This document shows, piece after piece, positions 1-64,000 of a stretch of DNA of 64,000 nucleotides. The notes below the pieces were generated by a model. That model made no database searches. It saw only the letters and a list, made by a program, of their open reading frames with translations, and was not told where the DNA came from. Origin of the DNA: Phapecoctavirus DIJ07P1; the sequence record OZ035743.1, one strand, 5' to 3'. Positions within the stretch are counted from its first letter, which is position 1. Each line of letters begins with the position of its first letter. The position numbers and the translations under genes were made by a program.

Positions 1-7
1 GAGATAA

Positions 8-2032
8 ATGAATTTAACAAGACCTAATAGTGCGATAGCCGATCTAGTAGAAGCTACTTATCGAAAACGTCGCAGTTTTGAGGCAGGTTTTACATTACGT
101 AATTCCCGTGAAGTTTTGCTGTTAGCGGCAGAAGGGAATTATTACCAATGGAAAGGAACTTTTCCTAAAGTAGTTCCAGCAAACTCTACGCCAGCCACCA
201 CAGGTGGTATTTCTTCCCTTGCATGGCAAAGTGTTGGGACCGCTGATGATATAGCAATTATCAATGCCAAGTTTACGGCAATGCAGCAACAGATTGATGA
301 TCTGTCGGAAACAATACCTGAAGCTGGTAAATCGGCTTATCAGATCGCACTTGATAATGGTTTTGTTGGAACAGAAGCACAATGGCTTGCTTCTTTGAAA
401 GGGGATACTGGTGCTCAACTTAATATTAAAGGATCGTTAGCAAGCACTAGTGAACTACCATCTACAGGTAACGTTGCAGGGGATGGTTATATCGTAGGCG
501 ATGTGATTTACGCTTGGGACGGTTCTGTTTGGAAACTTATTTCTTCTCTTGGACCAGAAGGGAAATCAGCTTACGAGGTATGGTTGGCAGATGGTAATAC
601 AGGATCTGTTTATGACTTTCTTGCCTCTATAAAAGGTGATAAAGGAGACGTTGGTCCTACAGGTCCACAGGGTGCACCTGGTGTCAACGCTAATGGTTTT
701 GATTACCGTGGAGATTTGCCTTCTACAAGTAACTTACCACAACCCAACTCTGAAAACGTAAGCCAAGCTTATTCTATTAATGGTAATCTTTATGTCTCTA
801 ATGGGACAGCTTGGGTCAACATGGGTAATATTGTTGGTCCTCAAGGTCCACAAGGTGAGGCAGGTAAAGACGGTCTAGATGGAACAGATGGAGACGAAGG
901 GAAATCTGCATATCAAAGTTGGCTGGACGCTGGTAATGAAGGGACAGAAGTAGATTTTATTGCCTCGCTTAAAGGTCCAAAAGGAGACAAGGGAGAGCAA
1001 GGAGAACGAGGACCACAAGGCGAATTAGGTCCACAAGGACCAGTGGGTGCAACAGGATCAGGTTTAGAGATTATCGGGGTTCTGAACAGCGAAGCTGAAC
1101 TTCCTCCGACTGGAGAAGTAGGTGATGCATATAAAATTAATAATGATTTGTATGTTTGGGTTCAAGATGCTACAGAATGGATGAATGTTGGCAGTCTTGG
1201 AGGAACATCAATTACAGCCAAAGGTCATGTTCCGAACAGCGAGGCTCTCCCTGTTTATAATAACTATGGTGATGCCTACTTAACTGAGGACACTAGTAAT
1301 CTTTACATCTATACCTACGATCAAGACACCAATTCCGCATCTTTTGTTGACATGGGGAGTATTAAAGGTGACAAAGGTGAAAAAGGGGATAAAGGAGATA
1401 AGGGTGATCCTGGAACAAACGGAACCAACGGTACTGATGGAACCAACGGTAAGGACGGCGCACAGTGGTTTGTAGCAACAACTAATCCAGTCACAGGAGA
1501 TGGTGTTATCAATGATTACGCCTTCAATACTACCACTGGGGCAGTGTTTAAGAAAACAGATTCTTCTACGTGGACACTTATAGGAACTCTTCCTAGTATA
1601 CCAGAAGCCCCTCAAGATGGCTTGACGTATGGTCGTTCTGATGGAAACTGGATCGAAATATCAGGATCAGATCCTACGGAAGCTATAACACCAACTAGAG
1701 TTACAGCAGGTTTCATGGAACTTGAAACAACTACTGCCAACTCTGGAGCATCTTGGACTCCTTCTGGAACTTCCAATATGTATGTTGTTACAGTAACTGA
1801 CGCTTTGACAGTTGGAGCATGGCCTGGTGTCACTGGCTCTACAAAACCTAAAGCGTTTTCAGCAATGATTTATTTGATTCAAGATACAACGGGACACACG
1901 GTTACACTAGATGCGTCTTATGGAGCACTAAATGATACAGAAATAGCAACTACTGCTAACGCAGTAACAATTTTGCAATTAACGTATCCTGGTGTGGGCG
2001 ATATCGTGGACATGGTTGTTGTAACACGATAA
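8..2032 (+). CDS. Tail-fibre-like structural protein with collagen-like Gly-X-Y tracts
   Basis: 674-aa ORF; Gly-X-Y runs (GPKGDKGEQGERGPQGELGPQGPVGATG; KGDKGEKGDKGDKGDPGTNGTNGTDGTNGKDG) alternating with repeated GKSAYQ/GKSAYEVWL modules; terminator follows. Confidence 0.75.
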   Translation: MNLTRPNSAIADLVEATYRKRRSFEAGFTLRNSREVLLLAAEGNYYQWKGTFPKVVPANSTPATTGGISSLAWQSVGTADDIAIINAKFTAMQQQIDDLSETIPEAGKSAYQIALDNGFVGTEAQWLASLKGDTGAQLNIKGSLASTSELPSTGNVAGDGYIVGDVIYAWDGSVWKLISSLGPEGKSAYEVWLADGNTGSVYDFLASIKGDKGDVGPTGPQGAPGVNANGFDYRGDLPSTSNLPQPNSENVSQAYSINGNLYVSNGTAWVNMGNIVGPQGPQGEAGKDGLDGTDGDEGKSAYQSWLDAGNEGTEVDFIASLKGPKGDKGEQGERGPQGELGPQGPVGATGSGLEIIGVLNSEAELPPTGEVGDAYKINNDLYVWVQDATEWMNVGSLGGTSITAKGHVPNSEALPVYNNYGDAYLTEDTSNLYIYTYDQDTNSASFVDMGSIKGDKGEKGDKGDKGDPGTNGTNGTDGTNGKDGAQWFVATTNPVTGDGVINDYAFNTTTGAVFKKTDSSTWTLIGTLPSIPEAPQDGLTYGRSDGNWIEISGSDPTEAITPTRVTAGFMELETTTANSGASWTPSGTSNMYVVTVTDALTVGAWPGVTGSTKPKAFSAMIYLIQDTTGHTVTLDASYGALNDTEIATTANAVTILQLTYPGVGDIVDMVVVTR

Positions 2033-2035
2033 CAG

Positions 2036-2058
2036 AAGCCCCGAAAGGGGCTTTCTTT
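2036..2058 (+). terminator. Rho-independent terminator
   Basis: agccccgaaaggggct hairpin followed by T-run. Confidence 0.7.
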
Positions 2059-2073
2059 TTATGGAGGGTTTAA

Positions 2074-3840
2074 ATGTTTCCAATTCCAATATTTACTATT
2101 ATGACCAGCACTGGTGTCGTTCCTCTGCCAGCAGGTATTGTTAAAAAAGTAATCACTTTAGATTACCCAGATAATGCTGGTAATTCTAACAGCAGTTTAG
2201 CAATTTTGCTTAATGATGGTAGATTGTTTACTCAAGGCGCAAACCTTTTTGGTGAGATTGCAGATGGAACTCGTAGTGCACGATTCAATAATTTCCACTT
2301 AGCTTCTACTGTAGTAGCGGATGTGTTTACCGCAGATCGTTGTTTTGTTATTAAAACTAACAGTGGGGGATGGCAATATTCAGGATTGACAGCAGGGTTG
2401 GTAGGATCTATAGCAGCAGGTGGTACGGATGCATGTGTAACTACCTGGACCAGCTTTCCATCTGTAATAACAGGGACTATTTCTTTAGCCAATCTTAAAG
2501 AGGTTAAAGGAGGGTATAACAATACTCTCTGGTTAATGAATAGTGGTGTTCTTTATGGATCGGGTCAAAACACAGTGGGTAGTTTAGGTGCAAGCACTAC
2601 TAACGAAGTTTCTACTCCTCGTCAGATAACAAGCGCAGCAGTTGCTTTTGATGCAGGTTACAACCAATGCTCTTATGTCAACAATGTGGGAACCTTGCGT
2701 GTTTGTGGAGCTAGTAAAGGTTTAGCAGGTAATAATAACACAACAACAGCTTTTGTCAATGCCACAATATCCGCTACTGAAACAGTGTATGTCAAAGATT
2801 ACATCAATACAGTTTCCCAGACAATAGTTGTAGGAGATACCTCCGGTGGCACGGGTACAGTAAACTACTTATATGTTAGATCTAATACAGAAACAACCTA
2901 CACTAAACTGGATACCTTTGCAGCAGGTTTCTCAACATGGAAGTTTCCACCAAGCCGCCACTCTTTTTTCGTTGGGATCAATAATTCCTTGTGGGCTATT
3001 GGTAAGAACTACACTGCAAACTTAGGTTTGGGGTATGATTCTGCGAGCGGAGATCCACTCCAAGTGGGAAAACCAGTTAAACCTGAAGGAGTGGGTTCTT
3101 GGGATATAAACAAGCTCACAAGCGTTCATACGCTGAATATGGATGTTACTAACCAATTAGGTTATCAAGGAACCTTTTTCGTTTATAATGGAGATATGTA
3201 TTATTCCGGTATTTGGAAAGATGGGAAAGCCTCGTATCTGTTCAATAGTGGTCTAAACTATAATAAATTCACACCAATAGCAAGCTCCGTGATTACGGGC
3301 GATATTCTGGCAACTGGCTTAACTACAGATTCTTTAGGAATTTGTATTGTAGGTGGAACTAAACAGTTGACACATTCTGTTAGCCCAGAAGGAGGTAAAC
3401 TTTTCAATATTAAATACACTTCTTCTGCCCCTGCAAACATGACAATATCATCTACTGGTTTAATGACTTTCCATGCAGAAGGTGGTTTTGATGCAGGTAT
3501 GACAGCCTTAAACGCTGAAGGAACAACTTTATCAGATACCTCTGGAGGATATGCTTCAACATTGAGTGTTTACACCCCTAGCTTATCTGCGATGGATGTA
3601 GGAACAACACAAACAATGGTAGCAGAAATAACGCCAACAGGAGCAGCAAGCTTACCTGGTATGGTTGTTGAGTATTTCTCTAATGACCCTACGGTAGCAA
3701 CAGTTGACCCCGTTACAGGCGTTATTACAGCGGTTGCTGATGGAGGTTGTCGTATCGGTTGTAGAGCAACTTATCAAGGTGTGGTAACTGCCGAAGATAG
3801 TTCTTATCTCACAGTGAATGCTGTGGTGATTATGATTTGA
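2074..3840 (+). CDS. Tail fibre / structural protein with C-terminal Ig-like (Big_2-like) region
   Basis: 588-aa ORF, Gly/Thr/Ser/Asn-rich; C-terminal segment resembles bacterial Ig-like domain; RBS GGAGGG upstream. Confidence 0.65.
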   Translation: MFPIPIFTIMTSTGVVPLPAGIVKKVITLDYPDNAGNSNSSLAILLNDGRLFTQGANLFGEIADGTRSARFNNFHLASTVVADVFTADRCFVIKTNSGGWQYSGLTAGLVGSIAAGGTDACVTTWTSFPSVITGTISLANLKEVKGGYNNTLWLMNSGVLYGSGQNTVGSLGASTTNEVSTPRQITSAAVAFDAGYNQCSYVNNVGTLRVCGASKGLAGNNNTTTAFVNATISATETVYVKDYINTVSQTIVVGDTSGGTGTVNYLYVRSNTETTYTKLDTFAAGFSTWKFPPSRHSFFVGINNSLWAIGKNYTANLGLGYDSASGDPLQVGKPVKPEGVGSWDINKLTSVHTLNMDVTNQLGYQGTFFVYNGDMYYSGIWKDGKASYLFNSGLNYNKFTPIASSVITGDILATGLTTDSLGICIVGGTKQLTHSVSPEGGKLFNIKYTSSAPANMTISSTGLMTFHAEGGFDAGMTALNAEGTTLSDTSGGYASTLSVYTPSLSAMDVGTTQTMVAEITPTGAASLPGMVVEYFSNDPTVATVDPVTGVITAVADGGCRIGCRATYQGVVTAEDSSYLTVNAVVIMI

Positions 3841-3912
3841 CGCAAGAAACTATTCCGGCGGATTGGGGATCGAAGTTCATTACAGGTTTGAAATATTACG
3901 ACTAATAAAAAA

Positions 3913-3932
3913 GGGAACCCGCAAAGGTTCCC
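3913..3932. terminator. Bidirectional terminator between convergent genes
   Basis: gggaacc-cgcaaa-ggttccc hairpin flanked by A-run upstream and T-run downstream. Confidence 0.7.
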
Positions 3933-3968
3933 TTTTCTTTTATAAAAACTCTTTATAAATCAATAAGA

Positions 3969-4856
3969 TCAGAACGGAATATCATCGTCGAAGTCCATTG
4001 GAGGTTCTTCTTGATTACTTGGAGTTGGTTCTGGTTGTGGTTCAGGTTTCTTAACTTCTTTCTTCTCTTCTTTCTTAGGCTGTTCTGCGGAACCACGAAT
4101 GGCAGCAGCAACTTTATCAGACAGAGCCAGAACTTTACGAGCAGAGTCGATCAGATCTTCTACAGATACAGTCTTAATGGTATGGTCTTTACAAGCATTG
4201 AGGATAGCGTGACCAACAGATGCCCCAAGATCATAATCATTAATATCAACACCACGAGATTCAGCAATTTCCGATTTCAGTGTGACAGTTGCAGATTGAA
4301 CAACCCCAGCGATATCGAAAGCATCGCCTTTAACACCATTACGAATCAGTTCCAGTGCACCATTTACTGCGTGACCAGTTTCCAGACCTACAGTATCACG
4401 TTTTTTATAGGACTGCTTAGGAGCAGCATCGTTGGAACCTTTATTACCAGAAGATTTGTTAGACTTCTGAACACCATCGGTAGACAATACTGTAATACGA
4501 GATTTTTTAGTATTGTAGTAAGTTTTACCGCCTTTATTATCAACGCGATCAATATCAATACTTACTTCTACACCTTTTTCAATAGTGATCCAATTATCAC
4601 CTTCTTTGACTTGCAGGTTTTCATAACCTTCTTTCAGTTCAATGTCACCAAGAGAAATCCAAACACCTTTCTCATCTGGTTTAGCACCTTTCTCTTTCAG
4701 AACAAGAGAGGCTCGGTGAGTTGAAACAATCGTTTTTCCTTCCCAATGAAAAGTTTTAGGTTCAGCGAATTTATCCAGTTTAACGTAGTCTACGATACCA
4801 GTTGCATAAGTTACGGTTTTGCCTTTACGATCAGTTTCAGTATTAATTACGGACAT
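3969..4856 (-). CDS. ssb: Single-stranded DNA-binding protein
   Basis: 295 aa; C-terminus PMDFDDDIPF matches the acidic SSB tail (DDDIPF); Gly/Lys-rich linker before tail. Confidence 0.75.
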   Translation of the reverse strand: MSVINTETDRKGKTVTYATGIVDYVKLDKFAEPKTFHWEGKTIVSTHRASLVLKEKGAKPDEKGVWISLGDIELKEGYENLQVKEGDNWITIEKGVEVSIDIDRVDNKGGKTYYNTKKSRITVLSTDGVQKSNKSSGNKGSNDAAPKQSYKKRDTVGLETGHAVNGALELIRNGVKGDAFDIAGVVQSATVTLKSEIAESRGVDINDYDLGASVGHAILNACKDHTIKTVSVEDLIDSARKVLALSDKVAAAIRGSAEQPKKEEKKEVKKPEPQPEPTPSNQEEPPMDFDDDIPF

Positions 4857-4872
4857 TATTATCTCCTCTACA

Positions 4873-5265
4873 TTACATTAATTTTGCACAGAAAGAGCGG
4901 AGTCTTTCCATATCATCTTGCTCTAACAGGTATTTACCTTTACCTATTCCAACTCCAATTTCACCATTAGGAAAATGAACTATTTGCACTGGGAAACCTC
5001 CGAGTTTAATTGTGGCAGCTTTGCCTTCTTCGTCTATAACGTTTCGGATTGTATCTTGCAGTGAAATGAATTCTTTGTTTGTAACAGTGGTTTCAATTAT
5101 TTCAGATGTTTCGACACGAGCAGTTAGCTTCTTGTTTCCACCTTGAATAACCAAAATTTGAAAATAAAAAGAGTTGTCAAGACCTACAACATTTTTCTCA
5201 ACTAGTGTCAAACTGGTGTAGTTTCCATAAACAGTTTCAACAGCTATCTTAGAACGTTCAGTCAT
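4873..5265 (-). CDS. Hypothetical protein
   Basis: 130-aa ORF in compact minus-strand operon; no motif recognised. Confidence 0.55.
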   Translation of the reverse strand: MTERSKIAVETVYGNYTSLTLVEKNVVGLDNSFYFQILVIQGGNKKLTARVETSEIIETTVTNKEFISLQDTIRNVIDEEGKAATIKLGGFPVQIVHFPNGEIGVGIGKGKYLLEQDDMERLRSFCAKLM

Positions 5266-5310
5266 TGAATGCTATCCTATCATAAAATGTTTAATATTGT
5301 CAAGCTTTAA

Positions 5311-5904
5311 TTACCAAGGAATATCATCTTCTTCCAATCTGGTATCTACTTGAGGTGGACGTGGAACCTTAACCTCTTTCACAAAACGAAGATATGGGAA
5401 ACGTGTAGCAATTTTAATAACGTGTTTGGCATCTTCTCTAACATCTTTGTGCAAGAAGCAGATCCCTGTTTCCAAAGTTGTTTCAAAATCTTTAGAGTAA
5501 TAACAATCCTTCCCATCAAATGCAGCCTGGCAGATGGACAGATCAAACTCATTTAGAAAGGTTGTCATTACGCTTGGTTCCATAATCATAAGGTTGCAAA
5601 GCTGACCATCACGTTCAAACTCAAAAACGTGTTTAAGACCAGTAACACCCTCGTAGTTATCCGAAGCTTCTTTGTTTCCTAATTTACGAACATTAGTTCC
5701 CATCAAAGCAGATGCAATCAATTCTTGTATTTGCTCTTCTGATCGATGTGCAGGAAGAGACGTGTAAAAATCCAGATCACGTCCAGCAATATCAAGAATA
5801 CGCCAATCACGAACAGCGCCGCCAGCCAAGACAGAATTAGGATCAGCAATCTTTAATACGGTAAGAATTTCTTTGGCAATATTGATTTGTTTTGATTTAG
5901 TCAT
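5311..5904 (-). CDS. Pol-beta-type nucleotidyltransferase (CCA-adding-enzyme head-domain-like)
   Basis: 197 aa; LAGGAVRDW...DLD matches the GGxVRD plus DxD signature of tRNA nucleotidyltransferase head domains. Confidence 0.55.
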   Translation of the reverse strand: MTKSKQINIAKEILTVLKIADPNSVLAGGAVRDWRILDIAGRDLDFYTSLPAHRSEEQIQELIASALMGTNVRKLGNKEASDNYEGVTGLKHVFEFERDGQLCNLMIMEPSVMTTFLNEFDLSICQAAFDGKDCYYSKDFETTLETGICFLHKDVREDAKHVIKIATRFPYLRFVKEVKVPRPPQVDTRLEEDDIPW

Positions 5905-6115
5905 GGATACGCCCCACAGTTACTTTTACAACATCGTCCATATTAATCTCATCCCCCAAGACCTCAATAACACCTTCCTCATAAAGTCGAGCACATTCTT
6001 CCCACACTTCAGCTTCCGTCATTCCACCTGCAATCTTATTTGCAAGACCTTTAATAACATCTTCATTTTGTTCATCAACAAGAATTGAAACATTAAAGCT
6101 CACTAATTTACGCAT
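5897..6115 (-). CDS. Hypothetical protein
   Basis: 72-aa ORF, 8-nt overlap with upstream gene; RBS present. Confidence 0.5.
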   Translation of the reverse strand: MRKLVSFNVSILVDEQNEDVIKGLANKIAGGMTEAEVWEECARLYEEGVIEVLGDEINMDDVVKVTVGRIHD

Positions 6116-6125
6116 TGTTTTCTCC

Positions 6126-6293
6126 TTATACTTCTAAACGGAAAGTTTCTTTAGATACAAAATCGTATCCACCTTTTTCAAGCCAGTCATTGTAAACCTC
6201 ATCGGCTTGAGACTCTATCATAAAATACCGAGTGATAACTTCGTCTCCGACAATACGCACAATTTTATAGCAAATCATGATACCATTTCCCAT
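6126..6293 (-). CDS. Hypothetical small protein (below ORF-track cutoff)
   Basis: about 55-aa ORF read manually; ATG overlaps stop of upstream gene (TAATG); boundaries approximate. Confidence 0.35.
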   Translation of the reverse strand: MGNGIMICYKIVRIVGDEVITRYFMIESQADEVYNDWLEKGGYDFVSKETFRLEV

Positions 6294-6484
6294 TAATCTT
6301 CCTCCAGATCAATTTCATTATAACAATGTATGCAGAAACCATCATTGTGCATATGTTGTTCATAGGACATATCTTTACCACAAGACCAACAACGGATATC
6401 CCCATCGTCCCATTCACGTTCTTCTTCACCTTCAAATTCATCTGGTAGATAAGGCATACCAAGACAATCTAAATCGTAATGCAT
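6293..6484 (-). CDS. Small acidic zinc-ribbon protein
   Basis: 63 aa; CWSCG...CIHC Cys pairs; GGAGG RBS upstream; preferred over overlapping 6265..6462 frame. Confidence 0.6.
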   Translation of the reverse strand: MHYDLDCLGMPYLPDEFEGEEEREWDDGDIRCWSCGKDMSYEQHMHNDGFCIHCYNEIDLEED

Positions 6485-6500
6485 ATCTCCTCCTATAAAG

Positions 6501-6522
6501 GGGCAGAAGCCCCTTATAAAAC
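6501..6522 (-). terminator. Hairpin downstream of DNA polymerase gene
   Basis: aaggggc-aga-gcccctt stem-loop; weak T-tract. Confidence 0.45.
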
Positions 6523-6532
6523 AATGAGTTAA

Positions 6533-9130
6533 CTAGTGACAGGACGCCCAGGAGTTACCCACATCATATCCGGCAGTAAGCTGAACATTAAGATTGTAAA
6601 ATTCTCCAGCCTTAGTAACAGCTAAAGCAGCAAGTTCACCTGCCCGACTATAGGCTGTAAACCATCCACCTTTGGGAGATTCATGAATGTTAGCCCAAAT
6701 TTGCCCTGTCTCTTTTTCCTTATTATGCTTCCATTCTTCAACTTTAGCAAGGCATTCTTTATCAATTTTCTTTTGTTCTTCAGGATCGTCTACTTTCTTC
6801 CAACCTAATGATTCAGGTGAAAACCATTTAAATTCTACAAGGTTACGAGAAACTTCAAGCTGGGCTTCATCGTGATATGCAATCATTTGTTGCACGAAGT
6901 CTTTATTCTTCCAGTCATCTTTAAAGAAGTCAACACTTAGCCCTTCTTCTTCGATCATGTCGTCATAAATAACCATTGCACGTTTAGCACAGATAACCCC
7001 ACCACTTTGGAACAGAGAGTTAAGAATCGCGTGAGCAGAACGAGTAGGAACCTTACGACCGTCAATACCCAAAACATACTGTTTACCAGTCTTAACCCAG
7101 AAATCGTTTAAACGTTCTTTAAGACGCGCCAGTGGGAATGCAGCTTCCCAGAAAGCATCGAACACCAGTTGCCCTGTGTATTTATCGCTACCAATTGTTT
7201 TAGCAACCTTGTCTGCTTGTGCACCATAAGTGATCCCGTATTTAACAGATTTCGCCGGACTACGTTCAAATTTACGCCCAATAGTATCTGTAATACGTTT
7301 TGCCATCATGGTATGAACATCGTTAGGCTTCTCTAACAAGAGAGCGTTACAGTATTCATGAGGCTCCGGTTCGTAGCGCCAACAATAATGCGACTCAATC
7401 TTTGCTTCCAAAGAGTCGAAGTCATAACCGATCTGGAAGTATTTAGGAACTTCTACACCAAACAAGTTACGCATCTCCCATCCAAACAAAGATGTGACAC
7501 GAGGGATATTGGCTACAGACCTATGCTTCATACGAGAGGTTGCAGCATCACATGTAGCGGCTGGTGTAGGAATACGCCCATCCGCCCTTACTGCGGCTAA
7601 GAAACCTTTATCGTATTCTTGATCTTCTTCATCTTCTTCCCAATCAGCACCGCCACCTAAAATAGAGTTCCTACGATGCTTATACGTTAAGTATTCTACA
7701 ATCTGAGTAGCATAAGGAAATTTCTCACCCAAAGCTTGCAGGTTAGGACAAATTTCTTTTTCCTGGCCTTTGGTAAAACATGGGTTAGTCAATACTTTAA
7801 GACCGCGACCTTTACCTTTTGCTATACGCTCTTGAATCTTCCTTTCCAAGGTTTCCGGTGTGCACTCCAGATGATCACAACGATCCTGACAAAAATTAGA
7901 AGATAGAGTTTGCTCAACGTAAGCTCGAATACCTTTCTGAAGTTCTTCCTCGCTCTTTTTAATCTTGGTGCCAGATTTAAGAGTCAAGTCTTTATCTTTA
8001 TATTCAGACGGTACCCAACCTAATCCTACAAGCCAGTTTTTAATATGGGTTGTATCGTTCAATGTTGCAGGGATGTTAGGATCACATAGAGGTTCATCTG
8101 CTGCAACTGGCAGTTTCCACTCTTTCCCCAACATAACTAACCACCAATCGCCATCCCTCTCTTCCAAATGACCATCATGTTTCTTAGCAAAATTAATCAT
8201 ATGGTTAGTTGGCTCTAAGTTCTTTTTAATTTGCAACTTAGGTGGAATAAAAGCCTTAAGATAACCTTTTGTTGCTGGTTTAGGTGGCAAAATAGGCTCA
8301 ACGAGTAAACGAAGACGCTCCATTTCTGCATCCAAAAAAGCAAGGTTCTCTTCTGCTTGCTTCATGTTAAAAGCAAACCCACGGTGTTCCTGGCGTGTAA
8401 TAATGTCTGCTACACGTTGTTCAAGTTCAAATGGACCTTCCCATTTATCATAATCGCCCCATTCTTCCATAAGGTAATTATATACGCTCGTATTGGCTTT
8501 GTTGTCATAGATACAGTAATAAAGCATATCCGCAGCAAAAGTCTTAAATCGATCTTCTTCTGGAATCTCTTTACGGAAATCTATTTTTACATCACCACCT
8601 GCCTTTCGAGAAAGTGCTGCCAAACTATGTCCTGATTTGCCCTCAATCTTTCGATCTGGGTTTAACACTTTACTCAAAATCAAGGAGTCAATAAGTTTTA
8701 CCTTATTTTTGCCCCACGTATTATATTTAACACTGTAATCTAAGCCATAAAACAGTTTTGTAGCCAACCAGTCATAGTTGATACCGTTGTGAGCCACAGC
8801 CATTTCAACTAGATATTCAGGCTTATCTTTAAAATAACCTTCATGATTAATAAAATCTGGGAAATCTTTTAGTTGAAAATGTGTGTAATCTTGCGCCACA
8901 TATTCTTTAAGAACATATGTGTATTTACCATCTGACTCTTCATAAGGACGCCCATCAAAGATGTATTTAGGGCCATCGTGGAAAGCTACTATTTCTCCTG
9001 TTTCATGGTTCTCTAAGACAATACAGTGCATTTGAAATGTGTCTTTGAGACGATAAGGACTAGCTAAATAATCGATAGTGTCATTATTCAACAATCCGTT
9101 TGCTTCAATATCCCATGTAAACTTACTCAC
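6533..9130 (-). CDS. DNA polymerase, family A, with N-terminal 3'-5' exonuclease
   Basis: 865 aa; DIEANGL (Exo I); GYDFDSLEAKI (motif A); RSPAKSVKYGITYGAQ (motif B); YHDEAQLEV (motif C). Confidence 0.9.
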   Translation of the reverse strand: MSKFTWDIEANGLLNNDTIDYLASPYRLKDTFQMHCIVLENHETGEIVAFHDGPKYIFDGRPYEESDGKYTYVLKEYVAQDYTHFQLKDFPDFINHEGYFKDKPEYLVEMAVAHNGINYDWLATKLFYGLDYSVKYNTWGKNKVKLIDSLILSKVLNPDRKIEGKSGHSLAALSRKAGGDVKIDFRKEIPEEDRFKTFAADMLYYCIYDNKANTSVYNYLMEEWGDYDKWEGPFELEQRVADIITRQEHRGFAFNMKQAEENLAFLDAEMERLRLLVEPILPPKPATKGYLKAFIPPKLQIKKNLEPTNHMINFAKKHDGHLEERDGDWWLVMLGKEWKLPVAADEPLCDPNIPATLNDTTHIKNWLVGLGWVPSEYKDKDLTLKSGTKIKKSEEELQKGIRAYVEQTLSSNFCQDRCDHLECTPETLERKIQERIAKGKGRGLKVLTNPCFTKGQEKEICPNLQALGEKFPYATQIVEYLTYKHRRNSILGGGADWEEDEEDQEYDKGFLAAVRADGRIPTPAATCDAATSRMKHRSVANIPRVTSLFGWEMRNLFGVEVPKYFQIGYDFDSLEAKIESHYCWRYEPEPHEYCNALLLEKPNDVHTMMAKRITDTIGRKFERSPAKSVKYGITYGAQADKVAKTIGSDKYTGQLVFDAFWEAAFPLARLKERLNDFWVKTGKQYVLGIDGRKVPTRSAHAILNSLFQSGGVICAKRAMVIYDDMIEEEGLSVDFFKDDWKNKDFVQQMIAYHDEAQLEVSRNLVEFKWFSPESLGWKKVDDPEEQKKIDKECLAKVEEWKHNKEKETGQIWANIHESPKGGWFTAYSRAGELAALAVTKAGEFYNLNVQLTAGYDVGNSWASCH

Positions 9131-9924
9131 TATTCCTCCTTTCTAATGTTCTCCAGAACCCACTGAAGTTCTTTTAAACTTAAACTTCTTACTCCCGCAG
9201 TTTTACTAGCTTCAGCTTTAAGTAACGGGTAAGCCTCAATGATACGCGTTTTAAGATCAGAAGTCAAGGCTTTTAAAAAATAGGTAGATGCTTCAGATAA
9301 AGAATCTTCTTCTGATAACACTTTACCTGCACTTGCTCCCGCTCTCCTAACGGCTATATCGTAGTCTTTACTGTTACCTAATACGAATAGTCGATTCTCT
9401 CCTAAAACAACGGGAGAACGCTTCTCGTTGCGTTTAATCCATATCTGGAATACACAAGGAACATCCCAAGGTTCTCCATGAAGAATAAAAGATCCTTTTG
9501 GACATTCTTCTTCGTAAAGAAGATGCATATGGGGATTTAGTTTGTGTGCAAAAAAGATTTTTTGAAATGTGCGAGGCAAGATAAAACAAATACCACCTTC
9601 GTTATCCAGCATTTCAGCACAATGGTTAAAGAATTTAATGGCAAGACTAGCATTTTTTCCAAATGGAGGATTACCGACAAAAGCAGTTACACTACCAACA
9701 GACTCAACAGATTGAGCTAAAAAATCTGCCTCAATACAATCTTCAAACTTAGGGTCAATATCAAAAGAAGTTATGTTTTTAAAACAAGAAGAGAAAGCTC
9801 CTTCTCCCGCAGATGGTTCTACGTAGTTAGCTTCCTCTCCAAAAATTTCTTTGATCTTATCACATAAGAACCCCGCATAAGCGGGGTTAGTGTAATATTG
9901 ATCAAGTGTGTTCAACTTGCTCAA
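9130..9924 (-). CDS. DNA N6-adenine methyltransferase (orphan, no adjacent nuclease recognised)
   Basis: 264 aa; VEPSAGEGAF (AdoMet motif I) and FVGNPPFGK (NPPF catalytic motif). Confidence 0.75.
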   Translation of the reverse strand: MSKLNTLDQYYTNPAYAGFLCDKIKEIFGEEANYVEPSAGEGAFSSCFKNITSFDIDPKFEDCIEADFLAQSVESVGSVTAFVGNPPFGKNASLAIKFFNHCAEMLDNEGGICFILPRTFQKIFFAHKLNPHMHLLYEEECPKGSFILHGEPWDVPCVFQIWIKRNEKRSPVVLGENRLFVLGNSKDYDIAVRRAGASAGKVLSEEDSLSEASTYFLKALTSDLKTRIIEAYPLLKAEASKTAGVRSLSLKELQWVLENIRKEE

Positions 9925-9933
9925 TAGTCCTCC

Positions 9934-10365
9934 TTAGTTGTTAGCGAACTCAATAGTGAGGTCCACTTTACCATCATCAGAAATAACCATGTTTTTGGTA
10001 TTTTTAAAGATGATATCTACTTTACCTTCACTTACACGACAGAATGCAACACCATCTGCAACTTTATCAATATAATATTTGTAAGAAAGAATACCCACTT
10101 TACTACGACCAGCACCTTTTGTGAAAGAAGGGCTTACATCGAAACGGAAACCTTTAGAAGAAACAACACGGTAAGAACGTCCAGTTGGGATATGTTCAAT
10201 AACAGAGACATTGTTCTCAACAACTTTTACAGCAAACTCTTCAGGATGATCCTCAACAATCATGTGCGGAATGGCAAATGCCAACGCTTGTTTGTGTTTA
10301 ATAACACCAGCACCCAGAGCACCAGCAGCTTTAACTTTTGCATTCAGATCGATTGTCATACGCAT
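9934..10365 (-). CDS. Hypothetical protein
   Basis: 143-aa ORF between methyltransferase and primase-helicase. Confidence 0.6.
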   Translation of the reverse strand: MRMTIDLNAKVKAAGALGAGVIKHKQALAFAIPHMIVEDHPEEFAVKVVENNVSVIEHIPTGRSYRVVSSKGFRFDVSPSFTKGAGRSKVGILSYKYYIDKVADGVAFCRVSEGKVDIIFKNTKNMVISDDGKVDLTIEFANN

Positions 10366-10440
10366 TTTTACTTCTCCTCTTGTTTGGTTGATGAGACAAG
10401 TATAAGTCCCTTCCGCAAAGTTGTCAACAGGTATTTTTAA

Positions 10441-10459
10441 TAAAAGGGCCGAAGCCCTT
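10441..10459 (-). terminator. Terminator after primase-helicase
   Basis: gggcttcggccc hairpin followed by TTTTATT on minus strand. Confidence 0.6.
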
Positions 10460-12236
10460 AATAGTTGCTATCCGTAGGCAAATTAGCAGGATTGTTGAAA
10501 TACTGCTCTTTGTCATGCAGAGTTGCAGTTCTAATATCATAGTAAAACTGCCCTGCTGGACCAGTCTCTGAGAACTCACGGTTTTTTAGGATAAAGCAAT
10601 GAGTCGTATTTCGTTCTACAGGGTCTTCAGCGGCTTTATCTCGTTCCAAAGCCAAGGTAATACCAGCACCTTTAGCCAAGAAACTACTACCCATTGCATC
10701 GTCCTCTGTTAAGTGTTCATTGCCACCATTAGCCGATTTCTTAACGTGTGAGATGACGATAATAGTTATAGCATACTCTTTCATGATGCGCTTCAACCAT
10801 GTTGCTAACTCTTCCTGGGCTTGAACATCCATACCAGAAAGCAAATCAGAATAAGGGTCGATAACAAGAATTGTTACTCCAAAATAGATGATCATCTCCA
10901 AAACTTTTTCTTTGATAGACTCCACATCTGCTCCACGATCATCACACACATAAAAACGTGGTGATCCATCTTCTCTTTCGTAAAAATCTAGAATTTTTTC
11001 TTTATTCTCTTCCAGGATTTGAAATTTCTCTTCCGGTGTTTTCCTATGTAGAGGAATGTGCAGGAAAGAGGACAACAGGTTACGAGAATATTTCTTATAG
11101 GTTGCTTCCAATGACAGAATACCGAGGGTATGTTCTGGGTGTGCAACGATAATATGTTTGGTGATCTCGTTCACCATCAAAGTTTTACCGATACTGGTCT
11201 TTGCCAGGATAACTGTAATCTCTTCCTCTACTAAACCACCACCCAGCATATTTGCAGCAACACGCATAAAAGGAGGCAAGGTAATCATCTTGGATTCCAA
11301 GCATTCTAATGCAGCTTCATACAAGACATTAGAAGCATAAACACCTGCTGGGGTGTATAGACGAGCACTCCAAAAAGCTTTTACGAAATCTTTTGCACGA
11401 CCTTCTTCCAGATACTGATTGGCATCCTTAAGATCCATCTGCATACGGTAGACTTTGTTACGAGGCAGCACCTTAACAATATTTTCAAATGCCTCATTAC
11501 CCGCTTTGTCATTATCCATGCAAACAATAATCTTCTTAAATTTTTCAAAGAAAGGATATTGTGCCTGAACTTGTTTATACATACTGGTTTCACCAGTTGT
11601 GCCACTAACTACTGCTGGAAGTTCATATTTGTTGTCCAAGTTTTCAGACAGCATCTGATAAGCTGCCAGAGCATCGTGTTCACCACCTGTAATTACAACA
11701 GTATGAGAACGGTCTGCAAAACGAATTTGTCCAAAAAGATCTACATCTTTACCTACTTGACCAATAGGTTTACTGAAATCTTTAGGATGAATACGACGCT
11801 TAAAACCAACCAATTCTTTACCGATAGTAGTCGGATATAAACAACTTTCTACTACCATCTGATCCCCTTCCTGACGGTATTCATAACGAACACCATAGAA
11901 AGATGAAACTTTTTCTTTAATACCTCGATAACCACGTGGGTTGGTTGATGTTTCTTGAACAATTTTACGATGAATCTGTTTATTAAATTCCGAACCCACA
12001 ATCTCCTCCTCTTCTTCTAAAACTTCACCATTTTCTCGTAACCATTCTACGCTAGGAATAGTGTATTCACACGCAAAGCACTTAGCACCTTTATGCTCTC
12101 CATTAGAATCTAATCCATAAACCATCAGGTTATTACGAGAGCGATCCTTGCCATTTTTCATGCAGCGCGGACAACCTGTATGCCCTTCCTTGCTAAGATC
12201 AACATCAAATCCATATTTAGTTATAATGTGCGACAC
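10458..12236 (-). CDS. Primase-helicase (T7 gp4-like: zinc ribbon, TOPRIM, DnaB-like helicase)
   Basis: 592 aa; N-terminal CPRC...CFAC zinc ribbon; central VVITGGEHDALAAYQ; C-terminal Walker A AKTSIGKT. Confidence 0.85.
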   Translation of the reverse strand: MSHIITKYGFDVDLSKEGHTGCPRCMKNGKDRSRNNLMVYGLDSNGEHKGAKCFACEYTIPSVEWLRENGEVLEEEEEIVGSEFNKQIHRKIVQETSTNPRGYRGIKEKVSSFYGVRYEYRQEGDQMVVESCLYPTTIGKELVGFKRRIHPKDFSKPIGQVGKDVDLFGQIRFADRSHTVVITGGEHDALAAYQMLSENLDNKYELPAVVSGTTGETSMYKQVQAQYPFFEKFKKIIVCMDNDKAGNEAFENIVKVLPRNKVYRMQMDLKDANQYLEEGRAKDFVKAFWSARLYTPAGVYASNVLYEAALECLESKMITLPPFMRVAANMLGGGLVEEEITVILAKTSIGKTLMVNEITKHIIVAHPEHTLGILSLEATYKKYSRNLLSSFLHIPLHRKTPEEKFQILEENKEKILDFYEREDGSPRFYVCDDRGADVESIKEKVLEMIIYFGVTILVIDPYSDLLSGMDVQAQEELATWLKRIMKEYAITIIVISHVKKSANGGNEHLTEDDAMGSSFLAKGAGITLALERDKAAEDPVERNTTHCFILKNREFSETGPAGQFYYDIRTATLHDKEQYFNNPANLPTDSNY

Positions 12237-12248
12237 TTTGTTCTCCTG

Positions 12249-12527
12249 TTAAAATGGTTCGTTAGTCTCCATCATATATTCTGCTTCTAGTTCTTCCATA
12301 TGCTTTCTAAATTGGAAAGCAATTTCTGCTACAGTTACATTTAAATCTTTTTCAAAAACTTCTGTAGAGCCTTCATAAAAACGAATACCGTCAATTAAAA
12401 GCCCTCCGTGGTAATCCCAATCACTTTCACGAGAAAGCGGGTTAGGCTCTTCATAATAGTAATCCACCTCCACAACTAAGGCTTTCCCGTTACGAGTGGT
12501 GTATTCAAAATCAAAAGTGTTAATCAT
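12249..12527 (-). CDS. Hypothetical protein
   Basis: 92-aa ORF. Confidence 0.55.
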   Translation of the reverse strand: MINTFDFEYTTRNGKALVVEVDYYYEEPNPLSRESDWDYHGGLLIDGIRFYEGSTEVFEKDLNVTVAEIAFQFRKHMEELEAEYMMETNEPF

Positions 12528-13471
12528 TATAGCTCCTCAAATAAAAGTCTACGACGCTCATTCAACACATCAATGTGATAATGAGTCCTGACATACTTAG
12601 CTAATGCTAATCCTTTCTCCATGCAAACATTAGGAGCACTTAATAAGTATTCCGTAATATCTTTCCACTCGGAAGGTGTTTCAGCAAAGAATAACAAATC
12701 TTTAAACTCTTGTGTATGATAATTCTCACGAGGAGAACAGATCAAAGGTAAACCCTTAGCACCTGCCTCAAGAATTTTAAGATTGCTTTTTGCATTATTA
12801 AACACGTTATCAATCAATGGCGCAAGACTGATTTGATGACCATCGTAAGATTCCATGTAGTTGGCATATGGTCTTACACCTTCATAAACACAAGTTGGTG
12901 CGACATTTTCTCTGATTACAGACCATTCACGACTACTTAAAACTTCAGAATCCCTACGAAAACCACATATTGTAAGATCTTTACCAAAATCAGGCAAGAT
13001 AGCCAAATCTTGTTTATGTGTTTCACTTCCAGCCCAGACTAATGGAGTTTTGGAGTAGCGATCACGGGTCAACACAAATTGACCTTCATCGTAAGGAAGT
13101 CCATTAGGGATTATGTGCACATTATCATTGTATTGTGAAAGTTCAACTTGCAAGGCAGGTGTCGTAGTTGTAACAAGGTCACTGTGCTCTAAAAACCATT
13201 TTAAATGTTCACGAATACCTGATTCAAAAATACCTTCTAACATGTGTCCTTTTGGAATAACTAAAGAGTCATCCAAATCCATAACCATTTTAAAGCCTAG
13301 GTTTTTAAGGGCTAAAAAGCCCTCTTTACCTTTTGTTGGCACTCCGTTAAAAACGAAAACGTTGTGTTTAGGTTGTGAAGAGAACTGCCTTGAGTAAGGC
13401 AGCACTACCCTATGGAAATCGCAGACACTATAATTGATTCCGTTACGATTGTCAAGAATTATTTGTCCCAT
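12527..13471 (-). CDS. Glycosyltransferase, GT-B-like (paralogue 1)
   Basis: 314 aa; C-terminal KSNLKILEAGAKGLPLICS resembles GT1 motif; paralogous to next gene. Confidence 0.6.
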   Translation of the reverse strand: MGQIILDNRNGINYSVCDFHRVVLPYSRQFSSQPKHNVFVFNGVPTKGKEGFLALKNLGFKMVMDLDDSLVIPKGHMLEGIFESGIREHLKWFLEHSDLVTTTTPALQVELSQYNDNVHIIPNGLPYDEGQFVLTRDRYSKTPLVWAGSETHKQDLAILPDFGKDLTICGFRRDSEVLSSREWSVIRENVAPTCVYEGVRPYANYMESYDGHQISLAPLIDNVFNNAKSNLKILEAGAKGLPLICSPRENYHTQEFKDLLFFAETPSEWKDITEYLLSAPNVCMEKGLALAKYVRTHYHIDVLNERRRLLFEEL

Positions 13472-13478
13472 ACTTCAC

Positions 13479-14426
13479 CTACAAACTTTCAATAACCTGG
13501 CGTCGCAATTCGTTTGCATCTGCTAGATTATAGTGTGTTCGAACATGTTCCGCTAAGAACAAGCCACGATCTTCCCGATAGTTTGGATTGCGAAGAAGCT
13601 TAACAATTTCGTAATGCCATTCTGCTTTGTTCTCTGCGTAAGCAACAGCACGAGCATCTACAGGGTTAAAATAAGGTAATACCTTAGAACAAACAATCGG
13701 AATACCCTTTGCTCCAGCTTCCAGGATTTTGAGATTACTTTTACAATTATTAAAATCATTATCTACCAAAGGAGCTATAGCAATAGCATGACTTTCGTAA
13801 ACACTCATGTAATTATCTAAATCTTTTACAGCAGCTTTATATTTAGCGTTTGGTAAATTTCTGCGAATCTTAATCCACTCTTGTCCCGTGATGCTCTGTG
13901 ATGCTTCATATCCCGCAATAGTAAGAAGTTCATCATCGAAAGTATTAGAGACTAGTCGTAAGTCGGGTTCGTGACTAGCACCGCCAGCCCATACAACAGG
14001 GGTACCGGATGAACGATCATTTGACAAAGTGAATTGTCCACTATCAAAAGGAAGTGCATTTCGGATCACAACAACATTCCTATTTAAGTGACGGATCTTA
14101 TATGCCAAGTATTCCGTAGTCACAATAACCACATCAGCAAGCTTAACCATAGCCACAATAGCATGAGTGTTTGACTCGTATAAACTTGCCAAATAATGCT
14201 CTGGATTAAGTTGGTAAAAATCATCTAAGTCTACAACAATCTTAACACCTTGACGTTTCAAAGATAAAACGTATTCTGCACCTTTAGAGTGGATACGGTT
14301 AAACACAACAACATCTTTCTTAGGTTGAATATTATTGTTGTTAAATGGCATAACAATACGATGATAGTCACAACCGCTGTGAGGTTTTGCATCAATTTTT
14401 AGTTTAGACCATTTTTTATTTGACAT
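13479..14426 (-). CDS. Glycosyltransferase, GT-B-like (paralogue 2)
   Basis: 315 aa; KSNLKILEAGAKGIPIVCS; shares VVDLDD / ILEAGAKG blocks with 12527..13471. Confidence 0.6.
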   Translation of the reverse strand: MSNKKWSKLKIDAKPHSGCDYHRIVMPFNNNNIQPKKDVVVFNRIHSKGAEYVLSLKRQGVKIVVDLDDFYQLNPEHYLASLYESNTHAIVAMVKLADVVIVTTEYLAYKIRHLNRNVVVIRNALPFDSGQFTLSNDRSSGTPVVWAGGASHEPDLRLVSNTFDDELLTIAGYEASQSITGQEWIKIRRNLPNAKYKAAVKDLDNYMSVYESHAIAIAPLVDNDFNNCKSNLKILEAGAKGIPIVCSKVLPYFNPVDARAVAYAENKAEWHYEIVKLLRNPNYREDRGLFLAEHVRTHYNLADANELRRQVIESL

Positions 14427-15099
14427 GTGCTAGTGCCTCCTCATAGGAAATTCGGATTTTCCCATTTTTAATATCCTCTAAAGATGCTTTATATTCTTCC
14501 CAGTTAATCCCAATAGCAGCTTCTTTCTCTTCTTTTGTCAGATTAGCAAAAGGCATAGGATTGTTTCCAAAAACATCGTCTGGGTGGATATAAGCCATGA
14601 TACGAAGTGGACAAGGTGTTGCCTGAATACCATGATTCAAACCAGCAGCTTTCAAACGGTGTCCCCATTCGGCATCTTCAAAACCATAACCGTGAGTGTA
14701 AGGGCGGAAATAACCCATCTTCTCAACAACGGCACGAGAATACATTGCAAATTGACACATTGCAAGTTCCCAGAGAATAACTTCTCCTTTGCTTCCAACA
14801 ACTTTATCTTTGAAGTACTCCGGCATACCAAAAAAATCCCATCCTCCAGAAACAGCTTGATCTACAAAGTATGTTTCCCATCCTTCCATGACTGGGTAGC
14901 AATCATCATCAAAAATAAACCAATAATCATAACCTTCTTCATAAAACTGGTGCATAAGTTCATTCCTGGCGTAAGCTACACCTTTACGATCTGGATCGTT
15001 GAATACTCGAAAATCTGCATGTGGATCTGTTACAAGATAGTCTTTAAGTGGACGGACACCTACAGTGATAACACCCACTCCGATTTTAATATTTTCCAT
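14416..15099 (-). CDS. Glycosyltransferase, GT-A fold (DxD)
   Basis: 227 aa; FIFDDDCYP DxD motif and YGFEDAEWG block. Confidence 0.6.
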   Translation of the reverse strand: MENIKIGVGVITVGVRPLKDYLVTDPHADFRVFNDPDRKGVAYARNELMHQFYEEGYDYWFIFDDDCYPVMEGWETYFVDQAVSGGWDFFGMPEYFKDKVVGSKGEVILWELAMCQFAMYSRAVVEKMGYFRPYTHGYGFEDAEWGHRLKAAGLNHGIQATPCPLRIMAYIHPDDVFGNNPMPFANLTKEEKEAAIGINWEEYKASLEDIKNGKIRISYEEALAHVK

Positions 15100-15107
15100 T
15101 TTCTCTC

Positions 15108-15671
15108 CTAGATAGTTTTACTGTGATCGTGACAGTGTAATAAATGATGTATAGACCGTTGAGGATTTGTTTGACCTAATCTGTAAATGTGAAACAGATA
15201 CATTCCCCGCATCAATCCTAACCTCTTTCCTTTTTCATGTAAAGTGCGAGAGAAAATTAGGTCGAATTGGATAGATTTTTCTTCGAAAGGAATTTCATTC
15301 CACAATGATTTTCTAAAAAGCAAAAAGAAACCTGCCAGAGGTGTTCCGAAAGGAACTTCTTCAACACTCACTTTATGATATTCTCTTGCAATCTTAGCAT
15401 ATTCTATATGGTTTAGAATATCTGGATCATCGTTAATTTGGTTAGAGAAAAGCTGATAACCACTACCTAACCTGTTACAAGTTGCACCTATTACATCAAA
15501 AGGCGGGTTTGACATAACAAGCTCTTCAAGCATAGATGGTTGATCAGGCAGGAGGAACATTGTATCGGTATCTCTTAAGCACACCCAACTATCATCTGGA
15601 AGAACGGCAATAGCTTCATTGATAGCCTTGCCGATATTTCCTGTCAGATAGGGAGTAATATAATAAATCAT
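15108..15671 (-). CDS. Putative GT-A-like glycosyltransferase
   Basis: 187 aa; VCLRDTDTMF DxD-like motif. Confidence 0.45.
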   Translation of the reverse strand: MIYYITPYLTGNIGKAINEAIAVLPDDSWVCLRDTDTMFLLPDQPSMLEELVMSNPPFDVIGATCNRLGSGYQLFSNQINDDPDILNHIEYAKIAREYHKVSVEEVPFGTPLAGFFLLFRKSLWNEIPFEEKSIQFDLIFSRTLHEKGKRLGLMRGMYLFHIYRLGQTNPQRSIHHLLHCHDHSKTI

Positions 15672-15687
15672 TCTCCCCTCCGTTATA

Positions 15688-15879
15688 TTAACTGTCAGCT
15701 ACAATCCCACGTTTAATCATTTCTTGTTGGATTTGGATGACACGATCTCGTGCTTCCATATATTCTTTAAAAGATTCTTGGAGATGGTCACGAGCTACAT
15801 CCCGTAGTTTAATCAGCTTGTCGTTTGTCACTTCTTGAAGAGAGATCTCGCCAGTTTCATTGGTCCCAAGCGTTTTCAT
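15688..15879 (-). CDS. Hypothetical protein
   Basis: 63-aa ORF. Confidence 0.5.
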   Translation of the reverse strand: MKTLGTNETGEISLQEVTNDKLIKLRDVARDHLQESFKEYMEARDRVIQIQQEMIKRGIVADS

Positions 15880-16087
15880 TTACAACCTCCTTAATAGCTA
15901 CTGCACAGTTCTTACAAATACATTGACCTTTGTTCTTAGAAATTTCAATGTAAGGTTCATTTTCGTTTTCTCCGCGTCGTGAATCGTATATTACAGTATT
16001 GAAGCAGACAACGCAAATGTTTTTAATAACGACATATTTTTGCACTTTTTGTTTAGTGCGAAAATTGACTTCAATAACTTCTCCCAT
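15857..16087 (-). CDS. Small zinc-ribbon protein
   Basis: CVVC...CICKNC Cys pairs; start moved to internal Met (MGEVIEV) to avoid long overlap. Confidence 0.5.
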   Translation of the reverse strand: MGEVIEVNFRTKQKVQKYVVIKNICVVCFNTVIYDSRRGENENEPYIEISKNKGQCICKNCAVAIKEVVNENAWDQ

Positions 16088-16371
16088 CAGTGAATCTCCC
16101 CTAAAATGTTGTTTTGAGACATTACTGCGGAGCATTCTACAGCATCATGAGTCCTTGCAAAACGCTCCCACAACACAACATCTACTTTAAGAACCATACA
16201 AGGATAAATACTGTCGTTGATCATATCAATACTGTATTTATCTACATCCTTTTCATCTTCCATAAACAAAGTAGCGTATGCTTCCAAATGCTTACGGGTG
16301 TAGTATACGTCCTCTTCGGTAAGACCGACAACCAGGTAACTTGCTACAACAACAGTATTATCTTCTTGCAT
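16087..16371 (-). CDS. Hypothetical protein
   Basis: Start moved to internal Met (MQEDNT) preceded by GGGGAG RBS. Confidence 0.5.
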   Translation of the reverse strand: MQEDNTVVVASYLVVGLTEEDVYYTRKHLEAYATLFMEDEKDVDKYSIDMINDSIYPCMVLKVDVVLWERFARTHDAVECSAVMSQNNILGEIH

Positions 16372-16372
16372 T

Positions 16373-16894
16373 TTAACTCCCCTTTGGTAGATAGAAACCA
16401 TGCACTTTATCTCGATAAACAAGACGCATATCACGCTCCCAGTGTGTCTTTATATTCCGCTTCTTGAAGTATAGAGCACCTTTAGTAACATCTAAAACAG
16501 ACCGCAATTCAGGAAAATGTTTCTCTAAATAAAGTAAACGCTCCGCTATTGCTTTTGCTTCCTGCCACTTATCTTTCTCTGTTACGTTAAAAGTTTTCGC
16601 ATATGAGAATTGCCCTTTCTGGAACAAGACTCCTCTGACTGTGTTAGGAAAGTAGGCATCATTTCTTCTATTGATTACCACATTCCCAACGGCATTCATT
16701 CCTTTTTTACCCAGACCGCGACCTTCTGCGTAAATTGCACAAGCTAATAGAATTTTATCATTATATTGTTTTGTACATTTGTGAACTACTTTAGCGGTTT
16801 TTACGTTTGCAGCTTCGGCTTTCGCCACAACAGGTGTAAATGTAAAAGCAGTTAAGGATAGTAACGCAACTGTTACAAAGTTTTTTATCAGCAA
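16373..16894 (-). CDS. SleB-like cell-wall hydrolase with signal peptide (lysis-enzyme candidate)
   Basis: 173 aa; N-terminal hydrophobic signal ending AKA; resembles SleB/Hydrolase_2 family; own TTGCAA-17-TATACT promoter upstream. Confidence 0.65.
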   Translation of the reverse strand: MLIKNFVTVALLSLTAFTFTPVVAKAEAANVKTAKVVHKCTKQYNDKILLACAIYAEGRGLGKKGMNAVGNVVINRRNDAYFPNTVRGVLFQKGQFSYAKTFNVTEKDKWQEAKAIAERLLYLEKHFPELRSVLDVTKGALYFKKRNIKTHWERDMRLVYRDKVHGFYLPKGS

Positions 16895-16955
16895 ATTTTG
16901 CCTCCTTTTTAAGTTAACGAACTTCTAGTATAACACGATAGAGGCTTTATTGCAA

Positions 16956-16975
16956 GAGGGGGATTTCTCCCCCTC
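16956..16975. terminator. GC hairpin between TerD operon and hydrolase gene
   Basis: gagggggatttctccccctc perfect stem-loop. Confidence 0.5.
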
Positions 16976-16993
16976 AAAATCATTTGTTAATTA

Positions 16994-17596
16994 TTATGGA
17001 CATTCATACCATTCTTTTTTACCACCGAAGGCCATCACCACATCGCAAATATCCAGACCAGCTTTACCTACACCATATGCTTTCAGTTTCCATTCCCCAT
17101 CTTCACGAACCAAGGAAGCCACGTGGCAGATTGTGTTGCCAGCTACTTCAGGAGCCAGGAAGTCAAAATCCAGAATTTCCACATTGCGCTCGGAGTCGAA
17201 GATTTTAAGCATACCTTCAGAAGCATGACCAAAACGTTTCAGACCTGTATCATCATCAATGGTCAGAACAAAGGCAATCTCTTGTGCATCAGGAGAGATT
17301 TTAGCCAGAGTAATATCAATCTGCTCCATGCTGCCAGTTCCATCACGAACATCGTCACCAGCGAAGGTAGAACGTTCAGGATCAAACTTGTTAGCATAGC
17401 AAACCAGATGACGTGCAGACAGCATTTCAGGATTGCCAGCGGCATTGTGACGACAAACCAGTGCACTTACATCCAGATCCAGTTTAGAATCAGATTTCCA
17501 AGAGAATTCCAGGCGCAGTTCTTTCAGAGCCGGAGCAACTTTCTTCAGGGAAATTTTTTCGCTAGAGCCTTTTTTCAGGGAAATTTTATCAGTCAT
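16994..17596 (-). CDS. terD: TerD-domain protein
   Basis: 200 aa; N-terminal repeated ISLKKG/ISLKK and overall TerD-family character. Confidence 0.75.
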   Translation of the reverse strand: MTDKISLKKGSSEKISLKKVAPALKELRLEFSWKSDSKLDLDVSALVCRHNAAGNPEMLSARHLVCYANKFDPERSTFAGDDVRDGTGSMEQIDITLAKISPDAQEIAFVLTIDDDTGLKRFGHASEGMLKIFDSERNVEILDFDFLAPEVAGNTICHVASLVREDGEWKLKAYGVGKAGLDICDVVMAFGGKKEWYECP

Positions 17597-17611
17597 CTTT
17601 TGTCTCCTCTA

Positions 17612-17881
17612 TTATTTAAGTGTAATACCAGTTACAGTCAATTCTACTTCCAAAAGCTTAGATGTGTTTTGGATTGATACTAATTGTGCATGATGGTTTA
17701 GTTCTACAGCAGAATAATCGTTTTCCCCATCATCTACTTTTAAATAAACAATGACTTCACTAAGGTCTAAACCATTTTCGTCAAATGCATTTTCATAGAC
17801 GAAAGTATCTCCTACATCCAAATCCTTAATGGTAAGGCATCGTTTATTTATTTTTTGCTCATCAATTTCGAAGTTTAACAC
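17612..17881 (-). CDS. Small protein, paralogue A (immediately upstream of terD)
   Basis: 89 aa; shares FxI..E / DLG..F.Y / EVxLxVTxITLK blocks with 18903..19181. Confidence 0.6.
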   Translation of the reverse strand: MLNFEIDEQKINKRCLTIKDLDVGDTFVYENAFDENGLDLSEVIVYLKVDDGENDYSAVELNHHAQLVSIQNTSKLLEVELTVTGITLK

Positions 17882-18110
17882 TTCTTCCTCCTAATGTTAT
17901 CTCCGGTTTGTATATACGAAGAATTATAGCATTTTCATTTTCTTTGTCAACCCATTCTTCATAATCAGGCCATACATGAATCTCTACTCTACTTACAATA
18001 TCTTCCATTCGCACAGTCCCAATGAAATACTCTTTGAGACTGCGCATAATGAAAGCTTCTCTCTCGCGCCAATAATTTTCTATGACTTGAGAGGCAAGCT
18101 CGTCGATCAT
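17862..18110 (-). CDS. Hypothetical protein
   Basis: 82-aa ORF. Confidence 0.5.
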   Translation of the reverse strand: MIDELASQVIENYWREREAFIMRSLKEYFIGTVRMEDIVSRVEIHVWPDYEEWVDKENENAIILRIYKPEITLGGRSVKLRN

Positions 18111-18901
18111 TTTTTAGCACCTACTTTAACAACCCACTCTCCGAACTCTTCAGATAAGAGTTTGTCATAAAGCTCTGAATCTGTCAAGTCTAAATCTTTA
18201 ATGCCAATAAAACCAACATTATCATAAGCATTTGCCAGTTCTTTCAGGAAGCCAAACTTCTCATTACCAACGCCAACCATGAACCAATAAATAGGTTTAT
18301 TCTTATTCTCTTCAATAAGACGACGAACAGCACTAGGATCACCATTCTCACCATCCGTCTGGAAGAATACAACACCAGGGGTAACGTCAGCACCTGGTTC
18401 AGACACAGCTACAACCTTTTCACGCTCTACAGATACTGTTTCAGTTTTACCAAGCAGACGATTAAAGAAGCCTTTCTTTGGAGCCTCCTCTTGTACCACT
18501 TGTTTAGTGGTAATATATTTGGTAACAGTGCCAAAATACTCATCGTAGATATCTGCCATTACAGGGGCGTAATTTGTTCCACCTCCGATACGAACATTGC
18601 GCATACATTTACCAACATAGTCATCGTAAACGTCTGCTGTTGCTGGAGTAAGCTCTTGGGAACTCGTATTGAAGGCCCACATATCAATTTGTTGATTATC
18701 GTCGAACAGCATACCAAAAGGAAGCAGTTTACCTACAAAATCACTCACTACCCCACTAGAATATAGACCATGCATACTACCAGAAATATCTAGAGCACAT
18801 GCTACACGAAGAACAATCTTACCTTCATTCAGGTTCTTATTCTTTTTCAGAGAGAAAGCAAGGTTTTCTTGACGTTTTTTCAGGCTGATTTTCTCGGACA
18901 T
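18107..18901 (-). CDS. vWA-domain protein with TerD-like N-terminus (TerY/TerF-like)
   Basis: 264 aa; N-terminal MSEKISLKK...SLKK; MIDAS motif DISGSM (DxSxS). Confidence 0.75.
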   Translation of the reverse strand: MSEKISLKKRQENLAFSLKKNKNLNEGKIVLRVACALDISGSMHGLYSSGVVSDFVGKLLPFGMLFDDNQQIDMWAFNTSSQELTPATADVYDDYVGKCMRNVRIGGGTNYAPVMADIYDEYFGTVTKYITTKQVVQEEAPKKGFFNRLLGKTETVSVEREKVVAVSEPGADVTPGVVFFQTDGENGDPSAVRRLIEENKNKPIYWFMVGVGNEKFGFLKELANAYDNVGFIGIKDLDLTDSELYDKLLSEEFGEWVVKVGAKK

Positions 18902-18902
18902 A

Positions 18903-19181
18903 TTATTTCTCCTTCTTAAGTGTAATATTGGTAACTTCTAAATCTACTTCCACCATATTTGTATCTGGCGGGATGCAATGAGTATAGCCTCGTTGTGCTA
19001 GTGATCCATTAATACAGATCGCACTGTTTGTGGAATTTTTAATGAACACCAAGTTACGGTAGGTATCCAACCCTGCGTCTTCATAGGCATCATAATACAT
19101 GAATGTGGCCCCTATGCCAAGATCTTCGAAAGCAATAGGTAAATCCTGACTTTTTTCTTCTTGAATATTGAATCTAAACAC
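18903..19181 (-). CDS. Small protein, paralogue B (immediately upstream of vWA gene)
   Basis: Paralogous to 17612..17881; start set at GTG after GGAGG RBS (ORF-track ATG at 19247 would overlap upstream gene by 74 nt). Confidence 0.55.
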   Translation of the reverse strand: MFRFNIQEEKSQDLPIAFEDLGIGATFMYYDAYEDAGLDTYRNLVFIKNSTNSAICINGSLAQRGYTHCIPPDTNMVEVDLEVTNITLKKEK

Positions 19182-19737
19182 GCATACCTCCTCTACCAAT
19201 TTTGAAGCCCAAATCGTAAGCTTCCTTAGTGATCTTTTGTAACTCACTTATAGGAAGTGTTACAAGAGGATCATCTTCTTCAATTTCCATCTTGTCATCT
19301 TCTGTTTCAATGAGAGTATTATGCACTTTGTGATAAGGGTTGTCAACACGTTTAAACTTATTCTTTTCTGTGCTGAAAAAACAATCTGGATCTTCTTCAC
19401 CATCACCCCAACCTTGGTTAGGATCTCCGTCAGATTGTTCTGTAGGGATTTCACCTGTAAAATACTCTTCCAGCACCATAGCGATACCGTCCCTTGGATT
19501 TGAGGAATGCATCAAATCACAAACCTTACTCCAATCCATAGCCCATTCGAATCGTTCGCGAACACCATTTTCATCCTCCTTTCCAGAGAAAACACAACCA
19601 TAACTATCATAGTTGCCATACATCTCTTCAATAACAACACCGTCCTTCAAAAGAAAGAGGTAGCAAGGTGATCCGTCGAAAGAAGTAGAAAGGGCAGCTT
19701 TGCCCGATTCTTTGCACAAAAAACTAAAACAACCCAT
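19174..19737 (-). CDS. Hypothetical acidic protein
   Basis: 187-aa ORF. Confidence 0.6.
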   Translation of the reverse strand: MGCFSFLCKESGKAALSTSFDGSPCYLFLLKDGVVIEEMYGNYDSYGCVFSGKEDENGVRERFEWAMDWSKVCDLMHSSNPRDGIAMVLEEYFTGEIPTEQSDGDPNQGWGDGEEDPDCFFSTEKNKFKRVDNPYHKVHNTLIETEDDKMEIEEDDPLVTLPISELQKITKEAYDLGFKIGRGGMRV

Positions 19738-19940
19738 TACAAACCCTCCTTCAGATTATCAAGAGCTACAGTGGTTTCACAAAATTCTCCATAAGCTTTA
19801 TGATGTTCCAGAAAAGCTTCGGGTCCACCCCAGTCATTATCTTGTGTATTCCAACCATCAATAAAAGCATCTTCAATGATTGTGATCAGTTCTTGTCGGG
19901 TTAACTGGATAATATTAGGATCGTTATCGTAGTTAAACAT
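19737..19940 (-). CDS. Hypothetical protein
   Basis: 67-aa ORF. Confidence 0.55.
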   Translation of the reverse strand: MFNYDNDPNIIQLTRQELITIIEDAFIDGWNTQDNDWGGPEAFLEHHKAYGEFCETTVALDNLKEGL

Positions 19941-20106
19941 CTTCTTCCTCCTCTAAAATATGAAACCCGTAATTACAATAGTCCTGAAAGGTTTCGTGCG
20001 CAAGATCTTCTATATCCTCTTGAGACATATCATCTTCAATTTCGATATCCACAACCTCATTGCATCCACACCAAGCAGTTTCAATATTCACTCGTAATAT
20101 TTTCAT
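19936..20106 (-). CDS. Hypothetical small protein (below ORF-track cutoff)
   Basis: about 56-aa ORF read manually (MKILRVNIETAWCGCNEVVD...); ATG overlaps upstream stop. Confidence 0.35.
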
Positions 20107-20303
20107 TACTCCTCCTCCTCATTGAAGTCAATATCTGCAAGGAGTTGGAATTTACGGAAGTTACGACAACCTTCATAAATATAACAATCACGACAAACTG
20201 CTAGAACACTTGGGGGATATATGCCTCCCATCGGTGCGAATCGTTTTTCGTCATCATAACGGACACCAATGTCTTCATCAATTATATAGATACGGATTCT
20301 CAT
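20106..20303 (-). CDS. Hypothetical Cys-containing small protein
   Basis: 65-aa ORF. Confidence 0.5.
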   Translation of the reverse strand: MRIRIYIIDEDIGVRYDDEKRFAPMGGIYPPSVLAVCRDCYIYEGCRNFRKFQLLADIDFNEEEE

Positions 20304-21412
20304 TTACCAAGCCCTCGTTTCACAGCAGCTACCATCCCGTCTTCCAAAGATTGAACTTCATTAATATAATCAACACGAGCAGCACGGGCTTCCGTATTGA
20401 TGCGGTTAGTTTCTTCCAACATCTTAACCAAGTTTTCCTGATCGTGACGCAGAGTTTCAATATCCAACACTTGACGGTTAGCCAGTGCTGCTGCTTCGAT
20501 CTGATTCTGTGTGGCAAGATCGCTACCCAGTTTAATTGCCAGGTTAAATTCATCAAGAACGTTATTCTGCGTCTCTGCTGCTTTCATTTGACGTAAGCTC
20601 TCGATATACATTGAGAAGTTAGCAGAGTAAGCAGGAATAACATTATTTACTATGTTACGCGCAGATCGCATTAAGCTTGCAGAAACTTTTTGCATACCTT
20701 GTACACGCGGTCCCATTTGGACACACAGTAGGCGCAATGCTTTTAAATCTGCAATACGAATCTCCAGAAGATCCAAAGTATCTCGGATCACTTGTCGCTG
20801 TTCTACTGCATCTTCTGGAAGAGCAGCCAAAGCTTGTTCTTCTTTTTCATAGGTTGCTGTTAGAAGCTGCATATCTCGGTTCAAACTTGCAGCATATTGT
20901 CCAATAGCTTGATGTAGCTTTTCAAGATATACCAAGGAATCTTCTTCTTTGCGAATATCCATTTGAAGGTTTTTTACCAACTCTTCAATACGGTTATTAA
21001 CATTATCAAACTCCCCAAACAGATCTTCTTTCATACCCATAACTTTTTTAATGAGTTTAGTAATACCCTTGCTTTGTTTAATAGAGTTTGGATCAAGTTG
21101 TTTTGCCTGTTTAATCAAAGCTGTGAGTCGTTCACTCATCTGATCGCCTTGATTACTACGTTGATGTTTTAATACCTCGGCATTCAAGGAACGCAAGGTT
21201 GTTCCTGCCTCTGCTCCAATCTCTTCGATCTCCTGTCGGGTCATAGAAGGCAAAACTGGAACTTCTTGCGGTGCCGCTGGTGCATAAACAGGACTGGCAT
21301 CTAACACGCTTGGAGCGAATACAGATTTACTTGCATCTGTTGTTGCAGCAAATACGCTCATTTCAGGTTTCTTCTGACAGCCAGTAGCTGCTTTTAAAAA
21401 TGGACTTGTCAT
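20300..21412 (-). CDS. Coiled-coil protein, possibly TelA-like
   Basis: 370 aa, helical/coiled-coil composition; TelA assignment rests only on size, composition and Ter context. Confidence 0.6.
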   Translation of the reverse strand: MTSPFLKAATGCQKKPEMSVFAATTDASKSVFAPSVLDASPVYAPAAPQEVPVLPSMTRQEIEEIGAEAGTTLRSLNAEVLKHQRSNQGDQMSERLTALIKQAKQLDPNSIKQSKGITKLIKKVMGMKEDLFGEFDNVNNRIEELVKNLQMDIRKEEDSLVYLEKLHQAIGQYAASLNRDMQLLTATYEKEEQALAALPEDAVEQRQVIRDTLDLLEIRIADLKALRLLCVQMGPRVQGMQKVSASLMRSARNIVNNVIPAYSANFSMYIESLRQMKAAETQNNVLDEFNLAIKLGSDLATQNQIEAAALANRQVLDIETLRHDQENLVKMLEETNRINTEARAARVDYINEVQSLEDGMVAAVKRGLGK

Positions 21413-21999
21413 TCTTCATTCTCCTCTTCTGCATCTCTTATATATGGTGAAACACCGTACTCTTTAGCTACTTTAACCCAATCGTCCCATTTATACAACC
21501 ATAATTTTCCTTCGGTCCCTTCTTTATCTGATTTCAACCACATATTAGGTTGCTTACCTGGGTACATGCGATTAGGTTTACGATTATAACCTCTAACACA
21601 TCTTGTCGCAAACCTATCTACCAGAACAAGAACATATTTATATTCGTGGTTCAACGGCTCTTTGGAAGTGGCTTTAGGATTAGCCCCTAACTCTGCTGCC
21701 AGTTTTTGCCAATGAGCACCGTGTCTACTAAACTTACCCATACAACCATCAATAGCATGAGCAATTTCGTGCTTCATTGTATCCACGATCATATCTCTTG
21801 TAGAGTTCTTATGCAAGTGCCAATTTACAACAACAATTTTATCTCGGTAGTTGCACCAACCGAAAGAGTTATTCACTTTGTTTCTAACACAAGCTTTATA
21901 TCCTGCTTCACGTAACATGTTGTAGTAAACAGGAAAATCTTCTTTTATTTCCTGCATCACTTCCCACCACAAGAGTTGCAAGTCTCTCTCGGTATACAT
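21409..21999 (-). CDS. SprT-like zinc metalloprotease
   Basis: 196 aa; MKHEIAHAIDG HExxH motif. Confidence 0.65.
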   Translation of the reverse strand: MYTERDLQLLWWEVMQEIKEDFPVYYNMLREAGYKACVRNKVNNSFGWCNYRDKIVVVNWHLHKNSTRDMIVDTMKHEIAHAIDGCMGKFSRHGAHWQKLAAELGANPKATSKEPLNHEYKYVLVLVDRFATRCVRGYNRKPNRMYPGKQPNMWLKSDKEGTEGKLWLYKWDDWVKVAKEYGVSPYIRDAEEENEE

Positions 22000-22002
22000 A
22001 AC

Positions 22003-22596
22003 TTACACCTTAAAAGTGAAATGCGTGGTCGTGGTTTCAAAATCAGGACCAGATAAACGTGCACTGAAATCTGAAATATTTGTAATTAAAAAGCTTTTAT
22101 GCATACCTAACACAGCTACGCTTTCAATATCTTCTACTAACATTTCAATCATGTTAGAAACATGGCTGAACGTAGAGTTTTGTTTTTTGATGGTGTAGAA
22201 AGAAAGATTCCCACCTGCTGTATAAGATACCTCTTCAAAATCTTTAATGGTATATTGTGTGCCATCAGTAAAGAAAATGGTAGCTTTATTAGTAGCACGT
22301 TTCTTGTTTTTTGGTCCTTTTTTACGTTTACTGCGAGTAGGCAAACCGTTTGGGAACACCATAGCTACAAATTCTTCAGCAGAAACCTCCTTACCGAAAT
22401 CATAACCATAAGAAACAGCGTCTATAAACTCGTCATCTTCATTTTTAAAATAATGGAAATAGGGCCAATTTGAGAGATTATCGAGCATCTTATGCTCATC
22501 CACAGCAGAGAACGTATCCCTCAAAGCACGTGTGATTTGCAAAGCATTAGGCAAACTTTTAACACCTGTAATGGAAGTACGAATAGAAATTGTCAT
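22003..22596 (-). CDS. Hypothetical protein
   Basis: 197-aa ORF. Confidence 0.6.
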   Translation of the reverse strand: MTISIRTSITGVKSLPNALQITRALRDTFSAVDEHKMLDNLSNWPYFHYFKNEDDEFIDAVSYGYDFGKEVSAEEFVAMVFPNGLPTRSKRKKGPKNKKRATNKATIFFTDGTQYTIKDFEEVSYTAGGNLSFYTIKKQNSTFSHVSNMIEMLVEDIESVAVLGMHKSFLITNISDFSARLSGPDFETTTTHFTFKV

Positions 22597-22610
22597 TGTT
22601 TTTCTCCTTA

Positions 22611-23048
22611 TTAACGTCGCTTGCTACGAGATGAACTCTTTTTACTTAAAGGGCTATTGTAAGATTTACGAGTTGTATAGCTACTATTTGTTTTAAAAGT
22701 TTGTCTCGGCTTTTCATAAGTTTTTATCTCTTGTTTAGGCTTACTATAAAAATTAGTTTTCGGTTTAGGTGTATTATAATGTTTATTAATAATCGTTCTG
22801 TTATCGTTATAATCCCCACTGCTACGATTACTACCGCCACTCATCATATGCCCTAACAACATACCTGTAGCAAACTCACCAACACCGTTACTACTAGAAC
22901 CGCCACCATTGTTGATAATAGTTGTATCTCCGTCAGATCCTTGTTGAGCGTATTGTTGAGGAGGTTGTTGGTATTGTGCAGGATTTGTTTCATCCTCGCA
23001 AGCTGTTAAAAAGATACAACCAATTAAAATCAGGGCTAGTTTTTTCAT
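22611..23048 (-). CDS. Lipoprotein, Gly/Ser/Gln-rich
   Basis: Start set at MKKLALILIGCIFLTAC (lipobox LTAC); low-complexity mature region. Confidence 0.6.
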   Translation of the reverse strand: MKKLALILIGCIFLTACEDETNPAQYQQPPQQYAQQGSDGDTTIINNGGGSSSNGVGEFATGMLLGHMMSGGSNRSSGDYNDNRTIINKHYNTPKPKTNFYSKPKQEIKTYEKPRQTFKTNSSYTTRKSYNSPLSKKSSSRSKRR

Positions 23049-23231
23049 ATTTGCTTTCCTCGTTTTGGCTATTAATACATCTGTGTTTGAAATCTCCAGA
23101 GAAGCAATAAAGTTGCTCTCCATCTCGGTATAAACTCACTTTACTGCCGTTGATTACGCTTGTCAATACAAAAATTACAACAAACAACCCTATTGCAAAA
23201 CAAATATTTTCAAACACAACCAACAAGTATT

Positions 23232-23582
23232 TCATTTTAAAAATACCTCATCATCAGTTTCATTATCCCAGAAGAACAAGTCCCAACCATTCGGATCATT
23301 CCATTTAGCTGCTGGAGAAGTCCATATTTGCTCGATATCAATATTCAAAACTTCACCGTTTCGTTTTGAAACAGCTTTAGTTAATTCCCAACGGGATACA
23401 GGCTCCACTTCCCCTGAACCACTCCCACAACAAGCTACCACATTAGGAGGCAAATTAATTGGATCTTTGGTCACGATCATAACGCTTACCCCAGGGTAAA
23501 CTTTTGAAAGATAATCTAAAACGTAATCCACATCACCAGATAAATCCCAAACAAGTTCTTGAATTTCATCAAAATTATTCAT
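23232..23582 (-). CDS. Hypothetical protein
   Basis: 116-aa ORF. Confidence 0.6.
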   Translation of the reverse strand: MNNFDEIQELVWDLSGDVDYVLDYLSKVYPGVSVMIVTKDPINLPPNVVACCGSGSGEVEPVSRWELTKAVSKRNGEVLNIDIEQIWTSPAAKWNDPNGWDLFFWDNETDDEVFLK

Positions 23583-23602
23583 AAGTCTCTCCTATAAAAT
23601 AG

Positions 23603-23618
23603 CCTCCCGAAGGAGGCT
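23603..23618 (-). terminator. Hairpin downstream of terC
   Basis: gcctcc-cgaa-ggaggc stem-loop, A/T-rich tail on minus strand. Confidence 0.5.
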
Positions 23619-23624
23619 CATCTA

Positions 23625-24599
23625 TTAAACAGAAGCTTCTTCTTTTTCAGGGAAGATAAAGCTTGCAATAACACCAAGAGATAATGTGCCTAGAACAATC
23701 ATCAGACTTACGTTAGGGGAAATATCATGCGGGAGGAATGACCACTTGGCATGAAGTGTTTCACCGAACGGGTGATACATAAGTTTAGCACCAACAAACA
23801 CCAGAACCACAGCAACAGCTTTCTCTAAGTGAACCAGATATTTCACAGCTACACTTAACACAAAGAAAAGTGCACGTAAACCAAGAACAGCCATCAGCAT
23901 TGCAGAATAAACTAGCAGAGGTTCTTGTGTCACACCGATCACAGCCGGAACTGAATCAAAAGAGAAGACAATATCTGTAAGCTCAATAACAAACACACAA
24001 AGAAGAGCAGGAGTTGCATATTTAATACCATTCTTAATGGTGATGAACTTTTCACCATCCAGTGCATTGTGCACAGGCAGAACTTTACCTACTAAACGAA
24101 CAGCCCAATGTTTAGAGTAATCAATATCCTCTTCTTCGTCACCACCTTTGATGATAGCCACGGCAGACCAAGCTACAATCAAACCGAACAACACTTGGAC
24201 CGACCAATGAAGGTTAAACAAAGCGGTCCCTGCTGCAACAAAAATACCTCGGAAGACAATGGCTCCTGCAATCCCCCAAAGTAGAATCTTATGTTGGAGA
24301 TGTGTGCTCTTAATTCCAAAGCTTGCAAAAATTGCCATGAACACCATTAGGTTATCTACAGAAAGACTCTTTTCCAACACATAGCCACTTAGGAAAAGCG
24401 CGGCAAACTCTTTACCATGTTCTACCCAAATGAATGCGTAATACCCTAAAGCTAAAGCAATCCAAAAAACAGACCAAAGCAAAGCAGATTTAATTCCAAT
24501 TTCTTTATTCTCTTTATGACCAAAGAAATCGATACCAATAGACAATGCCAAAATACCAACTAAAACAACTACATCAATAATTGGGAAACCGAGTTGCAT
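23625..24599 (-). CDS. terC: TerC-family integral membrane protein
   Basis: 324 aa, multiple hydrophobic segments; EKSLSVDN matches TerC signature. Confidence 0.8.
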   Translation of the reverse strand: MQLGFPIIDVVVLVGILALSIGIDFFGHKENKEIGIKSALLWSVFWIALALGYYAFIWVEHGKEFAALFLSGYVLEKSLSVDNLMVFMAIFASFGIKSTHLQHKILLWGIAGAIVFRGIFVAAGTALFNLHWSVQVLFGLIVAWSAVAIIKGGDEEEDIDYSKHWAVRLVGKVLPVHNALDGEKFITIKNGIKYATPALLCVFVIELTDIVFSFDSVPAVIGVTQEPLLVYSAMLMAVLGLRALFFVLSVAVKYLVHLEKAVAVVLVFVGAKLMYHPFGETLHAKWSFLPHDISPNVSLMIVLGTLSLGVIASFIFPEKEEASV

Positions 24600-24616
24600 T
24601 CTTTTCTCCTCTCTCT

Positions 24617-24677
24617 GCGGGGGAACTATTCCCCCGCTTCATGTGATATATCTTACTCTTTTTAAGAACTATGTCAA
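24617..24677 (-). promoter_or_regulatory. Promoter-leader cassette driving terC (TTGACA-16-TAAGAT plus 5' leader hairpin)
   Basis: Minus strand reads TTGACA-tagttcttaaaaagag-TAAGAT-atatcacatgaa-GCGGGGGAATAGTTCCCCCGC-agagagaggagaaaag-ATG; same architecture as the 46.5-52.7 kb array. Confidence 0.7.
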
Positions 24678-24680
24678 CAC

Positions 24681-24902
24681 TTATTTTGTTGAATGAGAGG
24701 AAAAGATTCCTCGTAATACCGCCAGAATAAACGAAACACAAACCACGGTCCAGAAGGTTACTGGGACAGTGATATCTGCATGACCCATAACTTCAGCAAC
24801 ATAGTTGTAAGCCAGCAACAGTAACCAAGCTGGAATCAAACTAAGCATAAAAGCAATAACAAAAAAGCTTACCACTGCAACAATACCTGCAAAAACACCC
24901 AT
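24681..24902 (-). CDS. Small membrane protein
   Basis: 73 aa, two hydrophobic segments. Confidence 0.5.
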   Translation of the reverse strand: MGVFAGIVAVVSFFVIAFMLSLIPAWLLLLAYNYVAEVMGHADITVPVTFWTVVCVSFILAVLRGIFSSHSTK

Positions 24903-24914
24903 ACTAATCTCCTC

Positions 24915-25388
24915 TTAAAGTTTATAAATAGTCACATCGTGACCTGTTTTTACTAAAGTTTCTTCAATCATCACTTGGATGATAGCCCAATTACCTCCAG
25001 CATATCCAGCGCCAATCATAGGTAAGCCGATCTTACATTTTTGGTCACGGAGAAGCAAATCATTAGCCATAGCTATTAGTGCATCGTAAAGTGCATCATA
25101 GTCCAACTGACGACCTTTAGCATTGTATCCGTAACGGTATTGCCCGTATAGATTATATACCAAAGGGTCTGATTGTTCGTCTGGCACCCCTAAACTAAAA
25201 GAACCTAACTTACTTTGATCACCAGCCATTGTGTCTAAATCTGCCGCATATGCATAAGGGAATGCTCGTTTAATTTGCGGAGCAATTCCTGCTCCCATAT
25301 TACACATACAATTGCAACAATGAGCAATAACAGTTACTTCACCTGCTTTAGCGGCATCAATAAGATTACCTGTTTTCATTTTAAGCAT
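24915..25388 (-). CDS. Macro-domain protein (ADP-ribose binding/processing)
   Basis: GNLIDAAKAGEVTVIAHCCNCMCNMGAGIA and IGLPMIGAGYAGG blocks resemble macro-domain motifs; start set at Met after AAGGAG RBS. Confidence 0.65.
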   Translation of the reverse strand: MLKMKTGNLIDAAKAGEVTVIAHCCNCMCNMGAGIAPQIKRAFPYAYAADLDTMAGDQSKLGSFSLGVPDEQSDPLVYNLYGQYRYGYNAKGRQLDYDALYDALIAMANDLLLRDQKCKIGLPMIGAGYAGGNWAIIQVMIEETLVKTGHDVTIYKL

Positions 25389-25401
25389 TTTTAGCTCCTT
25401 A

Positions 25402-26229
25402 TTACAGAATGTGTTGTTTTGTGTAACGATCCAAGAATTCAAAGTTTTCAGCATACTTTGAAATTCGGTTGTAACCTTCTCCCAAACATCCGAAGAAAAG
25501 TTGCTCTACATAGTAGTGTGGCAATTGGCTAAGAATGATTTTGAAGTCTTCGTGATTTTGGCCCATAAGATACTTAATAGGACGAACAAGACACTGTGCA
25601 TCACGTTCTTCATTAATCATTTTAACAAACGCTTCTGGTGTATTGATGTAGTTAAAATTCAGTTTAGCTTCAGTATCTGCTTGATTACCTTCATATTTTG
25701 CAAAATACAAGAAGTAAACATCATTTTTAACTTGATTTTCATCAAGAATCTCAATCAGTTTGTCTTCATGAGTTCCGGTGATATTTACATCATCAATGAA
25801 CACAAGCTTCTTATCACCCCAGAATTCTTTGTTGCAGTAGAATGTATCCCCATCAATAAGTTTCTTACGACTAGCTTTATCCAAGAAACCATAATCGTTG
25901 ATATAGCTAACTTTACGATGAATAATATCCAGTTCTGCTGAACGACCTTGATCATATTGTGCTTGCAACATATTAAAGTAATTAATAAAATGATCTGTCA
26001 TCATTGTTGCAGCATTGTGCACATGGTTATAAGGAGAAGGGATGATAACAAATTGTTCCCCAATATGTTTCATTGCCACTTGAGCAAAAAACTGAAGTGC
26101 CAATTCTTTACCCATACGACGCGCAGCTTGGTTACTACCAAATTTCAATTTTGAATAGTCTTTGATATCAAAAGTAGCAGTTTCCAGGTCATCAAATTTA
26201 TTTGCAAAAATTTGAGTTTGATTACGCAT
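25402..26229 (-). CDS. Phosphoribosyltransferase-like (PRTase) protein
   Basis: 275 aa; KLVFIDDVNITGTHEDKL resembles PRPP-binding loop. Confidence 0.55.
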   Translation of the reverse strand: MRNQTQIFANKFDDLETATFDIKDYSKLKFGSNQAARRMGKELALQFFAQVAMKHIGEQFVIIPSPYNHVHNAATMMTDHFINYFNMLQAQYDQGRSAELDIIHRKVSYINDYGFLDKASRKKLIDGDTFYCNKEFWGDKKLVFIDDVNITGTHEDKLIEILDENQVKNDVYFLYFAKYEGNQADTEAKLNFNYINTPEAFVKMINEERDAQCLVRPIKYLMGQNHEDFKIILSQLPHYYVEQLFFGCLGEGYNRISKYAENFEFLDRYTKQHIL

Positions 26230-26899
26230 TTACAATTTCTCCTCTTTTAAGTTTCTCTAGTAAGTCGTTAGGGTTCTTAATATGACAGAAGTTAATCCCT
26301 ATGTCAACACATTTACCATCAAATTCTTCGCTGTCCCCAACATGTAAAATCTCTTCAGCCTTCAAAGGAATGCTTGAATATGTGGCGGTCCTAACAAAGA
26401 ATCTAGGATCTGGTTTACATAACAGATGTTCGTCTGAAAAATGCATAAATTCAAAACAATTCCAACTGTCGAACATACAAGCACGACGCAAAATATCCCC
26501 AGATATAAAATTAGTATTGCTTTTAATACTAAGATCATATTTACCAGACAAGTATAGCAAACAAACTGGCAAATCTAAAGCGATATGTGGAGGAAATTTA
26601 AGAAACCATTGCTCACACTCAAAACGCATTTGTGCAGATTCTACAGGGGTTAAACCTATCTTTCTTCCCAACATATTCCATGCATATGCTACACCTTCTG
26701 CACACCCATTTAGTGCAGCATTATCCATAATTTCTTTGGCATCTTTATATGCTTCTTTTGCCGCACGTTCAGACATTCTACCATATGTAGCAATAGTGTG
26801 CGTACGTGCATCTGCATAGTTTTGATTGGCAGAAATAAGAGTATTCCATACATCAAAAGAAATATGTTTTATTGTCATACTAGGCCCACCACGCATCAA
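26222..26899 (-). CDS. HAD-like hydrolase (non-canonical motif I)
   Basis: ISFDVWNTLI (DxWxT in place of DxDxT) and ILHVGDSEEFDG (motif IV-like); true start may be Met at 26878. Confidence 0.55.
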   Translation of the reverse strand: MMRGGPSMTIKHISFDVWNTLISANQNYADARTHTIATYGRMSERAAKEAYKDAKEIMDNAALNGCAEGVAYAWNMLGRKIGLTPVESAQMRFECEQWFLKFPPHIALDLPVCLLYLSGKYDLSIKSNTNFISGDILRRACMFDSWNCFEFMHFSDEHLLCKPDPRFFVRTATYSSIPLKAEEILHVGDSEEFDGKCVDIGINFCHIKNPNDLLEKLKRGEIVNA

Positions 26900-27485
26900 G
26901 ATTTAAGTTACTGTCTACCACAACTTGTTCTATGTGGTAGCCTTTTATCTGTATCCCACTGTTCAAGAGCATATCATACGCTTCATTGAAACGCAACTTA
27001 TCTTCTGCGGAATATAAGCGAGCATTATAAAATCGGTAATCAATTTCTTCAGCATTAGAAGAAATACGGAAGAAGTTTGTTTCTACTTCGGGATCACTTG
27101 CTGAAGTCTTAATGTGAACTTCTCCATAATTTTCTTTACTTAGATCCATGAAAAGAACACAGGCAACATGTTTAAACATTCGTTCCAGTTTGTAACGAAC
27201 AACATTGAAACCTGCATTCTCAAGTTTTTCTACACACTGCAACATTAAAGTAGTGTCGAGATCGCTTTGATACTTTGTTAACATACGATCACGTTGAGAC
27301 TTTGTATCCCGATGTAAATCAATTGTTGTGCATTTGGCACCAATAATCTTAGCTGCTTTCATCAACTCTTCAGAACTAACGTTAGATAAAGTAAGATGAA
27401 AATGGGCTTTCCACACTTTTTTAGCAGGGACACCAAAAGATTTATCCCCACTATTCGGCATGTTGACTACTACACTATGTTGCAT
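26880..27485 (-). CDS. Hypothetical protein
   Basis: 201 aa; one HxTx element (HLTL) but no second, so 2H phosphoesterase not supported. Confidence 0.55.
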   Translation of the reverse strand: MQHSVVVNMPNSGDKSFGVPAKKVWKAHFHLTLSNVSSEELMKAAKIIGAKCTTIDLHRDTKSQRDRMLTKYQSDLDTTLMLQCVEKLENAGFNVVRYKLERMFKHVACVLFMDLSKENYGEVHIKTSASDPEVETNFFRISSNAEEIDYRFYNARLYSAEDKLRFNEAYDMLLNSGIQIKGYHIEQVVVDSNLNLDAWWA

Positions 27486-27500
27486 TACTTATCTCCTCAC

Positions 27501-27725
27501 TTAAAATGGAAGTCTTTGAAGTTCATCTCCTCCAATATCAAGTAATTTAGCAACATCTCGATCAGAAAGCAACTCTTTTCTTTGTAAAATATCCACAAGG
27601 GTTGCAAGAATCTCCTTAACGTCCCGATCACTGTTCTTCAACAGTTCTCCTGCCGTCCCTACTCTATCTCCTACAGCAAAATATGTAACCATGAAACCTC
27701 CTAAGTTAATCTGATTGCCAACCAC
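27501..27725 (-). CDS. Hypothetical protein
   Basis: 74-aa ORF. Confidence 0.45.
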   Translation of the reverse strand: MVGNQINLGGFMVTYFAVGDRVGTAGELLKNSDRDVKEILATLVDILQRKELLSDRDVAKLLDIGGDELQRLPF

Positions 27726-28176
27726 TTGCCGTTTTGGTCCATAATCTTTGATTATCTGACCCTCTGAAAGGTTTTGTAGTTGGATTGTTTATTTCGTACT
27801 TTCCGTCTACAATAATGTCAATAAGATTTTTAATATACAAAGGCACTTCCTCAAAAGTATATCCTGTATACACCATTATATCTTTGCTTGACCCATAAAC
27901 GTCTCTAACCTTTTCTATAAGGCTTTTAACATTGTGAATATTCTGCGGATCTAATGGTTCTCCTCCTAAAATTGTTAAACCTTTTACAAATGGTCTTGAC
28001 AAATCTTTTAAAACTTGCTCTACATTTTCGTCAGTAAACGGTTTCCCATAAGAATAAGACCAGGCTTTTTGGTTAAAACAGCCACGACAACCGTGGCTAC
28101 AACCACTAACCCAGAGGGAGCACCTAACTCCCTCACCATTAATAAGATCTACAGGTTCATATCCTGCAAAATTCAA
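27706..28176 (-). CDS. nrdG: Anaerobic ribonucleotide reductase activating protein (radical SAM)
   Basis: 156 aa; CSLWVSGCSHGCRGCFN contains CxxxCxxC; directly downstream of nrdD with 4-nt overlap. Confidence 0.85.
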   Translation of the reverse strand: MNFAGYEPVDLINGEGVRCSLWVSGCSHGCRGCFNQKAWSYSYGKPFTDENVEQVLKDLSRPFVKGLTILGGEPLDPQNIHNVKSLIEKVRDVYGSSKDIMVYTGYTFEEVPLYIKNLIDIIVDGKYEINNPTTKPFRGSDNQRLWTKTASGWQSD

Positions 28177-29987
28177 AGATGTTTCTCCCTTTGCAAAACT
28201 TCCTGCATTTTACCTTTGTTATAAGGCCGTGAATTAGGGGCAGAAAGATACCCTGATACACGCCTAACTACAGAAATAGTTTCTTCTTCATGGTTGCCAC
28301 AATCAGGGCACTCAAACCCTTTAGCCGTTGCCTTAAATTCTCCATGAAAACCACACTTAAAGCATTGATCCACGGGCTGATTAATACCAAAATAGTGAAT
28401 ATGTTCATAAGCGTAGTCTACTAAAGTCTCCAAAGCTTCTAAGTTATTCTTTAAGTTTGGTGTTTCGACATAACTTATGTTACCACCATTGCTAATCTGT
28501 GCAAAACCTGCTTCATAATCCCATTTTTCAAAAGGATTTGTTACCAACCATACAGGTTGGTGAAAAGAGTTGGTAAGATAGTCTCTTTCTACCAAACCTG
28601 GGTATTTTTCATTTAAAGCTGTTGCAAACTTATAGCACAAGGATTCTGCTGGAGTTCCATAGAGACTAAACGCCAACTTAGATCGTTCTTTAAACACAGC
28701 ACACACATCTTTCATATGTTGCAGAACGCTTTTACCAAGTTCCTTTTTATCTTTTTCTTCTGGATAAAGGATTTCCAAAGCTTCGGCAAGACCTACATAA
28801 CCAATACTAATAGAAGCATAACCACCTTCAAACAAAACACCAATTTCATCATTGGCATTTAAACGCGCTAAAGCCCCTTCCATGAAAAGAATAGGGTTTT
28901 CAGATGCTTTGGTATGTTTAATACGGTTTACACGTAACATGTGAGCATCGTAGGCTATCTCCATATGTTTATTAAGGAGGTCGGTGAAAGATTCTCCTTT
29001 ACTTCTCGCTTCCGCAGCAATCAGAGGCAAGTTGATAGAAACTACTCCAAGGTTGAATCGTCCATCATATTTTTCTCCTTGTTCGGTGGCATAGTACGAC
29101 AAAAAGGAACGACAACCCATACTCGTAACAGTACCATCTGCTGATCCCGTAACTTCTTTGTTCAAAGGAACAGAAATAAAATCTGGATAAATGCGATCAG
29201 CACAACATGCCAAAGCTTGTTGCTTAAGGTCATAGTTAGGATCACTAGGTTTCATGTTCACACCTTCTTGTAAAAAGAAAATAACTTTAGGAAATACAGG
29301 TGTTACATGATCTTTGCCTAGACCATTACTATGCACTTTAAGATAGTTAGCTGTGATCATTCTGCCAAAAACAGAGGTATCCAGGCCCATACTGATTGTA
29401 ATAAAAGGAGATTGTCCATTTACACTCATTAAAGTATTAACCTGATACAAGAGAGTTTGCATAGCATCATATACATCTTGTTCGGTCATTTCTAGGGCTT
29501 CTTTCCTTGCATAACAACCGTAGCGACGTTTAGTTATCTCCATGTTTTTAAGGAAACTAGCTTCAACATAAGGACTAAGACCTTTATCAATGTGCGCACA
29601 CGTCTGACCTCCATACTGACTGGAGGCAACAGCTTGGATGATTTGAGTTAGCACTGTAGTAGCTACTCCAATAGATTTTGGTTTTTCTATCTGTGCAGCA
29701 CCGATCTTAAAACCATTCTCTAACATATCTTGATAATTAACAAGACAACAGTTTGTAAGAGGAGAGAGCAGATAATCCAAGTCGTGAATATGTCCAAAAC
29801 CTTCTGTATGCCATTCTGACAAGTTTTTTGGCAGTATCTGTGTCATTGCCATATGTTTGCTTAAAATCCCCGCCAAGAGATCCCTATGCGTGTTAACGAG
29901 GTGGGAAGGTTTGTTTGCATTCTCTCTAGTGTATGTTTCTGAAGTGCGATCTAAAAAAGAAAAAACATCTTGGTACAAATCTTTCAT
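28173..29987 (-). CDS. nrdD: Anaerobic ribonucleoside-triphosphate reductase
   Basis: 604 aa; C-terminal CFKCGFHGEF...CPDCGN zinc site followed by glycyl-radical motif RRVSGYL. Confidence 0.9.
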   Translation of the reverse strand: MKDLYQDVFSFLDRTSETYTRENANKPSHLVNTHRDLLAGILSKHMAMTQILPKNLSEWHTEGFGHIHDLDYLLSPLTNCCLVNYQDMLENGFKIGAAQIEKPKSIGVATTVLTQIIQAVASSQYGGQTCAHIDKGLSPYVEASFLKNMEITKRRYGCYARKEALEMTEQDVYDAMQTLLYQVNTLMSVNGQSPFITISMGLDTSVFGRMITANYLKVHSNGLGKDHVTPVFPKVIFFLQEGVNMKPSDPNYDLKQQALACCADRIYPDFISVPLNKEVTGSADGTVTSMGCRSFLSYYATEQGEKYDGRFNLGVVSINLPLIAAEARSKGESFTDLLNKHMEIAYDAHMLRVNRIKHTKASENPILFMEGALARLNANDEIGVLFEGGYASISIGYVGLAEALEILYPEEKDKKELGKSVLQHMKDVCAVFKERSKLAFSLYGTPAESLCYKFATALNEKYPGLVERDYLTNSFHQPVWLVTNPFEKWDYEAGFAQISNGGNISYVETPNLKNNLEALETLVDYAYEHIHYFGINQPVDQCFKCGFHGEFKATAKGFECPDCGNHEEETISVVRRVSGYLSAPNSRPYNKGKMQEVLQREKHL

Positions 29988-30007
29988 TATTAATCCTTAT
30001 TTTGTGA

Positions 30008-30025
30008 GTAGAACTATTATTCTAC
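30008..30025. promoter_or_regulatory. Inverted repeat upstream of nrdD (possible operator)
   Basis: gtagaa-ctatta-ttctac palindrome in nrdD 5' region. Confidence 0.3.
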
Positions 30026-30061
30026 CTCTTCCAACCGAAAAAAGCTTTGAGGGAAATCAAA

Positions 30062-30080
30062 AAAGGCGCAAAGTGCGCCT
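30062..30080 (-). terminator. Rho-independent terminator
   Basis: aggcgca-aag-tgcgcct hairpin followed by T-run on minus strand. Confidence 0.7.
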
Positions 30081-30090
30081 TTAAGTTTTA

Positions 30091-31476
30091 TCATTTGGAG
30101 AGGAATTGTCTTCCCATGATCTTACCGTTCTTCACAGCGGTCCCATCGTGTCCATTGTAATCCCAGGTTCCATCGATATTACGCAAGAAGCTATCACGAA
30201 CAGTATAGGCTTTACCGTTCTCTACTTTACTTTCTTCCACAATGATTGCCATAACAAGCTTATTTTCAATTTCGGTAGTAACCGATTCTTTGATACCCTC
30301 TGTAACTTCACGATCATATTGGATATAAACTCGCTCCTCGGTTACTTGCACGTCTACCACATTTTTAAATGTGTAGGTCTGTTGCGTAGTGTAGAGGACA
30401 CGAACGACACTCTTCTTACCTACCGGAGGCTTCTTACGAGGCTTACGGTAACGTGGTTTAGGGTTGTTAGTTGGAAGCCAACCAACAATATCCCGATCAT
30501 ATCCAACATGACCCCAAGTGAAATGCGTAGCCGATCCACTATCCGTAGTTCCGTCACGAAAGAGAACTTCTACGTGACCACCACAAGGGCGGTGTCCACC
30601 ATTATTATAGTTGTATTTTGCCGTGCGCGGGAGAATGAAGTATTCTTTAATCGCCCACTCTTCCAGATTGTCGATATTCCAAGTGAATACTGTTCCCTTA
30701 GCAACATCTGTTTGACCATTGTTGAAGCGAACCTGCACGAAATCTTCTGAAGGCATAACACCTGTGTTCGGCAGATATTCAAATGCAGTATCTTCCGCTA
30801 CAAACTGTTCTTCCTCTTGCTCCTCAATACTTGGCACAGGCGCAGCTTCATCGTATTTCGCAGCAAACATATTTTTAAATTCTTGAGCCGTGACTTCTAC
30901 AAGGCCGCGATCACCAGTAGCAGCAGAGTGTGGGCGTGGTAAATCCCCAACTTCAATATGCATTGCATCTAAGCCTGCTTGACGATCAAAGAAGATAACC
31001 TTGCGGAATTGTTTATCTTTATATTGTGGCAGTTCATACATACTTGGATCGATTGTCTTCAAACGTTCAGCATCTTCTGGCTTCCAGAAGCTTTTACCTG
31101 TTGCAAATCTAAAGTCTACCAGTAGTTTAACAACATCTCCTAATGATAAACTATCTGCATCTACGAAAACGTCTTCGATTCCCAATAACCCTGATTTCTT
31201 AAGAATCAGATCTAACATGTAACCTCCTGTGGTTTGTTCTGCATCTGGATAACGATCAACACTGGTGCTGGTTACACCGTTTATTTCACCAGTGGAGGCA
31301 TTGTAGGAAATATATGGGAAGGTCATATCGTTCATTGCAAAATCACCTGAACAGGTTGGATCATCTTCTCCCTCCCAACCATACACCTTCACAATACCTT
31401 CACACAATTTGTCATACACACCAGCGCGACGTGCTGCTTCAGCAACTTCCTGTTTACGGGCAAATTTATTAATCAT
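30091..31476 (-). CDS. Hypothetical protein
   Basis: Start set at MINKFARK after AGGAGG RBS. Confidence 0.6.
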   Translation of the reverse strand: MINKFARKQEVAEAARRAGVYDKLCEGIVKVYGWEGEDDPTCSGDFAMNDMTFPYISYNASTGEINGVTSTSVDRYPDAEQTTGGYMLDLILKKSGLLGIEDVFVDADSLSLGDVVKLLVDFRFATGKSFWKPEDAERLKTIDPSMYELPQYKDKQFRKVIFFDRQAGLDAMHIEVGDLPRPHSAATGDRGLVEVTAQEFKNMFAAKYDEAAPVPSIEEQEEEQFVAEDTAFEYLPNTGVMPSEDFVQVRFNNGQTDVAKGTVFTWNIDNLEEWAIKEYFILPRTAKYNYNNGGHRPCGGHVEVLFRDGTTDSGSATHFTWGHVGYDRDIVGWLPTNNPKPRYRKPRKKPPVGKKSVVRVLYTTQQTYTFKNVVDVQVTEERVYIQYDREVTEGIKESVTTEIENKLVMAIIVEESKVENGKAYTVRDSFLRNIDGTWDYNGHDGTAVKNGKIMGRQFLSK

Positions 31477-32023
31477 GATTCCTCCTGTTAATTGCCATAG
31501 ATGCACGAGGTTCGGCTATGGCTGTTGCATAAATATATGGATGACCTTGTGGGGACAATCTTGTTCCGAATGACCCTAATTCTAAACCATTCATGTCTTC
31601 CACGTCAAGACCAATATCTGTCTCTATGATTTGAGTTTGAACTTTGTAATACGTCCAAAAGAAATAGCGCATAGTTTCGGCATATTCTTTGACGGACGCT
31701 CCTGGATAAAACTCAATAATTTCCAACTTTAAGAAAATGTTAAAATGAGCATCATCCAACTCTTCTTCTGTTCGGTAGCAAGGTGTTAGAGCCATATAAG
31801 GATGATCTGTTGAAAATTCAAACCCATCTTTCTCCATCTGGAGGAAAGACTGCTCTGCACTGGCTACGTAGAACTTACCATTAGGATGCCCCAAGGGGCG
31901 ATCCTCTTTACCTTCTGGTAATGTATATGCAAGGATATCCGCATCTACAAGATAAGGGACTTCCAACATCTCCGCAAATCGCCCGTAGTAATCAATAGCT
32001 TGAGCAATAACAGCTACGTTCAT
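31469..32023 (-). CDS. Hypothetical protein
   Basis: 184-aa ORF. Confidence 0.6.
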   Translation of the reverse strand: MNVAVIAQAIDYYGRFAEMLEVPYLVDADILAYTLPEGKEDRPLGHPNGKFYVASAEQSFLQMEKDGFEFSTDHPYMALTPCYRTEEELDDAHFNIFLKLEIIEFYPGASVKEYAETMRYFFWTYYKVQTQIIETDIGLDVEDMNGLELGSFGTRLSPQGHPYIYATAIAEPRASMAINRRNHD

Positions 32024-32271
32024 GATCTTCCTCCTGTGCGGAAAGCGCGTTTAGTAATGCTGGACATAATGATTAAATCTTGTAAAGTCATATCTGGGAA
32101 CTGTTGTTCTAAAACTCCCTCAACAGCACCTATAATATCTGATAATTCAACAAGTTGCATTATTTTGCAATCCTGTTCAACAGCATCAAAAAGTTCTTCT
32201 ACTTCCTCTTTAATCTTTTCTATGCTGCCATAAGGTTGTTTCTTAATGTCTGTTATGTGATACCCCGCCAT
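32020..32271 (-). CDS. Hypothetical protein
   Basis: 83-aa ORF. Confidence 0.5.
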   Translation of the reverse strand: MAGYHITDIKKQPYGSIEKIKEEVEELFDAVEQDCKIMQLVELSDIIGAVEGVLEQQFPDMTLQDLIIMSSITKRAFRTGGRS

Positions 32272-33864
32272 TTAACGATCCTCTCTGATTTGATTAATCT
32301 TACGAGCAAGGGCAGCTATAAGCTTATCTTCTTCGGATACAGGAGCCGTGCTCTTACCTAAACGATGCATGTCTAGAATCTCTTGAACAGTCCGGTTCCA
32401 TTGTAGACATTTAATACAACGTGTATGTGCAACATACAGAAGATTTCGTTCTGATTCTTCAAGACCTACCCACTCACCCTTCTTATCATAATTAGAAGGA
32501 AAGTCATTTGCAACAATAACCTGATCCCATTCCAAACCTTTTGATTTGTGGGCTGTAGTTAAAGTAACTTTAGCCGTTGGAGAGTTACGGTGCATACGTA
32601 AAGTGTATGCAATATTATTAGCTTTACCAGAAACAACAATGTTTAAAAGTCGTTTTGCATCAGGATCTGATTCTGCACACTCTACAAATTCTTCCCAAGA
32701 AGTGTAAGGTAGAACTGTCTCATGCTTAACTTTGTCCAAATCACCTCTACGTAAAGCATTAACACTATCAACCATAGAAATGAAATCTTTGGTATCTACG
32801 TTAATAATAATCTCTTCTCCGTTAGCGATTCGGTCCATAGCTTCGAGCAACAAAGTCAAATTCTTACGGAAAATAATGGTGTAAGGTTTACTATAATCTA
32901 CCACATCAGAATGAAAACTTCCAGTGACAGTATCATAACCTTTGCCTACCAGCGGATGCTTCAGAGGTGAACGATCAGAAAGGATCGCATTAGCAATGTC
33001 CGCAACTTTAGGACCAAAGCGAAAACAAGCTGTCAGAGGCAACTCAACCCCATATGTAGCCGTTTGCTTCATCATGTTCTGGCTTCCACGGAACTGATAA
33101 ATACTCTGAAATTCATCACCCACAACAACAATACGTTTAGCCGATTTAGCATTGCGAAGGATAGACAGGAATGCAGGGTTAACATCCTGGAATTCATCTC
33201 CAAAAATAATATCGTATCCTAAGTCTTCTTTGCTCAATTCAAAGAGTTTCACATAGGTGTCATGAGTCATAATGGTTTCTGATTTAGGATCGATACGCTC
33301 ACGCCAAAGTTGCTTCGCATATTTAACAACTTCGTTAATAAGTTTTTGTTCGTTGATGTTTTTACGTTTTAGGTCTGACATGTGCACTTTAGGAAAATGT
33401 TTATGTCCGATATGTTCATCGTCAGAAAACTCATATTTAGCTAAAGTTTGTTTTACCATTAACCCGATCATTGCACGAGTCAGTAGCACTTTACCATTCT
33501 TATCGATCAAGTTCTGAATCTTGAATTTCTTGGCAATCTCACTACCAGTGCCAGCTACGTTAACATATTGACCTTCTGGACGAGATAATTTGTGTCGAAG
33601 GTTTTGTGGAAGACGCTGGTAACAGATAGAATGTAGCGTTCGGCACATAACATTGGGCGGCATTTTACGTCGAGCTTCCTCTGCCATACTTTTGTTAAAT
33701 GCTAAGTATAGGATACTATCATTTGTACCATTAGCCAACATATACAGCGTTGACGTTTTACCTGATCCAGATTTAGCTTGAATTGTAACGAAACGATTTT
33801 CTTGATACCCACTTTCAATAGCGTATTGTTCGTCGGTAGGTGTAAAACTCAATTGTGTAGACAC
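32272..33864 (-). CDS. UvrD/Rep-like superfamily 1 DNA helicase
   Basis: 530 aa; Walker A AKSGSGKTS, motif II GDEFQD, motif III-like QSIYQFRGS, motif VI-like TTAHKSKGLEWDQV. Confidence 0.8.
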   Translation of the reverse strand: MSTQLSFTPTDEQYAIESGYQENRFVTIQAKSGSGKTSTLYMLANGTNDSILYLAFNKSMAEEARRKMPPNVMCRTLHSICYQRLPQNLRHKLSRPEGQYVNVAGTGSEIAKKFKIQNLIDKNGKVLLTRAMIGLMVKQTLAKYEFSDDEHIGHKHFPKVHMSDLKRKNINEQKLINEVVKYAKQLWRERIDPKSETIMTHDTYVKLFELSKEDLGYDIIFGDEFQDVNPAFLSILRNAKSAKRIVVVGDEFQSIYQFRGSQNMMKQTATYGVELPLTACFRFGPKVADIANAILSDRSPLKHPLVGKGYDTVTGSFHSDVVDYSKPYTIIFRKNLTLLLEAMDRIANGEEIIINVDTKDFISMVDSVNALRRGDLDKVKHETVLPYTSWEEFVECAESDPDAKRLLNIVVSGKANNIAYTLRMHRNSPTAKVTLTTAHKSKGLEWDQVIVANDFPSNYDKKGEWVGLEESERNLLYVAHTRCIKCLQWNRTVQEILDMHRLGKSTAPVSEEDKLIAALARKINQIREDR

Positions 33865-33878
33865 GTATTTCTCCTCTC

Positions 33879-34394
33879 TTAATAAAAACTCTTGACAATC
33901 CTCATCATTTCCTTAGCTCTGCTGGCGTAAGGTTCTTTTAGATTAGGTGGCAAATGTGCATTAATGTACCCCATTTGTTTTTCCCATGTCCACTTATCTT
34001 TAAATCTTGGCATGGTGTCTCCTGCTAAACTGTTTTCTTTTCGTGTTTGAATAATCCAATTACATGGGAAATGCACACCACCTTTACGGAAGGGAATATA
34101 ATGTCCCAATGTGAATGCCTTATTGTTCTTTAAACGTCCAGCTAAATTAAGATTAACAATAAGACTACGAAACACGTAGTATTGATAAAGATTGTCAACA
34201 GTATATACAGAGTAGTATGCTCTAAGTGCATTATCTCTACTAAGATTACCAACATCCAAACTGCACCAGTTTAAATTACTTGGATCGTAGTTGTGATTAT
34301 CAATCCATTCTTCTCTTTCCTCAAATTCTGCATTAACAGCAGACTGCCCTGCTGTAGATACAAAAAGAGAATTTGCATCAAAGAACATACTCAC
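33879..34394 (-). CDS. Hypothetical protein
   Basis: 171-aa ORF. Confidence 0.55.
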   Translation of the reverse strand: MSMFFDANSLFVSTAGQSAVNAEFEEREEWIDNHNYDPSNLNWCSLDVGNLSRDNALRAYYSVYTVDNLYQYYVFRSLIVNLNLAGRLKNNKAFTLGHYIPFRKGGVHFPCNWIIQTRKENSLAGDTMPRFKDKWTWEKQMGYINAHLPPNLKEPYASRAKEMMRIVKSFY

Positions 34395-34401
34395 TCCCCC
34401 T

Positions 34402-34755
34402 TTAGTTTACATCGTTTAGAGCATTACCAATCTTTAAGATAATAACATCATTAAGAGCTTCTTCTCCATTAAGGCCAGAGAAAGCAGGAGTAACGAAAGT
34501 TACCATATAATAATGGTCTTCTTGTAGGATTGCGATAACACCGTCTAGTTTAACATCTCCTGTGAAACGAAAAACTTTCAACTTTTGTTCTAAAGGAAGA
34601 TCTCCTTCAACATTTAAAACCATATCTCCGACACCAAACTTTTCTGCCCCGATGTAGATGTAAGCTTGGTCCTCTTTTTTATGGTAATACAATGTTGCTT
34701 GTTTGTCTTGTAGTGTTGTGATACCAAACACATCTACATCAATAATATTTTTCAA
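34402..34755 (-). CDS. Hypothetical protein
   Basis: Start set at TTG after GGAGGAG RBS (ORF-track ATG would overlap upstream gene by 61 nt). Confidence 0.45.
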   Translation of the reverse strand: MKNIIDVDVFGITTLQDKQATLYYHKKEDQAYIYIGAEKFGVGDMVLNVEGDLPLEQKLKVFRFTGDVKLDGVIAILQEDHYYMVTFVTPAFSGLNGEEALNDVIILKIGNALNDVN

Positions 34756-35120
34756 AAATTCTCCTCCCAAATCCAATAATTGTCTACATAAGTAGGATGC
34801 CTTTTGTCCCACTCTTTTCTAGCCCAGGCCACGGCTGCTATCAATACATCTCCATGACAAGGTTGAGGGGAGCAGAAGCAAACTAAATCTTTCCCTTCTA
34901 ACTCTAATAAATCTTCGAGAGTGATCTTACCACAACGAATTTGCTCCCACAACCACTCTTTATACCTTTGTATAGTTGATCCTCGTGGTTCATCATCTTT
35001 TAACTTAAAAGGGTTTGCAAACTTAGAGGCTTTTAGTCCCATATGTGGCATTGCTCTACCAATATAAACAGCACCATCTGGGATTGTTTTGCCTAAATGG
35101 TAAAAGTTTAATACCTTCAT
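34752..35120 (-). CDS. Conserved phage protein (possibly DUF4326-like)
   Basis: 122 aa; FANPF...CFCSPQPCHGD block; family name is tentative. Confidence 0.5.
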   Translation of the reverse strand: MKVLNFYHLGKTIPDGAVYIGRAMPHMGLKASKFANPFKLKDDEPRGSTIQRYKEWLWEQIRCGKITLEDLLELEGKDLVCFCSPQPCHGDVLIAAVAWARKEWDKRHPTYVDNYWIWEENF

Positions 35121-35121
35121 A

Positions 35122-35484
35122 TTAACCTAAACACATACGTGCGATCAGACCCTGGATGAGTTTATCTGCTTCTTCACGATCATAGTCGGTATCTTCTATA
35201 CCACCATCTTCATCACGATAAACTTTACCTTCAAGGTAGCCAGCATCGATCAAACCAATAATCAAATCGAACTGCCAGCAAGAGTTACCGAAAGGGCGTT
35301 TTCCACTGAAACTATCTTCTTCTTCCCAAAGTGTAGAGAGCAGTCGTCTGAAATATTCACGCACAGTAACAGTGCCAAGATCATCGTCTTCAAAAACAAC
35401 ATCTAAAGCATCTGGTTCAGCTTTTTCTACAACAGGCACATAACGTTGACCATTAATAACAACATCTACAATCGTTTCTCTCAT
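35122..35484 (-). CDS. Hypothetical acidic protein
   Basis: 120-aa ORF. Confidence 0.55.
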   Translation of the reverse strand: MRETIVDVVINGQRYVPVVEKAEPDALDVVFEDDDLGTVTVREYFRRLLSTLWEEEDSFSGKRPFGNSCWQFDLIIGLIDAGYLEGKVYRDEDGGIEDTDYDREEADKLIQGLIARMCLG

Positions 35485-35843
35485 TTTTCCTCCTTCTTGT
35501 ATTCTAAGAACATGTCAACTTCATAAGCTGTCCGTTCATCAAATTTGCTAGGATCTACTAAAATAAAAAGTTGTTTATTTATATCTTGAAACTCTTTTAC
35601 TACAATGTAAAGGTGTTTCTTACAAGAGAAGCCTGTTGCTCGATAAGCATCGCCCCAATCATCCACACCTTTTAATGTTTCTACATACTTACATTTTATT
35701 TTATCTTTACCATCTTGGTAAAGTGCTTCACCTCCGAACCATGTGAAGAATTTAGTGCGATCTGCCCCAACCTTAAAGCCGTCACGAGCAAAAACACCAG
35801 CAGAGGCTAATAACAGCAAGGCAAACAGCACTTTTCTCATCAC
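35481..35843 (-). CDS. Secreted protein with signal peptide
   Basis: N-terminal MMRKVLFALLLLASAGVFA. Confidence 0.6.
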   Translation of the reverse strand: MMRKVLFALLLLASAGVFARDGFKVGADRTKFFTWFGGEALYQDGKDKIKCKYVETLKGVDDWGDAYRATGFSCKKHLYIVVKEFQDINKQLFILVDPSKFDERTAYEVDMFLEYKKEEK

Positions 35844-36151
35844 ATCTCCTCGTCGGACTTCAAGGCTTTAGAGAATACTACATTAAACATTTCACCGCAA
35901 CCATTATTAACATAATACATGATGTAATTATCATCTTCATCTACAGGCGCACGATACTCCAATTCATAACTATACAAATTAGAATTACTTGTGCAACCTT
36001 GTGGATACCAAAAGTAAAGTTCACCACAAGATTCTACCCATTTAAGACCAGTCCGATCTTCAAATACTAATGTAGATGGATTTTCTGAATCTTTTACAGC
36101 CTCTTCGTAATACTGGTGCACCGTAACTGCTAATGATAATGTACTCATCAC
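35840..36151 (-). CDS. Hypothetical protein
   Basis: 103-aa ORF. Confidence 0.55.
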   Translation of the reverse strand: MMSTLSLAVTVHQYYEEAVKDSENPSTLVFEDRTGLKWVESCGELYFWYPQGCTSNSNLYSYELEYRAPVDEDDNYIMYYVNNGCGEMFNVVFSKALKSDEEM

Positions 36152-36364
36152 GCCTCCAAATAGTGTTTACAAATGACAAAACGCCATGTTTGTTTATAAT
36201 AGTCTCTTTTTTCAAGAGCCTCTTTGTAAGAGGGTATACGTTGCGACAGAAGCATCCATTCACAATCTGCACCCATTCTTCCATAAAGCGCGTAACGGAT
36301 GTTACTTTGTTTATCTCCCATAAATGCCTCCTTAATCTTGTTTACAAGTATACCCTCTAATTAG

Positions 36365-36562
36365 TTACACTTTTTCCCAAGTACCAAAAGCACAGGAAGG
36401 GTAGATTCCAACTTGGGGGTTTCCGTTATCATCTTTGAAAGTAAAACTGTTGTTGTCTTTATCAAGAACTGTAGAATAAATCTTACCAACAGTAACGCAG
36501 TTGGAAGCTTGACCCAGTTCAGTGAGAGTAAGACATTTCATTTTCTGTTTCTTTGTAGCCAT
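36365..36562 (-). CDS. Hypothetical protein
   Basis: 65-aa ORF; TTGACA/TAGAAT promoter-like sequence upstream. Confidence 0.5.
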   Translation of the reverse strand: MATKKQKMKCLTLTELGQASNCVTVGKIYSTVLDKDNNSFTFKDDNGNPQVGIYPSCAFGTWEKV

Positions 36563-36644
36563 TTATAAAATCTCCTTAGTAAGTGAATCTTTATTCTACA
36601 CAAAGAGCTTTGCACATGTCAAGTAACTCTTTGTCAGATTAGTC

Positions 36645-36914
36645 TTAATGATTGGTGATGTTGATCACAATCTTGGTTTCAACTTTAGCCCAACAGGAGT
36701 CTGCTTCATTAAAACGACTATTCACAATGTATTCTCCTGCACGAGAACCTGTTAAACACACTGCACCTGTATCTGTAGCCAAATAGTATTCTCGTTCTTG
36801 TTCATCTACTTCTGCAATGTAATAGTAGAAAACAGACATAGGTTCAATTTCAGATAAACGGTATAACTTTGGAACAGGGGATTTCTCGATAAACTCAACA
36901 GAAGTTTTACTCAT
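36645..36914 (-). CDS. Hypothetical protein
   Basis: 89-aa ORF. Confidence 0.55.
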   Translation of the reverse strand: MSKTSVEFIEKSPVPKLYRLSEIEPMSVFYYYIAEVDEQEREYYLATDTGAVCLTGSRAGEYIVNSRFNEADSCWAKVETKIVINITNH

Positions 36915-37147
36915 TTGTTTTCTCCTAGATCTAAACTAATTAAGAAGTCACGAAGGATGATCATTTGTTCTGTAGACAATGATAATACACCTTCTCCATA
37001 AATATCACCAGACCATTCAGCAGTTAGATCTAGTGTACCAGTACCAGGAAACCAATCAACAGTGATCTGATTACCATTAGAGTCAGGTAGTATTTCACTG
37101 ACTAACATAACACACTCTCCTATTATTGTTCTTGATCTTACGATCAT
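36911..37147 (-). CDS. Hypothetical protein
   Basis: 78-aa ORF. Confidence 0.5.
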   Translation of the reverse strand: MIVRSRTIIGECVMLVSEILPDSNGNQITVDWFPGTGTLDLTAEWSGDIYGEGVLSLSTEQMIILRDFLISLDLGENK

Positions 37148-37284
37148 CTACCGATAAGAACAAGTACTTAAATCTCTGTTCTTCGAACATCTAACGATAG
37201 AGATTAATCTATTACATAATCTATACTCGCTATCGCTCGACCCTTCGGGGTTAGGGTAGCATATTTTTTGAAAAAAGTCAACAC

Positions 37285-37635
37285 TTATTTTTTGGTAAGT
37301 AGATAAATCAATTGTTCACCTGCTTCTGGTGCATATAGTGCTTTAGTATCGAAGTCAAAGAAGTGAGTGACTCCTGTTACTTTGGATGCATGAATAGATA
37401 ATCGTGCAAGCTTAAGCAGATTATCCATTTCCGCAATCTTTGCACGAAATACTGCACGTGTAGCGTCAAAAGCTGCATGTGGCATGTATTTACGATTTAG
37501 ACTACTACGTTTAAATTTACGATAATCTGCAATGATCTTGTTACGTTCTTTGTTCAAGTGCTTTACCAGTGCAGTGTATACATGTGGTTCTTTGTTAGCC
37601 ATTGTTAATCTCCTCTTCATATGTTGGTAGTGCAT
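37285..37635 (-). CDS. Hypothetical basic protein
   Basis: 116-aa ORF. Confidence 0.55.
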   Translation of the reverse strand: MHYQHMKRRLTMANKEPHVYTALVKHLNKERNKIIADYRKFKRSSLNRKYMPHAAFDATRAVFRAKIAEMDNLLKLARLSIHASKVTGVTHFFDFDTKALYAPEAGEQLIYLLTKK

Positions 37636-37807
37636 GGTATGCGATCACAGGTGCCAAGTCAAAATAAAAATGACCATTGATAACAGCTATCGTGCCATTG
37701 CGTGTTTTGTTAACTTCACAGAATCCCTTCTTGCCGTTTGCCATGATTACAAGCCACTCTCCGATAGGAACATCCTCGGTACCAGATACTTTAATCCATC
37801 CACTCAC
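37595..37807 (-). CDS. Hypothetical protein
   Basis: 70-aa ORF. Confidence 0.5.
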   Translation of the reverse strand: MSGWIKVSGTEDVPIGEWLVIMANGKKGFCEVNKTRNGTIAVINGHFYFDLAPVIAYHALPTYEEEINNG

Positions 37808-38061
37808 TTTACTTCCCCTTTGTAATCGGACACTATACCAGGTCTTACTTTTGCCTTAAGATGTTTCAACTCTACCATAGGAGTTGCCACTTGTATAGGG
37901 CTAACTTCAACCTTGTAGATAGTATATTCATAAGTCGCATATTTACCGATGGAATGCAAATACTTAATTGCGTGTTCAGGGGAATCTGCTTCAACATACC
38001 CTAAATCTTTCGTAGTACGACCTTCGGTATCGCCTTCAGTGGTTACGTGATAAAGTGTCAT
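37804..38061 (-). CDS. Hypothetical protein
   Basis: 85-aa ORF. Confidence 0.55.
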   Translation of the reverse strand: MTLYHVTTEGDTEGRTTKDLGYVEADSPEHAIKYLHSIGKYATYEYTIYKVEVSPIQVATPMVELKHLKAKVRPGIVSDYKGEVK

Positions 38062-38381
38062 AAAACCTCCTTCTGGTTGGCTGCTTCAATCATAACGTTA
38101 AGAGTCTCCATACCGCTTTCAACTGCTTGAGCAATCTCTTGGAACACTGTTTTCTTAAAGATGTATAAAGATCCTGCCTGTAAGCGTTGCACACAGCATA
38201 AGAGGGTTTGGTGATCCATAACAAAGTCTCCATAAGCACAATCAATTTTCCCTGTGATTGGGTTGTCTCGTGAGCGAGGATCGTATTCTAATGTGATATG
38301 CGTTACACCAGGTAAAGTAACAAACTGACAACGGATGTTGACACGTGGTGCAATTGACACGCTAAACAAACTGTTTGACAT
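38058..38381 (-). CDS. Hypothetical protein
   Basis: 107-aa ORF. Confidence 0.55.
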   Translation of the reverse strand: MSNSLFSVSIAPRVNIRCQFVTLPGVTHITLEYDPRSRDNPITGKIDCAYGDFVMDHQTLLCCVQRLQAGSLYIFKKTVFQEIAQAVESGMETLNVMIEAANQKEVL

Positions 38382-38528
38382 TTAAACCTCCTCGTAGTAA
38401 GGCAAAGCTTTGATCAGCTGTTCTGAAGTGCCATTCTCTGTCCATGTAACCCCGTTGTCAAGAGAAACATACCCTTTCTTATCGATAAATTTACGGAGAC
38501 AACCAGTGAACTTGTTTTTGTAGATCAT
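38382..38528 (-). CDS. Hypothetical small protein (below ORF-track cutoff)
   Basis: about 48-aa ORF read manually (MIYKNKFTGCLRKF...); ATG overlaps upstream stop. Confidence 0.35.
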   Translation of the reverse strand: MIYKNKFTGCLRKFIDKKGYVSLDNGVTWTENGTSEQLIKALPYYEEV

Positions 38529-38959
38529 TTCTTCTTTCCTTTCTTTAATTTGTTGTGACCTTTACCCTTATAAAGCTTGTGATTACGAGCAGATGGGTTA
38601 TTTTGGTTCTCCAGTCGGCTAACAGGTGTATTCCAAAGATTTCCTGCTACAAAAGATGCTGCCACAAGTTCTTCCAGGTATACAAAATCCAAAGCAGGTA
38701 TCTTTGTTTCCCTCATCTTGCGTTCTACATTAGACAACACGCCTTCTTCCTTACTGTCTTCTTTTTCAATTACAGACCAACCCTCTTCCTGCCAAGCTTC
38801 CCCTCTGAACCAAGTTTCCATGTTATAACCTTGTTCGTCGAGAATAACACCATCTCGCATCTCAAACCATTCACCACCGCAAAAATAACTGTGCTCAACA
38901 CGTCTACCTTCCTTCATTGCTTCTTTAGCTTCGGTCCAAGTCAGTTTGATGTTTTGCAT
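38525..38959 (-). CDS. Hypothetical protein, possibly DUF2829-like N-terminus
   Basis: 144 aa; N-terminal W.EA.EAMKEGRRV...W pattern; basic Lys-rich C-terminus; first gene after minus-strand promoter. Confidence 0.5.
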   Translation of the reverse strand: MQNIKLTWTEAKEAMKEGRRVEHSYFCGGEWFEMRDGVILDEQGYNMETWFRGEAWQEEGWSVIEKEDSKEEGVLSNVERKMRETKIPALDFVYLEELVAASFVAGNLWNTPVSRLENQNNPSARNHKLYKGKGHNKLKKGKKK

Positions 38960-39073
38960 TTGTTTTCTCCTCTTGTTTTGTATGAGTTGATCTTAACAGG
39001 ACTAAAAAGCATGTCAATACTTGATCTGAAATTATTTTCAGGTATCATATATGAACATTAACAAGAGAGGTAG
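38960..39073. promoter_or_regulatory. Divergent promoter region at strand switch
   Basis: Minus: TTGACA-16-TAAGAT; plus: TTGATC / TATCAT-like elements before 39074 ATG. Confidence 0.5.
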
Positions 39074-39367
39074 ATGATGAACATTACTTTAGCAACTAAG
39101 AATATTTCTGAGACAATTAACGGTTTTGGTGTCATTGTAGCCTTACACGGTAACAACGAGAAATGGTTGGCTTCTTTTGAAGAGGATCGTCAGCACAACA
39201 TTATTTTAGATGCTCCTATAAAAGTTATGCATATCGTTGGTGAAAGCAAAGTGCTCACTTCCTCCCGTTCAAAAGAACAAATTACAAATGAATTAGTAAA
39301 ACTGCTTGACAATGTTCTTAACATGTTTGATAATGCACCCATCGATACAAAACGTGTCTTAATGTGA
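39074..39367 (+). CDS. Hypothetical protein
   Basis: 97-aa ORF, RBS GAGAGG. Confidence 0.55.
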   Translation: MMNITLATKNISETINGFGVIVALHGNNEKWLASFEEDRQHNIILDAPIKVMHIVGESKVLTSSRSKEQITNELVKLLDNVLNMFDNAPIDTKRVLM

Positions 39368-39379
39368 GAGGAGAACCAA

Positions 39380-39667
39380 ATGTATTATTCACAAAATGAA
39401 GTAGCAAACATTAAACTGGCAGTTGGCGATCTTATTGTGTCACCTAACTACCATTGGGATAACACAGACTTGGTTGAAGTAGTAACTCATGTTGGGTTTG
39501 AGGGTGTTGTGCTCTACACCCTGGGTGGAGGTGTTGTTGGGGAAATGGAACGTTATACAACGACCAAGAAACTGGTAAGTTCTTATCGTATGTTCTTGCA
39601 TCAAGGCTCAGAAGAGTATGCAACCTTCTTGTTGAAATTGGACGCAGATCGGGAGAAGGCACGATGA
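39380..39667 (+). CDS. Hypothetical protein
   Basis: 95-aa ORF, RBS GAGGAG. Confidence 0.55.
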   Translation: MYYSQNEVANIKLAVGDLIVSPNYHWDNTDLVEVVTHVGFEGVVLYTLGGGVVGEMERYTTTKKLVSSYRMFLHQGSEEYATFLLKLDADREKAR

Positions 39668-40020
39668 AAATTGTACACGATGAAATTCAAATAGAAGAAA
39701 GTGACACGATGGATTTGGATGCAGCTTTGGGGAAGGTAATCTATGCAGGAATTAAAGCCTTCCGTGAGAAGGCAAACAATAGCACGTTTGTCATGATCCC
39801 CACTAAACTGATGCGTGTTTTGTATCCAAATAGAAGTGCGCCGTATACAGATGAAGAAGAGGAGACAGGTAGAAGAGAGTGGTTAAATATTTTAGAAAAG
39901 ATGGAGAATGCTTTTATTGATAGTGGTAATCCAGAAATCGTGTATGCTGAAGATCAAAGGAAGGCACGGTTAGAGGGCCGTCTTTTATTCGCTAGTTATT
40001 TTGATAATCTTTGGAGCTAA
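39664..40020 (+). CDS. Hypothetical protein
   Basis: 118-aa ORF. Confidence 0.55.
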   Translation: MKIVHDEIQIEESDTMDLDAALGKVIYAGIKAFREKANNSTFVMIPTKLMRVLYPNRSAPYTDEEEETGRREWLNILEKMENAFIDSGNPEIVYAEDQRKARLEGRLLFASYFDNLWS

Positions 40021-40199
40021 ATATGTCTGAATTCTTCACAATGGCTTTCTTAGGGATCTATCTGATTATTAGTGCTGTTGGCTTAATCATGTCTCTAATA
40101 GAGGAAATGGGAATTAAGTGGAATTGTGCATTCGGTATAGCTCTTATGCTCACTCCGGTTTGGATCTACATCTGCAAAGCAGTTGAACTCATTGGTTAA
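40011..40199 (+). CDS. Small membrane protein
   Basis: 62 aa, two hydrophobic segments. Confidence 0.5.
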   Translation: MELNMSEFFTMAFLGIYLIISAVGLIMSLIEEMGIKWNCAFGIALMLTPVWIYICKAVELIG

Positions 40200-40209
40200 T
40201 GGAGGTAAT

Positions 40210-40548
40210 ATGTTTAGTAAAGAAATGAGAGAGGTGATCGCTACTCTGGTAGTAGATCATGGTGTTGAAGTTGAGCGTCACGTTTGGAAAGATGAGCCTC
40301 CTTTCTTTGATTTGGCATCACGGGCTAAAAGTCACATGTATCTCCTTGAAGATGATAAGGATTTTATTCTGCGTATGCGTTATGATCGAGAGTTTAGAAT
40401 TCCTCTTGACACAGATCCTGATGATGTAGTATTGTGGTTGGCAGAGCATTTCGCATTTAACGCTCTACATGGAAGAAGTTTTGGTAATGAACGTTGGGAT
40501 ACCATTTGTCGTAAACATAATATTGAACCAGAATACGGGAGTATGTAA
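40210..40548 (+). CDS. Hypothetical protein
   Basis: Start set at Met after GGAGG RBS. Confidence 0.55.
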   Translation: MFSKEMREVIATLVVDHGVEVERHVWKDEPPFFDLASRAKSHMYLLEDDKDFILRMRYDREFRIPLDTDPDDVVLWLAEHFAFNALHGRSFGNERWDTICRKHNIEPEYGSM

Positions 40549-40799
40549 TGTTAAGTATCAAACCTAAAATGATTACTGAAGATCAAAAAGATTACATTTA
40601 TAAATGTGGTCGGGTGTGGAAAGAATACACTAAAGGTAATGAAGTTATTGTAGTTACGGAACATGCTATTTCTTTATCAGATCTTTTTGGTGATTATTTG
40701 CAAGTCATTAAAATTGGTATTGACAGAGGTTTGGTGCAGGTGTTAACATTATCCCAAGTTGAAGCAGAACACTTAGACAAAATCATTGTCGAGTTCTAA
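40548..40799 (+). CDS. Hypothetical protein
   Basis: 83-aa ORF. Confidence 0.5.
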   Translation: MLSIKPKMITEDQKDYIYKCGRVWKEYTKGNEVIVVTEHAISLSDLFGDYLQVIKIGIDRGLVQVLTLSQVEAEHLDKIIVEF

Positions 40800-40812
40800 G
40801 AGGAGAAAGAAT

Positions 40813-40977
40813 ATGATCTCTTTAGAATCAATAGCTTTTAAGAAGGGGTATACCGCAGGGTTCAAGTTTGGTATGTTTAATAAAGTAAATCCATATTGTC
40901 CAATGACACACAAAAAGGAATTCGAAGAATGGGAAGATGGATTTTCTAAAGGCTATCAGGCAAAAGGTTGGTTGTAA
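40813..40977 (+). CDS. Hypothetical small protein
   Basis: Start set at Met after GAGGAG RBS. Confidence 0.45.
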   Translation: MISLESIAFKKGYTAGFKFGMFNKVNPYCPMTHKKEFEEWEDGFSKGYQAKGWL

Positions 40978-40986
40978 GGAGAGAAT

Positions 40987-41151
40987 ATGATTTTAAACTT
41001 CATCATCAACTTGTGTTTGACATTGGGGTTACTCTGTGCAATAGTATCCCCTTTGGTTGGTGAATATTGTTCTGAACTGGCGATGTTTATAGTTCTTGGT
41101 GCGGCTATTGCTAATATGTTTGTCGCTGCGATTTGTATGTTGTGGGAATAG
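40987..41151 (+). CDS. Small hydrophobic membrane peptide (below ORF-track cutoff)
   Basis: about 54 aa (MILNFIINLCLTLGLLCAIVSPLVGEYCSELAMFIVLGAAIANMFVAAICMLWE); AGGAGAG RBS. Confidence 0.4.
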   Translation: MILNFIINLCLTLGLLCAIVSPLVGEYCSELAMFIVLGAAIANMFVAAICMLWE

Positions 41152-41162
41152 GAGGGAAGTTT

Positions 41163-41519
41163 ATGAAAAAACTAATCTTAGCCACATTGCTGGCTACCGT
41201 AAGCTTCACCACTTACGCTCAAAAATTTGTAGCAGTTAAAACAGATATTGGTAAAGATGTTGTGATCACAGGCAACAAGTTTTACTATACACCTGGGAAT
41301 GGTGTTCTAGAAGAGTGTAAAGATGTTGAGGCATATACGGGAAAAGAAGATAACACGGAACGTCCTTTTTATTCGATTATAGCTACTTGCAAAAATGAAA
41401 TAGTAGCTATTAAACAATACAAAGATGCCCCTGGAGGAGAATACTTATTAGTCAAGAATATTAAGAGTGAAAAAACTGCAAAGTTTACAGTAATTATTTT
41501 AAAAGGAGAAACGTTCTAA
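41163..41519 (+). CDS. Secreted protein with signal peptide
   Basis: MKKLILATLLATVSFTTYA signal; GGAGGG RBS. Confidence 0.6.
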   Translation: MKKLILATLLATVSFTTYAQKFVAVKTDIGKDVVITGNKFYYTPGNGVLEECKDVEAYTGKEDNTERPFYSIIATCKNEIVAIKQYKDAPGGEYLLVKNIKSEKTAKFTVIILKGETF

Positions 41520-42658
41520 TGAAATACACTATTTTTGGAGATGTAGCTGTTGTAAATAAGGAATATGGCGTTGAAGCTAATAAACTTCCTGCTGGAGTTT
41601 GGGTTGTCAACTGCGATCCGCACGGTAACTACTCTTTAGTGCGTGGTGAAAGTTTCTCTCTTCCGAACACTCTTTATGGGGAAACTAAAGATCGCGCCGC
41701 ACATGTTATTAAAACATTTGCTCGTCGTAGTAAAGAAGGTAAAAATACTGGGGTGTTACTGACAGGGACAAAAGGCAGTGGTAAGACGATGTTAGCTAAA
41801 CTAATTAGCATGTCTCTAATGTCCACAGAAGGTTTAGGTATTCCAACCATTTTGGTTACACAGCCTTACACAGATGCTGGCTTCTTAGAATTTATGAGTA
41901 AAATTACAGATCGTGCTGTTGTTTTATTTGACGAATTTGATAAAGTGTACGCTAAGAAAGAAGATCAGGAAGCACTGTTGACCTTGTTGGATGGAACAGG
42001 AAGTGGGAATAAACTTTACATCCTCACTAAAAATAGTGGTTATATCTCGGAATATTTTGTAAACCGTCCTAGTCGTATCTACTACAGTTTCAATTACGAT
42101 AAACTGTCTAGTGAAACTATGTTAGATTACTTGGATAAGAACTTGGTAAATAAAAAGCACGTAGATAACTTCCAACGTTTATGGGATGTTAGCACAGAGT
42201 TGTCTTTCGATGTTATTCAAGGCATTGTAGAAGAATTGAATTTCTATCCAAAAATGACTTTTAAAGAATGTCTTGAAATGATGGGTATTTCTTTAGGGAA
42301 CGATGCTAAATGGAATGTGGCTTCTATCGTAGCTAATGGCAAAACCTTGAAGGTGAATTGGATCAATAACTGGCACGACTTCACCCCTACTAAGTTTTTG
42401 TCGGGTGCTTGTTCCCTGAACATCTATCTACAAAGTTTGAAAGATGATGAAGTGGAAGCAATGGAAACCAACAGTTATGTTATCCTGGATGAAGATGGTG
42501 ATCCACATATTGATCTATGTGCAACGGCTGATGGTCTAACTTGTGATCTGATTGAAGGTGGTAAGATTCTGGTTATGAGCACTACACCAGGAAACACTTT
42601 GCGAGTGGTGCTGGAGCCTGTAACACAACGTTCCACTACACTTGGTAGCGTGTTCTAA
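41519..42658 (+). CDS. AAA+ ATPase
   Basis: 379 aa; Walker A GTKGSGKT, Walker B VVLFDEFD. Confidence 0.75.
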   Translation: MKYTIFGDVAVVNKEYGVEANKLPAGVWVVNCDPHGNYSLVRGESFSLPNTLYGETKDRAAHVIKTFARRSKEGKNTGVLLTGTKGSGKTMLAKLISMSLMSTEGLGIPTILVTQPYTDAGFLEFMSKITDRAVVLFDEFDKVYAKKEDQEALLTLLDGTGSGNKLYILTKNSGYISEYFVNRPSRIYYSFNYDKLSSETMLDYLDKNLVNKKHVDNFQRLWDVSTELSFDVIQGIVEELNFYPKMTFKECLEMMGISLGNDAKWNVASIVANGKTLKVNWINNWHDFTPTKFLSGACSLNIYLQSLKDDEVEAMETNSYVILDEDGDPHIDLCATADGLTCDLIEGGKILVMSTTPGNTLRVVLEPVTQRSTTLGSVF

Positions 42659-42663
42659 TAAAG

Positions 42664-42681
42664 ATGCCCCGCAAGGGGCAT
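42664..42681 (+). terminator. Hairpin terminator
   Basis: atgccccgcaaggggcat stem-loop followed by TTGTT. Confidence 0.55.
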
Positions 42682-42746
42682 TTGTTATGGAGGGATTTTA
42701 GTTATTCTTTTGTTGTAGGCTCGCACTAATAGCTAAAGGGGGAGGT

Positions 42747-44207
42747 GTGCCAAAAATAGTCACTTGGGAACAATATAAAACAGATATAAAACAAGCTTAT
42801 CAAGGTAAGTCTTGGACTGTTGTAGATTATATTGAGCCGTGGAACGGCAATAAAACTAAACTTAGATGCATCTGTGCTCTGCATGGAGAATGGAAAACAA
42901 CAAGCATAAATACCGCTAAACTAGGGAGGGGTTGTCCAGAATGCGGTAGGGAGATTATAAGTAAAGCAGTATCTATAAACAAATCAAAAACCTGGGAGCA
43001 ATATAAAGAAGAAGTGCAAACCACTTACAATCAGGCAGGTAAGTTTTGGACTGTTACAGGATGGCACGGAGAATGGAAAGGATGGAATACTAAACTGGTT
43101 TGTTGTTGTGCTTTACATGGGGAGTGGAGGTCTACTTCTATATCTTCTGCGAAAAACGGGAGTGGATGCAGGAAGTGTATGGGAGAAGCAAACAGAGAAA
43201 GAACATCGATTGCATGGGAGAAACATAAAGAAGAAGTAGAAGAAGCTTATAAAGAAAAACCCTGGATTGTTAGAGGCTATGTGGAACCGTGGAACGGTTC
43301 CCGCACTAAGTTGATTTGTGAGTGTAAGGTTCATGGTCAATGGTGCACTACCACTGTAAACAGTGCTAAACAAGGGACTGGATGCTACAGTTGTCAAAGA
43401 GAAATGACGAAACAAAGGAATACAATGGAGGATAAACAACATGTTGAAGATTTTATAAAAGCTTGTCCTGATAATGTAGAGCGTAAATATTATCGTAGCG
43501 ATAGAGTAGATAGATTAGGTCGTCAGGTTTACTGGATTGTAGAATGTCCTATATGTGCAGAGGATGATTATTGTAAAGAAGGCTTATGCGATAATAAATT
43601 TGAGATGAAGATGAGTCATTTGAAAAGGGGTGGCCTTCCTTGCCGTTGTTCTAAATATTATCATTACACTCCTGAACAATGGGCCTACCGTATGACCAAA
43701 GCTTGCCAGGAACGAGGGGATCAATTTATAGGATTCATTGATAAGGTAAGCAATAACAGCAAGTTTAAATATCTATGTAGGGAGCATGGAGAGCAAACGA
43801 TCACACCTACCGATTATCTCAATGGGAAAGGTTGTCCAGGCTGTAAGAACAGAAATATGCAAGAATTTTACATCAATATTATTCTTGATGAGTACGGAGA
43901 AGACACGGGAGCTTACAAGTTGGGGATTGCAAAGGACAGTGATATCAGGATCAAAGGGCAGAATGCAAACAACAATTACTCTATGCGCCGTATAGCATTG
44001 TTCGATCTGCCGTCCTACCAAGCTTGCAGGGCGTTAGAGAGTAAGCTAAAGTCTAAGACTGATCAGATTCTACCGTCTATTGGCTGTGTAGAACGCTTGC
44101 ACATGAAAGATGGTCATAGTGAAACCTTCCTGCGCGAGGATTTGGCTATCGTCTTAAGTGCTATCAACCAAGCAGGTGGAATAATGAGAGAGGAGGAAAC
44201 ATGTTAG
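42747..44207 (+). CDS. Zinc-ribbon tandem-repeat protein with C-terminal GIY-YIG-like region
   Basis: 486 aa; four tandem ~75-aa repeats (W..YK...W.V..Y.EPWNG..TKL.C.C..HGEW.TTS.N.AK.G.GC..C); C-terminal EFYINIIL...GAYKLGIA. Confidence 0.7.
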   Translation: MPKIVTWEQYKTDIKQAYQGKSWTVVDYIEPWNGNKTKLRCICALHGEWKTTSINTAKLGRGCPECGREIISKAVSINKSKTWEQYKEEVQTTYNQAGKFWTVTGWHGEWKGWNTKLVCCCALHGEWRSTSISSAKNGSGCRKCMGEANRERTSIAWEKHKEEVEEAYKEKPWIVRGYVEPWNGSRTKLICECKVHGQWCTTTVNSAKQGTGCYSCQREMTKQRNTMEDKQHVEDFIKACPDNVERKYYRSDRVDRLGRQVYWIVECPICAEDDYCKEGLCDNKFEMKMSHLKRGGLPCRCSKYYHYTPEQWAYRMTKACQERGDQFIGFIDKVSNNSKFKYLCREHGEQTITPTDYLNGKGCPGCKNRNMQEFYINIILDEYGEDTGAYKLGIAKDSDIRIKGQNANNNYSMRRIALFDLPSYQACRALESKLKSKTDQILPSIGCVERLHMKDGHSETFLREDLAIVLSAINQAGGIMREEETC

Positions 44208-44566
44208 TTGACGTTCAAATTATGCGCAACGAAAGAATGGACTTCTTTGAAGCAGTAGAGAAACATCTGATCAGATGGGACTATGAATTTGTTCCTGCTG
44301 GATGTGGACCAGTAGAGCATTTAGCGGAAGACGACGATGTATACATGATCATTCGTCAAGTGTACCAGACAGACCAGTGTGAAGAAACTCCCGAACTGAT
44401 TTTGTTTGAGTGTAAAGATCTTGCAAAATATTTTGACTATGGCGGAAAAGAGGGTCATAATCTCTCCAGATACAATAAACGTCTACTTATCTTAGACTAC
44501 ATGCGGAACAACAAACACAAACTCATCGACGCAGACGCAGTTTATGGCTACTGGTGGATGGACTAA
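44201..44566 (+). CDS. Hypothetical protein
   Basis: 121-aa ORF. Confidence 0.55.
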   Translation: MLVDVQIMRNERMDFFEAVEKHLIRWDYEFVPAGCGPVEHLAEDDDVYMIIRQVYQTDQCEETPELILFECKDLAKYFDYGGKEGHNLSRYNKRLLILDYMRNNKHKLIDADAVYGYWWMD

Positions 44567-44579
44567 CAAAGGAGAAACT

Positions 44580-44759
44580 ATGGCACGTTTAGCAGATCAT
44601 GAAATCTTTAAACCTATTCTGAACCACTATGATGAACTTAAAGCAGTGTTGGATTGTTATAGAGAGGATGAAGAACGTTTGGAAGTCAATCTTAAGATAG
44701 TTCTGATGAAAGCTTTTCAAGACGGGCAAGCTAAAGTTTTAGAAGGCATGAAAAAATGA
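44580..44759 (+). CDS. Hypothetical small protein
   Basis: Start set at Met after GGAGAAA RBS. Confidence 0.45.
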   Translation: MARLADHEIFKPILNHYDELKAVLDCYREDEERLEVNLKIVLMKAFQDGQAKVLEGMKK

Positions 44760-45298
44760 GAATAACTGATGAATATGTATTCTTCTTTTCACATAAAGAT
44801 GTGTTTAGTAATTGGTATATTGCACCCTTTACAGAAACTGAACCAGGTTACAATGAGACTTTCTGTTGTGTTGAGCAATATATGATGTGGCGTAAGGCTT
44901 TGCTGTTCAAGGATCATGCGATTGCAGCAGCTATCCTTGATCACTCAACTATACGTGACAACGAGAGGAAACAAGCATACTACAAACGTATGGGTCGAGC
45001 GGTATCTGGTTTTAATAATGATATGTGGGAAGAGAACCGTGAGCGTATTGTTATGCGAGGCTTATGCTTGAAATATGTACAGAATCCAGATTTGTATGCA
45101 GACTTACACCTTTACCAATACAAAACGTTTGTTGAAGCAAGTCCTTACGATAAGGTTTACGGTATTGGAATGGGAATGTATGAACCAGGGGTGCTAAACC
45201 CTGCTACCTGGAAAGGGCAGAATCTTTTAGGCAAATATCATAATAAACTGATCGAAATACTTTTCCCAGACAAAATACCGCAAAGACGATATTTGTGA
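44756..45298 (+). CDS. NADAR-domain (YbiA-like, DUF1768) protein
   Basis: 180 aa; VFFFSHKDVFSNWY...CCVEQYMMWRKALLF parallels E. coli YbiA INFYS...FSNF...SEHYFQAQKF. Confidence 0.65.
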   Translation: MRITDEYVFFFSHKDVFSNWYIAPFTETEPGYNETFCCVEQYMMWRKALLFKDHAIAAAILDHSTIRDNERKQAYYKRMGRAVSGFNNDMWEENRERIVMRGLCLKYVQNPDLYADLHLYQYKTFVEASPYDKVYGIGMGMYEPGVLNPATWKGQNLLGKYHNKLIEILFPDKIPQRRYL

Positions 45299-45353
45299 TA
45301 TTTTAACTTTTTTCATTTTTAGAACAAAGGTGTCACTTTGTAGCACAGAAATA

Positions 45354-45380
45354 AGGCTCCTACAGCACCGTAGAGAGCCT
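45354..45380 (+). terminator. Rho-independent terminator
   Basis: aggctc-ctacagcaccgtagag-agcct hairpin followed by gttattttgt. Confidence 0.65.
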
Positions 45381-45540
45381 GTTATTTTGTCCTATACAAA
45401 CCCTTGTCTTTTTCAGTTTGCATCACTAGGATTCGATCTGAGTGGGTTCCTGAAGGTTTACCAATAAGATTAAAGGTTATATCAAATTCCCACTATCTTT
45501 TATCTCAAAAATCCCTCAAATTATTTAAACTTTTTAAGAA

Positions 45541-45717
45541 TTTACAAAAATGAAAGTACAAAAGCAAAATTTAAAGTTTAGGAAAATTATCTTAAAATGT
45601 TAGATACAAAACAAAACTCAAAAGTCAAGGAAAATTTTAAAAATTTTGCGCGCCCACAGTATTTAAAGTTTTTTTGCTTTTACAAAAATGAAAGTACAAA
45701 AGCAAAATTTAAAGTTT
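45541..45717. repeat. 40-bp direct repeat pair in AT-rich intergenic region
   Basis: tttacaaaaatgaaagtacaaaagcaaaatttaaagttta at 45541..45580 and 45678..45717. Confidence 0.8.
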
Positions 45718-45740
45718 ACAAAAATTTTTATGCAGGTGAA

Positions 45741-45846
45741 AATGAGAAGAGTTCTCATATGGAAATGCAAATGATAATGATTCGCATTTAAGTTTATAAA
45801 TGAGATTGATTCTTATTTAATAAGGTAAATGACAATCATTCTCATT
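45741..45846. promoter_or_regulatory. Four tandem ~19-bp palindromes resembling the Fur box
   Basis: aatgagaagagttctcat; aatgataatgattcgcatt; aatgagattgattcttatt; aatgacaatcattctcatt at ~28-bp spacing; last copy matches GATAATGATAATCATTATC at 14/16 aligned positions. Confidence 0.45.
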
Positions 45847-46106
45847 TAGAGAATGACGCGCAGGGGCGGTGTTTGTCTCGCGCTCCCGTGTCCCCTCGCC
45901 ATGTAATAAGAATAACAGATCCAGCCAGGAAAGCAAGCGATTATTTTATCTTTACATTTCTTTACAAATATATAGCACCCAGCCTACCGGCGATCAACCT
46001 TCCAACCAGTGCCCCCTGGTATGTTAGCCCCGCCTTTACGCCGTGGGGTGGCGCTTCCTCTTCTGTATGTAAAACAGTATAAGCCCGATCCCTGGGCTTG
46101 TCAAGA

Positions 46107-46373
46107 TTATTTTTTGTTTTCTTGCCAGGATAGGACACCTAACCAAAAATACATATCGCCCCGCGCCCCTGGTGGTATCTTGCTTTCCCCGCCGCCACTG
46201 CAAGCCCATAGATAACCATTTGCGAACGTATCAAAATGATCTATCTCTTCCACCTTATGATCGCCCAGGTTGAGAACGGTTTCAACCTTTAAGCCCGTTG
46301 CGCTTGCTACCTGGTGCACCGTGCCGCCTTGCCAGCCCAATGAGTGCATAAGGTGTAATGTAGTATTTGTCAT
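46107..46373 (-). CDS. Hypothetical protein in GC-rich island
   Basis: 88-aa ORF; competing ORFs on both strands; weak RBS. Confidence 0.35.
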   Translation of the reverse strand: MTNTTLHLMHSLGWQGGTVHQVASATGLKVETVLNLGDHKVEEIDHFDTFANGYLWACSGGGESKIPPGARGDMYFWLGVLSWQENKK

Positions 46374-46482
46374 GATATCGCCCTTTCTTTGTTGTGCGCC
46401 CTGGTTGGCGCGGTAGAAAGATAATAGCCCTTTTCTTTATATATAGCAAGCAAAAAGAAAATAAAAAAGATTGAAAAATGGT

Positions 46483-46540
46483 TGACGTTAACCAGGCGGC
46501 GGCGTAGTATTCATCTTGTAGGGCGGCAATGGTGCCGCTC
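46483..46540 (+). promoter_or_regulatory. Promoter-leader cassette 1
   Basis: TTGACG-spacer-TAGTAT then tagGGCGGCAATGGTGCCGCtc leader hairpin. Confidence 0.6.
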
Positions 46541-46559
46541 ACTATTTGGAGTTAAGATC

Positions 46560-46757
46560 ATGGCAACATTGCACATTGTGGCGAAAGCTGGACAAATCAA
46601 CGTAGTGGTAAACGGTTTTACTGAGTTCAGTCACCCCCAGGATGATCATGAAACGGTTTTATCTTTCATTGATTCCCTGTTAGAAATGGGAGTCATTACA
46701 GAAGACCAGCACGCTACAAAATGCAAGCGCGTTAATCAAATTGCAGGAATAGAATAA
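46560..46757 (+). CDS. Hypothetical small protein
   Basis: Start set at MATLHIVAK after GGAG RBS. Confidence 0.55.
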   Translation: MATLHIVAKAGQINVVVNGFTEFSHPQDDHETVLSFIDSLLEMGVITEDQHATKCKRVNQIAGIE

Positions 46758-46763
46758 AAAGTA

Positions 46764-46823
46764 TTGACAACAAACAACAACCTGATAAGATGTATCACAT
46801 AGGGCGGCGGAATGGTCCACCGC
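46764..46823 (+). promoter_or_regulatory. Promoter-leader cassette 2
   Basis: TTGACA-16-TAAGAT-gtatcacat-aGGGCGGCGGAATGGTCCACCGC; then cacaacagaagagagattatcatc-ATG. Confidence 0.7.
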
Positions 46824-46848
46824 TCACAACAGAAGAGAGATTATCATC

Positions 46849-47121
46849 ATGGCATCATATAGCGCAACAATGATCGTAGCTGGCACCACTGGTAAACCTA
46901 TGCGCGGTGGCGGATCTTTCGCTAATATCAATATTGACGGGCGTTTATCCCTGGACGCAGCGATCACCGTGGCGCGGGAAACATTTAAGAAAGAATGTAA
47001 ATTCAATAAACAAGATTATCTCGGTTTTGCTATTGAAAAAACCGCGCGCTTTGTTGATTATAAAAGCCCGAAAATGGTTGACACTACATTAAAAGCGCAA
47101 GATGTAGCGTTTTTGCTTTAA
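46849..47121 (+). CDS. Hypothetical small protein
   Basis: 90-aa ORF after cassette 2. Confidence 0.6.
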   Translation: MASYSATMIVAGTTGKPMRGGGSFANINIDGRLSLDAAITVARETFKKECKFNKQDYLGFAIEKTARFVDYKSPKMVDTTLKAQDVAFLL

Positions 47122-47124
47122 GGC

Positions 47125-47180
47125 TTGACATTAACGAATAATTTGTTAATATGTTACATAAAGCGGGAATAGTTCCCGCT
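47125..47180 (+). promoter_or_regulatory. Promoter-leader cassette 3
   Basis: TTGACA-16-TAATAT then GCGGGAATAGTTCCCGC hairpin. Confidence 0.65.
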
Positions 47181-47197
47181 ATTTGTAAGGTGGTAGA

Positions 47198-47455
47198 ATG
47201 TTTTACATCAAATTAAAAGGTCACGTGATCGCGTTCAAAGATAACGCTTTTTACAGATTAGCAAAATATGCGTTAATACATCCCCACTATGTTTATATAA
47301 GGGGGCGTGATGAAATAAATATCTTTGATCAAACAACATGCGAGAACATCGAGATCCGCAAGGTTGGCGTACGTGATTATCGTACATCTTTCTACCCTTG
47401 CAAGGATTCAGCAAGTCTTTTTAAAGTATGCCAATTGTTGAAAAAAGGTGGTTAA
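47198..47455 (+). CDS. Hypothetical small protein
   Basis: 85-aa ORF, RBS AAGGTGG. Confidence 0.6.
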   Translation: MFYIKLKGHVIAFKDNAFYRLAKYALIHPHYVYIRGRDEINIFDQTTCENIEIRKVGVRDYRTSFYPCKDSASLFKVCQLLKKGG

Positions 47456-48014
47456 TATGGGCCGCGAATATGTGATCCAGTCTTGGGTAAAACATGAAGC
47501 AGATGATCCGCGCATCATTCCCGATCATCTTATCGATGAATCCACGGGATATAGTGGTGAGCAAATAGGTAACAGATTAGCACGTAGTAACGGCAACGTA
47601 AAAGCGCGTTATGTGCGCCCTGGTTGGCTGGCAAATGGTAACGCTGATTTATCCAGTGCGGAAGATGCGAGCGACGGCGCGAAAGATAATCCTTTGTACA
47701 AAGTTGATCCAGCTTTTCGTGTCCTGGATGAATACCCCAGCAAGATAGCGGCGCTCGATCAGGCCCTGGAAAGTAAGCGCATCACCTGGACCGCTTACAA
47801 CATGGCAAAAAACGTACTTGATGGTAAATTGATTCAAGCTGAAAGAAAATTAGCCAAAATTGCAGCCATAGCCCAGGAGGAAGACGAGGAGACAACGGAA
47901 GAGGAAGAGTACGAAGAGATCCCGCCGTTGTTGTGTGTTGATGCTTTTCCTGATTATCAGCCGACAGAGGAAGAAAAAAGGATCGCACTAGAAAACTTTG
48001 AAAATAGTCTTTGA
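47448..48014 (+). CDS. Hypothetical acidic protein
   Basis: 188-aa ORF co-transcribed with previous; start 47448 or 47456. Confidence 0.6.
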   Translation: MVNMGREYVIQSWVKHEADDPRIIPDHLIDESTGYSGEQIGNRLARSNGNVKARYVRPGWLANGNADLSSAEDASDGAKDNPLYKVDPAFRVLDEYPSKIAALDQALESKRITWTAYNMAKNVLDGKLIQAERKLAKIAAIAQEEDEETTEEEEYEEIPPLLCVDAFPDYQPTEEEKRIALENFENSL

Positions 48015-48068
48015 CATATCGCCGCCACTGGCATAATATTTACCACGTAGGGCGGCAATGGTGCCGCT
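48012..48068 (+). promoter_or_regulatory. Promoter-leader cassette 4
   Basis: TTGACA-16-CATAAT then GCGGCAATGGTGCCGC hairpin. Confidence 0.65.
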
Positions 48069-48096
48069 CATAGTGAAATTATGCAAGAGGCTTACA

Positions 48097-48192
48097 ATGA
48101 TTAATAAAGAAAATAGCTTGACGGTTGGAACGATTAACGCTATCATTCTAGCCGTTCCATTTTGGGTTGTAGTAGCGGCTATTATTTTCTAA
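48097..48192 (+). CDS. 31-aa hydrophobic peptide
   Basis: MINKENSLTVGTINAIILAVPFWVVVAAIIF read manually; RBS AAGAGG; only ORF after cassette 4. Confidence 0.4.
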   Translation: MINKENSLTVGTINAIILAVPFWVVVAAIIF

Positions 48193-48200
48193 AAATATTC

Positions 48201-48261
48201 TTGACAACGTTTTTTAATCTGATAAGATGTATCACATAGGGCGGCGGAATACTTCCCCGCC
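48201..48261 (+). promoter_or_regulatory. Promoter-leader cassette 5
   Basis: TTGACA-16-TAAGAT-gtatcacat-aGGGCGGCGGAATACTTCCCCGCC. Confidence 0.7.
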
Positions 48262-48284
48262 AAAACAAAAAAAAGGGTAACACA

Positions 48285-48647
48285 ATGAGCAAGCAAATCA
48301 ATACTATCATGTTTAATCTGGTATCTTTCCGCGATGATATGAAAAATTTACCACGTGAAACGGTTGATATTCATGTTTCAGCTTATCGCGCCCTTATTGA
48401 CATGTTACCGCTAAAACGTGATCAACATGCCGCTAATATGATGCTTAATGCTATGCTTAAAAAGATGATTCAAACGGATCTTACTCTGGCGTATGAGTAT
48501 CAAGGGCGCTTATATGCGACTTACAACAAAGCGGTACCTGGTCTGGGAAGTACCGAAGAGTTGCACGGCTTAAACCTGGATCAAAACACTTGGGATAGTA
48601 TGCGCCGCGTTATGGTATGGGCCGAAAGCGGTAAAATTTACGAATAA
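48285..48647 (+). CDS. Hypothetical protein
   Basis: 120-aa ORF. Confidence 0.6.
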   Translation: MSKQINTIMFNLVSFRDDMKNLPRETVDIHVSAYRALIDMLPLKRDQHAANMMLNAMLKKMIQTDLTLAYEYQGRLYATYNKAVPGLGSTEELHGLNLDQNTWDSMRRVMVWAESGKIYE

Positions 48648-48654
48648 AAACGGT

Positions 48655-48710
48655 TGACACTGTTTAAACTTCTGGTATAGTTTATCACGTAGGGCGGCAA
48701 TGGTGCCGCC
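48655..48710 (+). promoter_or_regulatory. Promoter-leader cassette 6
   Basis: TTGACA-16-TATAGT-ttatcacgt-aGGGCGGCAATGGTGCCGCC. Confidence 0.7.
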
Positions 48711-48730
48711 AACAATAAAAGGTTAACATC

Positions 48731-48910
48731 ATGGCTATCATTGCAAAAACTGAGATTATAGGTTTAGATTCGATCCTCCTGGCTTATGAGGAAACTTTAA
48801 AAATGTATGTAGTGACCTATGGTGATTATGTGCGTGAATACGAATACATTGATCTTGCTTTCGAATGTTACATTCGCCAGGTCAATAAAGCCTATAATGA
48901 TTATCGTTAA
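48731..48910 (+). CDS. Hypothetical small protein (59 aa, below ORF-track cutoff)
   Basis: MAIIAKTEIIGLDSILLAYEETLKMYVVTYGDYVREYEYIDLAFECYIRQVNKAYNDYR read manually. Confidence 0.5.
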   Translation: MAIIAKTEIIGLDSILLAYEETLKMYVVTYGDYVREYEYIDLAFECYIRQVNKAYNDYR

Positions 48911-48929
48911 AAGTTTTAGTCTTATACTA

Positions 48930-48981
48930 TTGACAATGAGTGATAGTATAAGCATAATAACTTTTATCGGGAATACTTCCC
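48930..48981 (+). promoter_or_regulatory. Promoter-leader cassette 7 (degenerate hairpin)
   Basis: TTGACA-17-CATAAT then CGGGAATACTTCCC. Confidence 0.55.
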
Positions 48982-49007
48982 ACTAACCAAAAAGAGAGAG
49001 TGACACC

Positions 49008-49373
49008 ATGGCTATTAATATCAATGTTTCCGCTTATGCTACCCTGGCTAACACGGCTAAAATTGAATTATCCAGCATTGAGGCGGTGCATATTAGCGCC
49101 CGTCGCTGGTTTCAACAGTCCTACGGTAACACATATTTTTCTTTAATGGTTGACGTTGAGATCGGCGGTAAACTGATCGAGGTGGTTAACGTTCCGTTTC
49201 AATATGGCTATGGTGATCATTTTGATACCGTCGCCCTGGAAGAATTTAGCAAGGTTATCAACCTTGAGGGCAAGGAATTTTCACGCGGCGCGTATCTTTC
49301 CCGTTTTTGCCGTGACAATGGGATCACTGTATACAGTCATGCAAGCGATGTAAAACGTAAAAAAGATTTATAA
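49008..49373 (+). CDS. Hypothetical protein
   Basis: 121-aa ORF. Confidence 0.6.
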   Translation: MAININVSAYATLANTAKIELSSIEAVHISARRWFQQSYGNTYFSLMVDVEIGGKLIEVVNVPFQYGYGDHFDTVALEEFSKVINLEGKEFSRGAYLSRFCRDNGITVYSHASDVKRKKDL

Positions 49374-49379
49374 AAAGCA

Positions 49380-49438
49380 TTGACAGCACGAATAAAAAGA
49401 GTAAACTGTATTACATAGAGAGCGGGAATAGTTCCCGC
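49380..49438 (+). promoter_or_regulatory. Promoter-leader cassette 8
   Basis: TTGACA-16-TAAACT-gtattacatagaga-GCGGGAATAGTTCCCGC. Confidence 0.65.
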
Positions 49439-49462
49439 CTCATTCAAAGAGAGATTATCATC

Positions 49463-49702
49463 ATGGCTATTACTAAAACTTACAACGGTCACAAAAACAA
49501 AACTCACTGGAATGTAAGCCTTTGGATTAATAACGACGAATCATTATATCGGTTGGCGAAAGAATTTATCGCCGCTAATACTAATCGTAATGATGCTGCC
49601 CGTGATATGATGTTATTCCTGGAACAAACTGGACAAGATAAAACTCCAGACGGTTTCAAGTATAGCACTACAGCGATCCGCGCCGCGATGGTTGGAATGT
49701 AA
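49463..49702 (+). CDS. Hypothetical small protein
   Basis: 79-aa ORF. Confidence 0.6.
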   Translation: MAITKTYNGHKNKTHWNVSLWINNDESLYRLAKEFIAANTNRNDAARDMMLFLEQTGQDKTPDGFKYSTTAIRAAMVGM

Positions 49703-49711
49703 TAAAAACAG

Positions 49712-49771
49712 TTGACAACGTTTAAAATTAGTGTAAGATGTATCACATAGGGCGGGAAGTGGTTTCCCGCC
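49712..49771 (+). promoter_or_regulatory. Promoter-leader cassette 9
   Basis: TTGACA-16-TAAGAT-gtatcacat-aGGGCGGGAAGTGGTTTCCCGCC (perfect 8-bp stem). Confidence 0.7.
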
Positions 49772-49793
49772 AACAACAGAGAGATTAAAGATT

Positions 49794-50021
49794 ATGGCTA
49801 TCAATATTGTTCGCGTATCCGGCACCGTTGGCACTTCCCAGGTTATTGCAGTTGTAACAAACAAAAAGATTAATGATGTATGTGAGATCTTGAATAAGTG
49901 GGCTATTGCTAATTTTGGGGAATATGCAAGCGTCGAGTACATCGAATCCTACCAGGTGCCAACCATCAGCCTGACCGATCTCAACGTTGATCGCCTGTTA
50001 TGCCTGGATGAATTAATCTGA
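49794..50021 (+). CDS. Hypothetical small protein
   Basis: 75-aa ORF. Confidence 0.6.
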   Translation: MAINIVRVSGTVGTSQVIAVVTNKKINDVCEILNKWAIANFGEYASVEYIESYQVPTISLTDLNVDRLLCLDELI

Positions 50022-50032
50022 AAAAGATTGTT

Positions 50033-50086
50033 GACACGGGAAAGAAAAAGAGTAAACTGTTACAGGTAGGGCGGGAATAGTGCCGC
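50033..50086 (+). promoter_or_regulatory. Promoter-leader cassette 10 (hybrid hairpin)
   Basis: TTGACA...TAAACT-gttacaggt-aGGGCGGGAATAGTGCCGC; 5' arm of one variant with 3' arm of another. Confidence 0.6.
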
Positions 50087-50111
50087 TCACAACAGAAGAG
50101 AGATTATCACG

Positions 50112-50324
50112 ATGGCTAATATCCGCACACTGTTAAAAAATGCAAGTCAAGTTTTATTTTCTGATCACGATCATTTTAATAAAGATATTACAGGCGTGAA
50201 GAATATCAAAGATGTAAAAAGTGTTATGGGTATATATTGCAATGTTAAACGTGTTGGAACGTTCGGTGATAAAGTATTGTACCAATCAGGTGATTACAAT
50301 TTTACTTTGACGATTATTTCATAA
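50112..50324 (+). CDS. Hypothetical small protein
   Basis: 70-aa ORF. Confidence 0.6.
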   Translation: MANIRTLLKNASQVLFSDHDHFNKDITGVKNIKDVKSVMGIYCNVKRVGTFGDKVLYQSGDYNFTLTIIS

Positions 50325-50329
50325 AACGC

Positions 50330-50391
50330 TTGCAATACTGCAAAAATAAAGTAAACTGTATTACATCAAGGCGGCGGAATGGTCCACCGCC
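50330..50391 (+). promoter_or_regulatory. Promoter-leader cassette 11
   Basis: TTGCAA...TAAACT-gtattacatca-aGGCGGCGGAATGGTCCACCGCC. Confidence 0.6.
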
Positions 50392-50415
50392 TAACAAAGA
50401 GAAGAGGAAAATATT

Positions 50416-50583
50416 ATGATCACTTTCGCTACCCGTGAAGCCGCTCGCAACGTTGCACGTAAAGTTAACGCCGCCAACCTGGGCGCTACGCTTAAAGCCC
50501 CTGTAAAAGATGAATCAGGAAAATGGATCTTCCCTGGTCTACGTCATGCTGACAAGTTAGGTACTTTAAGCCTTAAAAAATAA
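50416..50583 (+). CDS. Hypothetical small basic protein (55 aa, below ORF-track cutoff)
   Basis: MITFATREAARNVARKVNAANLGATLKAPVKDESGKWIFPGLRHADKLGTLSLKK read manually; shares MITFA start with 50836..51057. Confidence 0.5.
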   Translation: MITFATREAARNVARKVNAANLGATLKAPVKDESGKWIFPGLRHADKLGTLSLKK

Positions 50584-50585
50584 TC

Positions 50586-50625
50586 GTTGACTTTTCGTTA
50601 TAGCGCCTTATAATGGGCGCTATAG
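50586..50625 (+). promoter_or_regulatory. Promoter with -10 embedded in a palindrome
   Basis: TTGACT-17-TATAAT with atagcgcc / ggcgctat inverted repeat flanking the -10. Confidence 0.55.
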
Positions 50626-50660
50626 AGAAGAGAAACCAGTCACAACAGAGAGAAAATATC

Positions 50661-50822
50661 ATGACCAATAAAGAAAAAGCCATCATTAAAGCACATTATC
50701 CACATCTAACATTACGTTTTAAAGCCGATGGATCTGTTATGGCCTCCAGTGGGCGCGGGTATGCTTACGGTTTACTTTACACCGCACAACAAGCGCAAGA
50801 TCATTTAAACGCAGTAAAATAA
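50661..50822 (+). CDS. Hypothetical small protein
   Basis: Start set at MTNKEK after GAGAGAAAA RBS (ORF track begins 50613). Confidence 0.5.
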   Translation: MTNKEKAIIKAHYPHLTLRFKADGSVMASSGRGYAYGLLYTAQQAQDHLNAVK

Positions 50823-50835
50823 CAAGGAAACCATT

Positions 50836-51057
50836 ATGATCACTTTCGCTATTGTCGCCGTTGTTGCTGGTCAAGTTTACGTAAATGAGACATTTACTAC
50901 AGAAGACAAGGCAGCAGGAGATATAACCGCCGTTTACAATGAGTGCAAGGCAGTAGAAAGGATGTTAGCGCCTTGTATGCTAATGAGTGAACGCCAGGAC
51001 GGAATAACAGTATTTACTAACATTGGAACAGGGTACCAAATGGTAGTAACAAAATAA
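50836..51057 (+). CDS. Hypothetical small protein with hydrophobic N-terminus
   Basis: 73-aa ORF, RBS AAGGAAA. Confidence 0.55.
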   Translation: MITFAIVAVVAGQVYVNETFTTEDKAAGDITAVYNECKAVERMLAPCMLMSERQDGITVFTNIGTGYQMVVTK

Positions 51058-51060
51058 AGC

Positions 51061-51117
51061 TTGACACCGATTTAATTTTTAGTAAACTGTTACAGGTAGG
51101 GCGGGAATAGTTCCCGC
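51061..51117 (+). promoter_or_regulatory. Promoter-leader cassette 12
   Basis: TTGACA...TAAACT-gttacaggt-aGGGCGGGAATAGTTCCCGC. Confidence 0.7.
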
Positions 51118-51136
51118 TCAAAAAGAGAGAAAGACC

Positions 51137-51490
51137 ATGAAAGCACAAAATGCAATTAAAGAGTACATCCTTGCCGCTATCGATTTTAATGATTACGGTA
51201 TTACAACCGAAAAAGAGAAGATCGCGGAATTGATGCGCCGTTTTAATTCCGAGTACTGGTACCCTGATAACCAATCACGTTTTAATTATAGTATTGTTAA
51301 AGCACTTGCATCATGGTTACAAGGTTTGCCATCAGATATCAATATCGCTTTCGAATATTGGGAAATTGATCGCTTGTTAACATCCTGGGGATACATTAAA
51401 GAGAATAGCAGCGATGATAAAATCCAACGAGAAAGGGAAAATTATTGGCTTTATATTGCAGGCGTGATCCTTGCTTGCTCTTATGAATGA
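51137..51490 (+). CDS. Hypothetical protein
   Basis: 117-aa ORF. Confidence 0.6.
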   Translation: MKAQNAIKEYILAAIDFNDYGITTEKEKIAELMRRFNSEYWYPDNQSRFNYSIVKALASWLQGLPSDINIAFEYWEIDRLLTSWGYIKENSSDDKIQRERENYWLYIAGVILACSYE

Positions 51491-51496
51491 TAAACC

Positions 51497-51549
51497 TTGA
51501 CAATTTTACAAAACAGTTTAAATTAACAATATAGCGGCAATGGTGCCGC
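51497..51549 (+). promoter_or_regulatory. Promoter-leader cassette 13
   Basis: TTGACA-16-TAAATT...ataGCGGCAATGGTGCCGC. Confidence 0.6.
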
Positions 51550-51568
51550 TCATATGAAGAGGAAACAA

Positions 51569-51715
51569 AATGAATACATCTAATCGCGCAGAAAAAATTC
51601 AATCTTCCAAGATCCGCAAGGCCTGGAACGAGGAAGTGATCCGCAAAGGCGACAAGCGTAATAAAACAAAGCGCGGGAAGAGTGACAAATATAATTGGAT
51701 GGATTTAGAGGATTA
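51569..51715 (+). CDS. 48-aa Lys/Arg-rich basic protein (below ORF-track cutoff)
   Basis: MNTSNRAEKIQSSKIRKAWNEEVIRKGDKRNKTKRGKSDKYNWMDLED, codons checked manually; RBS GAGGAAA. Confidence 0.5.
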
Positions 51716-51722
51716 ACATAAC

Positions 51723-51749
51723 AAGGGCGCATCAAGCGCCCTTTCTTTT
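51723..51749 (+). terminator. Rho-independent terminator (copy 1 of a repeated terminator)
   Basis: agggcgcatcaagcgccct followed by ttcttttt. Confidence 0.75.
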
Positions 51750-51771
51750 TACATGTAGAGGATAAACAAAA

Positions 51772-51957
51772 ATGACTTTAAACGAGCTTAAAACAGCCTA
51801 CAACGCAACATTAAAAATAGCCGTGCGTTACCGTGATGCGTATGGTTTTATCGCGCAGGGCGTGATCCTGGGCTTTTCTGACGATGGTTTGATCTATGTT
51901 GATGCACATCACAACAAGGTTAAACCTGAAAACGTCATTAGCATAAAATATCTTTAA
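51772..51957 (+). CDS. Hypothetical small protein
   Basis: 61-aa ORF, RBS AGAGGA. Confidence 0.55.
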   Translation: MTLNELKTAYNATLKIAVRYRDAYGFIAQGVILGFSDDGLIYVDAHHNKVKPENVISIKYL

Positions 51958-51963
51958 AAACGG

Positions 51964-52020
51964 TTGACAGCATAACCAAGTATGATAAGATGTATCACGT
52001 AGGGCGGGAATAGTTCCCGA
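51964..52020 (+). promoter_or_regulatory. Promoter-leader cassette 14
   Basis: TTGACA-16-TAAGAT-gtatcacgt-aGGGCGGGAATAGTTCCCG. Confidence 0.7.
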
Positions 52021-52042
52021 CCACATAAAAGAGAAAAACATT

Positions 52043-52255
52043 ATGACCACTATCACAACAAAACAAGAAAAAATTATTACAGACATTGCCGCAGTAGCCG
52101 CTATTGCTATTATTGGTACCTACTATGACACCGCGCGACCTTCCTCCTTACATGAGATCGCCGCCGTTGCATCAGTTGGCGTACTGTTTTACGTTGGTAA
52201 ACGCTATTTATCACCAATGATTAACAAGCTGACACCGTGGAAAAATAAAGGTTGA
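52043..52255 (+). CDS. Small membrane protein
   Basis: 70 aa, hydrophobic core. Confidence 0.55.
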   Translation: MTTITTKQEKIITDIAAVAAIAIIGTYYDTARPSSLHEIAAVASVGVLFYVGKRYLSPMINKLTPWKNKG

Positions 52256-52261
52256 TCCTGT

Positions 52262-52316
52262 TTTATATTGTGTTATAGTTATCGTGTAGGGCGGCAATGG
52301 TGCCGCGCCCCTTTGA
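52262..52316 (+). promoter_or_regulatory. Promoter-leader cassette 15
   Basis: TTGATC-16-TATAGT-tatcgtgt-aGGGCGGCAATGGTGCCGC. Confidence 0.6.
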
Positions 52317-52326
52317 GGATGCAATC

Positions 52327-52611
52327 ATGCGTAAAGCTAACACCGTGCTAATGTTTTCCCTGATTAATAATGCCGCTTACTTGTCCAACATGACGCAGGA
52401 GGGTAACACATTAACGGCAACATTCACCAATAAGCTTGACCGAGTGATCATAATCTCACTGAAAACAGTTAGTAAAGGCTTTTACTCGTTAGCTTATCAT
52501 TGTATCACTGACACCGACGAGACAAGCCAGGACTATAGCGCCCCTTTCCCTGAATCAATGGCACGGGAGATCATCGCCGCCGTTGTAAATGATGGTTTGT
52601 TTACTGCATAA
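52327..52611 (+). CDS. Hypothetical protein
   Basis: Start set at MRKANT after GAGGATG RBS. Confidence 0.55.
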   Translation: MRKANTVLMFSLINNAAYLSNMTQEGNTLTATFTNKLDRVIIISLKTVSKGFYSLAYHCITDTDETSQDYSAPFPESMAREIIAAVVNDGLFTA

Positions 52612-52627
52612 AATAATTCAGAAAAGG

Positions 52628-52686
52628 CTTGCAATAATTTTCAGACCGTGTATATTTAATTCATAGGGCGGCGGGAATAGTTCCCT
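52628..52686 (+). promoter_or_regulatory. Promoter-leader cassette 16 (degenerate)
   Basis: TTGCAA...TATATT...catagGGCGGCGGGAATAGTTCCC. Confidence 0.55.
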
Positions 52687-52708
52687 AAGCAAACGAGAGG
52701 ATTACACG

Positions 52709-52828
52709 ATGAGCAAGTATACAGTAGAATACACGGTAGAAAATCCGGCAGTATCCGAAGGTAAAAAGATGACATTTGCCATCAGTATAATCGCTTTCGT
52801 TATCACTATCTTATCAATCATCTTATAA
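52709..52828 (+). CDS. 39-aa hydrophobic peptide
   Basis: MSKYTVEYTVENPAVSEGKKMTFAISIIAFVITILSIIL read manually; RBS GAGAGGA. Confidence 0.4.
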   Translation: MSKYTVEYTVENPAVSEGKKMTFAISIIAFVITILSIIL

Positions 52829-52966
52829 GGTGCGTACTATGAAAACAACAGACATTATCAAAGAGATCGCCCTTGCCGCTGACGTTGAGATCGAGGAAGT
52901 GATCGCGCTCAACCTTACAGAAAACGATCTACTCAATCTATGAAGCGTTATAATTGACAACAAAAC

Positions 52967-52993
52967 AAGGGCGCACCAAGCGCCCTTTCTTTT
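52967..52993 (+). terminator. Rho-independent terminator (copy 2, near-identical to 51723..51749)
   Basis: agggcgcaccaagcgccct followed by ttcttttt. Confidence 0.75.
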
Positions 52994-52994
52994 T

Positions 52995-54495
52995 GCCCGA
53001 ACAATGTTGATAGCTTTCGCCTATGAAAAACCGACACAGAACAAAACTGAATAAATCGCGGTATCGAGCTAATCAACCAGCAAACGAATAACCATACCTC
53101 CCAGGGTTACAGGCTGTTAGAGAGCCATTTAGAGCGGTTAAAATCGATCAACAACCAACAACAAACCATCAAAAACACCCTTTTACCTCCTTTCTAGTGC
53201 AATGATAACCATTATCATCTACCCATGATTATCTATGCAATATAAGCGCATAATTATAATGTTGATAATAGTTCGCAACAACTAACCAACAAACAACATA
53301 AAACAATAAGCAAACTAATCATAATCAAAGGAATAATAGCAAGATGATTGATAACGACAAACAATCAAACCATGATGAATACTAAGCAAGATAACGATAA
53401 CACGACAAAACAACCAACTAACGAACAATAACAAACGAAACCATTAAAATAATAACTATTAGCAAAATAGTGCATGAATGAAATCATTACAAAACGAATC
53501 ATTCACAGAGTCATCATTAGCACGCTATGCCGGACACATAGCGAGCTAATAATAAGCCAACTACACCCCAACAATCATAACCATCGGTGACGGTTATTTC
53601 TTGTTACTGCGTAGCTTGCAATAATTGCAAGCGTAATGACGCTTACACTTATTGCGCTGGCTTATTATTAGCATTATATGTAATTACCAAGATCATAACA
53701 TTAGCGCAATAACAATAGTCATTGTGATAATTACAAGATGAGATCATTAGCAAGATGAATAATTGCACGTAGCAACATGAGCGAATAGCGACAGGTTGCA
53801 TAGTGTGCACATAGTGTATAAACATACAAGAAAATAAAGGCTAATCTTTTGGGGGCGAATACTATCGCGTAGCGATATGTTGAGCACCTTCTCTTAAACG
53901 TAAATAAAATCAGAAAATTCTTGATTTATTTTGGCTTTTATGTTAATAAACGTTTAAATAATAATCATTCTCATATAAATAATAGTCTGCTTGTCATGAG
54001 CGGCATTAGTTGACATTGTTCCGTCATATGATGAAGTTGCCAAGCCATTGATAAATAAGTGTTTGTGTGATTTATAATCAGGTGGCCCACCTTGTCGCTA
54101 TGTTGGCATGAGCCTTGCATAAGTCATTGAATACGAATGATAATTATTCTCATTCGCATGATATTTGGGAATTGTCGCTGCGTGGACCTGACGGCCCGAA
54201 AATTCGCGTTAAGCACTTCTTACGTATGCGCCATGATTTTTGCCATATGATATTGATTCTATTAGATATTCTTGCCATTATTGCCATGAAACAGGGTGTG
54301 TCGAAATAATTGCTCCCCGTAGATATTTTGGGTTACTTTTTATACAAGAGTGGGGTGTCAAAAATAATCGGTATATATGGGATAATTGATAGGAATCCCC
54401 TATGATAATTCGATTGTAATTCCCTAAGATTGATCGTATGATGTTGGTGATTGATGATTGCCATGAAAGATGGCTAACGATGAGAGGAGATTGTC
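52995..54495. other. A/C-rich, strand-asymmetric non-coding region (~1.5 kb)
   Basis: No convincing ORF; plus strand dominated by A and C with recurring CAAGATGA / GATAACGA / ATCATTAGC words. Confidence 0.6.
53957..54157. promoter_or_regulatory. Fur-box-like palindromes (second locus)
   Basis: aataataatcattctcat (53957..53974) and cgaatgataattattctcattcg (54135..54157); same motif family as 45741..45846. Confidence 0.45.
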
Positions 54496-54840
54496 ATGCA
54501 AGAGAGTAAAAATGTTCCGTTGAGTAGTTTACGTCTAATGAAGTTTTACAAAGCTTGGCTTGCTGGTGAGGTAGAAGGTCACACAACGAGTGGTTTGTGC
54601 ATATGTTTGATTAAGTATGTAGAGGGAACATATCCTGATAAACTGTTACCTCGTCTACAACAGGAGATGAAATCACAGTTTATTAGTGCAGGATTGGATT
54701 ACAATTTCCCGTTTAATGAAGGTGGTTATGAAGAATACACCTTCGAACATAAAAAACATATTTGCCATAAAAACAAACATCGTATACAATGGGTGTTAGA
54801 TAGAATTCAGGATTATGAAGGAGAGAAAAATGACAAATAG
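54496..54840 (+). CDS. Paralogue family X member 1
   Basis: 114 aa; shares FYKAWL, TSGLC.CL, AGLDYN.PFN, R.QWV.DRI blocks with 54830..55198 and 60255..60569. Confidence 0.65.
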   Translation: MQESKNVPLSSLRLMKFYKAWLAGEVEGHTTSGLCICLIKYVEGTYPDKLLPRLQQEMKSQFISAGLDYNFPFNEGGYEEYTFEHKKHICHKNKHRIQWVLDRIQDYEGEKNDK

Positions 54841-55198
54841 TATTCCGTTGAGCAGTGCAACATTGCTTCGCTTCTACAAAGCATGGATTGCCAACTATCC
54901 TGCAATGAATCGCACAACGAGTGGCTTATGTGGTTGTCTGGTAGATTATGTAGATGATTTTGTTGGTGAGACAACTAGAGAAGAAGATAGAAGATGGCGG
55001 GATAGTTTGTTAGACCGTTTGAAATATGAAATGAGGAAACAATTTACATGTGCAGGGCTGGACTACAATCTTCCGTTTAATGCAGATTGCATGGATTACC
55101 TTTCAGAGTGTATAAACTTGGCGTGTCATACCAACACGTTACGTCTTCAATGGGTGAAAGACAGAATTGAAGATGCAAATAATGCTTGCATTGAATAA
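54830..55198 (+). CDS. Paralogue family X member 2
   Basis: Start set at MTNSIPLSS after GGAGAG RBS. Confidence 0.65.
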   Translation: MTNSIPLSSATLLRFYKAWIANYPAMNRTTSGLCGCLVDYVDDFVGETTREEDRRWRDSLLDRLKYEMRKQFTCAGLDYNLPFNADCMDYLSECINLACHTNTLRLQWVKDRIEDANNACIE

Positions 55199-55247
55199 AA
55201 ATGTCTGTATGATGGATGACATAACAGATAGCCAATGAGGAGATGAA

Positions 55248-55469
55248 ATGAAGAATTTGAAAACTGTCACAATGTTCTTGACTGATCCTACACGTGTGCA
55301 AGCACTGGCTAAAGCCAGCCGTGTAGCTGTAGAATTCCAAAACTTTAAGCCGTCCGTTGTGACAGGCAGTGAAACGTGTGTTATCGATTTCATTAACGAA
55401 TACTTCCGAGGGAATCCGGTTGGTCGTTACTTCATTAAAAACTTGAAGGATGCGGAGCAGGTACAATGA
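55248..55469 (+). CDS. Hypothetical small protein
   Basis: 73-aa ORF, RBS GAGGAG. Confidence 0.55.
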   Translation: MKNLKTVTMFLTDPTRVQALAKASRVAVEFQNFKPSVVTGSETCVIDFINEYFRGNPVGRYFIKNLKDAEQVQ

Positions 55470-55705
55470 TCCTTCCAGTAGATAATGAGATAGCTATGAA
55501 TGTTCTGGATACAGAATACTTCTACAATCACTACTCTGAGACAGAGTGGATGAACACGCAAACTCTAAAAGAGAAGACGCAAGCTTTGATTAAGTGTGAT
55601 CGCTACTTGCAACGTGCCGAGGAAGATAATATAACATTAGCATCTCGCGCACGACGCGTTTCCATTTTCAATAAAATGTTAGCATTATGGGGAGGTAGAA
55701 AATGA
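55466..55705 (+). CDS. Hypothetical small protein
   Basis: 79-aa ORF. Confidence 0.55.
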   Translation: MILPVDNEIAMNVLDTEYFYNHYSETEWMNTQTLKEKTQALIKCDRYLQRAEEDNITLASRARRVSIFNKMLALWGGRK

Positions 55706-56163
55706 GACAACTATCTATACTAGAAGCGCATGTGCAATGTGTTGTAGATTATGTCAAAGAACACTCAAGTTTGTTGAATGTAACCTGTGCAGTGCAAAAC
55801 GATGTAGGTGTTGTCTGTGTGCAACATATCTTATCTGAAACTCGTTATGAAGTATTTCGTGCCACGTTGTTTGGATGTGATCGAGTGCATGTAAACTTCC
55901 TGGACTCCAATTATCGTTATGCTTTAGAAGATATTGATAAGTATTTGCCTTGCTCTCCGACAGGATATGTAATGGTAACAGCAAACGAAGTAACACCGAG
56001 CAACAGTGAACAGGAAGCTTTGTTACGGAAGAAAATACGCCAACTGCAAGTGTTGAATGAACTGAAAGAAGAGATTGAAAAAGAACTGAAAGAAGATTTT
56101 GGTATGCTTCCAAAAGACGCTTTGAAATGGTATGATGAACTAGGAGGAGAAAGTTATGAATAA
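55702..56163 (+). CDS. Hypothetical protein
   Basis: 153-aa ORF, RBS GGGAGG. Confidence 0.6.
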   Translation: MRQLSILEAHVQCVVDYVKEHSSLLNVTCAVQNDVGVVCVQHILSETRYEVFRATLFGCDRVHVNFLDSNYRYALEDIDKYLPCSPTGYVMVTANEVTPSNSEQEALLRKKIRQLQVLNELKEEIEKELKEDFGMLPKDALKWYDELGGESYE

Positions 56164-56350
56164 AGGAACTACTGTATATTTAGTGACTAAGAACACCCCA
56201 GGTTGGAGCCAATGCAGCACTGTTCCTTACAAGATCTGTGCAACATTAGAACTAGCACAACGTGCAGAAGCAGAAGTGAATACCATGCAATACAGCTATG
56301 GTGAAATCATTCCTTTTACTCTTGAACAAGAAGGAGCACATCGTGTTTAA
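56156..56350 (+). CDS. Hypothetical small protein
   Basis: 64-aa ORF. Confidence 0.55.
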   Translation: MNKGTTVYLVTKNTPGWSQCSTVPYKICATLELAQRAEAEVNTMQYSYGEIIPFTLEQEGAHRV

Positions 56351-56798
56351 AGTAGGGTTTACTTATAAATTCAAAAGCGTTGCTGACCAAGGAGATATGG
56401 CAACACATGACAAAGCAAATATTGCTGTTTGCCAAGTGATTGGAAACGAAGTTTTCAAAGTTATGAATACAGATGATAAGTATGGTCATGTTCTTGAGTT
56501 TTATATCAACGGTACCCTCTATACAGCAGGTGTTACCCCAGGGTTTAATTCGTATACTTATTTGATTGATAACGAAGAATTTAAATATTTTGAAGAAGTA
56601 AAGGAGGAAACAATGGGTAAAGCAGAACCACAATGGCATGTTGTGATTGTAGGATCAGAGTGTGTAGATGTTTGTTCTAGTTTTGAAAAAGCTTCTGAAG
56701 TCGCTACAAAAGCTAAGAAGGATTATCCGTCGAAGACGGTTGAGATTTACGCTCGTGTTGCAGTAGCAAACGCCACAATCACTATTGATAAGGAGTAA
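56343..56798 (+). CDS. MFK-family tandem paralogue 1
   Basis: Start set at GTG after AAGGAG RBS, giving (M)FKVGFTYKFKS N-terminus matching paralogues; C-terminal TVEIYARV. Confidence 0.6.
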   Translation: MFKVGFTYKFKSVADQGDMATHDKANIAVCQVIGNEVFKVMNTDDKYGHVLEFYINGTLYTAGVTPGFNSYTYLIDNEEFKYFEEVKEETMGKAEPQWHVVIVGSECVDVCSSFEKASEVATKAKKDYPSKTVEIYARVAVANATITIDKE

Positions 56799-56803
56799 AA
56801 CCA

Positions 56804-57262
56804 ATGTTCAAAGAAGGTCATGTCTACCGTTTCCAGGATGAGGATTATATGCGACTATATTCTACCTTTGATAACAGTATTGCGGCTATCATTGGAGAGA
56901 ATTTTTTCGAGGTGTTGAGCACTGATGCAAATGGTAATATCTTGTCAATGGTTGTAATAGGTATGAGAGATGGTATTATCACTGCTGGTGATGGGGATCG
57001 TTACATAATCAATTCTGCTCATATAGATTATTTTGTTGACGGTGGTGTTCGTGGTGGTCGTGGAAAACCCCAAGAAGAACCTGTTGATACAACAAAAGAA
57101 GAGTGGTATGTTGTAATGACTGATGACACCTGTATTTCTGGATTTGAAAGTTATGAAGAAGCTTTGAAAGAAGCAGCAGAGCATAAAATGGCTAATCCTA
57201 CAGAAGAGGTTGAAGTTTATAAACGTATGGTTGTTGCTACCATCGGCGTATCTTTTGTTTAA
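56804..57262 (+). CDS. MFK-family tandem paralogue 2
   Basis: MFKEGHVYRFQ... EVEVYKRMVV. Confidence 0.65.
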   Translation: MFKEGHVYRFQDEDYMRLYSTFDNSIAAIIGENFFEVLSTDANGNILSMVVIGMRDGIITAGDGDRYIINSAHIDYFVDGGVRGGRGKPQEEPVDTTKEEWYVVMTDDTCISGFESYEEALKEAAEHKMANPTEEVEVYKRMVVATIGVSFV

Positions 57263-57274
57263 AAGGGGAATGTT

Positions 57275-58060
57275 ATGTTTAAAGTAGGTTTTGTTTATAA
57301 TTTCAAATCGGAAGATACCAAAAAGAATTTTGGTAAAGCCAGTATTCGTAACGCTTTCTTTGTAGGTTGCATTCAAGATAGCAAGTTTAAAGTTTTAGAT
57401 GTTGATTTTCTAGGTTCTGTGTCAAAGGTGAAGGTATTAGACACAAATAAGATCATCGAAGGTAGTTCTGGGCTTTTTCCTGAAGGCTATAAGCTTGTAA
57501 GTTGTATAGATTATAGTCGTTTTGAAGAACATCCTCCTGAAGATTATGAGGATTCTCCTACAGGAGGTTGTGTCTTTGTAGAAGGTGGTGTCTATAAGTT
57601 TGCAAGTGAACAAGATCGTAAGCTTTTCGCCAATTATATTGACGGCGGACAAACGACAAACAATGTAAACCGAAAAATTTCCGATCTTATTGGCGATGAT
57701 CCTTTCGTGATCACAAAGATGGTTGGACAAGATGTAACAGCAATCCGTAGGCTTGTATGTAATACAAATCATGTAGCAGGTGAAGGTTGGTTCAAAGAAG
57801 CTTGTGCACTGCTAATCAAAAGCGATAACCCTTACTTTAAAAATATTAAAGATGCTGTTGAGCCTAAACAAGAGGAACCCGCAGCGAATTTTAAACACTA
57901 TGCTATTGTTAAAGGTATGAATGTCCAACTGGTGTCACATTCTTACGAAGAGATCGCCACAGAAGCAAAAAAGATGAAGGAAGAATACCCAATTTCTACT
58001 GTTGAGATCTATGAGCGTATTGGTGTTGTTAGTATTGAGCCTACTGCGGTAATAAAATAA
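57275..58060 (+). CDS. MFK-family tandem paralogue 3 (duplicated N-terminal module)
   Basis: 261 aa; MFKVGFVYNFKS at N-terminus and internal GGVYKFASEQDRKLF repeat; C-terminal TVEIYERIGV. Confidence 0.65.
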   Translation: MFKVGFVYNFKSEDTKKNFGKASIRNAFFVGCIQDSKFKVLDVDFLGSVSKVKVLDTNKIIEGSSGLFPEGYKLVSCIDYSRFEEHPPEDYEDSPTGGCVFVEGGVYKFASEQDRKLFANYIDGGQTTNNVNRKISDLIGDDPFVITKMVGQDVTAIRRLVCNTNHVAGEGWFKEACALLIKSDNPYFKNIKDAVEPKQEEPAANFKHYAIVKGMNVQLVSHSYEEIATEAKKMKEEYPISTVEIYERIGVVSIEPTAVIK

Positions 58061-58069
58061 GGAGCTATT

Positions 58070-58507
58070 ATGTTCAAAGCTAATGCTGTTTACTGTTTCA
58101 AAAGTAAAGCTGCCTGTGAAGCTTTCTCTGTGATCTCGGATGAAAATTTCAAAATGGCAGCTTTGATTGAAGGGTCTTGTTTCCGCGTCGAAGATGTTAG
58201 TGAATCAGGGTCTGTTTGCTCATTGACTTTATTGGACAGCGGGGATATTATTGAAGCTGGACAGTATCCTTTCAGAAGTTGGGAGATATTGTTAGCTCGC
58301 GGAGAGCGTAACTTTTTTATGTGTGTGTCTGCGGGGGAAGTTGTGAAAGAAACTAATGATGTTTCTGTTTACAATTCTGAATTTATAAGTTATAGTGAGT
58401 ATCAACATCTGGAAGGCATTGTTGGTCACTTGTTATCTCTGATTGACGTTGAATGTGACCTGCCTGAATCATTGAAAGAAGAATTGAAAGCATTAGATCT
58501 GTTATAA
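58070..58507 (+). CDS. MFK-family tandem paralogue 4 (divergent)
   Basis: MFKANAVYCFKSKAA... Confidence 0.6.
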   Translation: MFKANAVYCFKSKAACEAFSVISDENFKMAALIEGSCFRVEDVSESGSVCSLTLLDSGDIIEAGQYPFRSWEILLARGERNFFMCVSAGEVVKETNDVSVYNSEFISYSEYQHLEGIVGHLLSLIDVECDLPESLKEELKALDLL

Positions 58508-58534
58508 TGTTTCGCACAACGAAAGGAGAATAAG

Positions 58535-58834
58535 ATGAATCTGACCGAACAGTTACGCCGTATTGCAAAAGAAGCTTCCTTCAACTTCCCTGTTGAAGAA
58601 GTGATCGAGACATGTTTTGCTGAAGCACGAGCGGGAAACTCTTCAAGAAATTTCACGCCATCTGATTTTGGTCTGGATAATTCCCCTACCCACCCAGGGG
58701 CGATCTACAATCAGGTGAAGTGGATGGATGAAGCAGTAGCAATTCTTCGTGAGCGTGGGCTTATTGTTTATAAAGAAATGGATTTGAACGGGGCATACGA
58801 GTGGATCACTATTGATTGGTCGGAGGTGAAATAA
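58535..58834 (+). CDS. Hypothetical protein
   Basis: 99-aa ORF, RBS AAGGAG. Confidence 0.6.
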   Translation: MNLTEQLRRIAKEASFNFPVEEVIETCFAEARAGNSSRNFTPSDFGLDNSPTHPGAIYNQVKWMDEAVAILRERGLIVYKEMDLNGAYEWITIDWSEVK

Positions 58835-59043
58835 TGGTTACTATCACATTGACAGTTACACAAGAGCAAGCAGAAGAATTGCGTGATGCTGTGGCATACA
58901 TGGGACGTTCTTATTATATGCCTCATAAGTCTCAAGATGTTTTTGCTACAGCCGTTGAGAAAGCTCTAAACAAATATCGAGAAACTCATGCCGTTCCTAA
59001 AGTATCAGCAGAAGAGTTTGGCACTTGGCACGAAGTTCACTAA
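58834..59043 (+). CDS. Hypothetical small protein
   Basis: Start set at MVTITLTV after GGAGGTG RBS. Confidence 0.5.
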   Translation: MVTITLTVTQEQAEELRDAVAYMGRSYYMPHKSQDVFATAVEKALNKYRETHAVPKVSAEEFGTWHEVH

Positions 59044-59053
59044 GGAGGTTTCG

Positions 59054-59287
59054 ATGAAAGGTAACAAGATGAAAGTTAATCAGGTACCGAGCGCATACAC
59101 TCTGTGGCTTGCGCGAGCGTTAAACCAGACGATCAAAAATCCTAAGAAGCCAATGAAGAGTGGGAAGAAGTTTATGTCTAAGGGCAAAACAACCTTTGGC
59201 TTCACTCGTATGTCTGTTAAGATGAAAAGGCTGGGGTATAAGCCAAACTACGCTCGTTACCCTTCCGAATACAACTGGTTTGACTAA
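59054..59287 (+). CDS. Hypothetical basic protein
   Basis: Start set at MKGNKMKV after AAGGAGG RBS. Confidence 0.55.
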   Translation: MKGNKMKVNQVPSAYTLWLARALNQTIKNPKKPMKSGKKFMSKGKTTFGFTRMSVKMKRLGYKPNYARYPSEYNWFD

Positions 59288-59302
59288 AGAGGAGAACAAA
59301 AC

Positions 59303-59521
59303 ATGAAAACATCTATTCGCGTGAAACATGATCCGAACAGCAGTTACCCATACGCGTATGTTGAACGTCATGAAGGAGACTATTACACCATAAAACGTAA
59401 AGTCCCAACTGATACAGGGTTTAACTTTGATGTTATTGCGCTGGATGATCAAGGTGTTGATAATCTGGTGAATGCATTACTCGCATTGAAGGAAGTACGA
59501 TATGAAAATCAGACTAATTGA
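59303..59521 (+). CDS. Hypothetical small protein
   Basis: 72-aa ORF, RBS GAGGAG. Confidence 0.55.
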   Translation: MKTSIRVKHDPNSSYPYAYVERHEGDYYTIKRKVPTDTGFNFDVIALDDQGVDNLVNALLALKEVRYENQTN

Positions 59522-59693
59522 AAAGGGTGATACCATCTTCGAAACCCGTAAAGGTGAAATCACAGAGATTCCAGAAGAAAGATCAACAATCCTTGTCGAT
59601 GGTGTTTTGAAATATTGCTGTAGTGTCTATAAATCTTACGAGAAGGATCAGTATGGCGATCCAGAAATCTGGTTTGTAGGAGATGTGTATTAA
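59502..59693 (+). CDS. Hypothetical small protein
   Basis: 63-aa ORF. Confidence 0.5.
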   Translation: MKIRLIEKGDTIFETRKGEITEIPEERSTILVDGVLKYCCSVYKSYEKDQYGDPEIWFVGDVY

Positions 59694-59702
59694 GGGGGTA
59701 AA

Positions 59703-60062
59703 ATGAGCGGAGAATTTCGTAAAGTAAAAGATATCTCCTTGTTTGAAGGAGATGTTGTTAGGATCAACGGAAGATTGTTAAAATTTCACCAGTTGATGCA
59801 TCCAAGCACAACACATAACGTGATGGTGGTCTTCCAGGATGCTTTTGCTGCCAGCGATTACACTCCGTATTCAGCAGAAACTGAAGTATATTTTGAAGGA
59901 TATGTTGATCGACCACTTGCAAAAGAGATGTGGGACAAGTATCATATAAACATTACAGATTCACGGGGTGTCTTCTGGAACTACCCTAGTGAAGGTAAGG
60001 TGGCTTTCGATTCTTGTGATCGTTTAGCCGAAGAGATTGCCGAATGGCGTGATACTCACTAA
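59703..60062 (+). CDS. Hypothetical protein
   Basis: 119-aa ORF, RBS AAGGGGG. Confidence 0.55.
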   Translation: MSGEFRKVKDISLFEGDVVRINGRLLKFHQLMHPSTTHNVMVVFQDAFAASDYTPYSAETEVYFEGYVDRPLAKEMWDKYHINITDSRGVFWNYPSEGKVAFDSCDRLAEEIAEWRDTH

Positions 60063-60077
60063 AACAGGAGAAAGATT

Positions 60078-60254
60078 ATGGCTACTTTTCAACAACTGAA
60101 AGATGTTTCACGTTTAGTAAGAAAAATCCGAGAAGCAGACGCTGCTGTGCGGAATGCATTAACGCCAGCAGAGCGTGAAGATCTTGAAGAGGAGGTGAAA
60201 ACAGCCGAGAATGCTTTTGCTGTGTATCTTTCAACACTGCATACGGGAGGCTAA
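60078..60254 (+). CDS. Hypothetical small protein (58 aa, below ORF-track cutoff)
   Basis: MATFQQLKDVSRLVRKIREADAAVRNALTPAEREDLEEEVKTAENAFAVYLSTLHTGG read manually; RBS AGGAGAAAG. Confidence 0.5.
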   Translation: MATFQQLKDVSRLVRKIREADAAVRNALTPAEREDLEEEVKTAENAFAVYLSTLHTGG

Positions 60255-60569
60255 ATGTCAGAGGAACTTAAAGAATTTTATCAAGCCTATCATAATTGGC
60301 TGTTAGCTGGTGCTCCAGATAATAATCCTTTCTGGCATGATAAAGGTTTGTGCAGTTGCCTCTATCTTTGGTCTGGTGGCTATGATGATCTAAATTATGA
60401 AATGCAAATGCAATTCCGCGAAGCAGGGTTGTCTGAAGAATACCCGTTTGATGACGGAGACTGGTTTAAATATGATTTTGCACAAAGAAACGGGCTATTG
60501 CATTTGAATGCTGCCCGTATAAAATGGGTAAAGGATCATGCTACACAGGAGGATGTGCAATGCCAATAG
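60255..60569 (+). CDS. Paralogue family X member 3
   Basis: FYQAYHNWLLAG...KGLCSCLYLW...AGLSEEYPFDDG...RIKWVKDHA. Confidence 0.6.
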   Translation: MSEELKEFYQAYHNWLLAGAPDNNPFWHDKGLCSCLYLWSGGYDDLNYEMQMQFREAGLSEEYPFDDGDWFKYDFAQRNGLLHLNAARIKWVKDHATQEDVQCQ

Positions 60570-60760
60570 TGTTTAGTTTCTTGGTAATTGTTATGGTTGT
60601 TCTTTTCGCGGCATGGCTTTGGGATTTTGACCCAGGAGCAGCGCAGCAAAGAGCTACAGACTGGAAAGAACAATGTATTGTGCTCAAACATGAACGAAAT
60701 GCGGAGAAATTTCTTGACCTGGAGTGTGATCGCCTTGTAAGATACAAGCAAGATAAATAA
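60560..60760 (+). CDS. Small membrane-anchored protein
   Basis: Start set at MPIVFSFLVIVMVVLFAAWLW. Confidence 0.5.
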   Translation: MPIVFSFLVIVMVVLFAAWLWDFDPGAAQQRATDWKEQCIVLKHERNAEKFLDLECDRLVRYKQDK

Positions 60761-60774
60761 CCTTGAGGTGCAAA

Positions 60775-60963
60775 ATGGTAATTGAGATTAAACTTGAATA
60801 TGCTGGGGCTGTTGCTTTGATCGCACAAATGCTTGGAGCAAAGATTGAAGAAGTGTATATCAATGCCTGGAGCGTAGAGATTGATGTTCCTATGGACAAC
60901 ATTGCTAATCGCTTGCTGGTAGCAGAGTGTGAACGCACCAACATAATCTACAAAGGGGCATAA
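60775..60963 (+). CDS. Hypothetical small protein
   Basis: Start set at MVIEIKLEY after GAGGTG RBS. Confidence 0.5.
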   Translation: MVIEIKLEYAGAVALIAQMLGAKIEEVYINAWSVEIDVPMDNIANRLLVAECERTNIIYKGA

Positions 60964-60964
60964 T

Positions 60965-61186
60965 ATGAAAATTAGAGTTTGTGATGTATTGGGTTATGTT
61001 GGTTTTGAGAATGTTCAGATTCCTTTTGTTGTTGAAGCACATCTTGTTAGTGATGATATGACAACATTCTTTGTTACGATAGAAGAAATGTCCAAAGTTG
61101 AGGGATGGGAGTGGTTTGAAGAAGATGTTTGGGAAGGTTGTGATTACGTATTTTTCTCTGACGAAGTGAATGTTCTTTCGGAGTAG
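60965..61186 (+). CDS. Hypothetical small acidic protein
   Basis: 73-aa ORF. Confidence 0.55.
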   Translation: MKIRVCDVLGYVGFENVQIPFVVEAHLVSDDMTTFFVTIEEMSKVEGWEWFEEDVWEGCDYVFFSDEVNVLSE

Positions 61187-61188
61187 GT

Positions 61189-61395
61189 ATGTCTTGTTTT
61201 ACAAAAGCAGTGTCCATATGTAAGAAACAGTATGAAAGTGATTACGGAATATTTAATATTCCAGCGGATCATGCAGAGTATTGTTCATGTGGTGGCAGAA
61301 TGAAGAAAACAGTGATTTATGCGGATAATGGAGATGAACTTGTTCCGGTTATGGTTTGCAAAGCTTGTCATTCTGTTAAAACATTAAAAGCGTAA
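61189..61395 (+). CDS. Small zinc-ribbon protein
   Basis: CSCGGRMKK...CKACHS Cys pairs. Confidence 0.55.
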   Translation: MSCFTKAVSICKKQYESDYGIFNIPADHAEYCSCGGRMKKTVIYADNGDELVPVMVCKACHSVKTLKA

Positions 61396-61399
61396 GGAG

Positions 61400-61466
61400 T
61401 CGGGACACCCGACGATTGGAGCTAAAAATTTTGCGTACAACCCTTTCCGCCCAACAGGGGGCGCAT
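61400..61466 (+). terminator. Two GC hairpins in intergenic region (terminator/attenuator candidate)
   Basis: gtcggg-aca-cccgac and cgccc-aacag-gggcg stem-loops. Confidence 0.4.
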
Positions 61467-61491
61467 CGGGTAAACAAAGAGGAGAGTTTAT

Positions 61492-61890
61492 ATGAAAAAG
61501 ATTATCGTAGGTTTATTGTTACTCATTGCATCTCTTGGAACAGCAAATGCGTCTCAAGTTTATGAGTGTGTATCAGATGTAGTTGTTAAAAATCTGAAAG
61601 GTGAAGTGATTTCTGGTCCTAAGAAAATGGCTTCTGTTGTCATTAATAAAGATAACTCTTTTATCCTTAAAAATTCGGGTGGTGCTTTGATGAGCGGTAT
61701 TCTTCAAAACACAGGAGGAAAGAGTAAAGATGGAAGTTCTATGTACGGTTCACAGCAGTTTATTGGCACTACCGAAGTTGTGATGATGCGCACAGAGTAT
61801 CGAGACACTTTGGCTTGGTTTGCATTTCTAAAAAATGATAAAACAATAACGAATGTTCTTACTCTAGAAGCTGATTGTACGCAACGATAA
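61492..61890 (+). CDS. Secreted protein with signal peptide
   Basis: MKKIIVGLLLLIASLGTANA signal; RBS GAGGAGAG. Confidence 0.65.
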   Translation: MKKIIVGLLLLIASLGTANASQVYECVSDVVVKNLKGEVISGPKKMASVVINKDNSFILKNSGGALMSGILQNTGGKSKDGSSMYGSQQFIGTTEVVMMRTEYRDTLAWFAFLKNDKTITNVLTLEADCTQR

Positions 61891-61899
61891 GGGGATATT

Positions 61900-62148
61900 A
61901 TGCTGAATGTTTTTACTACTGATCGTGTAGGAACACCGATTACCGAAGAAGAACGTGCAGAGATTACAAAAGAGTTGGAAGATCTTTACCGTGTTTTCTC
62001 TGATGAAGAAAGCATTAAAAAAGATGCTGAAAAGATGACAGATCTGTTGGGTTTTACTTGGTCCCCAGAATGGACCGCTGTTGCTCTTAGTGCAGATATT
62101 TGGGGGTATGAAGAAACCCTACGCACTGGGGTAGTGGCAGCTTGGTAA
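61900..62148 (+). CDS. Hypothetical small acidic protein
   Basis: 82-aa ORF. Confidence 0.55.
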   Translation: MLNVFTTDRVGTPITEEERAEITKELEDLYRVFSDEESIKKDAEKMTDLLGFTWSPEWTAVALSADIWGYEETLRTGVVAAW

Positions 62149-62220
62149 TATGATAGAGACTATCATTTTCATTGTTCTGGCTATTATTTTGGGTTTCTTA
62201 ATATATGAATAGAGGTATTT

Positions 62221-62676
62221 ATGACTAAAGTGCGACATTATGCTGTAAACTGCAACGATGTTTGGCGTTTGTGTCCTGATGATCCGACAGAAGGCACATT
62301 TGTAAGATATGAGGATTATAAAGAGTTATCGGATGCTGTGATCGCATTGTTAACCGATATCCGTTCACGTTATCCAGGACAAGATTTCACTTGCCCTCAC
62401 ATCAAACTTCTTGCTTGTCTGGTAGAAGGTGAGAAAGAAGTGGAAGATGGCTTCAAGCGTGTAGAGTATCAAGGTGAAACTTTAGATGTTCCTGAATTTG
62501 TTAATTATATTGCAACAGATTCAAGTGGCGAGCGTTATGGTTACACTCATAAACCGGAGATTCCAGATTTCGTTTATGCGTGGCGTATTCCTTATGAAGT
62601 TTTTAATGTTGCAGATTGCTGGTATTTAGGAGAAGGAAACAACCTTAATTGGCGTGACTCCTTGGTTCAGGTTTAA
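62221..62676 (+). CDS. Hypothetical protein
   Basis: 151-aa ORF. Confidence 0.6.
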   Translation: MTKVRHYAVNCNDVWRLCPDDPTEGTFVRYEDYKELSDAVIALLTDIRSRYPGQDFTCPHIKLLACLVEGEKEVEDGFKRVEYQGETLDVPEFVNYIATDSSGERYGYTHKPEIPDFVYAWRIPYEVFNVADCWYLGEGNNLNWRDSLVQV

Positions 62677-62941
62677 CAATATGAAAGAAACATTGCCAGC
62701 AGCATATCGTTTGAATGATGAACGTATTTGGGAGTGGACCGACGTTTCTTGTTTTTACCCTGAAATAGTTCAATATTGGCGAGCGAAAGGATGTGTTGTA
62801 GTTATCAACCCTTGTGGACCAGTAGATGAAGATTGCTTGTATCTCGATGGGAAGTGGCACAGTTATTGTCGCTGGCCTTTTGAGTGGATGTGTAAAGAAG
62901 ATCTCCCAGAGGGTTGGGAGTATCCAATTAATGACTCTTAA
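62654..62941 (+). CDS. Hypothetical Cys/Trp-rich protein
   Basis: 95-aa ORF; start uncertain (62654 or 62681). Confidence 0.5.
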   Translation: MTPWFRFNNMKETLPAAYRLNDERIWEWTDVSCFYPEIVQYWRAKGCVVVINPCGPVDEDCLYLDGKWHSYCRWPFEWMCKEDLPEGWEYPINDS

Positions 62942-63075
62942 GCACGGTTCGTTTGAGGTTTGGTTTGATGACATTGATGTAAATGGTTTTCATCCTGGCT
63001 ATAAAATCGCTATGCAGTTATCTTATCGTAGAGAAGTTGTAGCACATTTGGGTTTACATAACTAAGGAGAAAAGA

Positions 63076-63399
63076 ATGCAAGCAGTTGTTAACGAAGCTA
63101 TTATGAACTTATCCTTCTTGTTAGCTGGTTTAGGAGGTGTTCTCATAGGTTTGGCTCTTATCTGGTGTATTCGTCGATTAATCGGGTACCGACAAAAAGG
63201 TGTTTCATGTTTTGTATCTTACAATTTTACAACTGCTTACAGCAATGAGGTTGGATCTGGCAATGCTCAAGCATTTTTACCAACATATCCTCCTACGGTG
63301 GAAGATATTCGAAACTTGGAAGTAGAACTTATGGGACTAGGTGATAACTATACATCTCTAGTTATTCAAAATATTTTTCGACTAAAACAGGGGGCGTGA
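63076..63399 (+). CDS. Membrane protein
   Basis: 107 aa; hydrophobic N-terminal segment; RBS AAGGAGAA. Confidence 0.6.
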   Translation: MQAVVNEAIMNLSFLLAGLGGVLIGLALIWCIRRLIGYRQKGVSCFVSYNFTTAYSNEVGSGNAQAFLPTYPPTVEDIRNLEVELMGLGDNYTSLVIQNIFRLKQGA

Positions 63400-63612
63400 A
63401 TGAAGGTACATTACCCTCATCCATTTGATCCTAAAAACAAAGCCGTAATTCTTCGTCAGTGGCAACGGGTTTGTCGTACTAAATGTCCAATCAATAGCCC
63501 ACACAATGTAGACAAGGACTATCTTGGGACATTTGTTGAATACACTTACATAGACAAAAACAAGCGTAAACAACATGTCGAGGAATACTGCTTAAGAGTA
63601 GAATGGCTGTAA
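63400..63612 (+). CDS. Hypothetical small basic protein
   Basis: 70-aa ORF. Confidence 0.55.
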   Translation: MKVHYPHPFDPKNKAVILRQWQRVCRTKCPINSPHNVDKDYLGTFVEYTYIDKNKRKQHVEEYCLRVEWL

Positions 63613-63672
63613 ATAATAAAGACCTTGACAAGTGTTTATTCGTTTTGTAAAGTGAGAATACAGCAATGGTTT

Positions 63673-64000
63673 AGGAGTGGTTATGAAAAAGTTTGTTGTT
63701 TACAGTCGTCTTTCTAAACAGAAAAAAGGTGAGGCACAATATGGTATGGAGAGCCAAGAGAATGATATCCGTTACTTCTTAGACTCTGTGCCTGATGCGG
63801 AAGTTATTGGTCAATTTTCTGAATACTATTCGGGTAAGGGCGATTGGAAGCAACGTAAGGAACTGGTTAAAGCGGTTGAAATGTGTAAAGCTACCGGAGC
63901 AACTTTATTGGTAGCTAAAGTTGACCGCTTGGGTCGTAACAACGCCTCCGTAGCAACTCTTCTAGAAATGATCGATGTTAAGATAGCCATCATGCCAGAC
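63673..64000 (+). CDS. Serine recombinase (resolvase/invertase), N-terminal part; runs off window
   Basis: MKKFVVYSRLSKQKKGEAQYGMESQENDI...LLVAKVDRLGRN matches catalytic-domain pattern (YxRxS...Q...D...RLxR); RBS AGGAG; TTGACA promoter-like at 63633. Confidence 0.7.

Follow-up and report, generated by a model that had tools for sequence, protein, structure and literature searches.

Palindromes resembling host Fur boxes in the terminal repeat and a non-coding hub of a phAPEC8-like phage, with a T5 counterpart

To our knowledge, the Fur boxes described on phage DNA so far are all single sites before prophage cargo genes, the stx1 promoter providing one such box on prophage-borne cargo. We likewise know of no binding protein for the injection-stop region of phage T5, although this region has been studied since the 1960s. 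It contains 'Repeat Region 3', a candidate injection stop signal, with the first-step-transfer shear point calculated at ~9618 and major nick 1 placed at 9661-9668 (10.1101/866236). In the same analysis Davison lists the T5 repeats, proposes a role for the DnaA boxes alone, regards the function of the remaining repeats as beyond guessing, and makes no mention of Fur (10.1101/866236). Full-text searches returned no paper linking Fur to the non-coding repeats of T5, phAPEC8, phi92 or rV5, and a paper in which the Fur box and phage T5 are both mentioned has sitABCD on lambdoid prophages as its subject (PMC6969025).

The window analysed here is a single stretch of 64 kb. Using its 45.0-55.5 kb portion as a megablast query we matched 216 phage records, the best of which were Phapecoctavirus (phAPEC8-like) myophages of ~150 kb, with vB_EcoM-Ro121lw (99%) and Schickermooser (98%) as the closest; by this similarity we identify the source of the window as a phAPEC8-like (Phapecoctavirus) lytic myophage of E. 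coli. From 39 kb onward the genes lie on the + strand, no tRNA genes were found in the 64-kb window, and an Rfam search (E up to 1) over 44.5-55.5 kb returned nothing relevant.

A palindrome family at two non-coding loci

A sequence-only reading of the window had placed two sequences near its 54-kb position, AATAATAATCATTCTCAT (53957-53974) and CGAATGATAATTATTCTCATTCG (54134-54156), in the same family as four sites at 45.7 kb. Our pattern scan bore this out, as a 7-1-7 inverted repeat is common to both sequences and to the four sites of what we call locus A (Table 1). When the pattern TGAKAATNATTMTCA was scanned over the 64-kb window with up to 2 mismatches and with 100 shuffles as the control, we observed 9 matches compared to 2.16 expected, a count that 0 of the 100 shuffles reached. 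Eight of the nine fall in two non-coding stretches, namely the four boxes of locus A and the boxes B0, B0', B1 and B2. Given the additional members at B0 and B0' and a weaker one at 53450, the second locus (locus B) spans 53.2-54.15 kb, and the set comprises at least eight boxes: four at locus A, two or three just left of the terminal repeat, and B1 and B2. The three additional members of locus B had been missed in the sequence-only reading.

We also scanned the complete genome of Ro121lw (149.8 kb, 99% identical), in which all six matches with at most 1 mismatch lie inside the two loci, while the six matches with 2 mismatches are scattered, in line with the ~4.8 expected by chance. In this genome-wide scan, which had been proposed as a check, close matches to the motif are thus restricted to the two loci rather than frequent throughout the genome.

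Table 1. Features of the two loci and of the DNA between and beside them (positions in the 64-kb window)
Feature	Position	Strand	Sequence or size	Remarks
Locus A, four boxes	45743-45844		centre-to-centre exactly 29 bp	cores start at 45743, 45772, 45801, 45830
Highly conserved non-coding module	45846-46075		core GGTAYGTTAGCCCCGCCTTTNCGCCGTGGGGTGGCG	directly right of locus A; nine-genome alignment, two subfamilies
Strong sigma-70 promoter-like site	46076-46104	-	TTGACA-17-TATACT	points through the module toward the box array
HTH-like ORF	46107-46373	-	88 aa	adjoins locus A
Early-gene block	46380-52990	+	~20 small genes	~16 with own TTGACA-16/17 promoter
Bidirectional terminator	52967-52987			closes the early block
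Box B0	53203-53217		TGATAACCATTATCA	non-coding, left of the terminal repeat (genome right end); host-derived matrix rank 2
Box B0'	53263-53277		TGATAATAGTTCGCA	2 mismatches; found by pattern and host matrix
Weak box	53450-53464		TAATAACTATTAGCA	marginal score
Direct terminal repeat of virion DNA	53883-54211		329 bp	single collapsed copy in the permuted window; from record ends of relatives
Box B1	53959-53973		core TAATAATCATTCTCA, 15 bp	1 mismatch; host-derived matrix rank 3
Box B2	54138-54152		core TGATAATTATTCTCA, 15 bp	0 mismatches to 7-1-7; host-derived matrix rank 1
Proximal promoter of the 114-aa gene	54414-54442		TTGTAA-17-TATGAT	conserved, box-free
First gene after the terminal repeat	54496-54840	+	114 aa	function unknown

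TRF reported locus A as a tandem array with a period of 29 and 2.9 copies. The adjoining module had no Rfam match, and RNA structure prediction on both strands yielded weak support, with one clean compensatory pair and the other columns invariant. A coding reading of the module was rejected because the spacer indels in the nine-genome alignment are not multiples of 3. Both the position and the hexamers of the minus-strand promoter-like site to its right are kept in phi92, FBKp34, CR9 and Mydo.

Other Stephanstirmvirinae keep box clusters at both loci, and Vequintavirinae keep them at the 45.7-kb locus. The boxes at counterparts of locus A number five in phi92 (0-1 mismatch), four or five in muut and three in FBKp34 (29-bp spacing), and among the Vequintavirinae four in CR9, three in KaOmega, two each in Mydo and AV124 and one in GEC_vB_MG, several of these being 29-bp spaced. 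The last box of locus A is nearly invariant in nine genomes, the hosts being Escherichia, Klebsiella, Cronobacter, Proteus and Salmonella. Additionally, when the double-box pattern was relaxed, it matched at least 120 stretches in IMG/VR, which carry no taxonomy and include contigs of T5-like and ~150-kb sizes; these matches show only that such arrays are common.

The sequence-only reading had further noted that the motif brackets the 46.4-54.5 kb segment and had suggested that the two loci could be recombination boundaries of a cassette. Both loci do carry the family, but the geometry stems from the permuted assembly at the terminus: the segment between them consists of the right-end early block and ~900 bp of non-coding DNA, followed by the genome terminus, and because the virion ends are joined in the permuted assembly, the bracketing is an effect of circular permutation and no mark of a cassette. 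Comparison with related phages, which had been proposed to reveal presence or absence of the segment, instead found the early block present and syntenic in >200 relatives, with gene-sized indels internal to it and with ~5 kb extra in Schickermooser inserted at ~52.95 kb, away from the boxes. None of the 216 matching records lacked or inverted exactly 45.85-53.95 kb with one hybrid box. The block is not flanked by a duplicated core. Nor was a flanking recombinase gene found, going by the annotation of Ro121lw, in which all genes in and around the homologous segment are 'hypothetical protein' and the sole 'resolvase' lies ~11 kb past the left end, and by ten flanking ORFs for which PHROGs returned only 'unknown function'. 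A mobile 8-kb cassette bounded by the two loci would draw its sole support from the geometry of the permuted window, and given that the segment is a conserved early block ending at the genome terminus, that indels among relatives spare the boxes, and that locus A is a four-copy array as opposed to a single crossover core, we consider it very improbable.

Correspondence with host Fur operators

The family consensus corresponds to the enterobacterial Fur box, written either as the 19-bp GATAATGATAATCATTATC or as the 7-1-7 repeat TGATAATnATTATCA. We compared phage and host sites in both directions. When a symmetrised matrix built from eight phage 21-mers was run across a 50-kb stretch of E. coli K-12 (595-645 kb), its top four hits were fepB-entC (21.0 and 15.6), fepA-fes (17.7) and fepD-entS (14.1), which together are the three divergent promoters under Fur control in the enterobactin cluster; the next best hit scored 10.1. 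In three further 50-kb stretches of K-12, the pattern matched the fhuA, fecI and cirA promoters with at most 2 mismatches and fecA with 3. Conversely, a matrix built only from eight host cores (the K-12 promoter sites) and scanned over the 64-kb window placed the eight phage sites at ranks 1-8, with scores of 13.1-18.3 compared to 12.9 for the next site. Judged by sequence in both matrix directions, the phage palindromes are indistinguishable from host Fur operators, and the predicted binder is host Fur rather than a phage repressor. The earlier suggestion of operator-type, protein-binding palindromes is thus consistent with the Fur-box match. Using tblastn, we found no Fur homolog encoded in Stephanstirmvirinae, Vequintavirinae or Tequintavirus records, so any binding would have to come from host Fur.

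A different explanation is that the palindromes serve a DNA-binding protein encoded by the phage itself, whether a repressor, an initiator or a small terminase, and that their likeness to Fur boxes is coincidental. The repeat units are longer than the Fur core, the HTH-like 88-aa ORF adjoins locus A, and the terminal repeat, on which terminase has to work, contains boxes, all of which would suit such a protein. However, both reciprocal matrix tests with genuine host Fur promoters succeed, and the three box-carrying lineages share no obvious candidate protein. Because the 88-aa ORF is confined to Stephanstirmvirinae-type records and is absent from box-carrying T5-like and Certrevirus genomes, we regard a phage-encoded binder with coincidental likeness to Fur as quite improbable.

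The DNA around the boxes is AT-rich, and the repeat units reach past the Fur core (AAATGA...CATTT). Given both features, a binder additional to or different from Fur may be involved.

The terminal repeat and the T5 injection-stop region

B1 and B2 lie in DNA at which the records of several relatives begin or end. The linear record of Schickermooser, for which Korf et al. reported a 328-bp terminal repeat (PMC6563267), starts at the equivalent of window position 53883 and ends at 54211; the Ro121lw record also starts at 53883, that of 118_SA_NWU ends at 53882, and those of WPEC1 and WPEC6 break at 54211. A shared motif, TTR|AGCACYTTCT, stands at both boundaries (53880-53893 and 54209-54222), forms conserved islands in the divergent relatives phiWec181 and muut, and is plausibly the terminase cut site. 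Collectively, the record ends, the reported repeat and the shared boundary motif identify the 329 bp between these boundaries as the direct terminal repeat. B1 is 76 bp and B2 255 bp from its left end, B2 is 59 bp from its right end, and each virion DNA would therefore have these boxes at both ends.

A host origin of the repeat was considered and rejected, as its similarity to E. coli islands is limited to 74 nt at the right edge and does not include the boxes. This 74-nt piece, which lies outside the boxes, also adjoins a serine recombinase gene in one E. coli island.

The boxes are kept where the surrounding DNA has diverged. Compared to the window, phiWec181 is 91% identical over 52950-53680 and only 64% over 53681-54495, and against an identity of 63-65% across the terminal-repeat region it retains the B1 core at 15/15 positions and an identical B2 core. 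In this phage B2 is extended by one hexamer to GATAATGATAATTATTCTC, which agrees with the classical Fur consensus at 17/19 positions by manual count, and B0 is identical. The terminal non-coding region of muut (Justusliebigvirus) aligns in part only; it has a pair of boxes that are ~195 bp apart and precede the first gene by ~350 bp, plus another two farther to the left, and B2 is present in it as well.

The same family extends to T5. A 55-bp piece of locus A (45763-45817) showed 83-87% BLAST identity to T5-like phages inside their terminal repeat, and matrix hits in T5 (AY587007) had cores at 9475, 9510, 9579 and 9614, forming an array (9475-9635) in the left terminal repeat. These hits fall on the four copies of direct repeat C annotated there and, within the annotated 'palindromes E, G, H, I', on E, G and I, and the direct repeat C (DRC) units, at 25-31 bp, are longer than the Fur core. 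The array belongs to Repeat Region 3, coincides with the shear point (~9618) and is 30 bp from major nick 1. The box arrangement of chee24 is the same as that of T5, and the two are 99% identical around a further T5 box at 233, too close for their comparison to tell whether this box mirrors B1 and B2 near the genome end. We note that the T5 array is downstream of annotated terminators and far from annotated pre-early promoters, and an architectural role therefore fits it at least as well as a transcriptional one.

Fur bound to the boxes, in a nucleoprotein complex at the genome ends and hubs, might be imagined to serve as a pause or anchor for DNA entry, in end protection, in terminase recognition and terminal-repeat duplication, or in replication initiation. 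Such a role would suit the position of B1 and B2 in the terminal repeat, 59-330 bp from the conserved cut-site motifs, the homologous T5 array at the shear point and beside major nick 1, the promoter-poor DNA in which boxes lie, and the conservation at locus A of the 29-bp spacing but not of the inter-box sequence. Locus A is, however, 8 kb from the terminus, dependence on iron-loaded Fur would fail in iron-starved hosts, and we know of no report that T5 requires fur as an essential host factor. DnaA boxes (TTWTNCACA) are also missing near either locus, the window holding 6 compared to 11 expected, all elsewhere, so the T5 context is not fully shared; nor do we know of two-step DNA transfer in phAPEC8-like phages. 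We consider an architectural role rather unlikely overall, and treat it as a close rival to a transcription barrier mainly because of the T5 context.

Proposed role of the boxes and comparison with known systems

The sequence-only reading had offered paired operators as a further interpretation. In promoter scans at the two loci, nothing that overlaps a box scored 9/12 or better, save weak AT-rich strings. Promoter-like strings with 8/12 positions are present at B1 (TTAAAT-18-AATAAT), at B2 (TTGCAT-18-GATAAT) and at the last locus-A box in Vequintavirinae (TTGAAT-18-CAGAAT); the -35 elements of the B1 and B2 strings are not conserved in phiWec181 or muut, and that of the locus-A string is poorly conserved. 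The strong early promoters of the block carry no box, and the boxes of locus B come after the terminator that closes it. With weak, non-conserved promoter strings at the boxes and box-free strong promoters elsewhere, the loci do not clearly follow the classical layout, in which the Fur box sits on a promoter, and since neither locus overlaps a convincing promoter, paired operators are doubtful.

We lean, with slightly better than even confidence, toward the palindromes being host Fur boxes in the terminal repeat at which bound Fe2+-Fur would act as an iron-dependent transcription barrier or repressor, rather than recombination sites. From the box sequences we infer that Fur occupies the boxes in iron-replete cells: Fe2+-Fur dimers would bind upon DNA entry and leave when iron is scarce, such that a nucleoprotein complex dependent on iron would form at the genome ends and at the locus-A hub. 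Our best guess is that bound Fur would form a local barrier to, or repressor of, host RNA polymerase, limiting weak initiation inside the hubs and read-through into them. A candidate transcript would start from the minus-strand promoter (46104-46076), pass through the ~220-bp module and run into the locus-A array, and an early non-coding function might thereby be coupled to iron status. For an obligately lytic phage, it would be strange to have a barrier that needs available iron in order to operate, which counts against a barrier role.

The many high-quality boxes and the lack of an obvious regulated gene would also be compatible with a decoy, in which hundreds of replicated genomes with ~10 boxes each titrate Fur and derepress iron uptake for ribonucleotide reductases. 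The phage encodes iron-dependent NrdAB and NrdDG (class Ia and class III ribonucleotide reductases), and multicopy Fur boxes are said to derepress the Fur regulon, as Stojiljkovic et al. reportedly found in 1994 with the Fur titration assay. Against this, the number of locus-A boxes varies from 1 to 5 among relatives, and a sponge would have no need of precise, conserved placement by the module and in the repeat, which makes titration less likely; moreover, the early degradation of host DNA by T5 would make derepression of host genes pointless there. We therefore hold Fur titration to be unlikely.

Returning to Fur-bound boxes at the genome ends, a broader proposal, which we put forward tentatively and at well below even confidence, is that virulent phages of three lineages (T5-like, phAPEC8/phi92-like and rV5-like) recruit host Fur to cis-acting non-coding DNA located at the ends of their genomes or close to them. 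The T5 palindromes and direct repeat C would then be a Fur-binding array, and entry and/or early development would be iron-gated. What appears to be new is the presence of conserved, cargo-free arrays of predicted Fur boxes in the terminal repeat and a non-coding hub of obligately lytic phages, and we regard the terminal-repeat location and the link to T5 as the most valuable results. If Fur binds, these arrays bear on what halts T5 DNA entry, on whether lytic phages sense host iron, and on the role of the conserved non-coding module in rV5- and phi92-like phages; they would also be relevant to phage therapy, given the scarcity of iron where infections occur.

Among known systems, sites for host factors near packaging or origin regions, such as the IHF site I1 in lambda cosB and the DnaA boxes in the T5 iss region, resemble the proposed role of the present boxes, in which a host DNA-binding protein would be recruited to cis-acting non-coding DNA near a genome end. 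We know of no phage for which Fur has been shown to act in packaging, entry or replication, and this comparison is an analogy only. Enterobacterial Fur boxes (fhuA, fepA-fes, fepB-entC, fecI, cirA) share with the phage boxes the occurrence of multiple overlapping or adjacent sites. In contrast to them, the phage boxes belong to an obligately lytic phage, where they occupy the terminal repeat and non-coding hubs, away from recognizable iron-gene promoters, and are arrayed regularly at 29 bp; because promoter overlap is doubtful at best, we tend to place them outside the class of promoter-embedded iron-gene Fur operators.

T5 Repeat Region 3 has the same box family in a large untranslated region inside the terminal repeat, just as B1 and B2 lie inside the 329-bp repeat of the present phage, with locus A outside it. 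The two differ in that the T5 repeat is ~10 kb and encodes pre-early genes, and in that the T5 boxes have paired DnaA boxes and nine DRD repeats as neighbors, neither of which the present loci possess. Lastly, Fur boxes on prophage cargo, such as sitABCD of lambdoid prophages (PMC6969025), likewise place host Fur sites on phage DNA; those are single operators on the promoters of virulence or iron-uptake genes in temperate phages, whereas the boxes described here form cargo-free arrays in virulent phages.

A conserved module and its flanks at locus A

By sequence comparison, the non-coding module beside the Fur-box-like palindromes of locus A is kept in both Stephanstirmvirinae and Vequintavirinae. 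We observed an invariant 36-nt core, GGTAYGTTAGCCCCGCCTTTNCGCCGTGGGGTGGCG, together with tandem copies of the motif TCTTTACA and, at the right edge, a conserved minus-strand TTGACA-17-TATACT promoter. A frameshifted 'hypothetical protein' is annotated at this position in some records; the module's spacer lengths are not multiples of 3, and we therefore ruled out a coding reading. Searching Rfam yielded no match to the module, and RNA covariation was weak, with one clean compensatory pair. The module could represent an unknown RNA, an origin or another cis element.

To its right lies an 88-aa ORF on the strand opposite to that of all its neighbours, which contains an HTH-like stretch (GGTVHQVASATGL) and was found in 151 records, mostly of Stephanstirmvirinae. 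To the left of the locus-A boxes, the DNA carries AT-rich direct repeats; both phi92 and FBKp34 have analogous repeats at the same place.

Positions of the features described (window coordinates unless a comparison stretch or accession is named)
Feature	Position	Details
Non-coding module, including promoter edge	45846-46105	~230 bp, directly right of locus-A boxes
Module counterparts in relatives	L003 1700-1975; L004 1585-1835; L015 1580-1830; L137-L140	
AT-rich direct repeats	45480-45725	units TTACAAAAATGAAAGTACAAAAGCAAAATTTAAAGTTTA (x2) and (T)ATTTAAAGTTT (x ~4)
88-aa ORF	46107-46373	minus strand; phi92 gp224 family, phrog_19316
Small-gene promoters	46380-52990	~16 copies
Bidirectional terminators	51723-51743; 52967-52987	n=2; identical stems, AAGGGCGC...GCGCCCTT
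AATCATT-rich tandem units	53460-53520	
Counterpart in muut	L009 2112-2173	
Boundary motif TTR|AGCACYTTCT	53880-53893; 54209-54222	same motif at both repeat ends
74-nt E. coli match	54159-54232	L141 (NZ_CP024257) 7001-7074
T5 box	AY587007 233-247	

Early-gene block and terminal-repeat boundaries

Within the right-end block, nearly every small gene is preceded by a promoter of its own, in which the -35 element is a perfect TTGACA and the spacer measures 16 nt, and the block also holds two bidirectional terminators. Further right, the boundary motif of the terminal repeat is retained in phiWec181 and muut despite divergence of the surrounding DNA; the terminase probably nicks or cuts at this motif, thereby producing the repeat.

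The right edge of the repeat plus this motif matches E. coli DNA over 74 nt (85%), at an unannotated spot in 146 of 5426 complete genomes. In NZ_CP024257, the one genome inspected, the match immediately follows a small serine recombinase gene, directly 3' of its stop codon, within a ~7-8 kb island adjoining a tRNA-Leu gene. The bacterial copy may belong to a satellite or hitchhiker with its helper's cut or packaging site, or may be a shared recombinase site.

Further box-like sequences

The non-coding stretch to the left of the terminal repeat contains short tandem units rich in AATCATT, the sequence at the centre of the Fur box, and these units may provide extra low-affinity Fur half-sites; their muut counterpart is annotated only as 'repeat_region'. 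A perfect box, TGATAATCATTATCA, also lies inside the dmp gene of T5, where chee24 is 99% identical and thus too alike to gauge conservation. Its distance from the left genome end, 233 bp, resembles those of boxes B1 and B2 of this phage (76 and 255 bp).

Follow-up and report, generated by a model that had tools for sequence, protein, structure and literature searches.

Results

A composite gene-free gap

The window, by which we mean the whole 64-kb stretch of DNA that was analysed, comes from a Phapecoctavirus, a coliphage of the phAPEC8/ESCO13 type. Its plus-strand gene block ends at an intrinsic terminator, and the next gene begins with the ATG at 54496. The initial annotation had found no credible gene in the 1.5 kb between them (52995-54495), and this held, since the gap contains only ORFs of 41-64 aa. 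When six gap ORFs were compared with Pfam and PHROGs, there was no Pfam match above the cut-off and no PHROG match, the sole result being a sub-threshold zinc-ribbon match, and the longest ORF of the A/C-rich region is broken by a 17-nt indel in a relative. A scan for tRNA and tmRNA genes found none. Careful annotations (phAPEC8, Schickermooser) show no genes here, and some GenBank records place 3-9 'hypothetical proteins' in the gap.

The same annotation had treated the 1.5 kb as one element and had not recognised the physical ends of the genome within it. The gap is instead a composite of several adjacent elements, genome termini included: right-terminal non-coding DNA (52995-53882), a 329-bp direct terminal repeat (53883-54211) and a left-terminal promoter leader (54212-54495). 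The features that we distinguish, from left to right, are:

52967-52994, plus strand: intrinsic terminator of the upstream plus-strand gene block, found in a terminator scan (8-bp GC-rich hairpin followed by TTTCTTTTT)
52996-53200, no strand assigned: Block A, ~205 nt of conserved motifs (GATAGC..CTAT, GAATAAATCGCGGTATCGAGCTAATC, TTAGAGCGGTTAAAATCGAT)
53201-53278, no strand assigned: Box1 (53201-53218), inverted repeat TATGCA..GCATA (53234-53252) and Box2 (53261-53278)
53277-53500, no strand assigned: the most A/C-rich, G-poor spacer (A+C 0.74 on the plus strand, 71% A+T)
53455-53766, plus strand: recurring word ATTAGC(A), an iteron-like array around the folded core, with copies at 53458, 53516, 53667, 53700 and 53746
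53519-53674, minus strand: conserved folded core, ~155 nt, from RNAalifold on both strands
53851-53887, plus strand: left cut-site module, consisting of GGGGGCGAA (53851-53859), the hairpin TATCGC-GTA-GCGATA (53863-53877) and TGTTG/AGCAC (53878-53887; here and below the stroke marks the repeat boundary)
53883-54211, no strand assigned: direct terminal repeat, 329 bp, single copy in the window
53921-53974, plus strand: candidate rightward sigma-70 promoter inside the repeat (TTGATT 53921-53926, 17-nt spacer, TAATAA 53944-53949), with Box3 (53957-53974)
54136-54171, minus strand: Box4 (54136-54153) and an overlapping candidate leftward promoter (TTCCCA 54171-54166, 17-nt spacer, AATAAT 54148-54143)
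54205-54216, plus strand: right cut-site motif CGCGTTA/AGCAC, the right end of the genome being 54211
54212-54495, plus strand: unique leader at the left terminus, ahead of the first gene (ATG 54496)

The gap contains the ends of a linear genome

The first 329 bases of the Schickermooser record equal its last 329 at 100% identity and map to window positions 53883-54211. The repeat also stands at both record ends in BI-EHEC, WPEC1/2/4/6 and Mt1B1_P17, and at least 10 independent linear GenBank records start or end precisely at 53883 or 54211, among them Ro121lw, BI-EHEC, 3A1/10C3/118_SA_NWU, WPEC1/2/4/6 and Mt1B1_P17. By the evidence of these deposited records, the genome has short direct-terminal-repeat ends of the kind found at a T7-type junction, and the ends are defined, not permuted. 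The repeat appears only once in the window because the window is a joined or permuted assembly. Terminal repeats of 328-342 bp have already been reported for Phapecoctavirus/Stephanstirmvirinae (PMC6563267, PMC12695924, PMC12210895), with a 328-bp repeat described by Korf et al. (PMC6563267) and a 342-bp repeat called by PhageTerm in BME3 (PMC12210895).

Both boundaries of the repeat carry GTTR/AGCAC preceded by a G-run, and this boundary motif is common to all lineages. The left end of the genome starts at 53883, and the right cut-site motif is kept in every lineage that extends to that position. In other lineages, 1-3 tandem G-run/hairpin modules precede the left boundary, with stems that differ in sequence and keep their pairing. 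These 1-3 G-run/hairpin/TGTTGAGCAC modules to the left of the cut, together with the ATTAGCA words, are candidate terminase recognition sites.

The right-terminal segment is conserved beyond the genus

Conservation in related phages had been set as a test by the initial annotation, and it proved to be strong: about 70 Phapecoctavirus records are 93-100% identical. Homology reaches Justusliebigvirus, FKP3 and Tr1, and the first ~330 nt extend to the Vequintavirinae phage Av-05, which has the same layout and the same skew. This conservation shows that the region is functional. The right-terminal segment, ~0.9 kb of which the A/C-rich 600 bp are a part, is kept throughout Stephanstirmvirinae and is better conserved than the neighbouring genes. 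In L005 the upstream genes are replaced and the non-coding DNA is retained, with an identity of 92-98% in the A/C-rich part versus 52-74% in the repeat and leader.

The non-coding region is bordered on the left by the terminator at 52967-52994, whose hairpin and plus-strand T-run are kept in all relatives, Av-05 included; the T-run that this hairpin (52967-52987) has on the minus strand is not kept outside Phapecoctavirus. Block A is kept even in Av-05, the distance from terminator to first box is 198-207 nt in all lineages, and RNAalifold found 0 conserved pairs across 52996-53300. At the other end of the gap, conservation of the leader falls well short of that of the A/C-rich part. The leader has homology to the DNA upstream of phAPEC8_0018 and Schickermooser_00001, contains GGGKTGTC-AAATAAT twice (54294-54310 and 54352-54368), and includes the ribosome-binding site of the first gene (54482-54498, ATG included).

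When remoter homologues were sought by DNA pattern in viral, metagenome and genome collections, Stephanstirmvirinae-like contigs were all that came back apart from chance matches. Candidates for distant homologues that were discarded comprise L013, L016, L017, L019, L021, L022, L025, L026 and L028-L033. A protein-based locus search of IMG/VR returned a single locus, and its match was a paralogue.

The compositional skew is confined to the first 600 bp

The gap had been singled out for an A/C skew over its whole 1.5 kb. The skew is real for ~600 bp (52995-53600) and does not extend to the remainder, the right part of which is G/T-rich. On the plus strand, 52995-53600 has an A+C fraction of 0.66 (A 0.43, C 0.23, G 0.13, T 0.21), the maximum among all 600-bp windows of the 64 kb (z = 4.2), and A+C rises to 0.74 at 53277-53500. 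The fraction across the entire 1.5 kb is just 0.54 (z = 1.1), and 53883-54495 is skewed in the opposite direction (A+C 0.43-0.46). Regions of the phage with minus-strand genes have a plus-strand A+C of 0.60-0.63, so the A/C-richness matches the phage's own "minus-sense" composition.

The recurring short words were confirmed as a local property, with 3 of the 4 window copies of CAAGATGA, 2 of 4 of GATAACGA and 2 of 3 of ATCATTAGC falling in the gap. K-mer enrichment also stood up against controls from first-order Markov simulations (182 repeated 7-mers versus 121±14; 76 repeated 8-mers versus 39.6±9.1). The spacer at 53277-53500 contains CAAC/AACAA words and a 128-bp periodic CAACWAAC repeat; its sequence differs among genera, its G-poor composition and its length are retained, and little structure is predicted in it. 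Besides its direct copies, the word ATTAGC(A) occurs in inverted orientation at 53545 and at 53840; its array also includes a tandem repeat of 16 bp (53726-53764). Similar ATTAGCA copies stand beside the core in FKP3, Tr1, L014, L020 and L024.

A covarying element folds on the minus strand

The best-conserved piece of the right-terminal segment is the core, a three-way junction with heavy covariation on the minus strand. A 15-bp closing helix, P1 (53658-53672 with 53545-53559), encloses two arms: P2-P3 (7+7 bp), with the invariant palindrome CTTGCAATAATTGCAAG at 53615-53631, and P4-P5 (5+9 bp), in which P5 is the hairpin at 53577-53597. These are followed by a 3' hairpin, P6, within 53521-53545. 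Compensatory changes occur in 15 of the 51 base pairs, and P2 covaries. In the alignment fitted to the model, from which the pair counts were taken, 99.3% of 1012 cells are paired; none of 500 shuffles scored as high, and slid controls were 24-52% paired. The 64 wobble cells read as G·U on the minus strand without exception, and none are G·U on the plus strand, indicating that it is the minus strand that folds. With both RNA and DNA parameters the minus strand is the more stable in every lineage. Folding z-scores of the core are -8.8 to -9.9.

A covariance model of the core found one copy in the window (167.8 bits) and no homologue in Av-05. The whole window gave 0 matches to Rfam 15 at the gathering threshold, and at E≤10 the interval 52900-54600 gave chance-level matches only (at most 22.7 bits, E of at least 0.6). 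Compensatory changes of this kind are those by which structured non-coding RNAs are recognised, and they fit a folded single-stranded DNA equally well. One element of the long non-coding RNA envisaged by the initial annotation has sequence support: a covarying folded element exists, on the strand opposite to the A/C-rich one.

When the minus strand was scanned upstream of the core for sigma-70 promoters, none lay at a conserved position; the leftward promoters that overlap Box1 and Box4 are candidates only. Since, in addition, the minus-strand T-run is not kept outside Phapecoctavirus, an RNA from this strand has no defined start or end. A literature search found no usable transcriptome of these phages. 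The hairpin at 53577-53597 was also considered as a plus-strand intrinsic terminator and rejected: the T-run that follows it (ATTTCTT) is confined to Phapecoctavirus and Justusliebigvirus and is missing from FKP3, Tr1, L012, L020 and L024, and in several lineages the hairpin has A·C mismatches on the plus strand, which are G·U on the minus strand. A blastn search of 52995-53882 against 5,426 E. coli genomes for host mimicry gave no match.

Fur-box-like palindromes accompany candidate promoters

Box1 and Box2 are Fur-box-like palindromes on either side of a short inverted repeat, and the order Box1, inverted repeat, Box2 is kept in Justusliebigvirus, FKP3, Tr1, L020 and Av-05. A putative leftward promoter read from the sequence (TTGCAT-N18-GATAAT) would overlap Box1. 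The rightward promoter inside the repeat is a candidate by consensus match, and its -35 element, 17-nt spacing and downstream box are kept in every lineage examined. The leftward promoter at Box4 is a weak candidate; in 5 of 11 lineages a similar one precedes the core by ~470-500 nt.

Fur boxes in E. coli have a 19-bp consensus (GATAATGATAATCATTATC) and a 7-1-7 core (TGATAATnATTATCA). The 15-bp Fur core was matched with 0-2 mismatches at 53203, 53263, 53959 and 54138, and the whole window has nine matches versus 2.2±1.3 expected. The consensus of 51 phage boxes is AATGATAATCATTCTCATT, and several copies are 0-1 mismatch from the 15-bp core. The full 19-bp Fur consensus at ≤3 mismatches had no match in the window, and an exact degenerate box search across loci returned none. 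Like E. coli Fur boxes, the phage boxes overlap or directly follow candidate promoters; unlike them, their right half favours TCTCA over TATCA. Box arrays with exact 29-bp spacing, which is not typical of host Fur sites, occur at 45743-45844. The binder of the phage boxes could equally be a phage protein, and our literature search found no paper tying Fur boxes to phage early promoters. The protein-binding array that had been suggested for this region has sequence support in operator-like palindromic boxes and in repeated words set in arrays, all of which are putative sites.

Discussion

A proposed role in genome end processing

We tentatively interpret the gap as the control region at the termini, or concatemer junction, of a linear phage genome that ends in short direct terminal repeats, a reading to which we give slightly less than even confidence. 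Within it, our best reading of the right-terminal region is a cis-acting end-processing region that serves terminase recognition and repeat copying. The terminase would recognise the array of module and repeats that lies immediately within the right end, would cut or nick at both GTTR/AGCAC sites, and would then package leftward, so that the left end, with its promoter, would enter the next cell first; this direction is suggested by analogy and by gene layout. The minus-strand fold would act in cis on end processing. It might mark the place on single-stranded minus DNA where rightward synthesis is primed or loaded, by which the repeat would be copied; alternatively, it might lie within a transcript that runs leftward from a promoter in the repeat or close to it, under the control of a box. 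Gating of the region's promoters would fall to the Fur-box-like palindromes. A precedent exists in T7-type repeat duplication, which proceeds by nicking and strand-displacement or primase-initiated synthesis with a hairpin intermediate (PMC4281155). The core itself may have no role in packaging, because terminase sites are normally read as duplex DNA, for which covariation is not needed.

Alternative readings

The fold could instead belong to a free-standing non-coding RNA gene, in which the minus strand of ~53000-53700 yields a G/U-rich RNA whose core acts in trans as a regulator, protein sponge or anti-defence RNA, its position at the genome end being incidental. Covariation with many G·U pairs, some of them invariant, and conserved unpaired junction nucleotides are what functional RNAs display, and the minus-sense composition, the candidate box-controlled leftward promoters and the very low folding z-scores are consistent with such a gene. 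We nevertheless regard it as unlikely: it lacks a promoter at a conserved position, a conserved minus-strand terminator and an Rfam family, blastn found no similarity or complementarity to E. coli DNA, and the core sits among DNA-type palindromes and repeated words that suggest a DNA-level assembly site. A replication origin, also proposed in the initial annotation, would have the words and boxes bind an initiator, the A+T-rich spacer melt, and the skew change at ~53650-53850 mark divergent synthesis. The local switch of GC and AT skew, seen also in Av-05, the 71% A+T of 53277-53500, the iteron-like ATTAGCA words and the palindromes all suit this idea, and the folded strand could be a single-strand priming site. 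In T7, a secondary origin is located just inside the right terminal repeat. As a classical origin, however, the region did not hold up, and we consider this explanation quite improbable. It has no DnaA boxes (TTWTNCACA) and no adjacent initiator gene, and the skew change is a local island of 0.6-0.9 kb in a plus-strand gene block, with no genome-scale switch in the 64 kb examined and with the same sign as ordinary minus-strand genes of the phage. In rV5, skew changes were reported to track transcription direction only (PMC3606486).

Two further explanations look to the A/C-rich strand itself or to no element at all. An untranslated plus-strand RNA, unstructured, C-rich and G-poor, might load Rho and halt read-through ahead of the packaging signals and repeat; alternatively, a promoter between Box1 and Box2 might give rise to an A/C-rich RNA with ARN/CAA-type motifs that sequesters Hfq or S1. 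The excess of C over G (0.23 versus 0.13 over 600 nt), the little structure predicted in the spacer, the G-poor composition kept despite sequence divergence between genera, and the ATTTCTT after the 53577-53597 hairpin in Phapecoctavirus and Justusliebigvirus would suit a plus-strand function, to which we give only a slim chance. A strong terminator stands directly upstream, inspection of the alignments showed no convincing plus-strand promoter between Box1 and Box2, the T-run is lost in FKP3, Tr1, L012, L020 and L024, the hairpin has A·C mismatches on the plus strand, and the 92-98% identity with L005 exceeds what a purely compositional role needs. Least credible is that the gap is functionless spacer, its skew a mutational by-product, or that it holds unannotated small genes. 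The 'hypothetical proteins' of some GenBank records could be such genes, as could a 23-codon minus-strand ORF (53107-53178) whose GTG is preceded, at a distance of six nt, by AAGGAGGT, a perfect Shine-Dalgarno sequence. This mini-ORF is stop-truncated in L005 and Schickermooser and absent in arall, the gap ORFs have no family matches, and the longest is interrupted by the 17-nt indel; a mere spacer is at odds with the covariation and with a non-coding segment better conserved than nearby genes.

Implications

Returning to end processing, a more speculative proposal, which we think rather improbable, is that the ~155-nt element represents a new class of phage nucleic-acid signal, a structured RNA cofactor or single-strand priming element needed for repeat copying and genome resolution or packaging in large terminase-dependent myoviruses, and that genome-end promoters are wired to host Fur via box arrays. 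If the wiring were true, a virulent gut phage would respond to iron in both its early expression and its end processing, and the Fur-like boxes raise a testable link between gut iron availability and phage early expression. The covariation support for the folded element is unusually good for something without a described family, and if it is needed for end processing it would show short-repeat regeneration outside the T7 group.

Among coliphages isolated for therapeutic use, Phapecoctavirus and its relatives are some of the most frequent. Their assemblies are usually opened at an arbitrary point that conceals the genome ends, and the gap is left blank or filled with spurious 'hypothetical proteins'. 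Mapped termini, a cut-site motif and end-proximal promoters provide a rational start coordinate for these genomes; the same placement gives a testable map of packaging and repeat-copying signals for this group and marks what engineering of these phages must keep.

Comparison with known systems

The genome map of rV5 draws a 'non-coding' box (Kropinski et al. 2013, PMC3606486), which is the same kind of gene-free stretch in a related phage. The available parts of PMC3606486, PMC6563267, PMC12695924 and PMC12210895 give no description of the internal anatomy, the folded element, the boundary motif or the boxes.

In T7/T3 and in our phage alike, each junction holds one copy of a short direct terminal repeat, the non-coding DNA immediately left of it has repeats and inverted repeats, early promoters lie at the left end, and the repeat would be copied by nicking and strand-displacement or primed synthesis. 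The T7/T3 right end comprises the terminal repeat, pac sequences just to its left and the phiOR promoter, which has a secondary origin; a hairpin intermediate is also part of this system. The phage studied here differs in being a 150-kb myovirus. We know of no phage RNA polymerase for it, and T7-style transcription-driven processing therefore cannot be assumed. Its conserved multi-helix fold with strand-specific wobbles is not a simple palindrome, and its GTTR/AGCAC and G-run/hairpin modules, known here from sequence, have no known T7 counterpart. Work on the T7/T3 concatemer junction by Chung and Hinkle (1990) and by Molineux (2006) is cited in PMC4281155.

Lambda cos resembles the phage region in having a cut site with short repeated sites on one side, the side that would go in first. 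The two differ in that cos (cosQ-cosN-cosB) has 12-nt cohesive ends, as opposed to a 329-bp repeat, and in that its R sites are bound by protein as duplex DNA and have no covarying hairpins.

The pRNA of phi29 offers a structural parallel. Its 5'/3'-end helix closes a three-way junction, and complementary loops join it into a ring; the phi29 DNA is protein-primed and has no terminal repeat. Like the core, it is structured, lies beside a genome end, and has an end-closing helix, a three-way junction and two stem-loop arms. We rejected a phi29-type packaging RNA: by eye, the loop of P3 does not complement that of P5 (in the window, for example, they read UCAUUA and ACC), the phage genome has terminal repeats in place of terminal protein ends, and there is no sequence or Rfam similarity.

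Finally, single-strand initiation and primosome sites (the G4-type ssi, the phiX174 n' site, the ColE1 pas and RSF1010 ssiA/B) are 40-140 nt long and consist of two or three simple hairpins. The core has no sequence similarity to them; both are hairpin clusters on one DNA strand, and ssi sites work only on one strand as the template for primer synthesis. The orientation of the core, in which a folded minus strand would direct rightward synthesis through the repeat, fits a role in repeat copying, as for ssi-type signals.

Gene content of the non-coding region

The gap at 52995-54495 is 94-99.8% identical to ~70 records of Phapecoctavirus phages, a genus in the subfamily Stephanstirmvirinae that includes phAPEC8, ESCO13 and Schickermooser. 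Careful annotations leave the homologous stretch empty, with a terminator on one side and phAPEC8_0018 / Schickermooser_00001 as the next gene on the other. From the terminator hairpin (52967-52994) to the ATG at 54496, only ORFs of 41-64 aa were found, for which no family matches were detected and which are interrupted by indels in relatives, confirming the initial annotation of the region as non-coding. The 3-9 short 'hypothetical proteins' placed across the homologous gene-free region in the GenBank records of ETEC-TG, EP57, WPEC1/2/4/6, KMB37 and Eryne are probably over-annotation, since family matches and reading-frame conservation are absent. On the minus strand, an ORF of 23 codons at 53107-53178 (GTG start, MFLMVCCWLLIDFNRSKWLSNSL) is preceded at a distance of six nt by a perfect AAGGAGGT. 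A stop codon shortens this ORF in the divergent IMG/VR relative L005 and in Schickermooser, and phage arall lacks a counterpart, which makes a conserved gene improbable. An unexplained "non-coding" box was already drawn in the rV5 paper (PMC3606486).

Genome ends and anatomy of the gap

A terminal repeat is already known for this genus: Korf et al. gave its length in Schickermooser as 328 bp (PMC6563267), a later paper describes direct terminal repeats at the ends of Stephanstirmvirinae genomes (PMC12695924), and the repeat of BME3 is 342 bp (PMC12210895). The first 329 bases of the Schickermooser record equal the last 329 with 100% identity and map to 53883-54211. At least ten further linear records, each deposited independently, begin or end exactly at 53883 or 54211 (Ro121lw, BI-EHEC, three O177 phages, WPEC1/2/4/6, Mt1B1_P17). 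Both repeat boundaries share one short motif, GTTR|AGCAC, where the bar marks the genome end (left ATGTTG|AGCAC, right CGCGTTA|AGCAC), and the right-boundary form is kept in every lineage reaching that position. Judged from these record ends and the shared motif, the genome ends fall inside the gap, which therefore consists of right-terminal DNA, the terminal repeat and a left-terminal leader. The position of the genome ends accounts for the gap, and the repeat is single in the window because the assembly is joined or permuted. In Klebsiella phage FKP3, identical boxes lie 500 bp apart near the record end (3764/4264 and 3934/4434), which suggests that this assembly holds the terminal-repeat region twice in tandem. 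We hold the following anatomy with high confidence.

Features of the gap from left to right, with verified coordinates
52967-52994, + strand: terminator of the upstream + strand genes
52995-53882: right-terminal non-coding DNA
52996-53200: Block A, ~205 nt of conserved motifs, conserved structure absent
53201-53218 and 53261-53278: Box1 and Box2, Fur-box-like palindromes with a short inverted repeat between them
53277-53500: extreme A/C-rich spacer; sequence drifts between genera, length and G-poor composition are kept
53519-53674, minus strand: conserved folded core, with ATTAGCA words and a 16-bp tandem repeat around it
ending at the left cut site (53883): left cut-site module of G-run, hairpin and TGTTG|AGCAC
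53883-54211: terminal repeat, single copy here
inside the repeat, + strand: candidate rightward sigma-70 promoter (TTGATT, 17-nt spacer, TAATAA)
53957-53974: Box3, downstream of the candidate promoter in the repeat
54136-54153: Box4, near the right repeat boundary
54212-54495: left-terminal leader of the first gene

Other lineages carry one to three cut-site modules, whose stems differ fully in sequence and keep their pairing, and the -35 element, spacing and third-box position of the candidate promoter are conserved in all lineages. The leader repeats the motif GGG(G)TGTGTCGAAATAAT / GGGGTGTCAAAAATAAT at 54294-54310 and 54352-54368, kept as GGGGGTGTCAAAAATAA-CGGGTATA in L005, arall and the related loci L012 and L020. 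The phAPEC8 'PHIRE promoters' (GTAGGGCGGCAATGGTGCCGCC) are GC-rich hairpins ~15-25 nt upstream of small early-gene start codons (window 52663-52685; 556-575, 937-956, 1787-1806 and 3202-3221 in related locus L001), and their appearance is closer to that of RNA stem-loops in 5' leaders than to that of promoters.

Comparison with related phages, proposed initially as a check, showed that conservation extends to other genera. In L005 the upstream genes are unrelated, yet homology in the non-coding DNA sets in at the terminator and continues from there, with 92-98% identity in the A/C-rich part versus 52-74% in the repeat and leader. Homology at ~70-80% identity reaches Justusliebigvirus, Klebsiella phage FKP3 and Citrobacter phage Tr1, and even in Av-05 (Vequintavirinae) the terminator, Block A, Box1 and Box2 are recognisable, starting a 1.9-kb gene-free stretch that changes from A/C-rich to G/T-rich as in the gap. 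After this shared start, the long-range inverted repeats of the Av-05 stretch (2940-4858) are different ones, namely GCGACACAATAACGC..GCGTTATTGTGTCGC and GTTAACAATTTTGCAA..TTGCAAAATTGTTAAC. TTATTGTGTC occurs there four or five times, and the stretch may contain an analogous, non-homologous folded element.

The minus strand of the core folds

Both strands of a 13-sequence multi-genus alignment were folded. The + strand consensus has 43 pairs, 0 G·U and several A·C mismatches, and the minus strand consensus has 48 pairs, none broken, with many G·U. By inspection, the invariant palindrome CTTGCAANNNTTGCAAG has three "loop" bases that change in step with a heptamer upstream, and this covariation defines helix P2 and thereby a longer P2-P3 arm. 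The refined minus-strand model comprises a 15-bp closing helix P1, arms P2-P3 and P4-P5, and a 3' hairpin P6. Across a 20-sequence model-guided alignment, which leans toward the model but whose counts agree with those from MAFFT only, its 51 pairs are formed in 99.3% of 1,012 cells, with changes on both sides in 15 pairs. None of 500 shuffles reached the observed values, and partner-slid controls were 24-52% paired. Each of the 64 G·U cells, found in ten pairs, would be mispaired as A·C on the + strand. Folding z-scores were -8.8 to -9.9, and the minus strand was more stable in every lineage with RNA and DNA parameters alike. These comparisons show a conserved structure with the minus strand as the folding strand, as RNA or as single-stranded DNA. 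A covariance model of the core detected it once in the window and not at all in Av-05, and nothing similar was found in Rfam.

Base composition and alternative explanations

The A/C skew initially assigned to one 1.5-kb element is real for ~600 bp (52995-53600), where A+C of 0.66 is the maximum among all 600-bp windows of the 64 kb (z 4.2), peaking at 0.74 in 53277-53500, but not for the full gap (0.54, z 1.1), which is G/T-rich at 53883-54495 and contains several elements. The recurring words quoted with that claim are indeed mostly located in the gap, and repeated 7- and 8-mers are ~four standard deviations over first-order Markov simulations. Genes at 3969-38381 are on the minus strand and the + strand there is likewise A/C-rich (0.60-0.63), so 52995-53600 has the phage's "minus-sense" composition, more extreme, within a block of + strand genes. 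This composition agrees with the minus strand as the folding strand, and would fit a region that is often transcribed leftward, or one whose minus strand is often exposed in single-stranded form as DNA.

Given that fold, a free-standing, trans-acting RNA gene is conceivable, though we consider it unlikely. The replication origin offered in the initial annotation is a poor prospect, as DnaA boxes were not found in the region and the skew island is local. An A/C-rich + strand RNA, serving as a Rho-loading zone or protein sponge, would also draw on the skew, but both the strand on which covariation occurs and the strong terminator upstream contradict it, and we judge it very unlikely. Conservation and covariation both contradict the idea that the gap is spacer DNA with no function or harbours hidden small genes, and we give that idea almost no weight.

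Fur-like boxes

The consensus of 51 boxes, taken from Box1-Box4 and homologous positions in L034 (Av-05), L008 (FKP3), L005 and related loci L006, L009, L012, L014, L020 and L024, is AATGATAATCATTCTCATT, which closely resembles the core of the E. coli Fur box. In phage arall, the promoter within the terminal repeat is directly followed by a perfect TGATAATCATTATCA. Box matches in the window number nine versus 2.2±1.3 expected, a number reached in 0 of 100 shuffles. The putative binder would be host Fur or a phage protein; a link of Fur boxes to phage early promoters was not found in the searched literature. In a second large gene-free region (45300-46100), four Fur-box-like palindromes are spaced exactly 29 bp apart (45743, 45772, 45801, 45830), and a direct repeat of ~40 bp (AATTTACAAAAATGAAAGTACAAAAGCAAAATTTAAAGTTT) has its copies near 45540 and 45676.

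Proposed mechanism and comparison with known systems

In T7-type concatemers, the single repeat has to be copied via nicking plus strand-displacement or primed synthesis, a process with a known hairpin intermediate (PMC4281155). By this analogy we tentatively propose, at somewhat less than even probability overall, that the gap is a cis-acting end-processing region. The modules and repeats next to the right end, on its inner side, would serve as recognition sites for terminase, which would nick or cut at both GTTR|AGCAC sites and package leftward, and the left end, carrying the promoter and small early genes, would go first into the next host. The folded minus strand is suitably oriented and could initiate synthesis that runs rightward across the repeat. 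Alternatively, a box-controlled promoter could give rise to a leftward transcript of which the folded minus strand is the structured part. One candidate leftward promoter (54171-54143) overlaps Box4, and another overlaps Box1. Neither a minus-strand promoter at a conserved position nor a conserved minus-strand terminator was found, and both results count against the proposed mechanism.

Descriptions of the boundary motif, the G-run/hairpin modules, the Fur-like box arrays and, most notably, the covarying minus-strand fold were not found in the searched literature. With T7 the gap shares a known general kind, a non-coding junction region adjoining a short terminal repeat. The core is like phi29 packaging RNA in outline only (a closing helix and three-way junction near a genome end), failing the loop complementarity that defines that family, and is like single-strand initiation signals only in principle. 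The genome ends are the ordinary part of this region, and the folded element and boxes are worth an experiment.

What the first reader, a model, noticed from the sequence alone, without database searches (positions are those of the whole stretch)
54496..60569. Dispersed three-member paralogue family X with conserved Cys and aromatic motifs
ORFs at 54496, 54830 and 60255 share FYKAWL/FYQAYHNWL, TSGLC.CL/KGLCSCL, AGLDYN.PFN and R.QWV.DRI/RIKWVKDH blocks. The third copy lies 5 kb from the first two, pointing to duplication and divergence of an unknown effector.
Basis: seen in the sequence. Interest (0 to 1): 0.45.

Follow-up and report, generated by a model that had tools for sequence, protein, structure and literature searches.

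The report
Multi-copy orphan early-gene family in coliphage
The three small genes are true relatives, part of a 5–7-copy family of about 100-residue helical proteins found in the presumed early regions of many lytic phages of Proteobacteria; the predicted shape matches no solved structure, the function is unknown, and the family is dispensable in the one phage tested.

Summary
The ORFs at 54496, 54830 and 60255 are homologous (BLASTP E = 4e-33, 2e-15, 7e-11), have good ribosome-binding sites, and are the only members in the window.

The window is a phAPEC8-like Phapecoctavirus (E. coli myovirus). "Three members" is a window-edge artefact: phAPEC8 has seven copies and vB_EcoM_REC has six. This phage lost two copies in a ~2.5-kb deletion at ~62.92 kb, and two more should lie just past the window's end.

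All copies belong to PHROG 2510 (function unknown). That is a large family: 1,024 cluster representatives at 50% identity. A motif scan found it far more often in viral contigs than in bacterial genomes. Thirteen of the top 150 hits are two-domain fusions.

AlphaFold gives a confident five-helix domain (pLDDT 94.7) with no match among solved structures. Y9, C33, P64, F65 and R88 are invariant. The second Cys of the "CxC" motif is not conserved.

W1 and W2 are tandem duplicates with an 11-nt overlap. W3 belongs to a different, older lineage.

In phage PTXU04, knockdown of each of its three tandem copies had no fitness cost on a lab host.

Best reading, with low-to-moderate confidence: dispensable, diversifying, host-directed early proteins involved in host takeover or counter-defence. 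The mechanism is unproven.

The parts
54496..54840 (+). W1: family member, 114 aa (= phAPEC8 gp18). First gene after a ~1.9-kb ORF-poor stretch.
   Evidence: ORF. AGGAG at 54485-54489, 6 nt before the ATG. phrog_2510 E = 3e-26. Family HMM E = 4e-29.
54830..55198 (+). W2: family member, 122 aa (= phAPEC8 gp19). Tandem sister of W1, with an 11-residue insertion in the helix 2-helix 3 loop.
   Evidence: AAGGAG at 54818-54823, 6 nt before the 54830 ATG; public records use this start. phrog_2510 E = 2e-25. 45% identical to W1, E = 4e-33. Sister to W1 in the NJ tree.
54830..54840 (+). 11-nt overlap between the W2 start codon and the W1 stop codon (TAG at 54838-54840); probable translational coupling.
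   Evidence: Read directly from the sequence. The three tandem family genes of phage PTXU04 overlap by the same 11 nt.
60255..60569 (+). W3: family member, 104 aa (= phAPEC8 gp30). Belongs to a different deep lineage of the family.
   Evidence: GGGAGG at 60245-60250; the ATG abuts the upstream TAA. phrog_2510 E = 9e-29. AlphaFold model pLDDT 94.7, pTM 0.86, five helices. Nearest relatives are foreign.
62921..62927 (.). Deletion junction relative to REC (9189-11728) and phAPEC8 (13126-15865). In those phages the missing segment carries one (REC) or two (phAPEC8 gp41, gp44) further family copies.
   Evidence: blastn of the window against L007 and L006. HMM scans of L006 and L007.

Best explanation
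W1, W2 and W3 are three of probably five copies in this phage (seven in phAPEC8) of a single-domain protein family, PHROG 2510. It is a compact five-helix domain of about 100 residues. Family members sit in blocks of small genes placed where early genes lie in several unrelated virulent-phage architectures. I read them as non-essential accessory proteins made early in infection that act on the host (host takeover or counter-defence). I propose that they bind a target through a conserved polar site formed by invariant Cys33, Arg88 and Tyr9 with Gln53, Asn85, Glu49, Glu76 and His83, while variable loops and copy-number expansion diversify specificity. W1 and W2 arose by tandem duplication and are probably translationally coupled. 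W3 is an older, separate lineage. What is shown: homology, copy number and its variation, phage distribution, fold confidence, lack of any solved relative, residue conservation, and dispensability of the PTXU04 copies. What is inferred: early expression, that the conserved polar residues form one site, host-directed action, and a binding rather than catalytic mode.
Against: No homologue has a demonstrated function, partner or ligand. Early timing rests on gene position only, and sigma-70-like promoter matches near W1 are not above shuffled expectation (35 found against 28.7 +/- 5.6). I could not inspect model coordinates, so clustering of the conserved polar residues into one pocket is not shown; some may be structural, such as helix caps or salt bridges. 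'Not Fit' may reflect redundancy among paralogues or false negatives, which the authors acknowledge, rather than a conditional role. No PADLOC, Pfam or NCBIfam hit and no fold match to any solved anti-defence protein. An invariant Cys is more typical of catalysis or metal binding than of simple protein-protein inhibition.
Confidence: 0.4

Rival explanations
1. The domain is a small enzyme that uses Cys33 as a nucleophile, or a Cys/His/Glu-bound metal, to modify a host protein, a nucleotide or a signalling molecule. The paralogues would differ in substrate.
For: C33 is invariant in 112 of 112 and 129 of 129 sequences and lies in the first turn of helix 2, preceded by invariant Gly-Leu, a position that could favour reactivity. 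R88 is invariant, and Q53, N85, E49, E76 and H83 are highly conserved. That degree of polar conservation at 27% mean identity is unusual for a pure binding scaffold.
Against: No fold or sequence relation to any known enzyme family. H83 (76%) and E76 (78%; Ala in W3) are not universal, so there is no fixed catalytic triad. About 100 residues with no recognisable cofactor motif. Many copies per genome are more typical of binders than of enzymes.
Confidence: 0.2
2. The proteins serve the phage itself, for example as small regulators of phage gene expression or replication that bind DNA, RNA or RNA polymerase, rather than targeting host defences.
Confidence: 0.12
3. The unit of function is a dimer. 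Overlapping tandem genes (W1/W2, PTXU04 gp85-87) and natural two-domain fusions would reflect an obligate homo- or heterodimer whose interface forms the active site, possibly bridging a metal or cluster through the single Cys of each subunit.
For: Thirteen of the top 150 homologues are head-to-tail fusions of two domains. Tandem genes overlap by 11 nt in two unrelated phages.
Against: The AlphaFold model of fusion P0003 has confident domains (pLDDT 88.7) but pTM 0.64, so the mutual orientation is undefined. Many phages carry a single copy. W3, gp51 and gp54 are solitary genes. This reading can hold together with either the binder or the enzyme model.
Confidence: 0.15

Closest known systems
PHROG 2510 (with weaker matches to PHROGs 6418 and 27059), catalogued phage protein families of unknown function
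   Same: All three window proteins and the four further phAPEC8 paralogues match it at E = 1e-25 to 1e-32 over the full domain. It is the same family.
   Different: The PHROG entry carries no function, structure or description of the multi-copy organisation. Its 219-position profile probably spans two-domain members, and the window proteins cover only positions ~5-113.
Small phage-encoded counter-defence proteins made early in infection, such as the nucleotide sponges Tad1, Tad2 and Acb2, anti-CRISPRs, Ocr and T4 Arn (general knowledge, not tested by experiment here)
   Same: Small size, presumed early-region location, restriction to phages, variable presence between close relatives, dispensability on a laboratory host, and a conserved polar site that could bind a ligand.
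   Different: No sequence or fold similarity to any solved member. No PADLOC hit. No demonstrated anti-defence activity. An invariant Cys is not a feature of the known sponges, to my knowledge.
Other tandem multi-copy small-gene families in the early regions of large virulent phages, such as the neighbouring phrog_3710/622 'goF-like' array at 56298-58507
   Same: Same gene block and strand, local tandem duplication, copy number differing between close relatives, unknown function.
   Different: Unrelated sequence. The family studied here has a far wider distribution across phage types and a higher count of invariant polar residues.

Membership tests
PHROG 2510 | Significant full-domain match to the family HMM | tested here: met
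   E = 3.1e-26 (W1), 2.4e-25 (W2), 8.9e-29 (W3). The other four phAPEC8 paralogues score 1e-26 to 1e-32.
T4 Arn ('anti-restriction nuclease', the label on CAM6581850.1 in the W2 cluster) | Sequence or fold similarity to the solved Arn structure | tested here: not met
Fic/Doc fold (considered because of the 'PFN' motif and the helical fold) | Core motif HxFx(D/E)GNGRxxR, with catalytic His and an anion-binding loop | tested here: not met
Structural zinc-binding or disulfide domain (CxC...CH) | Four conserved Cys/His ligands across the family | tested here: not met
   Only C33 is invariant. Position 35 is Cys in 17%, position 82 is Cys in 46%, H83 is 76%. 14 of 112 members have a single Cys, and there is no clear co-variation. 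W1 and W2 do carry all four (C33, C35, C82, H83), so a metal site in those two copies is not excluded.
Known anti-phage defence or counter-defence families | HMM match to a PADLOC model, or fold match to a solved anti-defence protein | tested here: not met
Any Pfam or NCBIfam family | Score above the curated cut-off | tested here: not met
   0 families for the three proteins. Across all 112 aligned members there were only single, sub-threshold chance hits.

The most novel reading that the evidence does not exclude
PHROG 2510 is a previously unrecognised fold class of phage host-manipulation proteins with a Cys-centred active or ligand-binding site. It would be either a new kind of small enzyme or a new sponge for a conserved host or immune molecule. 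Its expansion to seven divergent copies per genome would represent a repertoire for evading variable host defences.
Probability: 0.25. Interest if true: 0.7.

Novelty: new member of a known kind. Interest (0 to 1): 0.4.

Why it matters
If the host-directed reading is right, this family is a large and untouched source of phage-host interaction biology. It has more than 1,000 clusters at 50% identity and occurs in N4-like, T7-like, T1-like, rV5-like, phAPEC8-like and other phages. The domain folds with high confidence but matches no solved structure, and its invariant Cys and Arg give immediate mutational handles. Phapecoctaviruses are frequent phage-therapy and biocontrol isolates, so knowing what their variable early genes do bears on host range. 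As it stands, however, the finding is a well-documented orphan gene family and not a mechanism.

Tried and rejected
1. Pfam, NCBIfam and PADLOC scans of the three proteins, and Pfam on all 112 aligned members: nothing above noise. Longer homologues yielded only one fusion, to DUF551, itself uncharacterised.

2. PDB sequence searches with the 3-sequence profile, the 112-sequence profile and W2 alone: no meaningful hit.

4. The 'anti-restriction nuclease' label found on one cluster member is rejected as unsupported.

5. The zinc-finger or disulfide idea based on CxC...CH is rejected as a family feature.

7. The pseudo-dimer test using a natural two-domain fusion was inconclusive (pTM 0.64).

9. 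The upstream ORF-poor region was checked for repeats, Rfam families and tRNAs: nothing found. Promoter-like sites are not enriched over shuffles.

10. Literature searches by genus, PHROG id and locus tags found no functional study. Atd1, the anti-defence protein reported for Phapecoctavirus, is to my recollection a MazG-like enzyme and unrelated.

11. The neighbourhood of the single bacterial-genome hit (Roseococcus MAG) had no Pfam matches in 10 ORFs and is uninformative.
Full report
**What is there.** The window is a phAPEC8-like Phapecoctavirus, an E. coli myovirus of about 150 kb. Positions 54000-61000 match vB_EcoM_REC at 96.8% identity over 99% of the query, and match dozens of related records. 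W1 is 54496-54840 (114 aa), W2 is 54830-55198 (122 aa) and W3 is 60255-60569 (104 aa). Each has a Shine-Dalgarno sequence 4-6 nt before its ATG. The W2 ATG lies 11 nt inside the end of W1, and the W3 ATG abuts the stop codon of the preceding gene. Public records annotate all three as hypothetical proteins: phAPEC8 gp18, gp19 and gp30.

**Is the similarity real?** Yes. BLASTP gives E = 4e-33 (W1/W2, 45% identity), 2e-15 (W1/W3, 36%) and 7e-11 (W2/W3, 30%). HMMs built from the three sequences, and later from 112 homologues, pick out exactly these three among all six-frame ORFs of the window. The next best score is E = 0.3.

**The family is larger than three.** Scanning phAPEC8 with the family HMM finds seven members, all in one block of about 70 small + strand genes: gp18, gp19, gp30, gp41, gp44, gp51 and gp54. 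REC has six. Aligning the window to both phages shows a clean deletion at window ~62921-62927. It removes REC 9189-11728 and phAPEC8 13126-15865, the segment that carries the gp41 and gp44 copies. The window ends at the equivalent of phAPEC8 position 16944. The gp51-type and gp54-type copies would therefore lie about 760 and 2,070 nt past the end. This phage probably has five copies, and copy number varies from 5 to 7 among phages that are ~96-99% identical across this region. Some relatives also carry truncated 67-aa versions of the gp54-type gene.

**How the copies are related.** The seven phAPEC8 paralogues are 23-52% identical to one another. In a neighbour-joining tree of 178 domains, W1 and W2 are sisters, and gp41 and gp44 are sisters. 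That indicates two local duplications. W3 falls in another clade with homologues from other phages and is 46-50% identical to them, against 30-36% to W1 and W2. The tree rests on a 109-column alignment and has low resolution, but the identity figures agree with it. W3 is an older or separately acquired lineage.

**Family-wide picture.** All copies match PHROG 2510, function unknown, at E = 1e-25 to 1e-32. They match nothing in Pfam, NCBIfam or PADLOC. An exhaustive HMMER search of 1.84 billion cluster representatives finds 1,024 at E <= 1e-3 and 257 at E <= 1e-10. Most are single domains of 95-130 aa, and 13 of the top 150 are head-to-tail fusions of two domains.

tblastn and BFVD hits cover many phage types:
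- phAPEC8-like, Justusliebigvirus and rV5-like phages
- N4-like phages of Erwinia, Achromobacter, Delftia and Klebsiella
- T7-like Burkholderia phage JG068
- T1-like, Dhillonvirus, Rhizobium, Acinetobacter and Pseudomonas KPP10/PAK_P1-like phages
- Delftia phage PhiW-14

Every one is annotated as hypothetical.

Where the genome layout is interpretable, the gene lies where early genes are found in those phage types. In N4-like Ea9-2 it is gene 07, upstream of the RNA polymerase genes. In JG068 it is gene 5, upstream of the primase. In RG-2014 it is gene 13.

A 41-bit degenerate DNA motif, EMxxQFxxAGLx4PF, gave one genuine hit in 596 Gb of bacterial and archaeal genomes and 12 in the viral collection. 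The motif probably captures under half of the family, so this is an indication and not a census. Many database copies are labelled "Escherichia coli", but they sit on contigs of about 150 kb, the size of the phage genome.

**Experimental evidence.** Phage PTXU04 has three consecutive members (PTXU04_00085, 00086 and 00087), each overlapping the next by 11 nt, as W1 and W2 do. In the transcriptome-wide CRISPRi-ART knockdown screen of that phage on E. coli BL21, all three are classed "Not Fit". That means knockdown had no measurable cost to the phage. The authors' HHpred annotation was "unknown" (PMC11879866 source data). The authors note that the method has false negatives, and paralogue redundancy could also mask an effect.

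**Interpretation.** The evidence consists of presumed early-region position, phage restriction, variable copy number, tandem expansion, fusion variants and dispensability on a laboratory host. That combination is the profile of accessory host-directed genes involved in host takeover or counter-defence. This is my best explanation, at about 0.4 confidence. The specific mode, binding through a conserved Cys/Arg/Tyr-centred site, is less certain.

The main rival is catalysis (about 0.2), favoured by the absolute invariance of Cys33 and Arg88. An obligate-dimer architecture is suggested by the fusions and overlapping tandem genes. It is not confirmed, because the fusion model has pTM 0.64. A phage-internal regulatory role is less likely, given dispensability and copy-number variation.

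One database member is labelled "anti-restriction nuclease". That label has no support from sequence, fold or PHROG assignment.

**Novelty and score.** The genes are near-identical to hypothetical proteins deposited with phAPEC8, and the family is already catalogued as PHROG 2510. The finding is therefore a new member of a known, uncharacterised kind. The features worth noting are the family's size, its apparently unsolved fold, the invariant polar residues and the expansion to 5-7 copies. These make it a reasonable target for anti-defence or host-takeover screens. No mechanism is established, so interest is 0.4.

Noticed in passing
window 56298-58507 (+): A second tandem paralogue family lies between the copies: four ORFs (166, 152, 261 and 145 aa) that all begin MFK.G.VY.F. 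They match phrog_3710/622/5347 (unknown function), with weak links to 'goF mRNA metabolism modulator' PHROGs. The 261-aa ORF looks like a double-length member. phAPEC8 has fewer copies: window 56150-56802 and 57081-57869 have no counterpart there.
   Followed up: partly
window ~52600-54495: A ~1.9-kb stretch with no convincing ORF lies directly upstream of W1. From 54000 on it is ~97.5% identical to REC and phAPEC8. Many public records place their arbitrary start here. No Rfam family, tRNA or notable repeat was found, and promoter-like sites are not above shuffled expectation.
   Followed up: partly
window 62921-62927: A clean 2.5-2.7-kb deletion relative to REC and phAPEC8 removes about nine small genes, including two copies of the family. 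Other indels (window 59296-60058 and 61902-62211 are absent from phAPEC8) show that this small-gene block is an indel hotspot.
   Followed up: yes
L023 (PTXU04) 18186-19030; window 54830-54840: Tandem family genes overlap by exactly 11 nt in two unrelated phages (PTXU04 gp85/86/87 and W1/W2). This suggests a recurrent duplication junction or selection for translational coupling.
   Followed up: partly
protein cluster of W2 (P0184, CAM6581850.1): One database copy is labelled 'Anti-restriction nuclease [Escherichia coli]'. All others are 'hypothetical'. The label has no support from sequence, fold or PHROG evidence.
   Followed up: yes
protein clusters of W3 and of phAPEC8 gp54: Some members sit on a 299,278-bp contig, about twice the phage genome length, which suggests a concatemer or mis-assembly. 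The gp54-type cluster includes 67-aa truncated forms on many contigs (for example Klebsiella phage ZCKP1), which suggests decay of that copy in some lineages.
   Followed up: no
L008 4596-4946 (Roseococcus sp. MAG, contig of 296,681 bp): This is the only genuine family member found in the bacterial genome collection by the motif scan. It lies in an 8-kb stretch where none of 10 ORFs has a Pfam match. It may be a prophage or mobile island, but this is unresolved.
   Followed up: partly
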